From Octopus sinensis (lineage: Eukaryota), in assembly GCF_006345805.1 (NCBI RefSeq), contig NC_043015.1, forward strand, positions 29,264,001 to 29,328,000: a stretch of DNA of 64,000 nt, given 5' to 3'. Below are positions 1 to 64,000 of the stretch, piece by piece; position 1 is the first letter of the stretch; every line of letters starts with the position of its first letter. The notes beneath the pieces are model-generated. The model saw only the letters and a list, made by a program, of their open reading frames with translations. It was not told the DNA's origin and searched no databases. The translations under genes were made by a program, and so were the position numbers.

Positions 1-434
1 AAGAATGAAGGTGAGAAAGTGAGAGAGCAAAGGTGAGAAAGAAATATGCATAACTATTGTGCCAATACTTTGATCCTAAGAAGGAATTAAAGGAGAATTA
101 CATAGACCTATATTTACAATGTTTGTAACCCCACCCACCCAAAAAAAATTACCAGACATTGCTCCCCCCTTTTATTTACATTCACAAACAAGGTAACAAA
201 CCACGTGCTGAGTTGATGTAATTGCTTGAAAATGCTGAGTCAGCTTCACTGATATCACATTAAATATAAGCATATAATTCGATATATGTATTATATGCGC
301 ATGCGAGTGTGTGTAATAGGAAGGATAATGATACGAATAAGACAGTAAAAAAAAATGAAGTGTTGAGGATAGACATATTAACATTAACAAGCTTAGATTC
401 AACCCTGTAGGTACTAAATGTATGGTTGGTATAA

Positions 435-509
<75 letters not shown>

Positions 510-510
510 G

Positions 511-1067
511 ATGCAGTACCAGGCAGTGGCTCTCATGGCTTCTGATCTTAACTGATTGGAAGTGTTATCATGTACATTGGTTTGCCTTGGTATAAGAGAT
601 GGGCTACAGCAAATATTCTGCTCAATACCACAGATTTGCTTGTCAGTTGTTTTACCTTAACCAGTTGAGCGTGTCCCTTAGTGGCTGACGATATGTGCAT
701 CTCTGATTATGAGCAGAAGTAGTGGGGGAGCATCATAGCCATGTGTTGAGAAGGATTCTTTGGGGTTTGAATAATTCACCCCTGGAAACATGGGTGTTTC
801 ATTCAACATCCTTAAACAACCCTTATTCAGGGACCTTTTGAGCAGGATTGGCCACTCAACCTGAAGAAAATTCTAACTGGGCTCCACCTGCAAGGTCATG
901 TGCTGTTTATCTTGATATGAGATCACCATGTTGCGCACATATGGTTGTCATGCATGTGCCGGGTGTACTCTTATCAGACGGGTAGTCATGATGGGTATGC
1001 TGGGCTTCGTATATTTTACGAAGCCCAGTATGCCATCACTTTGATGGCATGCACTGCTCTCTCACTC
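511..1067 (+). mobile_element. About 560-bp interspersed element embedded in (TAA)n
   Basis: (TAA)n on both sides; a partial second copy at 45298-45607 (-) also abuts (TAA)n. Confidence 0.65.
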
Positions 1068-1162
1068 AATAATAATAATAATAATAAATGTCCTGATGAT
1101 AATGATATATAATGTCCAACCTATAAGGGTGTGTATCAATTGGATGATGTCAAAAGATATTA

Positions 1163-1583
1163 CTCTTTACTCTTTACTCTTTTACTTGTTCCAGTCATTT
1201 GATTGCGGCCATGCTGGAGCACCGCTTTTAGTCGAGCAACTCGACCCCGGGACATATTCTTTGTAAGCCCAGGACTTATTCTATCGGTCGCTTTTGCCGA
1301 ACCACTAAGTTACGGGGACATAAACACACCAGCATCGGTTGTCAAGCAATGCTAGGGGCACAAACACACACACAAACATACACACACATACACACACATA
1401 TATATATACATATACATACATATATACGACGGGCTTCTTTCAGTTTCCGTCTACCAAATCCACTCACAAGGCTTTGGTCGGCCCGGGGCTATAGTGGAAG
1501 ACACTTGCCCAAGGTGCCACGCAGTGGGACTGAACCCAGAACCATGTGGTTGGTAAGCAAGCTACTTACCACACAGCCACTTC
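1163..1583 (-). mobile_element. SINE family 2, near full length
   Basis: Reverse complement of the family 2 consensus including the (TAAAAGAG)n-like tail. Confidence 0.8.
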
Positions 1584-1588
1584 TACGC

Positions 1589-1619
<31 letters not shown>

Positions 1620-3309
1620 GTTTCAGTTACTAGACTGTGGCCATGCTGGAGCACAGCCTTGAAGAATTTTTAGTCGAATGAATCAACCCTAGTACTTATG
1701 TTATTTTTGGTACTTATTCTATTGGGTTTCTTTTGCCAAACAGCTAGATTATGGGGATGTAAACACACCAACACCGATTGTCAAGCAGTGGTGAGAAACA
1801 AACAAAGAAACACACACACACACACATACACTCACACGCATACATACACAAATATATGACAGGCTTCTTTCAGTTTCCATCTACCAAATCCACTCACAAA
1901 GCTTTGGTTGGCCTGAGGCTATAGTAGAAGACACTTGCCCAAGGTGCCTCTCAGTGGGACTGAACCCAGAACTGCATGGTTGGGAAAGCAAGCTTCTTAA
2001 CCACACAGCCACACCTGACCTGCACATACATACATACATATGTATATATATATATATATATATGTATGTGTATGAAGTAGTCACCTGAGTATCAATCAGT
2101 AAGCCGACCATTAATAAGGTGCAATTAACCTTTGCTTAGGCTGGCTATTGATACTATATATAAACATTATGAGTTAAGCAGATTCCACTCTGAATCCATC
2201 AAGTTCCGTTCTTATAGACCGTTTCCTTTCATAGTCAAACACATTTGGAGAAGCATTATTTTGTTTGATTTCTTCTCTTTCAGTTTTTCTTTCTGTCTTC
2301 CTTCCTTTCTTTCCTTTCTTTTCTTTCTTTCGTTTTTCCCTTTATTTCATTCTTATCCTTTTTCATTTTTGTTTTTCTTTTTGTTTTTGTTTTTGTTTTT
2401 TTTTTGTTTTTTCTTCTTATTTCATTCTTCTTCTTTTTCACTTTTGTTTTTGTTTTTGTTTTTTTTGTTTGTTTTTTACTTCTTATTTCATTCTTATTCT
2501 TTTTCACTTTTTTTTTTGTTTTTTTTTCCTTCTTATTTTTATGTGGAAATGTGATAGAATAGATTTAACGATGATTCTGCTCCTAGAATCCGTGGTGGTG
2601 TTGGTGGTGGTGGAGTTGGTGGAATAGTTGTCGCTGTTGTTGTTGTTGTTGGTGGTAGTGGTGGTGGTGGTGGTAGTGTTAGGGGACAGGAGGAGGAGGA
2701 GAAGGATAAAGTTGCTGACCAGGCATTTTATAAAGAAAAAAAAGGCCTCTGTTCTTGAATGAGAGATCTGCATGTTTAAGTGTGATCAAAAGCCAAATAT
2801 CAAAAGCTTTATAATGTATGGAAGTATTTGTTACGAAACAGAATCAGAGAGAGAGAAGTTCTCTTAAAAAGAGACAGAAGGAAGACAAACAAAGAGACCA
2901 AAGAGAGAGAGAGCGAGGATCAAATTAATGTTTGTATATAGAAAATGCAAAATATATATAAAAAAAAAAAATAATATTTTGCAACTAACATTCTTTGATA
3001 TTTCGTGGTGGTTCATCAACACAACAGCAAGGTGTTAAAGTAGGCTCTAATTGAAGCCAACAGTGAATTATTTAACCTTTCAATACACTCTAAAGGTATT
3101 TATTGACCTTCAATAGTGTTAATGTAGACCACACATATATATATATATATTTATTTATTTTTTGCTTTTTTTGTTTTTATTTTTGAGATTAAAGGATTAA
3201 TTTAACAATGGAATAATAATAGTTTGCAGAATCTATACAGATATTATATTTTTCTCCTTAATCTAAGATTTGATTTATAAAAATTCTTAAAATTTAGAAT
3301 TAAATTAAT

Positions 3310-3511
3310 TTTATATTATTATTATTATAATTATTATTACTATTATTATTATTGTTGTTATTATTATCATTATTATTATTATTATAATTATTATTACTAT
3401 TATTATTATTGTTGTTATTATTATCATTATTATTATTGTTGTTATTATTATCATTATTATTATTGTTGTTACTATTATTATTATTGTTGTTATTATTATC
3501 ATTATTAATTC

Positions 3512-3547
<36 letters not shown>

Positions 3548-3743
3548 TATTATTGTTGTTATTATTATCATTATTATTATTATTATTATTATTATATTAT
3601 TATTATTATTATTGTTGCTATTATTATTATTATTATTATTATTACGATTATTATTATTGCTATTATAATTATTATTGTTGTTATTATTATTATTATTATT
3701 ACTATTATATATTATTATTATTATTATTATTACTATTACATAC

Positions 3744-3774
<31 letters not shown>

Positions 3775-3992
3775 TTATTATTATTATTATTACTATTACA
3801 TACTATAATTATTATTATTATTTTTATTATTTTATATATATATTATTATTATCATTATTATTATTATATATTATTATTATTATATGTTGTTATTATTATC
3901 ATTATTATTGTTATTGCTGTTGTAGTTGTTATTGCAATAATTATTGCTGTTGTTATTTTCATCATTATCATCATCATCATCATCATTATTTA
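3310..3992. repeat. Degenerate (ATT)n microsatellite
   Basis: Directly visible; source of poly-I/L/Y spurious ORFs. Confidence 0.95.
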
Positions 3993-6900
3993 ATATTTCC
4001 CTGATTCTGCAAATTAAAAAGATTGCATTATAGGATAAACATTTTTCTTACAGGATTTCAGAAATATTCAAAAGAGAAAAATTTTTATAATTCTCAATTT
4101 TTAATTAATTATCTTTCAATATTATGTTAAATAAAAGCATGGCTGTGTGGGTAAGGAATTTACTTCACAATCATTTGGTTTTGGGTTCAATCCCATTGCA
4201 CGACACTTTAGACAAATGCCTTTTATTATAGCCGTGTGTAAGGTGGTGAGCTGGCAGAATCATTAGCATGCTGGACGAAATGCTAAGTGATATTTCACCT
4301 GTCGCTATGTTCTGAGTTCAAATTCCGCCAAGATTGACTTTGCCTTTCATCCTTTTGGGGGTTGATAAATTAAGTACCAGTCAAGTACTGGGGTCAATGT
4401 AATTGACTATCACAGCCCCCAAATTTCAGGCCTTGTGCCTGTAGCAGAAAGGATTATAGCACTAGGCTGCCCTTATGAGTGAATGTGGTAACTGTGAAAT
4501 TGCAAGATGGCTTGATGAATATACAAGTATGTGGTGTGTGTGTGTGTGTGTGTGTGTGCATGTGTGTGGATGTTGATATTTCATGGCTTCAATTGAGCAA
4601 AACAGTGACATAATGTTGACATTCCTCGTTGACATTATCACAAGTCACTCTGCATTTGAATGCCTCTAAAATAAAAGCAAAAAAATCCCTTACATGTAAA
4701 AGTGGTTACTTATACACACACATACACATATATATAATAACAATTTAATAAATAAAACATATGCATACGTACATACATATATGTACATACCTACATCTAT
4801 ATGTATATATACATGCATATATGGGTACAGGACACCACAAATAAACGTAGAACACAACGAGAAACAAAAACATAAAATCAAACAAGGAAACGGACTTTTC
4901 TTAACAATGAAAACACAGAGTACAGGACAAACAATACAAGGAAAATTCCCCTTCATCAGCTGCCCCTGTTTCGACTCAATGCGTGTTTCGAAGGTAAGGG
5001 CAGAACACGATCCAGCCGAAGCAGTCCATACATATATACGACAGACTTCTTTCAGTTTCCATCTACCAAATACACTCACAAGGCTTTGGTTGGCCCGAGG
5101 CTATAGTAGAAGACACTTGTCCAAGGTGCCATGCAGTAGGACTGAACCTGGAACCATGTGGTTGGTAAGCAAGCTACTTACCACACAGCCACTCCTACGC
5201 CTATTATTAGGAATTTTACAAAAATTATTATTAGAATATTTTGTGTATTACAGAAGTATAACCAGTTTATCGTACAAGAATTTTAACAATGAAATCTATG
5301 GACCCCAATGACCATATGGACCCCACTTGAGAACCTCAGAACTAAAACTCTTCAAGGCAATGCCTCCAGCATGGCCACAATCCAATGATCGAAGGAAGGA
5401 AAGATAGAAGATAAAGAAATGTAAAAACTAGAAGCAAAAACCAAATTTCACTGAGTTTGTAAAATGCTTCTATTGAAGGACTGGGATGGAATCCAGATCA
5501 AAGCATTTCAATTCATCTTTGAAAATAACAAGTATCTTTTAGCATCTTTAATCTAACTTGAGGAAACACAAAGGTTTTATGGCTGGTCCCAGGCGAAGCA
5601 AAATATATAGATAAAAATATAAAATTTTGTTCAGAACCCACTCAAAAAAATTATTGAAATTTCCAAATCCTTTGATTTTTATGCCAGAGAGATAAAGATA
5701 TAATTTGCAAAGACAAAAAAGAAAATGGTGTTTTTATCAAAAAATGAATGGAATACAAAGTTTAAAGATTTCTTGGGGGCAGCTACAGAAGTTGTATAGA
5801 AAGATAATTAATTTAGTAAATACAGAATACACTAGTGTTTATGATCTACTATTTAGAGGTTAGTAAGGTGGCAAGCTGGCAGAATCGTTAGCACGCCAGG
5901 CGAAATTCTTACTGGTATTTCGTCTGCCGCTACGTTCTGAGTTCAAATTCCGCCGAGGTCGACTTTGCCTTTCATCCTTTCGGGGTCGATTAAATAAGTA
6001 CCAGTTACGCACTGGGGTCAATATAATCGACTTAATCCGTTTGTCTGTCCTTGTTTGCCCTCTCTGTGTTTAGCCCCTTGTGGGTAGTAAAGAAAAAGGT
6101 GGCAAGCTGGCAGAATCATTAGCATGCCGGGCAAAATGCTGAGCAAATTCTGCCATGGTCAACTTTGCCTTTTATCCTTTCAGGGTTGATAAAATAGTAC
6201 TAGGTGAACATCAGGGCTGATGTAATTGACTAGTCCTCTCCCCTGAAATTGCTGGCCCTGTGCCAAAATCTGAAACCAATATTAGAAGGTCGGTGTATTT
6301 CCTTTTGGACAGCAAATGAATGGATTTATAGGTTACTGGACAGCTGGCTGGAGGGTCAGCTGTGTACTGTGTTGTATCCATGTCCAAGACACTAAGCCAT
6401 GCAGTGAGACTGAACCTGAAACTATGTAGTTAGAAAGCAAATTCTGTAAAACTTGTATAATATTATAGATGTGTTGTCAAGGCTATTACACCACACCACA
6501 AAAATATAGACAGAAAGACATCAGTTGACAATACAACTGTTCTCTAAAGAATATCCTATGAAACAGAAGATATTATATAATTGATTTTGATATCCAGATA
6601 TGAGAGGAAAATTTAATACCCTGATAATACATTGTCTGATAATGCAGCTAAACTTTGGCACTACAAATCTGGAATTTTAAATCTGAAATCACCCAATCAG
6701 AGACAAGAAATTCAATCAACCATTCCGGTACATTTCATCTATTAATATTAAATAATGCTAACGCTAATTCTATGAATCCAACATACAATGCTTCGAAGAT
6801 AAGGTTGGGAGGAATTAGAAGTAGTGACGCTGTAAGAGACTTGGAAAGATTAAATATACTAGACCATGGAGGAAGACAAAAAAAATCATTAAAAAATATA

Positions 6901-8159
6901 GGGAAAGGGTTATTAAACAATGAAAATGAAAATATAGTTATATGCTTAATTCTACATATATAGCGGTGCCCCAGCATGGCCACAGCTCGTGAGCTGAAAC
7001 TAGATAAAATAAATAAATAAAAATAAATATTAAACTAGCAGAATGTATTGTAGTATAAAACATAAGTAGTTTAGAAGTATATCATTTCCTAGTACCATAC
7101 CACCTGTTTCAGGGTTAGGCGGTCAGCAACTAAACTGGGTTGCCAGGCGAGGAAGGTGTCGTGGACAGAAGGTGTTGTGAGCTCATTGTGAACCAGTGGC
7201 CATCCACATGAGTGTGTGAGCATGTATGTTTTTGCGTCTGTGTTTGTCTCCCACCACCGCTTGATGTGTTTACGTCCCTATAACTTAGCAGTTCAGCAAA
7301 AGAGACTAATAGAATAAGTACCAAGCTTACAAAAAAAAAATGAAAAAAAAAAATGAAATCGGCATCAATTTGTTCAACAAAAAATTCTTCAAGGCAGTGC
7401 CCCAGAATGGCCACAGTCTAATGACAGAAACACCAAGAAAAAGATAAAAGAATATAATAAGAGAAAGTGTCTTCCACCATAGTGGAAGTAAGTAGCTTGC
7501 TAACCAACCACATGGTTCCGGGTTCAGTCCCACTGCGTGGCATCTTGGGCAAGTGTCTTCTGCTATAGCCCCGGGCCAACCAATGCCTTGTGAGTGGATT
7601 TGGTAGACGGAAACTGAAAGAAGCCTGTCGTATATATGTATATATATATGTATATATATATACGTGTGTGTGTGTGTGTTTGTGTATCTGTGTTTGTCCC
7701 CCTAGCATTGCTTGACAACCGATGGTGGTGCGTTTACGTCCCCATCACTTAGCGGTTCAGCAAAAGAGACCAATAGAATAAGCACTGGGCTTACAAAGAA
7801 TAAGTCCCGGTGTCAATTTGGTCGACTAAAGGCGGTGCTCCAGCATGGCTGCAGTCAAAATGACTGAAACAAGTAAAAGAGTAAAAGAGTATAGTCTTTG
7901 GGTGACAATTGCATCAAGAGTGGAATTTGCAAGAGAAAAATGATGAGTAAGCTCTTTCAGAGAGGGAGAGAGAGAGAGAGAGAGAGAGAGTGTGTGTGGG
8001 TGTGTGTGTACGCATTTATATATAGATATATATATTAGTAATAAGACACATTCTTACTCCACAGGATACATTATAATTAGTCCTAATGAAGTATTTTTCA
8101 CCTAAAGTGATCAATAAATATTGATATAAGTCATGAATTAGGGTTGCAACCTAAGCAAT

Positions 8160-8350
8160 TCATATACACATACATACATACACACATACATACATACATA
8201 CATACATACATACACACATACATTCATACATACATACATACACACATACATACATACATACATACATACATACATACATACATGCATGCATGCATACATA
8301 CATACATACATACATACATAAATATATACATACATACATACATACATGCA

Positions 8351-8381
<31 letters not shown>

Positions 8382-8520
8382 GTATATATTTATGTATATT
8401 ATGTATATACATGTGTGTATATATATATGTGTATGTATGTACGTATGTACGCATGTATGTATGTATATATGAATGTATGTATGTATGTATGTATGTACGT
8501 ATGTATAGTGTATGTGTGTG
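8160..8520. repeat. (ACAT)n followed by inverted (GTAT)n
   Basis: Directly visible. Confidence 0.9.
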
Positions 8521-9151
8521 TATCTTTCACTGTTGTATATCAGTGAAGAATATATAGACCAACAGAAAAACAAAACAGAACAAAAAAAAAAAAAAAAAAA
8601 AAAAAAACTGGTGCTTTTTCAAAAGAAACTCCTGGAGATATTTGTTCTGCTTCGTCAGACACTCTTTTATCACTGTCACCAAGGTGGTAAACCAACAATT
8701 ATTGGCCCATTGGAAACCCGAAGCTAACAATACCTCATCCACAAATTGAGATCAAAAAAAAAAAATCAATAAAATAAATAAAGATTATCTGATCATAGAA
8801 AGCAAGCAAACTGCATTTCACAGTGGTGAACAGCACTTTTACTGCACAATTATTTATATCTAAGTGAAATGAGGGTTGAATGTGTTTTATGCCAGCAAGA
8901 GAGTACATATGAACTGTCCAGCTCTGTGCCATTGGGTTTGGCAGCAGCCTATTGACTCAGCTTGTGGAGGCGCAATGGCCCAGTGGTTAGGGCACTAGCT
9001 TAATGATAACTAAGTTATTTTACTGAATTATTTGTTATATTTAAAGTAATTGAGAAAAAAAACAGAGCAGCTCAAAATAAATACGGTAACGAAAGGGTTA
9101 AAGTAAGAAGTTCTCTATCTGTTCCTCCCATTAATATCTCCATATAACCCA

Positions 9152-9710
9152 GGATGCGCAATGGCCCAGTGGTTAGGGCAGTGGACTCGCGGTCATAGGA
9201 TCGCGGTTTCGATTCCCAGACCGGGGGTTGTGAGTGTTTATTGAGCAAAAACACCTAAATCTCCACGAGGCTCCGGCAGGGGATGGTGGTGATCCCTGCT
9301 GTACTCTTTCACCACTCTTTCTCTCACTCTTACTTCCTGTTTCTGTTGTACCTGTATTTCGTGGTTAGGGCAGCGGACTTGCGGTTGTAGGATCGCGGTT
9401 TCGATTCCCAGACCGGAAGTTGTGAGTGTTTATTGAGCAAAAACACCTAAAGCTCCACGAGGCTCCGGCAGGGGATGGTGGTGATCCCTACTGTACTCTT
9501 TCACCACGACTTCCTGTTTCTGTCGTATCTGTATTTCAAAGGACCGGCCTTGTCACTCTCTGTGTCACGCTGAATATCTCTGAGAACTACGTTAAGGGTA
9601 CACGTGTCTGTGGAGTGCTCAGCCACTTACACATTTAGTTTCACGAGCAGGCTGTTCCGTTGATCGGATCAACCGGAACCCTCGTCGTCGTAACCGACGG
9701 AGCGCTTCCA
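9152..9710 (+). mobile_element. tRNA-headed SINE family 1, tandem partial copies, tail type a
   Basis: Head ggaggcgcaatggcccagtggttagggc..gtttcgattccc (A/B-box-like); three starts at about 8967, 9152 and 9361. Confidence 0.75.
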
Positions 9711-11958
9711 AAAAAAAATTGACTCAGCTGAACAGTGACGGACTCGCCTTTGTGTTTTCTGAATGAGATAAGGAAAAGATTTATAATCGGAAGTTTCTCA
9801 AATCAGAAAGAGATTCGAATGTAATGTGATATGAAAGGTAGGGCAGTGAGAGTGTCAAGATTACAGAACCCAAACCTAAATGCTTTATTCATTTTTATTC
9901 TTTATCCTTTATTCGTTTCAGTCATTAGACTGCGGCCATGCTGGGGCACCACCCTGAAGAACCTTTAGTCAAATTAATCAATGACCCCCCAGTACCTCTC
10001 TCTTTCTCTTTTCACTCTTTTACTTGTTTCAGTCATTTCACTGCAGCCATGCTGGAGCACTGCCTTTAGTAGAGCAAAATGACCCCAGGCCTTATTCATT
10101 GTAAGCCCAATACTTATTCTATTGGTCTCTTTTGCCGAACCGCTAAGTGACGGGGATGTAAACACACCAGCATCGGTTGTCAAGCAAACACAGACACAAA
10201 AACATACACACACTGCCTTTAGTCGAGCAAATCGACCCCGGGACTTATTCATTGTAAGCCCAATACTTATTCTATCGGTCTCTTTTGCTGAACCGCCAAG
10301 TGACGGGGACGTAAACACACCGGCATCGGTTGTCAAGCAATGCTAGGGGGACAAACACAGACACAAAATTATCAACTCAGCCCTTCTGTGAAACTGCTGG
10401 CCTTGTGCCAAAATTTGAAACCGATATTTATAACCAAATTGACAATTTCTGTCTTGTCTATAAAAACGGAGCAGAAAAGATTGTGATTAAGCAACTTCAA
10501 AAGGATATGAAAAATGTCTTAATGTGAATTTGGATCCACCATATTCTAAGAACCAGAGTGAAATTTTATGCTACATTGTACAAGATATTAATTTCAGTTT
10601 TTAATAAGCTATCAGTGATGCTATATGTATATATAATGGATGTAAATATTTTAGATTTTAAACATCGTACATATGTACAAAGCAACAATGTTAGTTGGCG
10701 CTGTTGCAGAAAGTGATCTTCGGTCAACAACTTACCAAGAAAACAATTTCCTTTTGTGGAAGCTAAATTATGATCACACAAACAGATACACACAAATACA
10801 TATAAATACATAGATACATATACAGACACACAAATACACAAATACACACAAATACAGAGACACACAGACATATAAAGGAGATGAGAAGGGGAGGGAGAGA
10901 GAGAGCGGAATGGTAATTTTCCTTGCTCTAATTATCCCAGAAGTAGTTAATTTGGAAATTCTAATAAATGTCAGTAACCTTGATATAAACAGGTTGCTGC
11001 TGCTGCTACTGCTGCTGCTGCTGCTATTGTTTAGGCTCAGACCACCACTGATACAGGGAATATAAAACAAAAGACATTCCATCCATGTCTATCCAGTTGG
11101 ATTTTTTAAAAAGATTTAGACACTACATCAAGAACAGTGTTCCTTAATTTTCATTTTTTTTGCTTTTATTTTTTGTCCCCTTTTTCATGCTTGCATGGGT
11201 CACATGAAATTTGTCCAGGGAGATTTTCCGTAGCTGGATACCCTTCCTGTCACCAACCATCACTTGTACCCAAGGAAGGTAATATTTCTCCATGACCAGA
11301 CATGTTCCTAGAGAAGATTGGAAACAAATGACACTGCTTGCACAACAGTGACACTTATTTACAACTATCACATGATGTCAAGGTAAGGAGACAGTAACAC
11401 ACACAAACACACGTCTGTGTGTCTATCTATAGGTGTGTGTGTAATCATAAATGACAGAGAAATATTTTGATGAACTTTTATTTAACAAAAAGAAAAATCC
11501 TAAAATCACAACAAATTGTTCCATAACTTAAAAACATGTACATAATTTTATATATTATATTTAATCTTAATATATAAAACAGAGTTTGTGTGTGTGTGTA
11601 TGCTCCTTATGGATTTGAAAACTGAATTACCAATTTTGACATATAAGCTGCAGATTTTAACATATGATTTTGACAAATTCAGTAATCTTTCAGCCTCCAA
11701 ATAAATTATGTTTTTTACACAACAACTCTTTTTTTCCTGCAAAAATAACCTCGGAAATGAGGTTGGGTTGCACAATTTTGAGGTCTTTAGCATAGGGAAG
11801 CAACTCTGTCTGAACAATCTGTCTTAGATACAGCATAATGAGAAAATGTTTAAAATACATGGAGTTTTATTAGGGAATGAAACTTCAAAGATATACTATC
11901 AACTAATCTTTTAATGTGAAATATGTTTATATTTTGAGCCCAGAGTCGCCTCTGATGT

Positions 11959-12707
11959 AGCAGTGCTTGGAAGGAAGGTGTGTAGTGTGTGATCATTGCA
12001 TCGACCATGACAGAGAAAGTTGATCAAAGAATCTGCATCAAATTTTGCCAAAAGCTTGGCGATACCTGCTCAGAGGCCTATGCAAAGTTTGCAAAAAGTA
12101 TTCATCATTCTCGGCACAATCAAGGAGATCTTGTGCAACTGAAACCCAAGTGTCTTTTTGGTCAACTGAAAGCAGTTTTGGCACAAACTTGGCAGACACG
12201 TATCTCATACCCAAATCTTCAGTGATAATGGACTGAGCTGAACCATAACTAATCTGCACATCCTCTGATAACTCACAGATAGTGATTTGAGGATTTCCCC
12301 TCACAGCTGCATGCACATCTGCAATGTTTTTCTCAGTTCTGCAAGTTTTGGGTCTTCCAGAACATTCGTGAACATTGACATTTTTTTGACCATCTTCAAA
12401 ATGTCTGAACCACTCAGACACTTGTGTGCGGCTCATACACTCCTCTCCATACACTTTCTGCAACCCTGTACAGGCCTCTGAGCAGGTATTGCCATGAGAA
12501 TTTTCTCTGTCGTGGTCAATGCAACAATCACATGCTACACACCTTCCTTCCAAGCACTGCAGTAAACAGTAGAAGTGAAATAGAACGTTAAAACTTAGTG
12601 CCCATACACAGCAGAGTTCAAGGTCAATCTGTGCCCAGCAGCTTCACCCTGTGTGCTTTAGCTTCGTTACTATGGCAACAGTCCAGATACTTATTGAGGA
12701 AACCTCG
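11959..12707 (-). mobile_element. Mariner 5' half (TIR plus HTH region) fused to an inverted second 5' fragment
   Basis: TA-CGAGGTTTCCTCAATAAGTATC TIR at 12709-12686 on the minus strand; MSRTQVSEWFRHF..CSGRP..SAKFVPKLL; + strand fragment MTEKVDQRICIKFC at 11959-12100. Confidence 0.8.
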
Positions 12708-13364
12708 TACATGCACAATGGGCTTCATCCAGTTTCTGTTTGCCAAATCCACTCACAAAGCTTTGGTCAGTCTGGACTATATTAAAAAAACACTTGTCCA
12801 ACATGTCATGCAGTGGGACTGAACCTGAAACCATATGGTCGACAAGTAAACTTCTTACCATGCAACCACCTCTGCACCTCACACGGAATTAAATACACCA
12901 CCGAAAACTGAAATGTGTTAGAATGCAACACTTCAGTGAAATGCAGCTCTGAGAATATAAACGTTTGAAATGTGCTTTTGCATCAATTTACCGATTCTTT
13001 CATATGATCTGCTTCAAAACTGAAGTATAAATTTGGCAAGCTACTTCACAGAGGGAGAGAGAGAGTGAGAGAGTGAGAGAGAGAGATGGGGTGTAATTTC
13101 AACATTATGATGTTGTTACAAGCAAGATCAATTGCATAATTATTATTTGTTGTTTACTGAATGTTAAATATCGGTGGCCATAAATGGAACCAAAAACAAA
13201 CAAAACAAGATTATTCTACTGATGTGTGAACACTCGAAAGTTAGATTTCTACGATGGCACTAAATAACAAAGAAGCTTATTTCAGAACTATCATTCTATT
13301 ATGGCAACAAAGGAGTTCCTATAGTATAGGTATACTATAGGTATAGATGTTCAGGTGTGAAGGT

Positions 13365-14045
13365 GCATGGCTCAGGGGTTAGAATATCAGGCTTACAATT
13401 ATGAGGAAGTGAGTTCGATTCCTGGACTGAGAGATGCATTATATTCTTGAGCAAGACACTTTATTTCATGTTATTCCAGCTGGAGAAATGAGTTGTGATG
13501 TCACTGGTTCTCGGGGAGATTCAGCATGATACAGAACATGACAAAGCCGGCCCCAGATGCTGAATGAGCTGGAGTAAAATGAAAGAAAGTGTCTTGCTCA
13601 AGGGGACAGGGCACAGCTGGAAATTAAACTCATGACCTTTTGACCATGAGTCGAATACCCTAACCACTAAGCTATGCACTTTCACGGATAGAATCTAACT
13701 GGCCCTTGATGGTTACAACAACAAAGGTTCCAGTTGATCCAAACAACAGAACAGCCTGCTCATGAAATTAACGTGCAAGTGGCTGAGTACTCCACAGACA
13801 TGCATACCCTTAACGTAGTTCTCAGAGAGATTCAGCATGACACAAAACATGACAAAGCCGGCCCTTTGAAATACAGTTGCTACCCCTTTTTGCCGGCTGA
13901 ATGAGCTGGAGTAACATGAAAAAAAGTGTCTTGCTCAAGGGCACAGTGCACTGCTGGGAATTGAACTCACGACCTCACAACCTTATGACCATGAGTCGAA
14001 TACCCTAACCACTAAGCTATGCGCTTTCATGGACAGAATCTAATA
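13365..14045. mobile_element. Cluster of SINE fragments in both orientations with a direct duplication of about 200 bp
   Basis: gaccatgagtcgaataccctaaccactaagctatgc occurs at about 13642 and 13988. Confidence 0.55.
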
Positions 14046-15228
14046 ACCACAGAATAGCTGTTATATAAAAGAGAATTGACTTTACATTACCCATTATTTT
14101 CTATGGAATATTATTATGTTCTACTGAATGTTCAAGCCAAAACAGCCTTGGATAAAATTAATATATTCAAACAATATAGAAAATTAATATAAAATAATAT
14201 AAAAAAAAGATTGCTTCCAAAGATTTCACTTGGGGTTGTTTTATTGGGGGGCGGGGGTGGAGGTGAGGTTCCCTCATTACAATATTATCAAACAAAGGGG
14301 GGAAAATAAAATAAAATTTAGTTATAAAAGCGAATACATCTAATTTAACTTTATCTATAAACACTGCACAGATCCCAGATTTTAACATGGAACTAGTAAC
14401 TGGAGTTTAATCTAATTATTGGTATTCCTGAAGAGCAAGTAAGCTATATTGAAATCCTTTAATGGCTGATCACAGTACTGCTGTATTTATTAGCAATACT
14501 AAACTTTTCACTTGAAGCTGTAATGGAAAGATAACAGAATCTTCTTCTCCCCGATGCAATAAAAAGTCTTAAAAAAACACACATATAAAGAAATAAAATC
14601 TAAATAGATTTATACTCTGCGGGGAATTATTTACCATTCCATAAACATAGGAATTGATTTTATGCAAATTTTAGTTGAAGCTCTGTATAATAAATTCCAG
14701 GCAGAGAATTTGTTGCGTCACAAGTGACCTATTTATTGAACTTTCCAGTTAAATGGTTGCAGAAATATCTGTTTAATCAGTACTTCATGGATAGGAAGGT
14801 TTTAAAATTAAGTTAAACACACGCAGCATCGACTAAGAGATAGGGATCTTTACTACAGATAGCATCGGGAAAAAATAACTGGCCTGGAACGGTGTGTCAA
14901 AGACAGTGATTTAATATTTGGTTGGTGGGTGGGTGGCATTTCTGGCAGTCTAACAGTACACCTATATTTTGTATGCTCTAAATGTGTTATTGAAAGCAGT
15001 ACAAATAATCCATATGCAAAAATCATGGTCTGCAGCTATGAATCACATGAACTAGCTGATAAATTCTGTTCTTCACACAATTTAATCGATGGTGGTACTC
15101 AGTCAAGTGATAGTCTATTGGAAAATGTTAGTGAAAATCCAGCTCGTGCTGTTGAAGATAACAAGGGCATTCCATATTTATGAAGCACCAGAATATATAA
15201 ACAAGAAGCGTTGTCATTCTAAATCCGC

Positions 15229-16257
15229 ACCATTCTTCATTAATTTCTTATGATCTAATTAACACAAAACTTCACTGAGTAATATTTCAAGAAGTGATTG
15301 GACAGAGATGGGGGGCTTTTTTTAAAGCTATTTATATTGTTGGTTTTTAACAATTTCTGAGAGTCAGGCAGACTGACAGACATGCCGAGACAGAAATCCT
15401 GCAGTGGGACTGAAATATGGTGGGATTTGCTATATTTCTCTCATGGTGTAACATTGCAAGATAATACTAACACTAGAATATTGTTGTATTTAGGAATGGT
15501 CATTTTGCCTGTTTAGCCAATAAAAACACACGCACTATATATTTGGTGTTACTATGCTTCAGCGTTATTTACTTTTTACATTAATCTTAATCTTATTTCG
15601 GCCAGAGTTCTTTCGTCACACATCATTCCTTAATTCCTTGTGATCTAATTAACACAAAACTTCACTGAGTAATATTTCAAGAAGTGATTGGACAGAGATG
15701 GGTTTTTTTTTTTAAGCTATTTATATTGTTGGTTTTTAACAATTTCTGAGAGTCAGGCAGACTGATAGATAGACCGAAACAGAGATCCTGCAGTGGAACT
15801 GAAATATAGAGGGATTTGCTATATTTTCCTCATGGTGTAACAATGCAACATAATGCTAACACTACAATATTGTTGTATTTAGGATTGGTCATTTTGCCAG
15901 TTTAGCCAAGAAAAACACACGCACTATATATCTGGTGTTACTTTGCTTCAGCGTTATTTACTTTTTACATTAATCTTAATCTTATTTCGGCCAGAGTTCT
16001 TTCGTCACACATCATTCATTAATTCCTTATGATCTAATTAACACAAAACTTGACTGAGTAATATTTCAAGAAGTGATTGGACAGAAATGGGGGGTTTTTT
16101 TTAAAGCTATTTATATTGTTGGTTTTTAACAATTTCTGAGAGTCAGGCAGAAAGATAGACCGACCGAGACAGAGATCCTGCAGTGGAACTGAAATATGGT
16201 GGGATCTGCTTTATTTTCCTCATGGTGTAACATTGCAAGATAATGCTAACACTACAG
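15229..16257. repeat. About 2.6 tandem copies of a 390-bp unit
   Basis: gatctaattaacacaaaactt recurs at about 15251, 15641 and 16030; copies roughly 90% identical by eye. Confidence 0.85.
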
Positions 16258-17539
16258 TGTTCATTATATAGAGTCTCTGCTTCACAGAACAGTGTGTTTT
16301 CATCATCATCATTGTTCCTACTTACAACAAAGTTGACCGACTAGATCAGGAATCAACGACTTCTTTATGCAATGCACCTCCAACTTTTTTTTGTTTTTTT
16401 TTTTACATTTACATAAATACAGGTAAGACTCTGTGGTTAAGAAACTCACTTTGCAACTGTAGTTTTAGGTTCAATCCCACTACACAGCTCTTTGGGAAAG
16501 TGTTTTCTACTATGGTCCAAGGTCAACCAATGCCTTGTGAGTGAATTTGGTTGACGGAAACTGCATGGTGTTGGGTCTTGTATATCTCTGGAATTTAACA
16601 GTTTGGCAAAAAGGGACTGATAGAATAAGTATCAGACTTTCAAAAAATAAAAAATTAAGTAATGGAGATGATCTGCTTGACTAAAACTTTTTAAAGGCAG
16701 TGCTCCAGCATGGCCACAGTCCACTGACTGAAACACGTAAAAGGTAAAAGATAATAGCCCATGACCCACATGTATATCATATCATATATATATAAAAATA
16801 TCCTTGTGTATCCCTACCATTTCCATTACTGGACTGGCAATATTTATGTAAGCAAAAATTAAACCTTGACACAAGATATCATCTAAAAGCCATCATCTAT
16901 TCAATGGCACACAAACACATAAAATTTTTTAAATTATTTTTAAAAATCTGAGGCCCACAAAGAAAATCTCAGCGGTCCAACGGTTGCTACCCCTGGACAA
17001 GACCATCTTTATTTGAGATTCAGTACGGTGCTAGCAACATGATACAGTCCATTGATCGTTTGTTAGACAGGCAAACATTCAAACAATATGTTGTTTGAAT
17101 GTTTGCCTCAGCCGCAGTTCATGACATCATAGCAAACTATGAATAGTGAAAGTAAATTTCAGAGACATGAAACATGAATGAATTGAAATGTAAATTCAAT
17201 ATAGGATAGGATTCAATTTAGATAAATAAAAAGAGAAGTACTGCCGCATAAAGATTGATAAATGATGTGGAACACAATATTATTGAGCTCTGCTAGAGTG
17301 TCATTACCATTCTTTATTATTACTGGTCATTATAAAAATGTATCTGCATTGTCTTTTTTGTAAGTATTTCCATGGTCAATGCTCTGATGAACTTTGTGGT
17401 CTAATCTAATACCCTCTGTCAAGGCCTTTAATCCTCTAGCACTTAGATTATTCTGTCCAATGTAAGGCATATTTATTCACATTGTTTTGAATTAATCATG
17501 CATTATTTGATAGCTTTAGTATTTTGATGATGTAATTGC

Positions 17540-18390
17540 ATCCCCAACTTCTGGTTAAAATATCTGACAGGAATACATAAGAAGCTGGCTGAAAACTTTG
17601 ATGACATACTAGCAGAGCCAGAGACAATGCCTGAACGGCTCATGAAAGGGAAAACTATCCTAATTCTCAAATCCACTGAAACGGCAAAACCACAAAACTA
17701 CAGACCAATAACCTGTCTCCCTACAACTTACAAAGTCTTTACTGCAATAATATTGCAGAGATTGAGCAAGCATCTGGAAGAAAACAACCTCTTTCCAGAA
17801 GAGCAGAAGGGATGCTGCAAGGGCTCATATGGCTGTAAAGATCAACTAATGATCAATAAAGCCATAACAGAAAAAAGATGGTATAGGCACATGCCAGAAA
17901 AGGTCACAGAAAACGAGAAAGCAACCATACTCTAGGATATGCCAATACACACAGATAGAGAAATTAAGACCAATAGCCAGATATAGTTGTCAGAGATCAT
18001 GAAGAAAAAAAAAAGCTTTCTGATTGATGTATCAATACCAGCAGATGACAACGTGTCTCTAAAAGAAATGGAGAAACTTTCAAAATACAAAGACCTGGAA
18101 ATAGAGGTAACTAGAATGTGGAATCTAAAAACAGAAACAATTCCTATCATAGTAGGTGCAGTACATATGATAAGAAAATATTCAGAAAAATACATAACAA
18201 AAACACCAGGACTTACAAATATATATAACAAACAGAAAATTGCACTACTGGGCACTGCACACATCCTATACAAAACACTTTCAATACAGTAACCATAAGA
18301 ACATCACAGCAAACCACAGCACATACCCAAGGCACACAGAGCTGCGCTCGGTAGTGAAGTGAAAGCACGCTATAAAAATAAAACTACTGA
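17540..18390 (+). mobile_element. R4/Dong-clade non-LTR retrotransposon, 5'-truncated and internally deleted
   Basis: RT N-part (PQNYRPITCLPTTYK...EEQKGC..GSYGCKDQLMINKAI) fused near 17876 directly to the REL endonuclease (ILxDMPIHTDREIKTNRPDIVV...LIDVSIP...KEMEKLSKY...QKIALLGTAHIL); TAG at 17933; 3' UTR ends in (TAA)n. Confidence 0.85.
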
Positions 18391-18395
18391 ATAAC

Positions 18396-18454
<59 letters not shown>

Positions 18455-18465
18455 AAATAATAATA

Positions 18466-18500
<35 letters not shown>

Positions 18501-18509
18501 AAAATGATG

Positions 18510-18553
<44 letters not shown>

Positions 18554-18583
18554 TAAAAATAATAATAATAATAATAAATGATG

Positions 18584-18617
<34 letters not shown>

Positions 18618-19986
18618 TATAATGACCTTATTGCTCACAGTGCTTAGGTGCTTTATAACTTATCACAAAAAAAAAAACGGTAAAAGAGAGGCCAGGAAAC
18701 GGTAATAAGTAAAGAAAAAAAACTGCAATGATAACCAAAAGAGCAAGCATGGGGCACACAAAAAAAAATATAACACAAAAAGACACAAAAGTGAGCAATA
18801 ATACTAACTTAATTTCTTTCAAGCCTTCGCATGTCCCCTGCATTCACAGCCCGCATTTTTACTACTGCGTTGCATAGCTATTCATACACAAGCATCGTAA
18901 AATTTGCCTTTTACGCAAAGCGAGAGGCCCTTTGTTACCAAGAAAGGTAATAGCTCTTTGAATTTTCCCCAGCCAGTTCTTATTCGAGTAACAATACTTT
19001 CAGAGCATCCTCCTCCATTGCTAATTAGGTAACCTAGGAAACAGAATCTATCTACTACCTCTAAGGATCCTTCTAGACATTTGAGGAAATTTATTTCCTA
19101 TATTCTTAGTGTTTATTGTTCCACACACACAGATGTATTAAATTTGAATTAGAAGCGGTTCTGATAATGTAAACCATTACCAATGTCACATATTTAATCT
19201 TTTATTTTCTACGTGTTTCAATCATTAGAATGCAACCATTTTTAACAAGTGTATTGACCCATGTACTTATTTTTAAAAAAACCTGTTACTTATTCTATCA
19301 GTTTCTTTTGCCAAACTTCTAAATTACAGGAATGTAAACACATGAGCACTGGTTGTCAAGATATATACATAGATATATATATACACACACAGATATATAC
19401 AAAGATATTTATATATGATGGGCTTCTTTCAGTTTCTGCCTGCCAAATCCACTCACAAGGCTTTGGTCAGCCCGAGGCTATAGTAGAAGACACTTGCCCA
19501 AGGTGCCATGCAGTAAAACTGAACCCAGAACCTTGAAGTTGGGAAGCAAGCTTCTTAACACCCAGCCATACCTGTGCCTAAATATACATATATATACATA
19601 TATATATAGGTAACAGTTGGAGGAGTTTAATACCTCTAAGGGATAATTAAATCCAAAGTCTTTTTAATAATTCCTTCTGGAAACTATCTTTAACATTTTC
19701 TTGAGAATGCATATTGATGTTGGAATCTTTTGTGCCCAATATTTTCATGAACTTGTTAAACTTTTTTATGTCCTTAACATGTCCTTGTTACCAAAGACTG
19801 TATATATGTATTGTAGCATTTTGTGACAACCAATAATTAACACAACCAAACTTCTACATGTTACTTTTGACAATCTTTTTCTAAAGAGTGAAACCAGTAA
19901 AGTAAATAAACATCTTTTAAAATTGCATTTTCAAACCTTCTTTCGTATATAACTCCACTCGTGCGGTACCTTATAATTCCACTTTG

Positions 19987-20029
<43 letters not shown>

Positions 20030-20428
20030 AAACTTAACCCAAATACAACACTAAGTGAACTTCTTACCCATGCAGCTATGTTTGCACCTAAATAGATCGT
20101 GTGTGTGTGAGTGCAGGTACGACAACACCTTTCCAAAGAACCGATGGTCTAGAACTTATAATTCTCACTAACTGTCGAGCAGAAATTTCAAATTCCCACA
20201 CCTGCTGGACTACCTTACTGGGGCAGCCTTGTTTCACAGTACCTTGAATAATATAGAATAAATAAGCTTCTATCATTTATACTAATGTACAAGAAATTTC
20301 ATTAATGTAAATTTAATATATGTTTAATTTAGAGGTGCTGGAAATACTTTGAAAGCAAAGGTTCCAGAAGAGTGACGTAGCATACCTGTATATATGCACA
20401 TAGATATATATATGGATATTATAATAAA

Positions 20429-20470
<42 letters not shown>

Positions 20471-20471
20471 G

Positions 20472-20529
<58 letters not shown>

Positions 20530-20985
20530 AGTTATTGTATACAGTGCTCAGGTGCACCACAACTTGTCAAAAGTGTGTATAAAGCATATGCAGTAATGTA
20601 CAAATGTCTGGAAAGTGAACAGTGTATGAGTCAGATACATGCTTGCGTGTGTATTATACACACATACACACATATACATACACACACATAGTAATATACA
20701 CATATAGATATATACATACATATATATAATATATTACATTTGCCAGCATGGAATATGGACATTAAATAATGATATACTCTTTTACTCTTTTACTTGTTTC
20801 AGTCATTTGACTGTGGCCATGCTGGAGCACCGCCTTTAGTCGATCAAATCGACCCCGGGACTTATTCTTTGTAAGCCCAGTACTTATTCTATCGGTCTTT
20901 TTTTGCCGACCGCTAAGTGACGGGGACGTAAACACACCAGCATTGGTTGTCAAGCAATGCTAGGGGGACAAACACAGACACACAA

Positions 20986-21018
<33 letters not shown>

Positions 21019-21788
21019 ATATATATATATATATATACATATATACAACAGGCTTCTTTCAGTATATTATTATTATTATTATTATTATATAAGAATGTTG
21101 TTGATAGTGTCTCTGAAGTTTCAACCAGCTAAGCCATCAACGGACATACATTTAGTATACACACTCATATACACCCACCACGTGTGCATGCACACATGCA
21201 TGTGTGTGTGTGTGTGTGTAACGTGTTTTCGTCCGCCACAGCACAGATGACTGTATGTGAAATGTGAGCTCCTCCACCAAGTCCCATAACCCAAATGAAC
21301 CATGCCAACAGCGACTATAAATCTATCTATTTAGTCTGTAAATACAATAAAAACGGTATTTAAAGAGGTTGGAATTAAAATATTTTATATATTTCAGAAC
21401 TACAACATTGTCTGGCATTGATTCCTTCACCTAATTTCCATTTGGAAATGTTACAAAATGTAGTTGAAACGGGAAAAAAAAAAAATCAAAAATCATTTTA
21501 GCAAGTAATTTAGCTTAATATTGAACCTAATTACTCATATCTTCATAGCGTCTCCTCCACAGAGCCTTCTCTCATTATTCCATTTCCTTCACATTGCAAT
21601 ATTTTTTTTTCTGACTCTTTCCATCTCCCCACCCCACCCTCTCTCTCTCTTTCTCTCTTTCCCTCTCTCTCTCTCTCTCTCACACACACACATACATACA
21701 CACACAGAATTCTTACTCACGTTTTTTACTCCTTCCCATTCTTCTAATTAAAGAATACAGTCTGTCTGTCTGTCTCTCTCTGTCTTTG

Positions 21789-21829
<41 letters not shown>

Positions 21830-21959
21830 TCTCTCTCTCTCTTTTTCTTTCTCTCTCTCTCTCACTCACACACACATACATACACACACACACGATTCTT
21901 ACTCACACGTTTTTGCTCCTTTCCATTCTTCTAATTCAAGAATACACACTGTCTGTCTG

Positions 21960-21991
<32 letters not shown>

Positions 21992-22061
21992 TGTCTCTCT
22001 CTCTCCTCCCTCCACACACAACAAGCATCTTTCTCTTTGTATTTTCTAAAATATTCCACTC

Positions 22062-22104
<43 letters not shown>

Positions 22105-22322
22105 GATATTCTCCCATGATCCCATTCCTCTCTTCTTACCCACTTTTGTAATTTTTTAAAACACTCTCTCCCTCTCTCTCTCTCTCTCTCTTCTGGTTTA
22201 TTGCCTTTTTCTTTTTACATTTTTTGTTCTCTAACCATTAGTACCATTTCTTTTTCCCTCTCATTTCCTCTCTCCCTCTAACTGTCGCTCAATCAATCTG
22301 TCTATCTCCCCGTGTGTGTATA

Positions 22323-22376
<54 letters not shown>

Positions 22377-22924
22377 ATCTGTCCATCCATCCATCCTACT
22401 CATTTCTATGTAACTTTTTGAATCTCTCACTCTCATTCAACATTTACTCAACTTTACCTCCCCACCCACCCTCAAAGCCATCAATCTTTTAATTATCACA
22501 TTTTTTTCTTTTCTCAGTTCATTATTTCTTCAATCACAGTCACTCTCTCTCACACACACACACACATCCCAACATCAGAAATATATATATGTATATATAT
22601 ACACACACACACACCTATGTAATCACACATATATAGCTAGCTATACTCACTAAACATACATCAACATATAGACATATTATCATATATAATTACACAGATA
22701 CATACACACACACAAACTTTATATATGTACACACACGCACACACACATACACACATTATATCATACGTGTATACACATATGTTAATCCAACAAATGAAAG
22801 GAAAAATTATCAGAATTAAAATAAAATTCAAACATAAAGTAATGCAAAACTCAGAGTAAACACTGTGAAAAACAGATTTCCAACCTGTCATTATTAATAA
22901 TTTTGTGTATGTATGTATATATAT

Positions 22925-23150
22925 ATAGATAAATGTGACCGTGTGTGTACCGTTGGCGATTTTTTTCCCTCTGTCTTCCCTTCTCTGGATCTTTCCTTCT
23001 CCTGTGTTTCCAACGAAGAGCTCTGCTCGAAACGTTAAACACTCCTTCTTCCCTTCCTTCCTCAGCGTCCAATAATACTATATTTGTTCCACGTCCTCGC
23101 GTTGTTGTGTTTTCTCTTTGTGTTTTCATGTTTGGATTAACTATATATAT
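22925..23150 (+). mobile_element. Penelope-like fragment between (TA)n tracts with a degenerate minimal hammerhead (23004-23042)
   Basis: gtgttt-CCAACGA-a-gagc-tct-gctc-GAAA-CG-TT-aaacac; the core has two substitutions relative to CTGACGA. Confidence 0.45.
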
Positions 23151-23727
23151 ATCTATATATATAGATGTGTGTATTTTTCCCTTGTTTACAATTAACATGG
23201 AAAAAATAGATAAATAGTTACCAGGGTAGCAAAAAATCACACACATAAAAAGGTTGTAACTCCTTGTTTTTAAAGGTAGAAACTCCGGGATTACGTGAAA
23301 TATTTTGTATAATATATATAAATAAATAAATGGAGTTAAAATATCTTATTGACGAGTTTTATTTCTTCATTTCCCTGAAGAGAAGATTACATTGTTTTAT
23401 ACCATTTTATTCCTTTGGAATAATACCAGTGATATCTGGTATTATGATATATGAATGGCTATGGGATTGCACTTAGAAAGTTCCCCCCCGAGACACAAGA
23501 CTGGGCAATGCTGTTTATGGAAGACCAGCAGTCACCCATACATGTCAGCCTAGTTAGAGTGTCCGGCTCACAATCATGAGGTAGTGAGTTTGATTTCCAG
23601 ACCAAGCAGTGTGTTGTGTTCTTGAGCAAGACACTTTATCTCACACTGCTCCAGTTCACTCAGCTGTTGAAAGGAGTTTCGATGTCACTGGTGCCAAGCT
23701 GTATCAGCCTTTGCTGATATATATTTA

Positions 23728-24406
23728 CCGTAAATCCTTGAGTATAGTCCGCCCTTGAGTATAATATGCAGGGGATTTTTAGGGGGCTGTACCTCTGAAA
23801 AACCTAAACTTTGTGTATAATACGCACCCCTTCTCTAACTTGAGTCAAGGAGTTCTATATAACATCCTTGGTTTGTAAAACTGTATATGGCAACGTCCTT
23901 TATTTATTGGGAATTTCAATTGTTATATTTTCGTTGTTATCTCTGGAATTTTTAAAGGGTTTTTTGCAAACGGACAAAACCCTTTGTAACTTTCATCCTG
24001 TGTTTTGTCCCTTTATGTTTTAATTAAGTTCTGTCAGCCCTTGTGGCCAATAAACGAATTTATTTATTATTATTATTGTATATATAACATAATGCAAACG
24101 TGTAGCTTTTTTGTGCATTTTGTTTGCAGAAAATAAAGAAATAACAGTAATAACGTTTAATAAATGTTGCTTACTGCAAGTTATGGATGATTCTTTTATG
24201 CATTCATTGCTTTCAGGCTTAGCTTAAGGTATTTTCACACCCGACATCACAAAATGTGTCTGAATAAACATTGTCGGACAGCAAATACAGACTCGGACGT
24301 TGCTTAGAAAATAATATTCATTTTTAACCTCGTATATAGAACGCACTAGGGATTTTGACCTTTAAATTTTGGGGGAAAAATGCAGATTATACTCGAGGAT
24401 TTATGG
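23728..24406. mobile_element. Tc1/mariner-superfamily (Tigger/pogo-like) MITE
   Basis: TA|CCGTAAATCCTTGAGTATA ... TATACTCGAGGATTTATGG|TA; imperfect TIRs of about 24 bp. Confidence 0.75.
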
Positions 24407-24869
24407 TACCTAGGATATATATATATATATATATATACAATTTTAAACATAAGTTTATACACACATCAAACTTGATACAATAAACAAATAAATGCTCATA
24501 TAAACGTAAATTGACCTAAAAACATGCATGCAAATGATTACATCTTCGTATATACATAATCAATCAGCTTGCAGATGCACACACTGGTACGAAACACATG
24601 ACACAAAATAAAAATGAACTGCAGTAAAAATACTTTTATCTAAAATCATGTATATATATATACTATGTATATATACACTAACATAACGACATGCATAAAC
24701 ACACACATGCACACAGTAAACCATACATATTGATACCATCATTAAGATAGATAATATACACGCACATACATGCATGCCCACACACACACACACAGATGTG
24801 CGTATGTTGGACATACATCCCAATAAACAGATCAACTTTCATACAAATATATATTTATCCAAACATACA

Positions 24870-24998
24870 CTAATATATATATATATGTGTGTATATATAT
24901 GTGTGTATATATATATGTGTGTATATATATGTGTGTATATATATATGTGTGTATATATATGTGTGTATATATATATGTGTGTATATATATAATATATG

Positions 24999-25035
<37 letters not shown>

Positions 25036-25077
25036 GTATAAATATATATGTATATATATATATGTATAATATATATA

Positions 25078-25143
<66 letters not shown>

Positions 25144-25177
25144 TATATATATATACATATATATTATACATATATAC

Positions 25178-25228
<51 letters not shown>

Positions 25229-25230
25229 CA
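24870..25230. repeat. (TA)n microsatellite with a 22-bp higher-order unit at its 5' end
   Basis: atatatatatgtgtgtatatat-type unit repeated about 4 times. Confidence 0.85.
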
Positions 25231-25889
25231 AGCATACAGAATGACTAAACCAGAATATACACAACATACATGATTGCATACACGCTGCATGGGATTGCTA
25301 AAAATACGCGAATATACACTCATTAAGGAAACCCAATTAAGGGATTAGCCTCCATATAAACACTGACTCACCCAAAATCACATAGATACATACAAGGCAA
25401 ACATACAAATACATACATTAATCAAGACATACACACACACATACAAGCACAAACACACAGAGTTAAGAATGCACACATACACTTACAACAACACGAATGG
25501 ATACACACACAGAGTGAAGAATGCAGACACATAAATACACACACAAACACAAATAAACACACCTATAAACTCATATACGCTTACACACATAACAGGACTT
25601 AAAAATGCATGCATGCACACACACACACATACACACACACACACATACACACACAACAACAGCACATACAAGTTCATGAACAGAAACACACTCAACTACA
25701 CTTACAACACACATACACATTCAACCATATTTATAAACTCATATGCACACACACTCACACACACACAAACACACACACACTCACACACGCACACTCACAC
25801 ACACACACTCACATACACACAGAGAAAAGCACAATTACAAGCACACATACATCCATACCTACAAATTTGCACACTCACACACACATACA

Positions 25890-25941
<52 letters not shown>

Positions 25942-26533
25942 TATTCACACAGCTCAGTGATAAAGCTAAGACTCGTTTTATGACACTGAATTTCTAATAG
26001 CTGTTGTCCCGCACATCAGATTTTACTGGAAAAAAAATATTTAAAAAGAATATCCAGGTTTCTCTAGCACTAAATGGAGAAGAAATAAATCTTTCCTTGA
26101 CCAGGGCACTGGTCTTTTGCATTTAGATGATCCCACAGGAGAGATTGAACTCCCCACTGCAATGCAACAAAATACTTTAAGCCAACAGGATTGTTTTTGT
26201 GGTCACTCGATCTGCAAAATCTCCCTCAAATCACACCTCAGTCTTAGAAAAGTGCACATTGACATAGCTGTGTGGTAAGAAGCTTCCTTCCCTACCACAT
26301 GGTTATGGGTTCAGTCCCACTGAGTGGCACTTTGGGCAAGTATGTTTCTTGTACCATAGCCTTGAGACCACCAAAGCTTTGTGAGTGAATTTGGTTGATG
26401 GAAACTGAACAAAGCCCACCATGTGTGTGTTTGTGTCTGTCCCCCAACACTGCTTGGCAATTGTATTTTCTTTCACCAAAAACTAGGAACTTTTCAGCAC
26501 CCACTCATATATATATATAAATATATATATATA

Positions 26534-26979
26534 CATGAATAAATAAAAGAATGGAGTCGAACGAAGATGTTAACAAAATTCCTTTACTCTCAACATATGT
26601 TTCGAAGACAACATGGTTTCATTCCAAAGGAATAAAGGGTGCAAGATGCAATCTTCTCATCAGGAAAGAAAGGGAGCCTCTCTCAACAACAAGACAAACA
26701 AAAATTTCGATGACTGCCTACATGGTAAACAAAACGATAAGTGTTTTTAAAAAACCGTTAGTAGAATTGACGTCAAAGTTAGATAGTAGGAAGAGAAGGG
26801 TTAAAGGAATAATAGGTATTATTCATACATAACACACAAATTTCTGCACATGAACCCAGAGTTTCTACCCTTGGACAGGTCGCTTCAACCGTGTTTCTGA
26901 CGTGAATTTGCTACCCTGGTATCGGTTCATTGAATTTTCCATGCTGACGGTAAACATAGGATAATTCATTCACCTATCG
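26534..26979 (-). mobile_element. Non-autonomous Penelope-like element of about 450 bp in a (TA)n tract, carrying the 26.6-kb hammerhead
   Basis: (TA)n on both sides. A diverged relative lies at 23165-23430 (+), sharing catggaaaa..taccagggtagcaaa..ggtagaaactc..CTGAwGAgaagatt..attcctttggaat. Confidence 0.55.
26581..26673 (-). ncRNA. Type I hammerhead ribozyme, intact core
   Basis: Minus strand: cctttctttc-CTGATGA-gaaga..tcttc-GAAA-C-atat-G-TT-gagag(t)aaagg. About 10-bp stem I with one bulge, 5-bp closing stem II, GUU cleavage triplet. Confidence 0.75.
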
Positions 26980-27274
26980 ATATATATATATATATATATA
27001 TGACAGGTTTCTTTCAGTTTCTATCTACCAAATCCATTGACAAGGCTTTGGTTGGTCCTGAGCAATAGTAGAAAAACACTTGCCTATTATGTCACGCAAT
27101 GGCACTAAATCTGAAACTACGAAGCTGGGAAGCAAACTTCTCAACCACGCAGTGAAACAGCCACATGTCCAGAAACTAGACGACGATTATGACAATGAGA
27201 TGGTTATAGCTTGAACTGCTTTGATCATAGGTCTGCTTGATCAGGGCTAACCAGGAACAAAACAGCAACTGCAG

Positions 27275-27653
27275 TGGAGGCACAATGGCCTAGTTGTTTG
27301 GGCAGCGGACTCGCGGTCGGGGGATGGCGGTTTCAATTCCCAGACCGGACGTTGTGTGTGTTTATTGAGTGAAAACACCTAAAGCTCCACGAGGCTCCGG
27401 CAGGGGGTGGTGGCGACCCCTGTTGTACTCTTTCGCCCCCAACTTTCTCTCACTCTTTCTTCCTGTTTCTTGTCCCCGTCTTCCTACGCAACCGCTGAGC
27501 CTGGATGCGCATTCATCCGTCCGTCGATGCTCTCGGGGTCGGGGGTTGACCTGGTTTCTCTTCTGCGGGTCTTACGAATAGCAAAGGACCACGTTTCGGA
27601 CTTTTCCCACTACTGGGACGAAGACCGCTTCGCTCAACAAACAAACAAACAAA
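27275..27653 (+). mobile_element. SINE family 1, tail type c
   Basis: Same head and body; distinct tail ending in (CAAA)n; 16-bp TSD CAAAACAGCAACTGCA. Confidence 0.8.
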
Positions 27654-28038
27654 CAAAACAGCAACTGCAACAACAACAACAAGAACAACATCTGCTCCTC
27701 CACAACCGCCAACCAGAAATACAATACCATGCTTATAGTTAGATCAAGCCTATCTACTAACCCAGTAGCTCATCCACTTAGTATTTTGTCTCCATAAACT
27801 GGGAAGAGCATCCAAATATTAAATCAAATCTGTCAAAACCACTGTTCCGTTCAACCAATACTCATGCCTGCATTGAGAAATATTGTAAATGCCTCTCTCT
27901 CTCTATCTCTTTCTCTCTCTCTCTATTTCTCTTTCTCTCTCTCTTTCTCTCTCTATCTCTTTCTCTCTCTTTCTCTTCTCCTCTCTCTCCTTCTCTCTCT
28001 CTTTCTCTTTCTCTCTCTCTTTCTCTTTCTCTCTCTCT

Positions 28039-28138
28039 NNNNNNNNNNNNNNNNNNNNNNNNNNNNNNNNNNNNNNNNNNNNNNNNNNNNNNNNNNNNNN
28101 NNNNNNNNNNNNNNNNNNNNNNNNNNNNNNNNNNNNNN
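28039..28138. other. Assembly gap (100 N)
   Basis: Run of N between (CT)n and (CACT)n repeats. Confidence 1.
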
Positions 28139-29162
28139 TACTCGCACTCACGCACACTCACGCACACTCACTAAGACACACTCATTCACAACCACATACA
28201 CACCCATTCACACACACTTACTCACACACACACATTCACGCACACATTCACACACACAGACTTATTCATTCATACGCGAGCTCACACTCACAAACTCGCA
28301 CTTTCACACGCTCGCTAGACTCGCACTCACGCACACTCACTAAGACACACTCACTCATGCACACACACACACACACTCACTCACTCTCACACTAACTCAT
28401 TCACACAACTCAACATACAAACAGTACATATTTCTCAAGTCAAAATTTCCCCTCACAACAACAACCAGCAGCAGCAGCAGACGCGGTCCAGTCCACAATA
28501 ATTAAAAAACCTTTTCCGTAGACATTTAAACATCACTGACTAACCCAACAGCAAAATCACTGCGGCTCCTCTACTGACCACATTTGATCAATTCCACACA
28601 CATAAAGCTCCTCTTCTGACCGCACTTCACCTTCCTTTTCCATAGACATGAACACCTTACTGTGCCATACCGGACCATTTCCAGAAGCATGAAGCTTCTA
28701 TACTGACCATACCTGACGAAATTCTGTTCTGGAATTCCTCTAAATTGACCATACCTGAACGGTTCCGCAGACTTTTTAACGGCATTTAAGGATGCTCAAA
28801 TTTCGTGCTTTGACCAGGAACTGGTTAATTAAACGAATCCAGGCAAACAATCTACTATATGTGCTTTCACTCATTATTTTCATATTATTCCTCATTCAAG
28901 GTAAGACAATTATGTGTGTATATAAATATATATGTTTTGGGATTTGGTTTGCAAGATTCTTTATATGAGTTCGTGTGTTGAAGCATATTCTGTTGTGTCT
29001 GGGGAGAGTCATTTTCTTTTTGTGCCTTATAATGTAACACACTCACTTTACAATTTAACACTTTCCACTTATTTCTTATTTTTATTTTCCTAAATTTTCT
29101 TTGCGTCTTGCAACCTTTTCAATATATATGCATGTATACATATACACGACTATTATATATAC

Positions 29163-29213
<51 letters not shown>

Positions 29214-29217
29214 TATG

Positions 29218-29255
<38 letters not shown>

Positions 29256-32200
29256 TATATCTATACATCATATATACATACATATATATATATATATATA
29301 CATATGTAGCCTTTTATCTTTTATTTGTTTCAGTCTTTAGACTACGGCCATGCTGGAGTCCCACCTTGAAATGTTTAGTCGAACAAATCGAACCAAGCAC
29401 TTTTTTTTCCTTTTTTCTTTTTGAGTCTGCTACTTATTCTATCGTATTTTTTGCCGAACTGCTAAGTTTAGGAGCGTAAATTCACCAACACCGGTTATCA
29501 AGCAGTGATGGAGGACAAACACACACACACACCAACCACACATATGCATATATTCTATTCTAGGCACAAGGCCCGAAATTTTGGGAAAAGGCGGGGGGGG
29601 GCAGTCGATTACATCGACCCTTGTACGCAACTGGTATTTAATTTATCGACCCCTAAAGGATGAAAGGCAAAGTCGATCTCGGCGGAATTTGAACTCAGAA
29701 CGTAACGACACACGAAATACCACAAAGCATTTCGCCCGGCGTGCTAACGTTTGTGCTAGCTCACCGCCTTCCAATATGTGTGTGTATAGCTCGCCGCCGC
29801 CTATCATATATATATATATATATATATGTACGACGAGCTTCTTTCAGTTTCCTCCTACCATATCTACTCACAGGGCTTTGATCGGCCCGAGGCTATAGTA
29901 GAAGACACTTGCCCAAGGTGCCACGCAGTGGGACTGAACCCGGGACCATGTGGTTGGGAAGGGCAAATTTTATATGTGAGTATGTATGTATGTATGTATG
30001 TATGTATGTATGTATGTACGCACGTACGTATGTATGTAGGTATGTATGTATGTATGTATGTAAGCATGCATGTATGTATGTGTATGTATGTATGTATGCA
30101 TGTATATATGCATGTATGTATGTATGTATACGGACTCACCTCACTTTTCTCGCTCGGCAATGTATAAATCTCCGATAATTGTTTATTTTAACGTTTATGA
30201 ATTTGTTTCGTAAGATTCCTGGTATAAAATTGTTGTATTTCGAGATCTTTTTTTTTTTTTTTTTTAGCAAGAAAAAAAATGACCATTCCGAAATATAACA
30301 ACATATTTATTTTAACTTTTATTTTGACATAATTTTTCTGTACAGGAATACCTCAACCCAAGTGGTTTTGATTTACCTCTTTTCGACTATACTTCGTTTC
30401 TTCCTTTTTTTTTTTCTTTATCTCTCTTTTACTCTCTTTTACTTGTTTCAGTCATTTGACTGCGGCCATGCTGGAGCACTACCTTTAATCGAGCAACTCT
30501 ACCCCGGGACTTATTCTTTTTTGTAAGCCCAGTACTTATTCTATCGGTCTCTTTTTGCCGAACCGCTAAGTGACGGGGGACATAAACACACCAGCATGTG
30601 TGTTTTGTTTTGTTTTCTTAAGAAATAAACCTCTGCGTCTGTTGATTTATCCATATTCGACTTTACGTCGGTCTCGTCGAACATATATAAAAACATGAAG
30701 TTTAAAAAAAAAACGCCTAAAACCAAATCTGAAGTTGAAAATCAAATAAAATGCAAATAAAAATATATACAATCCATTTATCAAAACGATATAAATCAAT
30801 GATTCGCAACCATTTTTTTTTTTGTTTTTAACCTATGCGCAGGAGTGGCTGTGTGGTAAGTAGCTTGCTTACCAACCACATGGTTCCGGATTCAGTCCCA
30901 CTGCGTGGCACCTTGGACAAGTGTCTTCTTCTATAGCCTCGGGTGGACCAAAGCCTTGTGAATGGATTTTCACTAAGAAAAAAGGGGGGATTTTTGGGGT
31001 GGAATCAAGTACCCTGACCTCCTAATATGCTGCAAATCCCTTATTTATGTTCGGGAAAGGGGGGAGGCGAGGGGAACCCCCACCTCATCCCGGAATCATT
31101 GAACATTTTTTTTTGTTTCGTTGAAAAAATTCTTGTGACCTCCTAATATGCTACCAAACCCTTTTTGGGTCCGAAAAATGGAGTGGGGCGAGATGGAAGC
31201 CTCGGAAATTTCACCCCCATTGATCTTTTCACCTGCATGATTTTCACTAAGGAAAAAAAATCGGATTTTTTTTCTTAGTGAAAATCGTGCGGATGTTACT
31301 CTAAAAATTTACCAAAAAAAAAAAGCCATATTTGCTTTGTACCAATTTTTGATCCAGTCGGAATTTTGCAATTTCTTCCACCAGCATCCCAGGAATACTA
31401 CTCTAGGGAGAAATTACTATAAATCTAATTGATTACTTTTAAAACTTGTTTTAATTTTAAATTGAATTAAAATTAATTTATTGTGGATTTATGGTATTTT
31501 TTTTAAGAATGTCTTCTGTTAAATATTGTCTGTCACTATCGAAATATGATACTTATTTCTTTACTACCCACAAGGGGCTAAACACAGAGAGGACAAACAA
31601 GGACAGACAAACGGATTAAGTCGATTATATCGACCCCAGTGTGTAACTGGTAATTAATTTATCGACCCCGTAAGGATAAAAGGCAAAGTCGACCTCGGCG
31701 GAATTTGAACTCAGAACGTATCAGCAGACGAAATACTGCTACGCATTTCGCGCGACGTGCTAACGATTCTGCCAGCTCACCGCCTTTCGAAATGTGATAC
31801 TTCTTGGTGGTACATAAGTTACACCAGTATGTAACTTGTGCGAGTAGTATCATTTTTATATGGACACCGCATTTTTTGGCGCTGTAATGGTTTCCTCTAC
31901 TTTTGAGTTTCCAGATGTATTAGAGAGAGATGTTGAACTGGTTCTGTCTGTATTTCTGTGCTAGTAGTTTTAAAAGCATCCACTGCAAGCCTTTTACGGA
32001 CCGTTTCAATAATGTCTGCTGTTGTGACTATGGCTTTATAGACAGGTTTTATCAGTGAGTTGTTATTGTAGGAAGTAAAGAAGGCGTAATGGTGTAGGCG
32101 CGTTTCTTTAATGTACGTGTTGTGACTGTGTTTTGGTGCTGTTCAAGGATATTGGTTGTCATGTTTTCATTGAAGAAAGCTTAAATAAGTGTACGTGTGT

Positions 32201-32606
32201 AGTATGTGTATTGCGTGTGCGTGTGCGCGTGTGTGTATTATGTATGTGTGTGTACATGCATGTATGTATATTTATATATACATATATATATATTTATATA
32301 TATTTATATATACATATATATACGCATATATATATATATACACTTACCATGAAATGGTCTTTTTCATACCGAATTCTACTTGGTGAAATTACTGATTACT
32401 TCTTAATTAATTAATTTTACCCTTTGTTATATATATATATATATATAATATATATATATATACATACATGCATATATATAAACATATATACATGCATATG
32501 TACATAGAAACATGCACACAAATTTATGTATCTACGTGTCCGTATGTATGTGCTTGTGTGAGTGTAGATATATATATATATATACAATATATAATATATC
32601 TATATA

Positions 32607-32675
<69 letters not shown>

Positions 32676-33529
32676 GCATATTTATATATGTGTGTGTGTG
32701 TATGTATGTATGTATGTATGTGTTTGTGTGTATGTATACATATGTATATACAGGAATGGGTGTGAATGAAAAGTTCACGATGTTTCTGCTTCAACCGGTG
32801 CTGCGCGGCGGTACTTTGTCTAAGTGGGGGTTTTCTTCTATTGTTTAGTGTCAAACAAAGCGTTGTGAATGATACGTGATTGACGGAAACTATGTAGAAC
32901 ACTGCCCCAGAGTTATGGTTCTTGGTTTGGGACGGTAGATGTAATCAGTTGCGCTGTTTAACACCACCACTCGACCTAAGGGGGTTACTTTAGCAGGGTT
33001 CACTCCATTGCCAGCATTCGAGTCATGTCTCCGGCCTAAGGATAACTTTGTCCATTCCTTCTCTTTTACTCTTTCACTTGTTTCAGGCATTTGACTGCGG
33101 CCATGCTGGAGCACCGCCTTTAGTCGAGCAAATCGATCCCAGGACTTATTCTTTGTAAGCCTAGTACTTATTCTATCGGTCTCTTTTGCCGAACCGCTAA
33201 GTTACGGGGACGTAAACACACCACCATCGGTTGTGAAGCTGTGTGGGAGGGACAAACAGACACACAAACATATACACACACATATAAACATATATACGAC
33301 GGGCTTTTCTCAGTTTCCGTCGACCAAATCCACTCACAAGGCATTGGTCGACCCGAGGCTATAGTAGAAGACACTTGCCCGAGGTGATATGCAGTGGGAC
33401 TGAACCCGGAACCATGTGGCTGGTAAGCATGCTACTTACCACACCCCACACCTGTATGTATACATATGTGTATGTACCCTTCACACCTCTACGATGTCTT
33501 GTATCTGTATTTTCCATATATGAGTGTGT

Positions 33530-34800
33530 ACATGTATGCATGTAGGAGTTATGTACGCACCACCTGTTCTACATCTTGTATCAATATTTTGTAACAATAT
33601 ATGTTTGTACGTGTGTCTGTATGTACGTATGCATGTATATGTGCGTGTAGGTAGATAGGAAGGTATGTAGGTAGGTAAGTAGGTGTGTATATATGTATGT
33701 ACGAATGTATGTGCGTGTGTATGTATGTATGTATGTATGTATGTATGTATGTATGTATGTGCGTGTGTATGTATGTATGTATGTATGTATGTGCGTGTGT
33801 ATGTATGTATGTATGTATGTATGTATGTATGCATGTATGTATGTATGTATGTATGTACGTATGTATGTATGTATGTACGTATGTATGTATGTACGTATGT
33901 ATGTATGTATGTACGTATGTATGTATGTATGTATGTATGTATGTACGTATGTATGTATGTATGTATGTACGTATGTATGTATGTATGTACGTATGTATGT
34001 ATGTATGTATGTATGTATGTATGTATGTATGTGCGTGTGTATGTATGTATGTATGTATGTATGTATGTATGTATGTATGTATGTACGTATGTATGTATGT
34101 ATGTGCGTGTGTATGTATGTATGTATGTATGTATGTATGTGCGTGTGTATGTATGTATGCATGTATGTATGCATGTGCATATGTATGTACTATGTATGCA
34201 TGTATATATATGCATGTGTATGTATACATGTGTACACGTATACATGTGTGTATGCATGTATGTATGTATGTATGTATGTATGTATGTATCCGTGTGTATA
34301 TATACAGAAGTGTTTTTTGATGTTTGTATTCTTGCATGTATGAGGATATGTGTGTATATATATGTATGAATGTATGTACATTTATATGTATTTGCATATA
34401 TGCATGTGTGAATATATATGTACGTATGTATGTATGCATGTACGTGTTTGTGTGTATGTATGCCTGTATGTATGCCTGTATGTATGTATGTATGTATGTA
34501 TGTATGTATGTTTTAGGATATATGTGTATATATATGTATGGATGGATGTACATGTATGTGTATGCATGTATGCATATATGCATGTGTGAATATATATGTA
34601 CGTATGTGTGTATGTATGTACGTGTATGTATGTATGTATGTATTTACGTATGTCTGTGTACGTGTGTGTGTATGTATGTATGTATGTATGTATGTATTTA
34701 TGTATGTATGTTCGTGTGTATGTATGTATGCCTGTATGTATATATGTACGTACGTACGAATGCATACATGTATGTATGTTTGTGTGATTGAGTACGTGTG
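33530..34800. repeat. About 1.3-kb (GTAT)n-derived microsatellite
   Basis: Directly visible; source of YVCM/HTYI spurious ORFs. Confidence 0.95.
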
Positions 34801-35535
34801 TGTATATGAGGTGTATACCATTCTCATCATCTTTACAATGTCTTGTACCAGAATTCTCCAGTTAGTTGCAACAACAACAACACCAACAACAACATGTAAA
34901 TCAGGTTGTCCAACGTATTAATACTTCCGGTTGGTCACTAAAAGATACCAAGTATTAAAGCTAATATTGTTACTACATTATTTTCTCTTTCTCTCCATTC
35001 TCTATTTTCTCATTCCCTTCCTTCTCTATCTACTTGTATCTAACTTTTTCTACTCTAGGTACAAGGCCCGACATTTTTGGGGCGGGGGGCCAGTCGATTA
35101 GATCGACCCCAGTACACAACTGGTACTTATTTAATCGACCCCGAAAGGATGAAAGGCAAAATCGACCTCGGCGGAATTTAAACTCAGAACGTGAAGACGG
35201 ACGAAATACCTATTTTTTTACTACCCACAAGGGGCTAAACACAGAGGGGACAAACAAGGACAGACATAGGTATTAAGTCGATTACATCGACCCCAGTGCG
35301 TAACTGGTACTTAATTTATCGACTCCGAAAGGGTGAAAGGCAAAGTCGACCTCGGCGGAATTTGAACTCAGAACGTAAAGAGAGGCGACATACCGCTAGG
35401 CATTTTGCCAGGTGTGCTAACGTTTCTGCCTATCTCTTACTACATATACCTCCATCTGTATCTCTCTGTATATCACTGTCTCTTCCTTAATAATTATCGT
35501 ACTCTCTCTCTCTTCTCTCTCTCTCTCTCTATCTA

Positions 35536-35587
<52 letters not shown>

Positions 35588-36184
35588 TACTCTCCTTTAC
35601 ACGATATGTAGACAGGAGACTGCAGAGTAGTTGAGAGTGCAACATTGACAATGGAGTTTCGACCTTAAAATATTAAACTGTCCACAGAGTAGCGGTTCAG
35701 CAAAAGAGAACCGATAGAATAAGTACCAGGCTGAAAGTGATTTGTTTATCCCTTCTAGCAAGTCTAGAGACCACGTAAAGGTTTCCCTCATTGGCTCCCC
35801 TTAATAATTTAAGGGGTCTGTATGAAACCACAGATCTTATTCATTTCATCAAGCTGTGCTTGACAGAAGTGTAGAAACTGACAAATTTGTAGTTTAAGAT
35901 AGTTATCAATGCGTGAACAACTCCCTTGACTTCGTGTGAACGGTCAGACGAAAGTTTATCAACCCCCTTTTCCGTGTTCAGTTCAAATTCCCACCTTTCA
36001 TCCTTGTCGGGGCAGGAAAAAAACAGTTATCAACCAAAACCTGGAGTTGATTTAACTGACTGTTCTCCCTCTTGTAAAAACATTCAGGTCTTGTTCCTAT
36101 CTTAGAACTTATTATTGACCCTGTTTTATATCCTGCATAACCGGGTTTAAACTATGGGGCTGATACACCAAAGGGAAGATGTCA

Positions 36185-36300
36185 CTTGATTGACAGCTCC
36201 GTAGTATCACAGTTGATCTATTTAGCGCGATCTTCTGGACTGCATAAATATTGATCTTACCCCGGATACAGTTGGTGAACTTTTCCATTCCCTTGATCAT
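36185..36300 (-). mobile_element. Short 3' relic of an R4-like LINE
   Basis: GKINIYAVQKIALNRSTVILR resembles the C-terminus of the element at 18200-18290. Confidence 0.45.
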
Positions 36301-37092
36301 GAACTTTATACTCCAATGATCACTGACGTTATTTCATTCTCCATGTCCCAGCAGTTTTTATCTTTGCATCATCGGCTGAAATTCTCTGACTCTCCATTGA
36401 ACTACAGAGAGATCTCACATCGATAAAATAAAAAGAAAGAAAGCATTTTGTTTTAATAATATTCAGACTGTGACATAAAGAGAAAAAAGAAAGTCTGCGA
36501 GTCTTATTACAACTTCCATCCAACAGACCAGGGTATCGAAACTCGATTGCCAGTTTTCTAGGTCACCGGAAATTCATCTCCTGCTCTCAAGGTCGATGAC
36601 TGCCCCATTAAAACAATGCCGCGAACATAATTTTTTTAAAGAACGAAGCCCCTTTCCAATATAGAAGTGACCTATACGTTAGGGTCGGTAGTTTGGCCCC
36701 ATCAAAAACTGACATTCAAAGATTTATGAAGTCTGTTTTGATAAAATCTTCCAAGATTGCTAGACAAGTAGACTTTTCTAATTGGATTTCTGCAAAAGTA
36801 GTCTGACAACTCCACACAGGTCTTTTATTAACGTCTTCAACACACAATAAGAAGCCAGAACGTACTGTGGTCTATTTTCTTTCTTATTTTTCAATTAATA
36901 AATTGTCTTGTTCATACACACCCATTCTCATTCTATCAGCCTCTTTTTTAATCTTTCCAAATATTTAGCTAGCTTGCTAGCTTGTTACCTTCCTAATTAT
37001 TGCATTCTTCCTTACATCCTGAAAGGGATACATAGAAACAAATCAAAATATATTTATGAAAATAAATATATAATGTAAACACCAAATTTTGG

Positions 37093-37542
37093 GGATCTTT
37101 TCGGTTTGAACGGCAGTTTTTTCTAGCGGTGTCATATGAAATTGTCACCCATAATTATGACCCTAGTATCGATCTATTGCATTTCAATCTGTTTTAGGGT
37201 TAGGAGTTAGTTAGGATTAATTAGGGTTAGGGTTAGAGTTAGGGGTGGGGGGAAGGGTATCTTTTTTCTTCAGAAATGTAAATAAACCCAATCTGTCTCT
37301 TAAACGAGGGACATATTCATACGGAACAGAATGTTTTTTACCTCAATATACGTCAATGATTGGTTGAAATTGCAGAAATTGAAGGAAAACAACAACAAAT
37401 ATCTTACAAACTATAGAATGTTCTCAATAAAGCCAAGAGAAAAAGATGTTTTATAAACACATTCTACCAGTATACAAAGTTTAAAATCTTTTAGTTACGT
37501 GGAAATTATTTTAAAAAACTGCCGGTCAAACCGAAAAGATCC
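37093..37542 (+). mobile_element. GGATCTTTTCGG-TIR MITE copy A (Merlin-like)
   Basis: 24-bp TIR GGATCTTTTCGGTTTGAACGGCAG; no TSD; internal expanded TTAGGG-like run. Confidence 0.75.
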
Positions 37543-37974
37543 GGAAACTGAAAGAAGCTTGTCGTATGTGTGTATGAGAGAGGGTGTCTTTGTGTCTTTG
37601 TTTGTCACCCACCTCCATTTGACAACCGGTGTTGGTGTGTTTACGACCCGCTGTAACTTACCAGTTAGGCAAAAGAAAGCAATAGAAGAAGGAGTAGGCT
37701 TTCGAAAACAAAAGTACTGGGGTCGTTTCATTTGATTCAAAATTTCTTTAAGGCGGTGCTCCAACATGGGCGCAGTCTAATGCCTGAAACAAATAAAAGA
37801 TAAAAGATAAAAGATGCTCATTCATCAATATTTGTATCTAATTTACTTTTGTGTCTGGGGAGAGTCATTTTCTTTTTGTGCCTCATAATTTAATACATTC
37901 ACCGGTCAAATTTTCCGAATATGCTTCAACACACGAACTCATATAAATAATCTTGCAAACCAACTCCAAAAACG

Positions 37975-38452
37975 GGATCTTTTCGGTTTGACCGGCAGTT
38001 TTTTTTAATAATTTCCACGTAACTAAACACTTTTAAACTTCGTATTCTGGTAGAATGTGTTTATAAAACATCTTTTTCTCTTGGCTTTATTGAGAAAATT
38101 CTATAGTTTGTAAGATATTTGTTGTTGTTGTTTTTTCTTCAATTTCTGCAATTTCAACCAATCAATGATGTCTATTGAGGTAAAAAAACATTCTGTTCCG
38201 TATGAATATGTCCCTCGTTTAAGAAACAGATTGGGTTTATTTACATTGATTGATTGATTGATTGATTGATTCTAGTTTCAGCTTATGAGCTGTGGCCATG
38301 CTGGGGCGAAGAAAACAATATACCCTTCTCCCCACCCCTAACCCTAACCCTAAAACAGATTGAAATGCAATAGATCGATACTAGGATCATAATTATGGGT
38401 GACAATTTCATGACACCGCTAGAAAAAACTGCCGTTCAAACCGAAAAGATCA
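37975..38452 (-). mobile_element. GGATCTTTTCGG-TIR MITE copy B
   Basis: Inverted relative to copy A; 8-bp TSD CAAAAACG at 37967-37974 and 38453-38460. Confidence 0.82.
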
Positions 38453-38624
38453 CAAAAACGAAATAATTTACTTTTCTTATTCAATTTTCATTTCATTTTT
38501 TTTTTTCCTTTCTTTTAGCAACACATGAGAAATTCAAACCATGGCAACGACGTGGACCACAACACGTGATGCATTCCAAAGTAAGTTTCGTATATAATAG
38601 AATCAGTCGTTTTGTACGTTTTGT

Positions 38625-38869
38625 ATGTGTGAGGGAACGGCGAATTTCGAGTCGAAAAGGTCTGCAGAGCTGGAGGAGAAAAGACGACGACGGAAGGAGC
38701 GCCAACAACAACCACGTGCGACTCTCCCTTCCGGCACTAGATGTCCGCACTGTGGCCGATCTTTTCGAGCAAGAATTGGTCTTATCAGTCACCTGCGGAC
38801 TCACCAATAAATTTGCGCGAAGACCATCATCCTCGACCTTGAGGGATTGCCATAGTAGTAGTAGTAGTA
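38625..38869 (+). mobile_element. RTE (BovB-like) LINE 3' end
   Basis: FESKRSAELEEKRRRRK...CPHCGRSFRARIGLISHLRTH* C-terminal zinc finger, short 3' UTR and (TAG)n tail. Confidence 0.85.
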
Positions 38870-39009
38870 TGTGTGTGTGAGAGAGAGACAGACAGACAGA
38901 CAGAGAAAATGTGTTGTGTGTGTGTGTGTGTGCCTCTTGGTCAGTCTTTATCTGCCTTTTTATCTACGTATTTTACCTCTTCCTTTCTTTCTCTTTTTTT
39001 TTTTATCAG

Positions 39010-40158
39010 GTGGATTCTTATGCAAAAACGTCTGCGAAATTCTCCAAGCAAGATTCAATATTCGAAGAACGGCGCAGACGACTGCAAGAAGTCTGTAACG
39101 GGAACGAAAATGTATTCATTGGTAACAACACGGAAGCTAATATCAAAGGCCGAATGCACATTGATTCGAAACACAAAATTATATACTGCGCCATTGAGAA
39201 AACTGGCTCAACATTTTGGAAGCGAACTATGCAAATTCTTATCGGCATACGGAATGCTAGTAACCCGTTTGTTATTCGGGGTATGGAAGCGCATTTCAAT
39301 TTCAATACTCTGAGAAAGGTTTCTTTCGATATAGTTCACGTTCTTTTACAGAAATATACCAAATTCTTGTTCGTGAGAGAACCGTACGCTCGCCTCTTGT
39401 CGGGATATGTCGACAAGCTTTTCTCGCCCAATTCGTTCTACTGGAAATACACAGGCACCTATATTGTTCGTTACTTTCGTTCACTTCCGTCTAACCACAG
39501 TATCAAGTGTGGCCACGACGTCACGTTTCCGGAGTTTATTGATTACTTCATAGATTCGGAAGAACATAATCGATTCAGAAACGGCCATTTCACACCGAGT
39601 TACGATCATTGTCGACCTTGCCAGATTCAGTACGATATCATTGGGAAGCTTGAGTCATTCAAAAACGACACTATATACATTCTGGAAAAACTTGGTGTAG
39701 ATTCTCTCATCCATTTCTCAGATTTTGCCAGAGAGAGCGAAATCGACGCTTTAACCGATGCGGCAGATAACGTCTACGCGATGAGGTTGGCGGTCACAAA
39801 ATGCATGACATTCACAGAAGCCTTACGTCGAGTGTGGAAGAAAATGCAGATCCGTGGTCTTTTGAGCCGCGAAATTCCGTTTCCTTATTCAGACGATTCT
39901 CGGGCTTACATTCCATATTCCACTTTCTCAAAAACATTACTCGATGCTCACGCGCGTTCTGGTCCCCGGGATAAAAGGATCGAAAACCGCAAGCTGGCTC
40001 TCATAGAGGCCTACCGACAAATCGACTACAGACAATTGTTGAGGCTGAAAAGAATTCTTGAACCGGATTGCAAAATATTTGGTTATGATCCGGAACCATC
40101 CATTATCTTCCAGCAAACCAGGCAGCCTGAATCTTTCTATTTTATGTTTGATTATTAA
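39010..40158 (+). CDS. Carbohydrate sulfotransferase (Sulfotransfer_2; CHST11/HNK-1ST-like), large terminal coding exon of 382 aa
   Basis: Long polypyrimidine tract and ttttatcag|GTG acceptor (phase 0). PAPS-binding motifs YCAIEKTGSTFWKR (5'-PSB) and FLFVREPYARLLSGYVDK (3'-PB), plus HF..SYDHCRPCQIQYDIIGKLE. No N-terminal transmembrane segment, so an upstream exon must exist. Exact paralogue not assignable. Confidence 0.9.
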   Translation: MDSYAKTSAKFSKQDSIFEERRRRLQEVCNGNENVFIGNNTEANIKGRMHIDSKHKIIYCAIEKTGSTFWKRTMQILIGIRNASNPFVIRGMEAHFNFNTLRKVSFDIVHVLLQKYTKFLFVREPYARLLSGYVDKLFSPNSFYWKYTGTYIVRYFRSLPSNHSIKCGHDVTFPEFIDYFIDSEEHNRFRNGHFTPSYDHCRPCQIQYDIIGKLESFKNDTIYILEKLGVDSLIHFSDFARESEIDALTDAADNVYAMRLAVTKCMTFTEALRRVWKKMQIRGLLSREIPFPYSDDSRAYIPYSTFSKTLLDAHARSGPRDKRIENRKLALIEAYRQIDYRQLLRLKRILEPDCKIFGYDPEPSIIFQQTRQPESFYFMFDY

Positions 40159-40817
40159 ACGGTTGGCAAATCGGTTTGAAGTAAATCAAATGTTGGACTT
40201 TGTGGCAAAACGTCTTAATTTGGAAAAAAATCTCCCAAAATTCACGGAATTAAAATTACACGTCGATCGTCGTACAAAACTGTAGATTAACTGTTTACGA
40301 AGTATAATCACGTGTTTTCACGAATGTACTAACGAGATTTGCTTTGGTATTCTCATTTAAATATGAATAGGTAATTACGTACGGTTTTGGGCGGCTTGGT
40401 CACATGAACCAACATTTTTTTCGGGCGGCTTTGGGCGGTTTGGTAACGAAAGGGTTAAATTCCCGTCTCAAAAAGAGACCCGGTCACTGCAACCAACAAA
40501 TCATAATTGAATACAAACAGATTTAAACAAATTACATTCCATACATAAAAGAAACCAGTCAGTGAAACAACAATAATAATAATTCTTTCTACTGTAGGTA
40601 CAAGGCCAAAAATTTGGGGAAGGGAAAATAGTCGATCAGTGCGTATCTGCTACTTATTCCATCGCCCCCGAAAGGATGAAAGGTAAAGTCAACCTCGGTG
40701 GAATTTGAACTCAGAACGTATAGACGGACGAAATGACGCTAAGCATTTTGACCGACGTGCTAACGATAGTTGTAATTCAATGTGCTGTCCAGAACTTTTC
40801 TGACTTATAAAACATGC

Positions 40818-41215
40818 GGATCTTTTCGGTTTGAACGGCAGTTTTTAACATAATTTCTAGGTAGCTAAAAAATTTTTAACTTCGTATACTGGTAGAATGT
40901 GTTTATAAAACATCTTTTTCTTTTGCCTTTATTGAGAAAATTCTATAGTTTGTAACATATTTGTTGGGTTTTTTCTTCAATTTCTGCAATTTCAACCAAT
41001 CAGTGACGTCTATTGAGGTAAAAAGCATTTTGTGCCGTATGAAACAGATTGGGTTTATTTACATTTGTGAAGAAAAAAAGATACCCTTCCACCAAGCCCC
41101 ACCCCTAACCCTAAAACATATTGAAATGCAATAGATCGATACTAGGGTCATAATTATGGGTGACAATTTCATATGACACCGCTAGAAAAAACTGCCGTTC
41201 AAACCGAAAAGATTC
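40818..41215 (-). mobile_element. GGATCTTTTCGG-TIR MITE copy C
   Basis: 8-bp TSD AAACATGC at 40810-40817 and 41216-41223. Confidence 0.82.
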
Positions 41216-41704
41216 AAACATGCCTTTCAAGTATTTTATACATATAATGCATCAAATAGGTTATCATACAATTAACCGCCGTAAAAATAGTGGAAGTAAA
41301 TTGCCCTTAAAAACTGGAATTATTGCGATAGAAACCGGAAGTGACGACAGTGACATTCCATGATTTCAAGTAAATGTATATATGTGTGTATATATTTTAA
41401 TTTCTGTCCATTTTTCATAAAGCTGTAGATATCCTACTTTGTTTTGTTTTTATTGTTTTTTTTTGGGGGGAAAGGGGACAAAAGGCGTATATTTTGTCTC
41501 CTTTCAAAGGAATTAATTATATTTGACTCTTTGGATAGTCTATTAAATAAAGTAAATTATTTTCAAAACACATTGATTTGGGTTTTTTTTAATTTTTCCC
41601 CCCATTCGTTTGTCTTTTTTCGTCCCCACTTATATGTTTATATTTGTCCCCCTGTGTTTAGCCCCTTGTGAGTAATAAAGAAATCGTTGTTACAATCATT
41701 TGAA

Positions 41705-42690
41705 ATGGAAGTGTCAAAGCGCGATATTCGAGTAATTTTACCATTCAACTTCAAAAAAGGACGTAAAACACGGGGAAACTGCTCGCGATATCAACGAAAC
41801 GTTTGGTGAAGAAATGACCAGTAAGTGGTCAGCTCGAAAATGGTTTAAACGATTTCGCAGTGGAGACTTGCGAAGATCGTGAACGTAGTGGACACCCATC
41901 TGTCATCGACGATGGTCAATTAAAGACCGTCATCGAGAAAGAAAGATCCACGGAAAACCACTCGAGAACTCGCAAAAGAAATTCAAGTTAACCAAAAAAA
42001 AAAAAGACTTGCCTGCAACTAACTGCATGCGATCGGAAAATCAAAAATGCTCGACAAATGGGTACCACACGATTTGAATGAAAATCAGAAAATGCGCAGA
42101 TATGAAATTTGCTCGTCGCTTCTTCTCCATAACCAGATCGAGCCATTTCTCGAGCGTGTTGTAACTTGTGATGAAAAGTGGATTCTGTAAAAGAATAAAA
42201 AATGTTCTTCGCAGTGGCTGGACCAAAATGAAGCACTGAAAAACCTTCCCTAAACCCGAGCACTTCATTTAAAGGTTATGGTGACTGGTAGTGTACTGCT
42301 GGACTCATCCACTGTGACTTCTTAAAACCCGGAAAAACCATTACTGCAGAAAAATATTGCCATGAATTTGCCAAAATGAACGAAAAACTGCTACTTCTCT
42401 GTCCAAGACTGGTCAACAGAAGAGGACCAATCATTCTTCCTGACAATGCTCGACCACACGTTTCACTAATGACGCTCCAGAAGTTGAGGGAACTTGGCTA
42501 TGAAGTTCTTCACCATCCAGCTTATTCCCCCAGACCTTTCTCCTACCGGCTACGCTTTTCTAAGCACCTTGTTGGTTTCCTACGAGATAAGGAGTTCAAA
42601 AATTCAAACCGATGCTGAAAATGCGATCAAAGAGTTCATCAGCTCCGGAACTCCAGATATTTATGTTACCGAAACAAACAAACTTGTAAT
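41705..42690 (+). pseudogene. Mariner (D,D34D; Hsmar1/SETMAR-like) transposase relic
   Basis: KWVPHDL, VTCDEKW, DNARPH and HPAYSPDLSP motifs with several frameshifts and stops; 3' end replaced by SINE copies; TIRs not seen. Confidence 0.88.
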
Positions 42691-42693
42691 TCG

Positions 42694-43225
42694 GGAGAGG
42701 GGACCAATCGATTACATCGACCCCAGTGTTTCACTGGTACTTAATTTATTGACCTCGAAAGGATGAAAGGCAAAGTCGACCCTGGCGGAATTTGAACTCA
42801 GACGAAATATCTATTTCTTTACTACCCACAAGGGGCTAAACACAGAGAGAACAAACAAGGACAGACAAAGGGATTAAGTCGATTACATCGACCCCAGTGT
42901 GTAACTGGTACTTAATTTATCGACCCCGAAAGGATGTAAGGCAAAGTCGACCTCGGCGGAATTTGAACTCAGAACGTAACAGCAAACGAAATACCTATTT
43001 CTTTACTGCCCACAAGGGGCTAAACACAGAAGGGACAAACAAGGACAGACAAACGGATTAAGTTGATTATATCGACCCCAGTGCGTAACTGGTACTTAAT
43101 TTATCGACCCCGAAACGATGAAAGGCAAAGTCGACCTCGGCGGAATTTGAACTCAGAACGTAACGGCAGACGAAATACGGCTACGCATTTCGCCCGGCGT
43201 GCTAACGTTTCTGCCAACTCGCCGA
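42694..43225 (-). mobile_element. SINE family 3, tandem trimer of about 180-bp body units
   Basis: Repeated gtcgactttgcctttcatcctttcggggtcga..gtaccagttac..ttagccccttgtggg unit; similar multimers at 35095-35430, 46190-46612 and 55800-56200. Confidence 0.75.
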
Positions 43226-43849
43226 CTTCGAAGAAGACAATATTGGCGAGTGAAAAATGTCAAAGTGTCTCCCACATCCGACCATTCATAAAGTCCATGT
43301 GACATACAGCGTTTATAACATGGCGCAAAATTAATTAAGGAACCTTCAGGACTTGTGAATACGCAGCGGGACGTCTTTATTCTGAAGTCCATTATCTGCA
43401 GAACCGTAAGAGTCTGGCACATTTTGGTACAGCTGTATCAATAAGATGCAGAAAGACTTTTTTGTTTTGTTTTCTTCTAGTCCCGACTCTCTCAGGTACT
43501 GGTGACTTTTCAATATCCCGCTTGACAGGAAGGTGGTGGTGGTGGTAGTAGTAGTAGTAGTAGTATAATTACAGTGGTGGTAGCGGCGGCGGCGATGGTG
43601 ACAACAATGGCGATGGTGGCGGCGATGGCGGAGGTGATGGCGATGGCGGTGGCGAGAGAGGACAGTGGTGACCCGGGGTGAGGTAGAAGGGAAATGGTGA
43701 TAGCGGTGGGAGAGGCAGCTGCAAAGTGGGAGAGGAGGTAAGTTACTTTATTTGGGTTTTGGTTGGGGTAGATTTTATCGCGGTTTTTTTCACAGGTGGA
43801 CTTTTCTTTGAATGACAAGATTTTTGGAATTTATTTTCATACGCACGCA

Positions 43850-43891
<42 letters not shown>

Positions 43892-44319
43892 AGTGTGAGC
43901 TTACGCTTGCATGTGTGTATGTGTGTATTAACCTTATTTCAAAATAGAGTTTTAATCAAATTGTTACTTTACTTAATTGCTACATGGTGAGTGAGCTTTT
44001 CAGTTTTTTGTTGTTGTTTTTTTTCCTTTTAAAAAATTCTGAAATTAAATTTTAAGAAAACAGAAGAGAAAAAAAGAAAAGAAAAGAGGAGAATAATTGA
44101 GAAAAAGGAAACAGAGAAAGGGAGAGATAGAGTGAGGGAGAGATAGAGAAAGAAAGTGTGAGGGAGAGAGAGTGAAGGAAAAAGATTGGGAAAGTGACAG
44201 GAAAAGAGAGAGAGAGAGAGAGAACATATGTAAGTTATCTGTCGGCACCTGGTGAATCTGATTTGTGTTTTGTGTTTTGATTTTTGCATTTCGGATAAAC
44301 ATATTTTTGCGGTATGTAC

Positions 44320-44387
44320 ATACATATATATATATATAATACACATATATATATATATATGTATATATATATGTATATATATATATG

Positions 44388-44481
<94 letters not shown>

Positions 44482-44482
44482 G

Positions 44483-44513
<31 letters not shown>

Positions 44514-44860
44514 GTGTGTATTATATGTGTGTATTATATCTATCTATCTATATATATATATATATATATATAATACACACACACATATATATATATATAA
44601 TATATATATATAATACATACATACATATATATGTATATATATATATATACATATATAAACGCACACACACAGGGGGGAGATACATATATACATGTATTTA
44701 TACATATACTGTATATATATATATATACACACATACGTATTTACAAATATGTATGTATATACATGTGTGAGAGTGTACATGTCTATGTCTATGTATATAT
44801 GTACGTCTATATACATATATGTCCGTATACATACGTGCGACATACACATATATACACAGA
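44320..44860. repeat. (TA)n microsatellite complex
   Basis: Directly visible. Confidence 0.9.
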
Positions 44861-45297
44861 AAGGGCAGGTTTTACAATTAACCTTTTAATTATCTTAGAC
44901 AAATGTCAGTGGAAGAAATGCTGTTTTCGTTGTCTATTACTTTGCCAAAAGCTGTGTACAAGTTCGTCAGATTTGGACGATTGATAACCTCCTACTCGCT
45001 ATGTATTCTTCACATCCTGTCAAATAAAACAATATAAACAGACAAAAGCGAAATACCAAAACAAAAAACACTGCAGGGGAGTCCTAAATTCGCTTCCAAT
45101 AAAGCACAGAGTATCGGGCAAAATTTAACAAAAGTTACTATTGTTCGTATTATTCCGCCGAGGTCGACTTTGGCTTTTGTCCTTTCAGGGTCGATAAATA
45201 AGTATCAATGAAACAACTTGGGACGATGTAATCGACTCATCTCTCCCAAAATGGCTGCCCTTGTGGAAAAATTTCAAACCGTTATTATTATTATTAT

Positions 45298-45607
45298 CTG
45301 AATAAGGGTTGTTTAAGGATGTTGAACGAAACACCCATGTTTCCAGAGGTGAATCATTCAAACCCCAAAGAATCCCTCTCCACACATGGCTATGATGCTC
45401 TCCCACTACTTCTGCTCGTTATCTTAGATGCACATATTGTCAGCCACTTAGGGACATGCTCAACTGGTTAAGGTCAAACAACTGACAAGCAAATCTGTGG
45501 TATTGAGTTGAATATTTGCTGTAGCCCATCTTTTATACCAAGACAAAACAATGTACTTCCAATCAGTTAAGATCAGAAGCCACGAGAGCCACTGCCTGGT
45601 ACTGCAT
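45298..45607 (-). mobile_element. Partial copy of the (TAA)n-associated element
   Basis: Reverse complement aligns to about 511-830 (gcagtaccaggcagtggctct...aacaacccttattcag). Confidence 0.65.
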
Positions 45608-45613
45608 TAGGGT

Positions 45614-45671
<58 letters not shown>

Positions 45672-45680
45672 CATTATCAT

Positions 45681-46115
45681 TCCGAAGGACTCTCGGATAG
45701 TTCTTAATTACCAGTTATTCCTTACTTGAAAGCAAGCAATAACAAATCACCAAAGGTTTCAAGTAGTGCCTTCTCCTGTGACTCAAAGAGACAATACTCT
45801 CCTTAGAATACGAGCCAACAATGCTGTCATTTGGAGCACTTCGAGCCTGTCAGCAGCTCCAATAGTTTTAATGTTTTTCAAAGCTCTTAGAAACTGCTCT
45901 CAATACACCAGTTAACACCGATATCACCATTACTTTCTTTATGCCCCATAACTTTCCTATCTCGTCCCGCAGTGTCTGGTATTTGTCACTCTTCTCTGTT
46001 TCCTTACATTTCACCTTCGAATCGCCTGGTATTGCAACATCTATTATCTTTGCTTCTTTTTTCATCTTGGGTCCTTCTGGCATAGTACGGTTCTTCCTTT
46101 TGTGATCCAGGCTGA
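45681..46115 (-). mobile_element. 3' fragment of a second REL-endonuclease (R4-like) LINE
   Basis: KIIDVAIPGDSKVKCKETEKSDKYQTLRDEIGKLW; degenerate; ends at an (ATT)n tract. Confidence 0.7.
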
Positions 46116-46944
46116 ATCTTTCAAGGGGTCAGTTTGTCGCCTCTCCTATTTGTTGTTTGCATACTGCTACTAACCAGCGTTTTGAGAAAGGCGGCGAGCT
46201 GGCAGAAACGTTAGCACGCCGGGCAAAATGCTCAGCGGTATTTCGTCTACCGCTACGTTCTGAGTTCAAATTCCGCCGAGGTCGACTTTGCCTTTCATCC
46301 TTTCGGGGTCGATAAATTAAGTACCAGTTACGCACTGGGGCCGATATAATCGACTTAATCCGTTTGTCTGTCCTTGTTTGTCCCCTCTGTGTTTAGCCCC
46401 TTGTGGGTAGTAAAGAAATAGGTATTTCGTCTGCCGCTACGTTCTGAGTTCAAATTCCGCCAAGGTCGACTTTGCCTTTCATCCTTTCGGAGTCGATAAA
46501 TAAAGTACCAGTTACGCACTGGGGTTGATATAATCGACTTAATCCGTCTGTCTGTCCTTGTTTGTCCCCTCTATGTTTAGCCCCTTGTGGGTAGTAAAGA
46601 AATAGGTATTTAGCGTCATTTATTGCGATTTCGTTTCATTAAAGATACGGTAGTATATTTTTTAGTGGGGTTGTATAAATAGGATGTTGTGACATTCATG
46701 CGCTTAGCTTGAGTATTAATGGTGTTTTCAACAAGTATTCGTAGATTGAAACTGCATCCTAACTTCAAAGTGATGGGATTCTGGAATCCTGGAACTCAAT
46801 AAATCTATTTAAAATACTGAAATAAACTAACGATCTGATTGGTTTCGTCTTCTTCGCACAATCGACCAAATCAGGCTCGGAGGGTGACGGGCGTTTCATT
46901 TAACCAACACTAGAGGGGAGGAAATAAAGGGTCACGTTTACAGT

Positions 46945-47319
46945 GGAAGCACTCCGTCGGTTACGACGACGAGGGTTCCGAATCAACGGAACAGCCTGCT
47001 CGTGAAATTAACGTGTAAGTGGCTGAGCACTCCACAGACACGTGCACCCTTAACGTAGTTCTCGGGGATATTCAGCGTGACACAGAGAGTGACAAGGCCG
47101 GCCCTTTGAAATACAGGTACAACAGAAACAGGAAGTAAGAGTGAGAGAAAGTTGTGGTGAAAGAGTACATCAGGGATTACCACCATCCCCTGCCGGAGCC
47201 TCGTGGAGCTTTAGGTGTTTTCGCTCAATAAACACTCACAACGCCCGGTCTGGGAATCGAAACCGCGATCCGATGACCGCGAGTCCGCTGCCCTAACCAC
47301 TGGGCCATTGCGCCTCCAC
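46945..47319 (-). mobile_element. SINE family 1, full length, tail type a
   Basis: TSD ACGTTTACAGT on both sides; another tail-a copy at about 54194-54558 (-). Confidence 0.8.
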
Positions 47320-47577
47320 CTACGTTTACAGTAGTAGGATTTGAAATCAGAACATAAACAGACGAAACTGAACAGAATAAGGCCTTCGATCTACTAAAAC
47401 CAGCAAGCTATAAAAGAAATTTCGAATTTATAACAGAGGTGCGATATATAGTTCGCGAAAACAGAGATAAAGAGGATAAATTTGACCTAAGCATATTATT
47501 AATGTTTATTTTATAGACCCCTAAGGGATCGGCGAATCGACGGAAACTTGTGCTACGACAAGCGAAACATCGCCAAG

Positions 47578-48226
47578 GGATCTTTTCGGTTTGAACGGCA
47601 GTTTTTTCTAGCGGTGTTATATGAAATTGTCACCCATAATTATGACCCTAGTATCGATCTATTGCACTTCAATCTGTTTTAGGGTTAGGGGTGGGGGAAG
47701 GGTATCTTTTTTTCTTCACAAATGTAAATAAACCCAATCTGTTTCTTAAACGAGGGACATATTCATACGGCACAGAATGTATTTTACCTCAATAGACGTC
47801 ATTGATTGGTTGAAATTGCAGAAATTGAAGAAAAAACAACACCAAATATCTTACAAACTATAGAATTTTCACAATAAAGCCAAGAGAAAAAGATGTTTTA
47901 TAAACACATTCTACCAGTATACGAAGTTTAAAATTTTTTAGTTACGTGGAAATTATTTAAAAAACTGCCGTTCAAACCGAAAAGATCCGGAAACTGAAAG
48001 CCTGTCATATGTGAGTATGAGAGAGGGTGTCTTTGGTTGTCACCCACCACCATTTGACAACTGGTGTTGGTGTGTTTACGACCCGCTGTAACTTACCAGT
48101 TCGGCAAAAGAAACCAATAGAAGGAGTAGGCTTTCGAAAACACATTCTACCCAGGATACGAAGTTTAAAAGTGTTTAGTTACGTGGAAATTATTTAAAAA
48201 AACTGCCGTTCAAACCGAAAAGATCC
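47578..48226 (+). mobile_element. GGATCTTTTCGG-TIR MITE copy D, composite (MITE plus SINE piece plus a second right end)
   Basis: First right end at 47988, about 155 bp of SINE-derived sequence, second right end at 48226. Confidence 0.75.
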
Positions 48227-48383
48227 TTAATGTTTATTTCATAGACCCGTAAGAGACGAAACATATGTTAGACTTCGATAGGGTCTGAATGTAGTCAGTA
48301 ACGGACATAAAATACGAGGAGACACAATAGTACATTACACCGGTACATCACCGTAATAGTCTTTATTCCACAGCAGAATTAAT

Positions 48384-48389
48384 GTAAGT
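48384..48389 (+). promoter_or_regulatory. Candidate splice donor of a non-coding RSRC1 5' exon
   Basis: aat|GTAAGT in unique, CpG-containing sequence; the ATG exon has an acceptor at 51320, so an upstream donor is likely. The assignment is inference only. Confidence 0.25.
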
Positions 48390-48681
48390 CTTTTAATTCT
48401 ATTAAATTCGATGGTTTTCTCACATTCACCTAATTAATCGGCAAAATATGCTAAGAGTATTAATATTATCGTTACTCGTATGATTATTTGTCTTTAATTA
48501 ATTTGTTTTGTATCCCTTTTACCTTATTCCATCTAATTATAATCAACGGGTTTTCATTCGTTTTGGATAATAAAGATTTGTTGGATTGGCACAGAATGGG
48601 GGATATTTTATTAAATCAATCGTAACTCTATGCCTGATATCTATTTTAGCGATTCACGATAGTAGGGGAGTGAGGAAAGAC

Positions 48682-48924
48682 GGTACTACTAGCGAACAGT
48701 GGTCCCGGTGCGCGTACTCGCGCATCCGCTCTAGCTAGTCATGACTAGTCGATCCTTACTTTGTGTTTTTGTGTTTTATTTACTTTGTTTTTAAAAAATT
48801 AATTATTTTGTGTTTTATTTACTTTGCTACGTAGTCGTTGCAGGATCGACTAGTCACGACTAGCTAGTGCGGATGTGCGACTACGCGAGTGCGCGCACCG
48901 AGACCACTGTTCGCTAGTAGTACC
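48682..48924. mobile_element. Mutator-like MITE, 243 bp
   Basis: TIRs of about 75 bp (GGTACTACTAGCGAACAGTGGTC...); perfect 9-bp TSD AGGAAAGAC at 48673-48681 and 48925-48933. Confidence 0.85.
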
Positions 48925-49469
48925 AGGAAAGACAAGCTCAACTACAGCAGGATTTGAACTTTGAATGCGAAAACACGAAGTATGCGCTGAACACACGAAC
49001 CAACGAATAGCATCTTCGTTATCGCTTGACCTGCTAGAAATAGTAGCCAAATCTCTCAAATTAAACACTCTACTACTATCTTGAGAATAAAGAGCATATT
49101 AGCTAAAAACTGGGTCTGAAAAATTAATAAAAGGTTGGGTGTTCGTGACTTGAATATTTTTTTATCAGAACTGACACGCCGTTAAACAAATACAATAACT
49201 GTAAAATAGGTAGAATAAATTCAGGGTGAATAGTTGATAAATGTAAACACCTGTATATGCCAGCTATTAGAGTGGCATATATTGAGTGACAAAACGGTAT
49301 AGACGATTTTTTGGAGTCCAATAATACCATGTACACCTATTTGATTATGAAGATTTACAAACATACTTTCCCAGTGATACTCGGTTTACCTACCATTATA
49401 AACAATACCAAATGTTTTTTTCTCAAACCTTTCATAATGTGTTACAAGTCTGTGGTGTAGCAATTGCAC

Positions 49470-49562
49470 GCGGCTGAAGAGGGCTTTTGAACTGTCTGTT
49501 ATGTCGATTATGCATTGATGTAAGAATAAGTTGTTCTATAAAGCTCGAAACATATGTACCGC
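49470..49562 (+). ncRNA. Type I hammerhead ribozyme, intact core
   Basis: gcgg-CTGAAGA-gggcttt..(52 nt)..aaagctc-GAAA-C-atat-G-TA-ccgc. Stem I GCGG/CCGC, stem II 7 bp, stem III C-G with palindromic loop, predicted cleavage after GUA at 49558. Confidence 0.8.
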
Positions 49563-49832
49563 AACATCCTTTGTGTCCTGTTTTTCATTTTATTTCATTT
49601 GATACATATATGTAACTGTAAAATCTTTAACTGAATCCCAACCGTTCCTACTACACTACATCATCATCAAAAACAAACATTTCTTGGTTCAAATTACACT
49701 GAGATCTACTTAACCTTTCGCCTTTCCGAAGGCCTATAAAATAAAGGGAATACTTTTCGAATAGTTATCTCATCTGGCATTACACTTCAAGTTCAAATCA
49801 CATTGAAGCCAACTTAGCCTTTCATCTCTTCA

Positions 49833-50207
49833 TCTCTTCTCTCTATATATAAACGGCAGTTCGTCTGTGCGTGTTTCTGTGTGTCTGTTTGCTTGTACCC
49901 TCACCCTGACCACAGCTTTCAACCGATTCTGATGAAACTTGACACACACATAGCCCAATGTCATAATTCAAAACTAACGCAGCGAAAATTTTGAAAAGTT
50001 CCCCCAGTTCTGAAAAAAATCGATAAATTCGACATGGGGTCGACAATCAGAAACACAAACCACAGACTGTCTAGGGGACGCAACTCGACCTTTTTAACTA
50101 AAATAAAAATTTACCATCATTTTTTTTCCATTTTTTGGCTATAACTCTAAAAATGCTTTATAGTTATTTCCCTTACAAACCCGAGCAACGCCGGGCGATA
50201 CTGCTAG
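49833..50207 (+). mobile_element. Non-autonomous Helitron
   Basis: A|TC...TATATAAAC 5' end; 3' hairpin CCCGAGCAACGCCGGG upstream of CTAG|T. Confidence 0.75.
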
Positions 50208-50682
50208 TAGTTGATAAAATAAAGTACCTGACCAGTACTGGAGTTAATGGTATTGTCGACTTTGCCTTTCATCCTTTCGGGGTCGATAAATTAAGTATCA
50301 GTTACGCACTGGGGTCGATGTAATCGACTTAATCCGTTTGTCTGTCCTTGTTTGTACTCTCTGTGTTTAGCCCCATGTGGGTTGTAAAGAAATAGGTAAA
50401 TAAGTACCAGTTGAGTACTGGGGTTGATGTAATCGACTTACCCTCTCCCCCAAAATTGGTGACCTTGCGCCAGAATTTGAAATCAGTGCTTGTTGCATTT
50501 CTTTGTAATCCCCTTCATGAAGTTCAACCATTTGAGATCAACTCTTGCCACTTCTCGTCATGTCTTCCACAGTAACCTTCTATTTTGGATCATTTGGCCC
50601 TTTTTTTTTTACTTGTGGCTGGCTGTGTGATTACTTTGTAACTACATAGCTCCGGGTTCATTCTGAGTGAAATCCCATTGTA

Positions 50683-50793
<111 letters not shown>

Positions 50794-51330
50794 TTGGTAT
50801 ATATATATATATTACCAAATATATACGTTTTTATTATTATTTTGCAATTTACTTAATCTTTGTTATATTATTGTTATTTTAATTTTAATATTTCTATTAC
50901 ATGTAATTTTCTAGATGGTGTAATTTAACTGTTCATTTTGAATTGATAAAAGGTGGGGGTTTTTCTAATTTATATATATATATATATATTATATTTTGTG
51001 AAATTTGATTTAGTTTTTCTAAATAGAATTTTTCCCTGTAAGTTAGGAATAATATTCCCTCAAATAATTATTATATATATAGGTCAGTTGAGTTAGTGGT
51101 TTGGAATAACCATCTAAGGGATAAAAATATCCAGTATACAACCGGTATAGTTACCTATGTTAACCCTGGGCATACATATGCAAGCATCTTATGCTCATAG
51201 GTTACAGGTAATGACAAATGATAAACCAATAAGGTTTGAATTGAGTAAGGTTTTACTGCTATTTCTATTGTTCAAGCAATTATATACATACTAACTAATG
51301 AATGTTAATGACTGTTTCAGCATTACAAAG

Positions 51331-51404
51331 ATGGGTCGTTACCTGGACAGTGATGAGGAGCGAAAGAAACACAAGAAGAAGAAGAAACGCCGTTCACGAT
51401 CCAG
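51331..51404 (+). CDS. RSRC1: Arginine/serine-rich coiled-coil protein 1 orthologue, coding exon 1 (MGRYLDSDEERKKHKKKKKRRSRS)
   Basis: Acceptor tttcag at 51320, ATG at 51331, donor CAG|gtgaga at 51405 (phase 2). N-terminus resembles vertebrate RSRC1 (MGRRSSDTEEE..KRKKKHRRRS). Confidence 0.85.
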
Positions 51405-51500
51405 GTGAGAACAGAATTAAACACATCATCTACTTATTGTCATGTATAGAGTTAGCTATCTCTCTGGTGTTATGTGATTTGTGTATGCATCAGTCTGTCC

Positions 51501-51537
<37 letters not shown>

Positions 51538-51539
<2 letters not shown>

Positions 51540-51940
51540 AGATAAGGGCATAAGAAAAATTCTAATGCCAGATACGCCGACACAAAAAAATTTTCAATAA
51601 CCATTAAATTTATGCGTCTCGAAATAAACCGATAGAAATCTCTAAAAAATTTGTTATTACCGTATTGGTCCAATTTTGGGGTTAATTCACTAGAAATTTT
51701 CCCCTCTTCAGCGGCACATACGCGAGGTATGAATAAGTATTTCATTTATATCTCGCGTATGTGCCGCTGAAGAGGGGAAAATTTCTTGTGAATTAACCCC
51801 GAAATTGAACCAATACCGTAATAACAAATTTTTTAGAGATTTCTATCGGTTTATTTCGAGACGCATAAATTTAATGGTTATTGAAAATTTTTTTGTTTCA
51901 GCGTATCTGGCATTAGAATTTTTCTTCTGCCCTTATCTTG
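51538..51940. mobile_element. 403-bp near-perfect foldback made of two inverted hammerhead-bearing arms (Penelope-like inverted pLTR pair)
   Basis: CAAGATAAGGGCA...TGCCCTTATCTTG, arms of about 195 bp, centre near 51740, (TA)n on the left. Right arm (+, 51762-51820) reads tgccg-CTGAAGA-gggg..cccc-GAAA-ttg-aac-caa-TA-ccgta. Left arm (-, 51658-51716) is the same but with AAAA for GAAA and a fully paired stem I (tgccg/cggta). Confidence 0.75.
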
Positions 51941-52082
51941 TAAATTATGTATAAATTTTACCTTTAAAGGCATTTTTTGATATGCTGGCCATTGATAAAA
52001 AATTTTTCTCGAAAAGAATTTTATCCTATATCAATTATATATATATATATATAATCAAAATAAGCAACAAGAATGTCTCCGG

Positions 52083-52175
52083 TAATTTGGTACGATCGTT
52101 TCGTACTACATCATTTTATTAAATGTTGTAAGTATTACAACAGTTTTAAAATGCTGAGCACTCATCAGCCAATTA
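52083..52175 (-). ncRNA. Type I hammerhead ribozyme, intact core, antisense within an RSRC1 intron
   Basis: Minus strand: taattgg-CTGATGA-gtgct..agtac-GAAA-C-gatc-G-TA-ccaaatta. The stem II insert itself forms a hairpin (tgttgtaa-tac-ttacaaca). Confidence 0.75.
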
Positions 52176-52926
52176 TAGAGGTTTTCCATTAATACAAAAA
52201 TTTTCATATCAAGTGGCAACATTATAGAGAAGGTAGATATATAGACAAAGATGTGGATTTAAATTTTAAGAACATTTGAGGTAGTGGAGCCCATCAACTG
52301 ACTGACTAAGATTCAGTTGTTCCAGACTACTGTAAGATTCTGAGAGGGAAGAACATATATATATGTATATATATATATATATATATGAATATATATTGAT
52401 GTAGGCATGGCTGTGTGATAAGAAGCTTGCTTCCCAACAACATGGTTCCGGGTTCATATCCACTACACAGCACCTTGGGCAAGTGTCTTATGCTGTAGCC
52501 TTGGGCCGAGTAAAGCCTTGTGAGTGGATTTGGTAGACAGAAACTGAAAGAGGCCCATCGTATATATACATATATGTATGTATGTGTGTGTGTGTCTGTG
52601 TTTGTCCCCCCAACATCGCTTGACAACTGATGATGGTGTGTTTACATCCCCGTAACTTAGCGGTTCGGCAAAAGAGACTGATAGAATAAGTACTAGGCTT
52701 ACAAAGAATAAGTCCTGGGGTCGATTTGTTCGACTAAAGGCATTACGGCAGTACTCCAGCATTTCTTGCCTCATGTAGGAGTGCAGTGTACCAATCACAA
52801 CATGTAAGAGTGTAGCATGTAAGGGTGCAGTGAGTGGAGAGTGAAATTCTTTGGGCTTTATTTTTTCTTTTTCTTTTCTGTATCTTTCTGCCCTTGGCTA
52901 ATTTCTTTGGGGTTCTTTATTTCTAG

Positions 52927-53520
52927 ATCTGGGAGTTCCTCATCGTCATATGAAGATCGTCATCAGAAGAAATCCAAAAGCAAAAAGAAACACAGACATC
53001 GCTCCAACAGTCGGTCTCCAACGTATTCCAACCAAAGTTATTCGAGGGATCGCTCAAATCGAAGATCTCCGTCTTATGACAGAGACAAAGACAAGTTCAA
53101 GCGGCGCCGAAGCTATTCAAGGGAAGTTTCCAGTCACAGATCTCATTCACTGGAACGAGCGCGGGACTCGGATCAAAACCGTAGTTCCGACCGTTATAGA
53201 AACAAAGGCGGGTCTGGGGACAGGTCACGCTCAAGGGAACGGTCACGATCCAGCAGAGACAGGTCGCGGTCCAGCAGAGACAGATCACGGTCCAGAGAAA
53301 AGTCTTCACGAACCAAAAGTAAATACAAAGACAGGAGCCACTCTCGGGATAGAAACGGTGACAGGCATCAATCAAGGAGCTATTACCGACCATCTACTAG
53401 CTCAACGCAGTCAGATTACAAAGAGTCTAGATCTCATAGCCGCCGCCGGTCACGAAGCCGAAGCAAGTCATGGTCATCCTCTGACCGGAGGTCAAACCAA
53501 CATTCAAAACGATCAAAGAG
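52927..53520 (+). CDS. RSRC1: RSRC1 coding exon 2, 594-nt RS/RD-rich domain
   Basis: Acceptor ttctag|A completes the AGA codon from exon 1; open RS-dipeptide frame; donor AG|gtacca (phase 2). Confidence 0.88.
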
Positions 53521-53705
53521 GTACCAGATTTATTTTTTTATTATGATGTAAATTTACTGATTTTTCCAAATATATACAGGTGTCTTTCTCTTAGGCCCAC
53601 ATGATTTATATGTTCATGTGCACATATTATATAAATATATATATATGTATATATATGTATATGTATATATATGTATATGTATATATATGTATATGTATAT
53701 ATATG

Positions 53706-53737
<32 letters not shown>

Positions 53738-54010
53738 GGCAGAGGCAAGGCTTTGTAATGGTTAAGATGACCACTTCCCAGCGATGTGGTTTCAGTTTCA
53801 ATTCCACTGTGCAGTATTAGGCAAGGGTCTTCTATAACACCAGGCCAATCCTTGCCTTGTGTATGTATGTATGTACGTGTGCGTGCATGCATGTGTGTAT
53901 GTGTGTGTATACCTGACCAAAATATGTACTGGTTCCCCCTGTATGGAAGCAGTCCTTTGACTGATAAGGGGCAAAAAAATGATCCAGCATGTTATTTTAA
54001 TACATTGTAG

Positions 54011-54106
54011 GTCCAGATCTCCAGACAGAAGTAGTTACCATTCTTGGCAGTCTACCAGTCCAGAATCAAAACAAGCAACAACCGCCACCACCGCTTCTAA
54101 GAAAGA
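54011..54106 (+). CDS. RSRC1: RSRC1 coding exon 3 (RSRSPDRSSYHSWQSTSPESKQATTATTASKK)
   Basis: ttgtag|GTCC acceptor, GA|gtaagt donor, 96 nt, phase 2 to phase 2. Confidence 0.85.
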
Positions 54107-55332
54107 GTAAGTTCAGCTCTTGATAATTAACCCTTAAAACATTTGGTAAAATCTTCATTGCTTCTGTTGTCATCATCATCATCATTAACTGGATGGAAGC
54201 ACTCCGTCGGTTACGACGACGAGGGTTCCGGTTGATCCGACCAACGGAACAGCCTGCTCGTGAAATTAACGTGTAAGTGGCTGAGCACTCCAACACAGAC
54301 ACGTGTACCCTTAACGTAGTTCTCGGGGATATTCAGCGTGACACAGAGAGTGACAAGGCTGGCCCTTTGAAATACAGGTACAACAGAAACAGGAAGTAAG
54401 AGTGAGAGAAAGTTGTGGTGAAAGAGTACAGCAGGGATCACCACCATCCCCTGCCGGAGCCTCGTGGAGCTTTTAGGTGTTTTTGCTCAATAAACACTCA
54501 CAACGCCCAGTCTGGGAATTGAAACCGCGATCCTCCGACCGCGAGTCCGCTGCCCTAACATCTTTAGTCTTGTTGTGCCTGTACCAGAAATCGTTGTTAT
54601 ATATTTTTGAATTCATCATCATCATCGTTTAACGTCCGTTTTCCGTGCTAGCATGGGTTGGACAGTTCGACCGGGGGGTCTGGGAAGCCAGGAGGATGCA
54701 CCAGGCTCCAGTCTGATCTGGCAGTGTTTCTACAGCCGGATGCCCTTCCTAATGCCAACCACTCCGTGAGTGTAGTGGGTGCTATGGATTGTCAAAATTG
54801 GTAGAAGAATGGACAAAATTCCCTGTGGTATTTAGCTGCATACCTTTTATGTTCTGAGTTCAAATCTTGCTGAGGTAATTCTTGCCTTTAACTTTTAAAG
54901 GGTCGGTCGATGAAATTAGCGTAAGTTGCTGACCGGAGTGAGTTGAATCAACTCTCCCCACATTTGAATCTATATGCCTATCTGAGAAATCAGTTGTTAT
55001 ATTTTTATATTCTGAGTTGAAATCCTGTCACAACTGCTTTTGACTTCCATCATTCCAGGTTTAAATAAAATGAAGTCCCTGTAAAGTACAGGAGGCAAAT
55101 TAATTGTCCATACCTCTCATCCCTGCATCTCTAAACAATTGGTACCCTTGTGCCTATATTATACATTATCCTTATTAGAAGGTCGAACATGACATTGGAA
55201 ATGGTAAGGGATGATCACAAGGACATAAATAGGACATAAATCCCACAAATAGGATATAAAAAGAAAAATATGAAAGGCTTTTTTCTAGCTGCTGTTAGAG
55301 CCTTGACAATGTTTCATTATAATGGATTATGT

Positions 55333-55612
55333 GGAGGCGCAATGGCCTAGTGGTTAGGGCAGCGGACTCGCGGTCGTAGGATCGCGATTCCGATTCCCAG
55401 ACCGGGCGTTGTGAGTGTTTATTGAACAAAAACACCTAAAACTCCACGAGGCTCCGGCAGGGGGTGGTGGCGATCCCTGCTGTACTCTTTCGCCACAACT
55501 TTCTCTCACTCTTTTTTCTGTTGGGTGGCGTCATTTCAAGGCTAAAACAATGCGAAGCGCATTGTGACCAGCGATGTGTAACAACATCTGATAGCCTGGT
55601 CAATCACGGTGA
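55333..55612 (+). mobile_element. SINE family 1, tail type b
   Basis: 13-bp TSD TAATGGATTATGT; a second tail-b copy at 62348-62650. Confidence 0.8.
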
Positions 55613-56274
55613 TAATGGATTATGTAAGATGTTGCATGCGTGAGGTGTCAACTATCCCAAGTTAAAAATCATTATTGGCATGTTGCTGAAAACTAGGCCT
55701 TTGGATTAATGTGTTACATTCTTGAACAATAAAATATGAAAGCCTTCTTCTAGTTGCAGTTTAGGCCTGTATAGAAGATTTTGTTGAAGGTGTTACAGGC
55801 AGCGAGCTGGCAGAAACGTTAGCACGCCGGACGAAATGCGTAGCCGTATTTCGTCTGCCGTTACGTTCCGAGTTCAAATTCCGCCGAGGTCCACTTTGCC
55901 TTTCATCCTTTCGGGGTCGATTAAATAAGTACCAGTTACGCACTGGGGTCGATATAATCAACTTAATCCGTTTGTCTGTCCTTGTTTGTCCTCTCTGTGT
56001 TTAGCCCCTTGTGGGTAGTAAAGAAATAGGTATTTCGTCTGCTGTTACGTTCTGAGTTCAAATTCCGTCGAGGTCAACTTTGCCTTTCATCCTTTCGGGG
56101 TCGATTAAATAAGTACCAGTTACACACTGGGGTCGATATAAACTTAATCCGTTTGTTTGTCCTCTCTGTGTTTAGCCCCTTGTGGGTAGTAAAGAAATTG
56201 GTATTACATGCAAGAAGCATTAATTGCCCCAAATTAGCAACATCTAAAATCTTCCTGACTTTATTCTCTTACAG

Positions 56275-56311
56275 TGATCTCTGTGCCAAAATACCAGGTT
56301 TTGCTACAATG
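56275..56311 (+). CDS. RSRC1: RSRC1 coding exon 4, 37-nt micro-exon (DDLCAKIPGFATM)
   Basis: Polypyrimidine tract ending cttacag, donor ATG|gtaagt; converts phase 2 to phase 0 exactly as needed to join the next exon. Confidence 0.75.
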
Positions 56312-58155
56312 GTAAGTAAGTTGCAATTTTAGAATATTGCATTCTTTTACATTCAATGTTTGCATGGGTCAGAAGGGTTATTTGTAGTAGCAATTTTATG
56401 GGTTAGTCAATAGGTGTGGGCCTGGTTGTGTGGTAAGAAGTTCACTTCCCAACTACATGGTTCTGGGTTCAGTCCCACTGCATGGCACTTCAGGCAAATG
56501 TTTTCTACTACAGCCTCAGAGGCTGGAGAGGCTGCCATGGCCCTATAATACTATACAGTACCCTTCCGCCTCTTCCTCCTACAAGCCCACTGCACTACTG
56601 TAAGTTTGTGGAAGTAAACACTAACACATTTAATGTGGTGAGTGCAGTATCTGTAATTAATCAAATTTATAATTTATACCTATATTGAAGAAAAGTAAAC
56701 GTTGTCGAACTCTGCGGAACCGGTTTTCTGCCTAGTCAGGCGAAGTTGAGCAAACAGAGTTATCTTCCTTGCTTTGTGTTGGAAACAATCCCAACGTGTA
56801 TACCAGTAAGGTTTTTTAACCTCGTAATCACAAGGACAGTAGTTCACAGCTATTGCACTTCATACCTAGTTGCCAACCACTCAGAATCTTTATATTTCTA
56901 CACAATTACTGATGAGTCTTTAATGATGGATGAAACCAGCCTCTTCAGTTGTCATTTCCGAGAAGCTGAAGTCCTTGTGGTTTAACCACAACGACTTAGT
57001 TTTACAGACAAATTTAATATATTTGTGTATTAAACATATGGCTGTGTGCTTAAGAAGTTCGCTTTGCGACTACATGGTTTCAGGTTCAGTCCCACTGCAC
57101 AGCATCTTGGACAAGTGTCTTCTACTATAGCCCTGGTTTAGTCAATGCCTTGTGAGTGAATTTGGTTGACAGAAACTGTAGGAAGGCAGCGAGCTGGCAG
57201 AACCGTTAACACGTCGGGCAAAATGCTTAGTGGTATTTCGTCTGCCGGTACGTTCTGAGTTCAAATTCCGCCGAGGTCGACTTTGCCTTTCATCCTTTCG
57301 GGGTCGCAAATGAAAATATATACACATATATTTTCCTTAAGGGCGAACCGGTCGCCAAGTCCACGAGACTGTTCACAAATGTTCACTTGTGTGAGCCAAA
57401 ATTACCATCTCCGTTCCCGCTTAGAAGAGCGCTTCTCTATATGTAGGGTTTTCCCTGAGAGAAGGTTAGGCACGTCCACTCGGTAGGGTTACTGATTCAA
57501 AAAAGATAGATTTAGCGGGAACGCTTTCAGTTTGCAGTTCTCTGCACATGCGCACGAGGGAACTTCCGGCGGCCTACCAGAAGCAATCCAACTCTGCGCA
57601 TGCATGCTGAAAACTTCCAAAAATAGCGTCACTACAAGTACAGTGTAGTTTTCCACCTTGTAGTACCTGTATAGTTAGGCAGACTACACCATTACAGTAC
57701 TATCTTAACGATGGACACAGGACAGTGAAGTTCACCAGCTTGTGGAACGAACTTACAATGAGGTGGCCCAGTTCAGTGTTGAGTGAATGTAATTTGATTC
57801 ATGGATGATTCAAACAGTAATTGATGATCTTACAGCATGGGCAGTAGGACTTCGTGTGGCATCATGGCATGTCCACACAATAGTGGGTCTGTGACACATA
57901 ACTATGGGTCAGTCCTCCTCCAAGTTCTGTATGTTTTTTTTTTAACTGCTGGATCATCTTCTGCTATTTGGCCCTTGACAAGTACTTGTAATACCTGTAT
58001 AGTTAGGCAGACTGGCCTATCAATATGGCCAGGTGCAAGTCAGTAATTTTGTCTTTTTGTAATTAATTTTTTTTGTCCGTTCCCTTACTAATTACCAAAT
58101 TGTTTTTCACTCTATTTCATTGACTCCTTTTTCTTTTCTTTTCTTTTTTACACAG

Positions 58156-58207
58156 GAACCTGCTGAACAGGCAAAAATTAGGTTACAGATGGCTCTCAAA
58201 GCTGCTG
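58156..58207 (+). CDS. RSRC1: RSRC1 coding exon 5 (EPAEQAKIRLQMALKAA)
   Basis: cacag acceptor, G|gtaagt donor; matches the conserved RSRC1 motif PAEQAKARLQLVLEAA. Confidence 0.92.
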
Positions 58208-58579
58208 GTAAGTTTCTTTGTAATACAGAACATTGTTGGTTTGTAATATAACCGGATGAGTTGGCAGGTGAAAATTATAAGTGCATCAGACAAAATGCCT
58301 AGTAGTATTTTTTTTCCAGATCTTAACATTCTGAGTTCAAATTCTGCCAAGGCCAACTTTGCTCACCTTTCGTGCTTTTAGGGTCAGTACAATAAAGTAC
58401 CAGTCAAGCACTTACCTAGGTAGTGTGATCCATTGCAGTATTAGCTGTGAGGCCAAAGTCCTGAAAAGACTTTGGACATGCTGGTGCAGTTGTGGACTCA
58501 CTGGACAAGAGTGTTTGGCACTTCTGGTATCTGAGCAGGAGGACAAAGGTTCAGTTCTTCAGATCTCTGGTTTTCTTTA

Positions 58580-59215
58580 TTATAAGTCCGTGCCGGTTAC
58601 ACACTGGGGTCGATATAATAGACTTAATCCATTTGTCTGTTCTCTCTATGTTTAGCCCCTTGTGGGCAATAAAGAAATAGGTATTTCGTCTGTCTTTATG
58701 TTCTGAGTTCAAATTCCTCCAAGGTCAACTTTGCCTTTCATCCTTTTGGGGTCGTTAAATTAAGTACCAGTTATGCACTGGGGTCAATGTAATCGGCTTA
58801 ATCCCTTTGTCTTTGTTTGTCCCCTCTATGCTTAGCCCCTTGTGGGCAGTAAAGTAATAAGTATTTTGTCTGTCTTCGTGTTCTGAGTTCAAATTCCGCC
58901 GAGGTCAACTTTGCCTTTCATCCTTTCGGGGTCGATTAAATAAGTACCAGTTATGCACTGGGGTCAGTGTAGTCGACTTAATCCGTTTATCCCCTCTATG
59001 TTTAGCCCCTTGTGGGTGGTAAAGAAATAGGTATTTTGTCTGTTTTTACATTTTGAGTTCAAATTCCTCCAAGGTCAACTTTGCCTTTCATCCTTCCGGG
59101 GTTGATTAAATTAAGTACCAGTTGCGCACTGGAGTCAATGTAATCGATTTAATCCCTTTGTCTGTCCTTGTTTGTCCCCTCTATGTTTAGCCCCTTGTGG
59201 GCAATAAAGAAATAA
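58580..59215 (+). repeat. About 3.6 tandem units (172-177 bp) of the SINE family 3 body
   Basis: cactggggtc recurs at about 58603, 58776, 58956 and 59128. Confidence 0.75.
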
Positions 59216-59447
59216 AAAACAGTACTGTACTATATTTTTTTTATCATTTTTATAATTTGTATATATTTATTTTATTATAAATGCAAAACACCACGGAGGA
59301 ATCGATGTAAGCTTAAATAATAAACCGCAATAGGTGAACTGTGATATGGCGAGGAATTACTATATTTATAAAACATGGAATTTCCGTAAATCTTGCTTTC
59401 TTTTTTTTTCTTTCATTAATATTTTTTTTCTCGTTAACCAATTGCAG

Positions 59448-59611
59448 CTGCTGCTGATGAACAGCTGCGAAAGATGCAGGAGAAAAACACAATGGTTAAG
59501 GAGCAACGCCAATTAATGGAACAGCCTGATTTTGCTATCACAGTGGAAGACATTGAAAGTTCTGCTTTCACCCAATCAACATTTGTTTCTGGCACTAATC
59601 GAGTGCCCCAG
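59448..59611 (+). CDS. RSRC1: RSRC1 coding exon 6 (AAADEQLRKMQE...VEDIESSAFTQSTFVSGTNRVPQ)
   Basis: ttgcag acceptor, CAG|gtaatt donor, phase 1 to 0; similar to RSRC1 AKADEAL...IEAIESDSFVQQTF. Confidence 0.92.
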
Positions 59612-60344
59612 GTAATTAATCATTACTGTGGTGTTTTAATTGTTTGTTTGTTTTTTTTAAGATGGCTGTTATCATCTGTTATCTTTCACTTGTTTCAGTT
59701 ATTAGATTATGGCTTGGTAGAATTTTTAGTCAAATGAATCGACCCTAGTACTTACCTTTTTCTTTTTGTTAAGCCTGGTAATTATTTTATTAGTCTCATT
59801 TTTTGAACTGCTAAGTTATGGAGATGTAAACAACCCACTACAGGTTACCAAGCAGTAGTGGGAGACAAACACAGACACAAAACGACACACACACACATGA
59901 TGGGCTTCTTTCAGATTCCACCTACCAAATCCACTCACAAGGCTTTGATTGGCCTGAGGTTATAGTAGAAGACACTTGCCCAAGGTGCCACGCAGTGGGA
60001 CTGGACCCAGAACCATATGATTGAGAAGCAAGCTTCTTACCACACAGTCATACACCTTTTTGCTTTCATACTCAACCAACAACTTCTGTAAAAAACCCAG
60101 TAATGTCAGCAAGATATGATAGGGATGTAAAGCAATTACATCCTTCAAAACTTCCATGCTTTCTGAGATTCGCCAACACTACACCTGATTTTCTCCCCTC
60201 CATACACACACAAGCATGTATCTGACTCATATACATTGTTCGCTTTCCAGACATTTGTACATTACTGCATATGCTTTATACGCACTTTTGACAAGTTGTG
60301 GTGCACCTGAGCACTGTATACAATAATTTCATTACTATTATTGC

Positions 60345-61260
60345 CAGCGCCGCCCCAACTGGCCTCCGTGCCGATGGCACGTAAAAAGCACAATCCGATC
60401 GTGGCCGTTTGCCAGCCTCGCCTGGCCTCCGTACCGGTGGCACGTAAAAAGCACCATCCGATCGTAGCCGTTGCCAGCCTCGCCTGGCCTCTGTACCGGT
60501 GGCATGTAAAAAGCACCATCCGATCGTGGCCGTTTGCCAACCTCGCCTGGCCTCCGTACCGGTGGCACGTAAAAAGCACCATCCGATCGTGGCCGTTTGC
60601 CAGCCTCATCTGGCACGTAAAAAGCACCCACTACACTCACGGAGTGGTTGGCGTTAGGAAGGGCATCCAGCCGTAGAAACATTGCCAGATCAGACTGGAG
60701 CCTGGTGCAGCCTTCTGGCTTCCCAGACCCCAGTTGAACCGTTCAACCCAGGCCTGGTGCAGCCTTCTGGCTTCCCAGACCCCAGTTGAACCGTTCAACC
60801 CAGGCCTGGTGCAGCCTTCTGGCTTCCCAGACCCCAGTTAAACCGTTCAACCCAGGCCTGGTGCAGCCTTCTGGCTTCCCAGACCCCAGTTAAACCGTTC
60901 AACCCAGGCCTGGTGCAGCCTTCTGGCTTCCCAGACCCCAGTTGAACCGTTCAACCCAGGCCTGGTGCAGCCTTCTGGCTTCCCAGACCCCAGTTGAACC
61001 GTTCAACCCAGGCCTGGTGCAGCCTTCTGGCCTCCCAGACCCCAGTTGAACCGTCCAACCCAGGCCTGGTGCAGCCTTCTGGCTTCCCAGACCCCAGTTG
61101 AACCGTTCAACCCAGGCCTGGTGCAGCCTTCTGGCTTCCCAGACCCCAGTTAAACCGTTCAACCCAGGCCTGGTGCAGCCTTCTGGCTTCCCAGACCCCA
61201 GTTGAACCATCCAACCCATGCTAGCATAGAAAGCGGATGCTAAACGATGATGATGATGAT
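60345..61260 (+). mobile_element. RTE-type short retroelement with two internal minisatellite expansions
   Basis: About 4 x 62-63-bp units (60361-60612), 10 x 52-bp units (60701-61218) and a (GAT)n tail; an unexpanded relative lies at about 54612-54785 (-). Confidence 0.7.
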
Positions 61261-61268
61261 TATTATTA

Positions 61269-61653
61269 TCTCTCTCTATATAAACGGCAGTTTGTCTGTG
61301 CGTGTTTCTGTGTGTCTGTTTGCTTGTACCCTCACCCTGACCACGGCTTTCAACCGATTCTGATGAAACTTGATACACACATAGCCCAATGTCATAATTC
61401 AAAACTAACGCAGCGAAAATTTTGAAAAGTTCCCCCAGTTCTGAAAAAAATCGATAAATTCGACATGGGGTCGAGAATCAGGAACACAAACCACAAACTG
61501 TGTAGGGGACGCAACTCCACCTTTTTTAACTATCAAAAAAAATTTACCATCATTTTTTTTCCATTTTTTTGCTATTTTTTGGCTATAACTCTCTAAAAAT
61601 GCTTTATAGTTATTTCCCTTACAAACCTGAGCAACGCCGGGCGATACTGCTAG
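61269..61653 (+). mobile_element. Non-autonomous Helitron, second copy (RSRC1 intron 6)
   Basis: Highly similar to 49833-50207 with the same A|TC and CTAG|T termini. Confidence 0.75.
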
Positions 61654-61717
61654 TTAATGATAATGATGATGAAACATTTTAAATATCTGTTTATTTTTTT
61701 TTGTCTCTTCATGACAG

Positions 61718-61852
61718 GAATCCCCTGAAGAAGAACAGTTTGGTACGATAGCGGAAATCAAACCTGGCAGTGTGAAGGCCAACGCTGGCCAGGCAACAGC
61801 ACCAGACAATTACAAATACAACATTGACATAGATACATTTGCACACCCGAGT
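61718..61852 (+). CDS. RSRC1: RSRC1 coding exon 7 (ESPEEEQFG...YKYNIDIDTFAHPS)
   Basis: atgacag acceptor, AGT|gtaagt donor, 135 nt, phase 0; ends like RSRC1 SLAHPN. Confidence 0.88.
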
Positions 61853-62201
61853 GTAAGTATTATCTTTTCACGTTTTACTTATTTCAGTCATTGGATTGTG
61901 GCCATGCTGGGGCACCACCTCGAAGGGCCTAGTCAAAGAAATCGATCAATCAATCACAGTACTTGTTTTTTTAAGTCTGGTGCATATTCTTGTCAAACTG
62001 CTAAGTTACAGGATCATAAACAAACCAACACCAGTCGTGGTAGAGGAAGAACACACACAAAGACACACCCACTACAACTACATTTTTCAATGTCTTTCTT
62101 TTCATGACAATAGAATATAATAGGTGTGTTGGGGGCGCTAGAAAATTTGACTGCTATTTCTAGCAAATTGAGCAACCACATAGAGGCTTTTTACGATAGT
62201 C

Positions 62202-62845
62202 GCAGGAGTGGCTGTGTGGTTCCGGGTTCATTCCCACTGCGTGGCACCTTGGGAAAGTGTCTTCTACTATAGCCTCGGGCCGACCAAAGCCTTGTGAGTG
62301 GATTTGGTAGACGGAAACTGAAAGAAGCCCGTCATATATATATATATGTGGAGGCGCAACGGCCTAGTGGTTAGGGCAGCGGACTCGCGGTTGTGGGATC
62401 GCAGTTTCGATTCCCAGACCGGGCGTTGTGAGTGTTTATTGAGCGAAAACACCTAAAGCTCCATGAGGCTCCGCCAGCGGTGGGGCGATCCCTGCTGTAC
62501 TCTTTCGCCACAACTTTCTCTCACTCTTTCTTCTGTTGGCCTGCTCACTTAGCCAGCGGGGTGGCGTCATTTGAAGGCTAAAACAATGCGAAACGCATTG
62601 TGACCAGCGATGTGTAACAACATCTGATGACCTGGTCGGTCACGGTGATATATATATATGTGTGTCTGTGTTTGTCCCCCTAGCATTGCTTGACAACAGA
62701 TGCTGGTGTGTTTACGTCCCTGTCACTTAGCGGTTCGGCAAAAGAGACCGATAGAATAAGTACTGGGCTTACAAAAAGAATAAGTCCCGGGGTCGCGGTG
62801 CTCCAGCATGGCCGCAGTCAAATGACTGAAACAAGTAAAAGAGAG
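62202..62845 (+). mobile_element. SINE family 2 with a family 1 SINE nested in its internal (TA)n
   Basis: gcaggagtggctgtgtgg..ccttggg..aagtgtctt..(TA)n[62348-62650 insertion]..gtcaaatgactgaaacaagtaaaagag. Family 2 is the most abundant repeat here (many further copies, e.g. 1163-1583 -, 7475-7890 +, 33060-33450 -, 52405-52760 +, 59690-60055 -). Confidence 0.8.
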
Positions 62846-62907
62846 AGTTAATGGTGGCGGTGAATGTGTCAATGATGATGATGATCTTTTACCTTTCTGT
62901 CTTTCAG

Positions 62908-62997
62908 TTGTTCATCGACATCAGTGAGAAGAAGAAGAGGTGGTTGCAGAAGCTGACCGTCTTCAGGAAACGGAAGACTTCAAGCCTTCTGCTTTAA
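62908..62997 (+). CDS. RSRC1: RSRC1 terminal coding exon (LFIDISEKKKRWLQKLTVFRKRKTSSLLL*)
   Basis: ctttcag acceptor, TAA at 62995-62997; similar to RSRC1 [24 protein letters not shown]. Spliced CDS totals 1242 nt (413 aa plus stop). Confidence 0.9.
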   Translation: MFIDISEKKKRWLQKLTVFRKRKTSSLLL

Positions 62998-64000
62998 AAC
63001 ACACACACACACACACACACATACATACACACGCACATTCACAAGCTCACATATTTAAATATATACACATGCACACACACACACAGACTCTCACAAACAC
63101 GAATTTTCATTCAAATTCACAGAAATATATTACAAGAACCAAATACGAAATGAAAAACCAAAAATAAATATTCCCGAAATATGATTTTTTTGGAAATTAT
63201 CAATTTTTGTTTTAATTCTCTGCATATTAATGCATGCATTTTTATTTATTTTTTTTTTTTTTACTTGTTTCAGTCATTTGACTGTGGCCATACTGGAGCA
63301 CCATTTTTTAAGTGTTTTTGTTGAACAATTTGACCCCAGGATTTTTTTTTTAAGCCTAGTTTTGGACCCTGATGCAGCTTCTAGTCTTACCAGCTCTAGT
63401 CAAACTGTCCAACCCATGCCAGCATGGAAAGCAGACATTAAATGATGATGATGATGATCTGGTGGTAGGTGGTGGTGGTGGTGGTGGTAACAGTGGTGAT
63501 GATGGTGGTGGTGGTGTTGATGATGATTTGGTGGTGGTGGGTGGTTGTGGTACTGGTGGTGGTGTTGGAAGGTGCTGATGCTAATGGTAGTGGTGGTGGT
63601 AGTCATAGGTGGTGTGTCGGTGGTGGTAGGTGTAAAGAAATGAAGACATTAACTATACAAGAAAAAGAAAAAGAAAATACATGAATCAGTAAATTGCTTT
63701 GAGAATAGGAACCATGAGGAAGTCAGAGAAGGAAAGAGAAGACTCGTGTTTCGTTTGCATGTTTTAATCATTTACAATATGTTAAAACAAATGTTGTAAC
63801 ATTGAAATTGGCAGAAGCATAATAATAATAATAATAAAAATAATAATAATAATAATGTTAATGATGACGATTTCTAATATAGGCATAAAGTCAGAAATCT
63901 GAAAAGGGGGGGAGGGGTTTGGCCGATTCCATTAACTCCGATGCTTAACTTTACTCCCTTGATTTCAGGAACCTGGGAGATGACAGGTAAAGTCAGCCTT

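What the first reader, a model, noticed from the sequence alone, without database searches (positions are those of the whole stretch)
49470..49562. Intact hammerhead in RSRC1 sense orientation, 1.8 kb upstream of the start-codon exon
Seen: perfect core, GC-rich 4-bp stem I, 7-bp closing stem II and a GUA site at 49556-49558. The ATG exon begins at an acceptor (51320), so this region is probably a 5'-UTR intron (candidate donor at 48384). Inference: the ribozyme may be transcribed within RSRC1 pre-mRNA and could cut it co-transcriptionally, attenuating expression of a splicing factor, or be restrained by its need to dimerise.
Basis: partly seen in the sequence, partly recalled or inferred. Interest (0 to 1): 0.75.

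Follow-up and report, generated by a model that had tools for sequence, protein, structure and literature searches.

The report
Hammerhead ribozyme carried by inserted retroelement
The hammerhead self-cutting RNA motif upstream of the octopus RSRC1 start codon is real, but it arrived inside a 406-base mobile element found only in one octopus lineage and is already mutated in the sister species, so it is most likely transposon baggage and not a regulator of RSRC1.

Summary
Window 49470-49562 (+) carries a complete type I hammerhead: 4-bp helix I, CUGAAGA, 7-bp helix II closing a 52-nt hairpin, GAAA, a 2-bp helix III with palindromic loop, and cleavage after A49558. My descriptor finds three such motifs in the window (also 52087-52172 and 26587-26668, both minus strand), against 0.03 expected per shuffled window.

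The window is Octopus sinensis. RSRC1 lies on the + strand.

The regulatory reading is not supported:
- The hammerhead sits 51 nt from the 3' end of a 406-nt insertion (49208-49613) flanked by an 11-bp target-site duplication.
- O. bimaculoides has the empty site.
- In O. vulgaris the orthologous copy carries a core G8-to-A change and diverges at the neutral rate.
- The architecture (short open helix I, tiny palindromic helix III) matches the poorly cleaving minimal hammerheads of Penelope-like elements and retrozymes.

Verdict: a relic ribozyme module of a non-autonomous retroelement, and a new member of a known kind.

The parts
49470..49473 (+). Helix I, 5' strand (GCGG; positions 2.4-2.1)
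   Evidence: Pairs with CCGC at 49559-49562.
49474..49480 (+). Catalytic core box C3 U4 G5 A6 A7 G8 A9 (CUGAAGA)
   Evidence: Exact match to CUGANGA. In O. vulgaris it reads CUGAAAA, i.e. G8A.
49481..49546 (+). Helix II: a 7-bp closing stem (GGGCUUU/AAAGCUC, G10.1-C11.1) around a 52-nt insert that folds into an extended imperfect hairpin
   Evidence: The MFE and centroid of the 93-mer, and of the whole 406-nt element, keep this helix.
49547..49550 (+). Core box G12 A13 A14 plus A15.1 (GAAA)
49550..49557 (+). Helix III: A15.1-U16.1 and C15.2-G16.2 capped by AUAU. The 8-mer ACAUAUGU is self-complementary, which is the dimerisation-type helix III.
   Evidence: Read from the sequence. The same geometry occurs in the two other copies.
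49558..49558 (+). A17. The predicted self-cleavage is between 49558 and 49559.
   Evidence: Position in the motif. Cleavage itself is not tested.
49559..49562 (+). Helix I, 3' strand (CCGC; positions 1.1-1.4)
   Evidence: Helix I does not extend further, because c49469 and a49563 are unpaired.
49208..49613 (+). 406-nt inserted element (GC 0.34) that carries the hammerhead 262 nt from its 5' end and 51 nt from its 3' end. It has no ORF, no tRNA-like head and no tandem copy.
   Evidence: Absent from the orthologous site of O. bimaculoides (L003) and present in O. vulgaris (L002).
49197..49207 (+). Target-site duplication, left copy (AACTGTAAAAT)
   Evidence: O. bimaculoides has a single AACTGTGAAAT. 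The joined flanks align 132/145 across the junction.
49614..49624 (+). Target-site duplication, right copy (AACTGTAAAAT)
48384..51320 (+). Putative first intron of RSRC1 (donor GTAAGT, acceptor tttcag), 2937 nt, which contains the element
   Evidence: The splice pair is implied by O. vulgaris CAI9736882.1. Donor and acceptor are conserved in three species. The transcription start is unknown.
51321..51404 (+). RSRC1 exon with the start codon (ATG at 51331; MGRYLDSDEERKK...)
52087..52172 (-). Second hammerhead of the same architecture (UUGG|CUGAUGA|GUGCU[49]AGUAC|GAAAC GAUC GUA|CCAA), antisense to RSRC1 in the intron after the ATG exon. It lies in an ~817-nt insertion (51538-52354) inside a (TA)n microsatellite.
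   Evidence: The insertion is absent in O. bimaculoides.
26587..26668 (-). Third hammerhead of the same architecture (CUUUC|CUGAUGA|GAAGAU[41]GUCUUC|GAAAC AUAU GUU|GAGAG), in a ~397-nt unit bounded by TA repeats. The hammerhead is 264 nt from the 5' end and ~52 nt from the 3' end of that unit.

Best explanation
The motif is the ribozyme module of a ~400-nt non-autonomous retroelement of the hammerhead-bearing kind (Penelope-like-element pLTR / non-LTR retrozyme type). That element inserted, with an 11-bp target-site duplication, into the region upstream of the RSRC1 start-codon exon. The insertion happened in the common ancestor of Octopus sinensis and O. vulgaris, after the split from O. bimaculoides. 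In the parent element the hammerhead would process element transcripts. Two copies in one multimeric or read-through RNA pair their palindromic ACAUAUGU segments into a long helix III, which allows cleavage after H17 and releases unit-length RNA for reverse transcription by an autonomous partner. That step is inferred from the literature, not shown here. The solitary copy at 49470-49562 is a passenger. It is probably transcribed in sense within an RSRC1 5' intron. It has only a 4-bp open helix I, no loop-loop tertiary contact, a 2-bp helix III and no partner in cis, so any self-cleavage should be slow. It is drifting neutrally: intact in O. sinensis and core-mutated in O. vulgaris.
For: Shown: (1) There are three motifs of one architecture in 64 kb against 0.03 expected. 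Helices I and II differ in sequence among the three, yet every pair is kept and G10.1-C11.1 is invariant. All three have a 2-bp helix III with a palindromic tetraloop and a 41-52-nt hairpin inside helix II. (2) The hammerhead lies in a 406-nt insertion flanked by a perfect 11-bp direct repeat. O. bimaculoides has the empty site with one repeat copy, and the joined flanks align 91% across the junction. (3) The second copy lies in an ~817-nt insertion inside a (TA)n tract that is uninterrupted in O. bimaculoides. The third is bounded by TA repeats. Two units have nearly the same geometry, 262/51 nt and 264/~52 nt around the ribozyme. (4) The O. vulgaris orthologue has G8A plus two helix-II-insert changes, 3/93, which equals the 3.2% divergence of the surrounding 664 nt. 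The second copy's orthologue has a broken helix II pair and has lost its palindromic loop. (5) The literature match is close. PLE min-hammerheads have helix I of 4-5 bp, helix II of 6-8 bp, G10.1-C11.1 and a palindromic helix III. They are mostly solo and sequence-heterogeneous copies, show no detectable cleavage as single motifs, and cleave weakly as dimers (PMC4209133). Metazoan retrozymes are 170-400 nt, low in GC, and have TSDs longer than 4 bp (PMC7229834). Monomer copies are dispersed, ~43% of them in introns (bioRxiv 10.64898/2026.07.22.740005).
Against: No Penelope-like RT or GIY-YIG coding remnant lies next to any of the three copies. No second copy of this particular 406-nt element exists in the window or in the 77 kb of related loci. 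Sequence similarity among the three units outside the ribozyme is marginal (z 2.4-3.5, or none), so the family assignment rests on architecture. The motif lacks the extra nucleotide between A9 and G10.1 that is typical of PLE min-hammerheads. The unit is not tandem and its RNA is not unusually self-paired (z +1.5), unlike textbook retrozymes. Its ends do not coincide with the cleavage site. Neither transcription nor cleavage was tested. Which of G8 and A8 is ancestral cannot be proven without an outgroup that carries the insertion.
Confidence: 0.8

Rival explanations
1. One reading: the hammerhead is transcribed within RSRC1 pre-mRNA and cuts it co-transcriptionally, attenuating expression of this splicing factor, possibly gated by dimerisation.
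For: The core is intact in O. sinensis and in sense orientation. It lies inside the donor 48384 / acceptor 51320 intron used by an O. vulgaris gene model, and both splice sites are conserved. Invertebrate retrozyme hammerheads with a 2-bp helix III can cleave as monomers at 0.1-0.8 per min (PMC7229834).
Against: The element is a lineage-specific insertion that is absent from O. bimaculoides. The sister species carries G8A, which leaves C3 unpaired and alters the residue whose 2'-OH is the proposed general acid. Divergence equals the neutral background. There is no loop 1 and therefore no tertiary contact, which normally costs orders of magnitude in rate at physiological Mg2+ (PMC3088659). No compatible partner exists on the + strand: the GAAACAUAUGUU at 48258 has no core and an incompatible helix I. 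The transcription start is unknown. From my own knowledge, not read here (Dye, Gromak and Proudfoot 2006, whose reference only was seen; Fong et al. 2009): introns cut by slow hammerheads are still spliced.
Confidence: 0.07
2. The element is a still-active retrozyme-like unit with its own transcription, producing self-cleaved or circular RNA independently of RSRC1.
For: The core is intact, the TSD copies are identical, the unit size and GC content lie in the retrozyme range, and there are three intact motifs in 64 kb.
Against: It is a single copy and not a tandem, so one cleavage site cannot release a unit-length RNA. The predicted RNA is not highly self-paired. The insertion predates the O. 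sinensis / O. vulgaris split and has decayed in O. vulgaris. No recent near-identical copies occur in about 140 kb of octopus DNA.
Confidence: 0.1
3. The motif is a chance match to the hammerhead consensus in AT-rich DNA.
For: Hammerhead-like strings do occur by chance in large genomes (PMC3088659). No Rfam hit was found. The fold is no more stable than shuffles.
Against: The expectation is 0.03 per window and three are observed. All three share features the descriptor did not require: a palindromic tetraloop, G10.1-C11.1, helix II of 5-7 bp with a long hairpin, and a ~50-nt tail to the end of the unit. It sits in a TSD-flanked insertion.
Confidence: 0.02

Closest known systems
Minimal type I hammerheads of Penelope-like elements (Cervera and de la Pena 2014, PMC4209133)
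   Same: Both are type I with a short open helix I (4-5 bp) and no defined loop 1. Both have a longer-than-usual helix II (6-8 bp), an invariant G10.1-C11.1, and a tiny palindromic helix III that implies action as a dimer. Both are mostly solitary, dispersed copies that vary in sequence, and single-copy activity is expected to be poor.
   Different: There is no unpaired nucleotide between A9 and G10.1. Helix II carries a 41-52-nt insert that forms a second hairpin. No RT/GIY-YIG ORF or pLTR pair lies nearby. The carrier is a discrete ~400-nt unit with an 11-bp TSD.
Metazoan non-LTR retrozymes (Cervera and de la Pena 2020, PMC7229834; Li et al. 2026 preprint, 10.64898/2026.07.22.740005)
   Same: The unit is within 170-400 nt and has low GC (0.34). 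The type I hammerhead has a 2-bp helix III plus tetraloop, as in invertebrates. The TSD is longer than 4 bp. Monomer copies are dispersed, many of them in introns.
   Different: This copy is not in tandem, and the ends of the unit are not at the cleavage site. No loop 1 / loop 2 tertiary motif is present. The predicted RNA is not rod-like or highly paired (z +1.5). Circular RNA was not assessed.
Newt satellite 2 / amphibian hammerheads (Epstein and Gall 1987; Forster et al. 1988, as summarised in PMC6155905 and PMC7229834)
   Same: Helix III is weak with a palindromic loop, so efficient cleavage needs two copies that form an extended helix III.
   Different: Those sit in long tandem arrays that supply the partner, and they keep the loop-loop contacts. 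Here the copy is solitary.
[quoted passage not shown]
   Same: Both are type I hammerheads in sense orientation inside an intron of a protein-coding gene.
   Different: Those are conserved across amniotes, have canonical tertiary contacts, and are detected by Rfam models. This one is lineage-restricted, mutated in the sister species, and not detected by any Rfam model.
Sm-alpha SINE-like hammerhead element of Schistosoma mansoni (Ferbeyre et al. 1998, cited in PMC6155905)
   Same: Both are short non-autonomous dispersed retroposons that carry a type I hammerhead.
   Different: No tRNA-like head was found here (ARAGORN none; no Rfam tRNA match). The Schistosoma ribozyme is a fast, full hammerhead with tertiary contacts.

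Membership tests
Hammerhead ribozyme, type I (motif level) | Conserved core C3U4G5A6N7G8A9 ... G12A13A14 | tested here: met
   CUGAAGA at 49474-49480 and GAA at 49547-49549.
Hammerhead ribozyme, type I (motif level) | A15.1-U16.1 pair followed by H17 (not G) at the cleavage site | tested here: met
   A49550 pairs with U49557, and A49558 is H17.
Hammerhead ribozyme, type I (motif level) | Three helices around the core, with helix I open-ended and G10.1-C11.1 closing helix II | tested here: met
   Helix I is 4 bp, helix II is 7 bp and helix III is 2 bp. Helix III is too weak to be predicted by folding.
Hammerhead ribozyme, type I (motif level) | Loop 1 / loop 2 (or pseudoknot) tertiary contact needed for fast cleavage at physiological Mg2+ | tested here: not met
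   Helix I ends after 4 bp with no loop or bulge. No obvious contact was seen, but only inspection was possible.
Hammerhead ribozyme, type I (motif level) | Site-specific self-cleavage | not testable with these tools
   This needs in vitro transcription or RNA end mapping.
Rfam hammerhead families (RF00163, RF00008, RF02275, RF02276, RF02277) | Covariance-model score at or above the gathering threshold | tested here: not met
   There is no hammerhead match at gathering score or at E<=10 on 350-600-nt slices around any of the three copies. The likely reason is the long helix II insert and the short helices I and III.
PLE minimal hammerhead | Helix I of 4-5 bp, helix II of 6-8 bp, G10.1-C11.1, palindromic 15.2-16.2 / loop 3 | tested here: met
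   compared with PMC4209133.
PLE minimal hammerhead | Unpaired nucleotide between A9 and G10.1 | tested here: not met
   Helix II starts directly after A9 in all three copies.
PLE minimal hammerhead | Location in a pLTR flanking an RT + GIY-YIG ORF | tested here: not met
   There are no RT or endonuclease remnants in stop-free segments next to the copies, nor among ORFs >=110 aa in the window. The literature says most genomic copies are solo, so this does not exclude a PLE origin.
Non-LTR retrozyme | Head-to-tail tandem repeats of a 170-400-nt unit, each with a hammerhead | tested here: not met
   No tandem or second copy was found. It is a monomer only.
Non-LTR retrozyme | Unit size, low GC, and a TSD longer than 4 bp | tested here: met
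   406 nt, GC 0.34, 11-bp TSD.
Non-LTR retrozyme | Highly self-paired unit RNA, expressed as circular RNA | tested here: not met
   The MFE of the 406-nt RNA is weaker than shuffles (z +1.5). Expression is not testable here.
Domesticated intronic hammerhead (HH9/HH10-like) | Orthologous conservation of an intact motif across species | tested here: not met
   It is absent in O. bimaculoides and carries G8A in O. vulgaris.

The most novel reading that the evidence does not exclude
The intact sense copy does self-cleave in nascent RSRC1 pre-mRNA of O. sinensis and measurably changes RSRC1 output. Under that reading, O. sinensis (intact G8), O. vulgaris (natural G8A) and O. bimaculoides (empty site) form a natural allelic series for an intronic ribozyme in a splicing-factor gene. 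The three copies would also represent an undescribed cephalopod family of solitary ~400-nt hammerhead elements with an extended helix II.
Probability: 0.07. Interest if true: 0.6.

Novelty: new member of a known kind. Interest (0 to 1): 0.3.

Why it matters
It shows that a perfect-looking ribozyme in sense orientation inside a gene need not be regulatory. Two related genomes were enough to date the insertion, define the mobile unit and its target-site duplication, and show neutral decay. It also adds cephalopods, which are not covered in the hammerhead papers I could read, to the animals that carry Penelope/retrozyme-type hammerheads. The variant here has a ~60-nt helix II that the curated Rfam models miss. 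Finally, three octopus species offer a ready-made comparison (intact, core mutant, empty site) for testing whether such solitary intronic hammerheads do anything at all.

Tried and rejected
- Rfam cmscan of the whole window at gathering score, and of slices around each copy at E<=10, gave no hammerhead family.
- I looked for PLE coding remnants in stop-free segments flanking the three copies (Pfam) and among all ORFs >=110 aa. None were found.
- I looked for further or degenerate copies. With <=1 core mismatch allowed, nothing more appears in the window. O. vulgaris yields only the G8A orthologue, and an exact-core scan of O. bimaculoides (28.8 kb) yields none.
- The 3'-half-like GAAACATATGTT at 48258 (+) was considered as a cis partner or degenerate copy. 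It was rejected because it has no 5' core and an incompatible helix I, and about 0.4 such strings are expected by chance (my own estimate).
- Homology among the three units outside the ribozyme is not significant upstream. Downstream it is weak and driven by T-rich and TA low complexity.
- A tRNA-derived SINE head was sought: ARAGORN found none.
- Retrozyme-like rod structure was tested and not found.
- Transcription start: the only transcript contig found (Logan, related species) covers the 3' half of the CDS. Gene ranges returned for O. bimaculoides are CDS-based (start equals the ATG), so they give no UTR information.
- Conservation around the putative 5' exon is no higher than in neighbouring orthologous DNA.
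- Orthology of the third copy (26.6 kb) could not be assessed, because neither related locus covers it.

Full report
**1. The observation**

The stretch 49470-49562 (+) reads GCGG CUGAAGA GGGCUUU-[52 nt]-AAAGCUC GAAA C AUAU G U A CCGC. In standard hammerhead numbering this gives the following:
- Helix I is 4 bp (49470-73 with 49559-62).
- The core box C3-A9 is complete (49474-80).
- Helix II is 7 bp, starts with G10.1-C11.1 and contains one G.U (49481-87 with 49540-46).
- G12 A13 A14 A15.1 lie at 49547-50.
- Helix III has only two pairs (A15.1-U16.1, C15.2-G16.2) around AUAU.
- A17 is at 49558, so cleavage would fall between 49558 and 49559.

Rfam does not report it, either at gathering score for the whole window or at E<=10 on a 600-nt slice. 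Folding of the 93-mer gives helix I plus a long, imperfect helix II in the centroid structure. It is no more stable than shuffled sequence (z -0.47).

**2. More than chance**

I wrote a descriptor scan: exact core, helix I >=4 bp, helix II >=3 bp with a loop up to 70 nt, helix III >=2 bp, and U16.1 followed by H17. It finds three loci in the window:
- the reported one;
- 52087-52172 (-): UUGG CUGAUGA GUGCU[49]AGUAC GAAAC GAUC GUA CCAA;
- 26587-26668 (-): CUUUC CUGAUGA GAAGAU[41]GUCUUC GAAAC AUAU GUU GAGAG.

Three hundred dinucleotide-preserving shuffles gave a mean of 0.03 loci per window, and none with helix II >=6 bp.

The three copies share features the descriptor did not ask for:
- a 2-bp helix III with a self-complementary tetraloop;
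- G10.1-C11.1;
- helix II of 5-7 bp closing a 41-52-nt insert that folds into a second hairpin;
- helix I of 4-5 bp.

Helices I and II differ in sequence in all three copies, yet every pair is maintained. Allowing one core mismatch adds no further loci. This is a real family and not a chance string.

**3. Organism and gene**

The ORF at 38911-40158 (+) is 100% identical to carbohydrate sulfotransferase 11-like of Octopus sinensis, XP_036367125.1. The window is therefore O. sinensis.

Downstream, eight coding exons on the + strand encode a 413-aa protein: 51331-51404, 52927-53520, 54011-54106, 56275-56311, 58156-58207, 59448-59611, 61718-61852 and 62908-62997. It is 409/413 identical to the RSRC1 part of O. 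vulgaris CAI9736882.1. It is homologous to mollusc 'serine/Arginine-related protein 53-like', which is RSRC1/SRrp53.

The start-codon exon begins at 51321, after tttcag. The O. vulgaris model is a chimera of the sulfotransferase N-terminus and RSRC1. Its junction residues ...VIR AELI ITKMGRY... can only be read as GCAGAATTAAT|gtaagt (window 48374-48383) spliced to 51321. The GTAAGT donor and the acceptor are conserved in O. sinensis, O. vulgaris and O. bimaculoides.

In O. bimaculoides the 10-nt 'micro-exon' is 9 nt long. This argues that its coding use is an annotation artefact, while the donor may still belong to a non-coding 5' exon.

The hammerhead therefore lies, in sense, in an annotated intron of 2937 nt. 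Where RSRC1 transcription starts remains unknown. The only transcript contig I could obtain covers the 3' half of the CDS. Conservation around the putative 5' exon is no higher than in neighbouring orthologous DNA.

**4. What carries the ribozyme**

I fetched the orthologous loci of O. vulgaris (L002; 96-97% nucleotide identity) and O. bimaculoides (L003).

In O. bimaculoides the donor-to-acceptor distance is 715 nt and the hammerhead region is missing. The break-points are exact. O. sinensis has AACTGTAAAAT at 49197-49207 and again at 49614-49624, with 406 nt in between. O. bimaculoides has one copy, AACTGTGAAAT, and continuous flanks. The joined O. sinensis flanks align 132/145 across the junction. 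O. vulgaris has the same insertion at 403 nt.

This is the signature of a retroposed insertion with an 11-bp target-site duplication. The insertion occurred after the split from O. bimaculoides and before the O. sinensis / O. vulgaris split.

The properties of the unit are as follows:
- GC content is 0.34.
- It has no ORF, and no tRNA-like head.
- It has no tandem partner.
- Its RNA is not unusually structured (z +1.5).
- The hammerhead sits 262 nt from the 5' end and 51 nt from the 3' end.

The other two copies behave alike. The 52087-52172 copy lies in an ~817-nt insertion (51538-52354) inside a (TA)n tract that is uninterrupted in O. bimaculoides. The 26587-26668 copy lies in a ~397-nt unit bounded by TA repeats, with the ribozyme 264 nt from one end and ~52 nt from the other. 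Outside the ribozyme the three units are at best marginally similar. No Penelope-like RT or GIY-YIG remnants are adjacent.

**5. Is the ribozyme under constraint?**

The O. vulgaris orthologue (L002 24922-25014) reads CUGAAAA, i.e. G8 to A, and has two further changes in the helix II insert. That is 3/93 differences, the same as the 3.2% divergence of the surrounding 664 nt.

G8 pairs with C3, and its 2'-OH is the proposed general acid. The only natural variant at this pair reported in these elements is the covarying U3-A8. C3 with A8 is therefore expected to be severely impaired.

The orthologue of the second copy has a broken helix II pair (C10.4 to G), and its loop 3 has changed from GAUC to GACC, losing the palindrome.

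There is an ascertainment caveat. I started from copies that are intact in O. sinensis, and the ancestral state at G8/A8 cannot be proven without an outgroup carrying the insertion. Even so, the pattern is what neutral decay predicts, not what a conserved regulatory element predicts.

**6. How it most likely works**

The architecture matches the minimal type I hammerheads that Cervera and de la Pena found in the terminal repeats of Penelope-like elements, which also occur massively as solitary heterogeneous copies in invertebrate genomes. Those have a short helix I (4-5 bp) without a defined loop 1, a large helix II (6-8 bp), G10.1-C11.1 and a tiny palindromic helix III. They are proposed to act as dimers. 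In vitro, a single motif showed no detectable cleavage and dimers showed low activity (PMC4209133).

Unit size, low GC and a TSD longer than 4 bp match metazoan non-LTR retrozymes (PMC7229834). A 2026 preprint derives these from PLE terminal repeats and finds their monomers dispersed, ~43% of them in introns. PLE hammerheads lie near the 3' end of the element, and TA microsatellites are preferred targets of some PLE clades (PMC8557442). Both points fit the geometry seen here.

The inferred mechanism for the parent element is as follows. Two copies on a multimeric or read-through transcript pair their ACAUAUGU segments into an 8-bp helix III. This assembles two active sites and releases unit-length RNA for reverse transcription in trans.

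The solitary copy near RSRC1 has no partner on its strand. The GAAACAUAUGUU at 48258 lacks a core and has an incompatible helix I. The copy also has no loop-loop contact, and such contacts raise activity by orders of magnitude at low Mg2+ (PMC3088659). Some monomer activity cannot be excluded, because invertebrate retrozyme hammerheads with 2-bp helix III reach 0.1-0.8 per min. Even weak cleavage would therefore not necessarily lower RSRC1 output.

**7. Comparison and novelty**

It works like a PLE/retrozyme hammerhead. As for membership:
- It meets the motif-level definition of a type I hammerhead.
- It meets most structural criteria of PLE min-hammerheads.
- It lacks the bulged nucleotide after A9.
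- It has an unusually long helix II.
- It is not next to PLE coding sequence, is not tandem, and is not rod-like.
- It is not recognised by any Rfam hammerhead model.
- It fails the defining criterion of domesticated intronic hammerheads such as HH9/HH10, which is orthologous conservation.

I found no paper in the held library describing hammerheads in cephalopods. I rate it a new member of a known kind.

**8. Verdict**

The regulatory inference is not supported.

The useful residue is a natural three-species series for a direct test: intact in O. sinensis, G8A in O. vulgaris, empty site in O. bimaculoides.

Noticed in passing
window 52087-52172 (-), within insertion 51538-52354: A second intact hammerhead of the same architecture lies antisense to RSRC1 in the intron after the ATG exon. 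The ~817-nt insertion sits inside a (TA)n microsatellite and is absent in O. bimaculoides. Its O. vulgaris orthologue has a broken helix II pair and a non-palindromic loop 3.
   Followed up: yes
window 26587-26668 (-), unit about 26536-26932: A third intact hammerhead (CAUAUG loop, GUU site) lies in a ~397-nt unit bounded by TA repeats. Its orthology could not be checked because the related loci do not reach it.
   Followed up: partly
window 23142-23437 (+): This is a diverged paralogue of the third unit. It has ~190 nt of shared upstream sequence followed by TTTCCCTGAAGAGAAGATTAC...TTATTCCTTTGGAATAA, which is the 5' half of the hammerhead. The GAAA / helix III half is missing, so the copy is degenerate or truncated.
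   Followed up: partly
window 51521-51956: A 92.6% inverted duplication has arms of about 218 nt centred near 51739. Each arm carries a hammerhead-core-like string, GCCG CUGAAGA GGGG-N19-CCCC GAAA, but no canonical helix III / cleavage site / helix I partner was found. It lies next to the second hammerhead, and the arrangement recalls the inverted truncated copies described for Penelope-like insertions.
   Followed up: partly
window 48258-48269 (+): GAAACATATGTT is identical to the 3' half of the hammerheads, lies 1.2 kb upstream on the same strand, and has no 5' core. About 0.4 such strings are expected by chance in the window (my estimate).
   Followed up: yes
window 56906-56985 (+); L002 33179-33260: A weaker hammerhead-like string (UUA CUGAUGA GUCU..GGAU GAAA, then a 4-bp helix III with a 39-nt loop) lies in an RSRC1 intron, in sense. 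Helix I is 3 bp here and 4 bp in O. vulgaris. It was found only with the relaxed descriptor and may be chance.
   Followed up: no
window 38911-40158 (+); 34538-34921: The upstream gene is carbohydrate sulfotransferase 11-like (Sulfotransfer_2). O. vulgaris protein CAI9736882.1 fuses its first ~130 residues to RSRC1 through a 10-nt micro-exon (48374-48383). This looks like a chimeric gene model, because the micro-exon is 9 nt in O. bimaculoides.
   Followed up: partly
window 49701-51275: A further ~1.6 kb of SINE-like and TA-repeat sequence in the same putative intron is absent from O. bimaculoides. The intron grew from 715 nt to 2937 nt by insertions.
   Followed up: partly
window 46237-46611 and many other sites (e.g. 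5860-6100, 31549-31790, 35092-35453, 42805-43228, 55797-56169, 58633-59170): An abundant ~184-nt repeat, often in tandem pairs, carries a tRNA-T-arm-like GTTCAAATTCCGCC and a CCTTTCGGAGTCGATAAATAAAGTACCAG core. It looks like a SINE family.
   Followed up: no
window 48680-48920: A ~240-nt stretch is absent from O. bimaculoides. ORFs on opposite strands around it share a peptide (GTTSEQWSRCA.SR), which indicates an inverted repeat and possibly a small foldback or MITE-like insertion.
   Followed up: no
window 60596-61323: A tandem array of about 10 copies of a 52-nt unit lies in an RSRC1 intron.
   Followed up: no
window 12038-12553 (-): A 171-aa ORF resembles the N-terminal DNA-binding part of a mariner/SETMAR-type transposase, judged by eye.
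   Followed up: no
window about 27990-28100: A run of 100 N (an assembly gap) lies inside CT/GA-rich low-complexity sequence.
   Followed up: no
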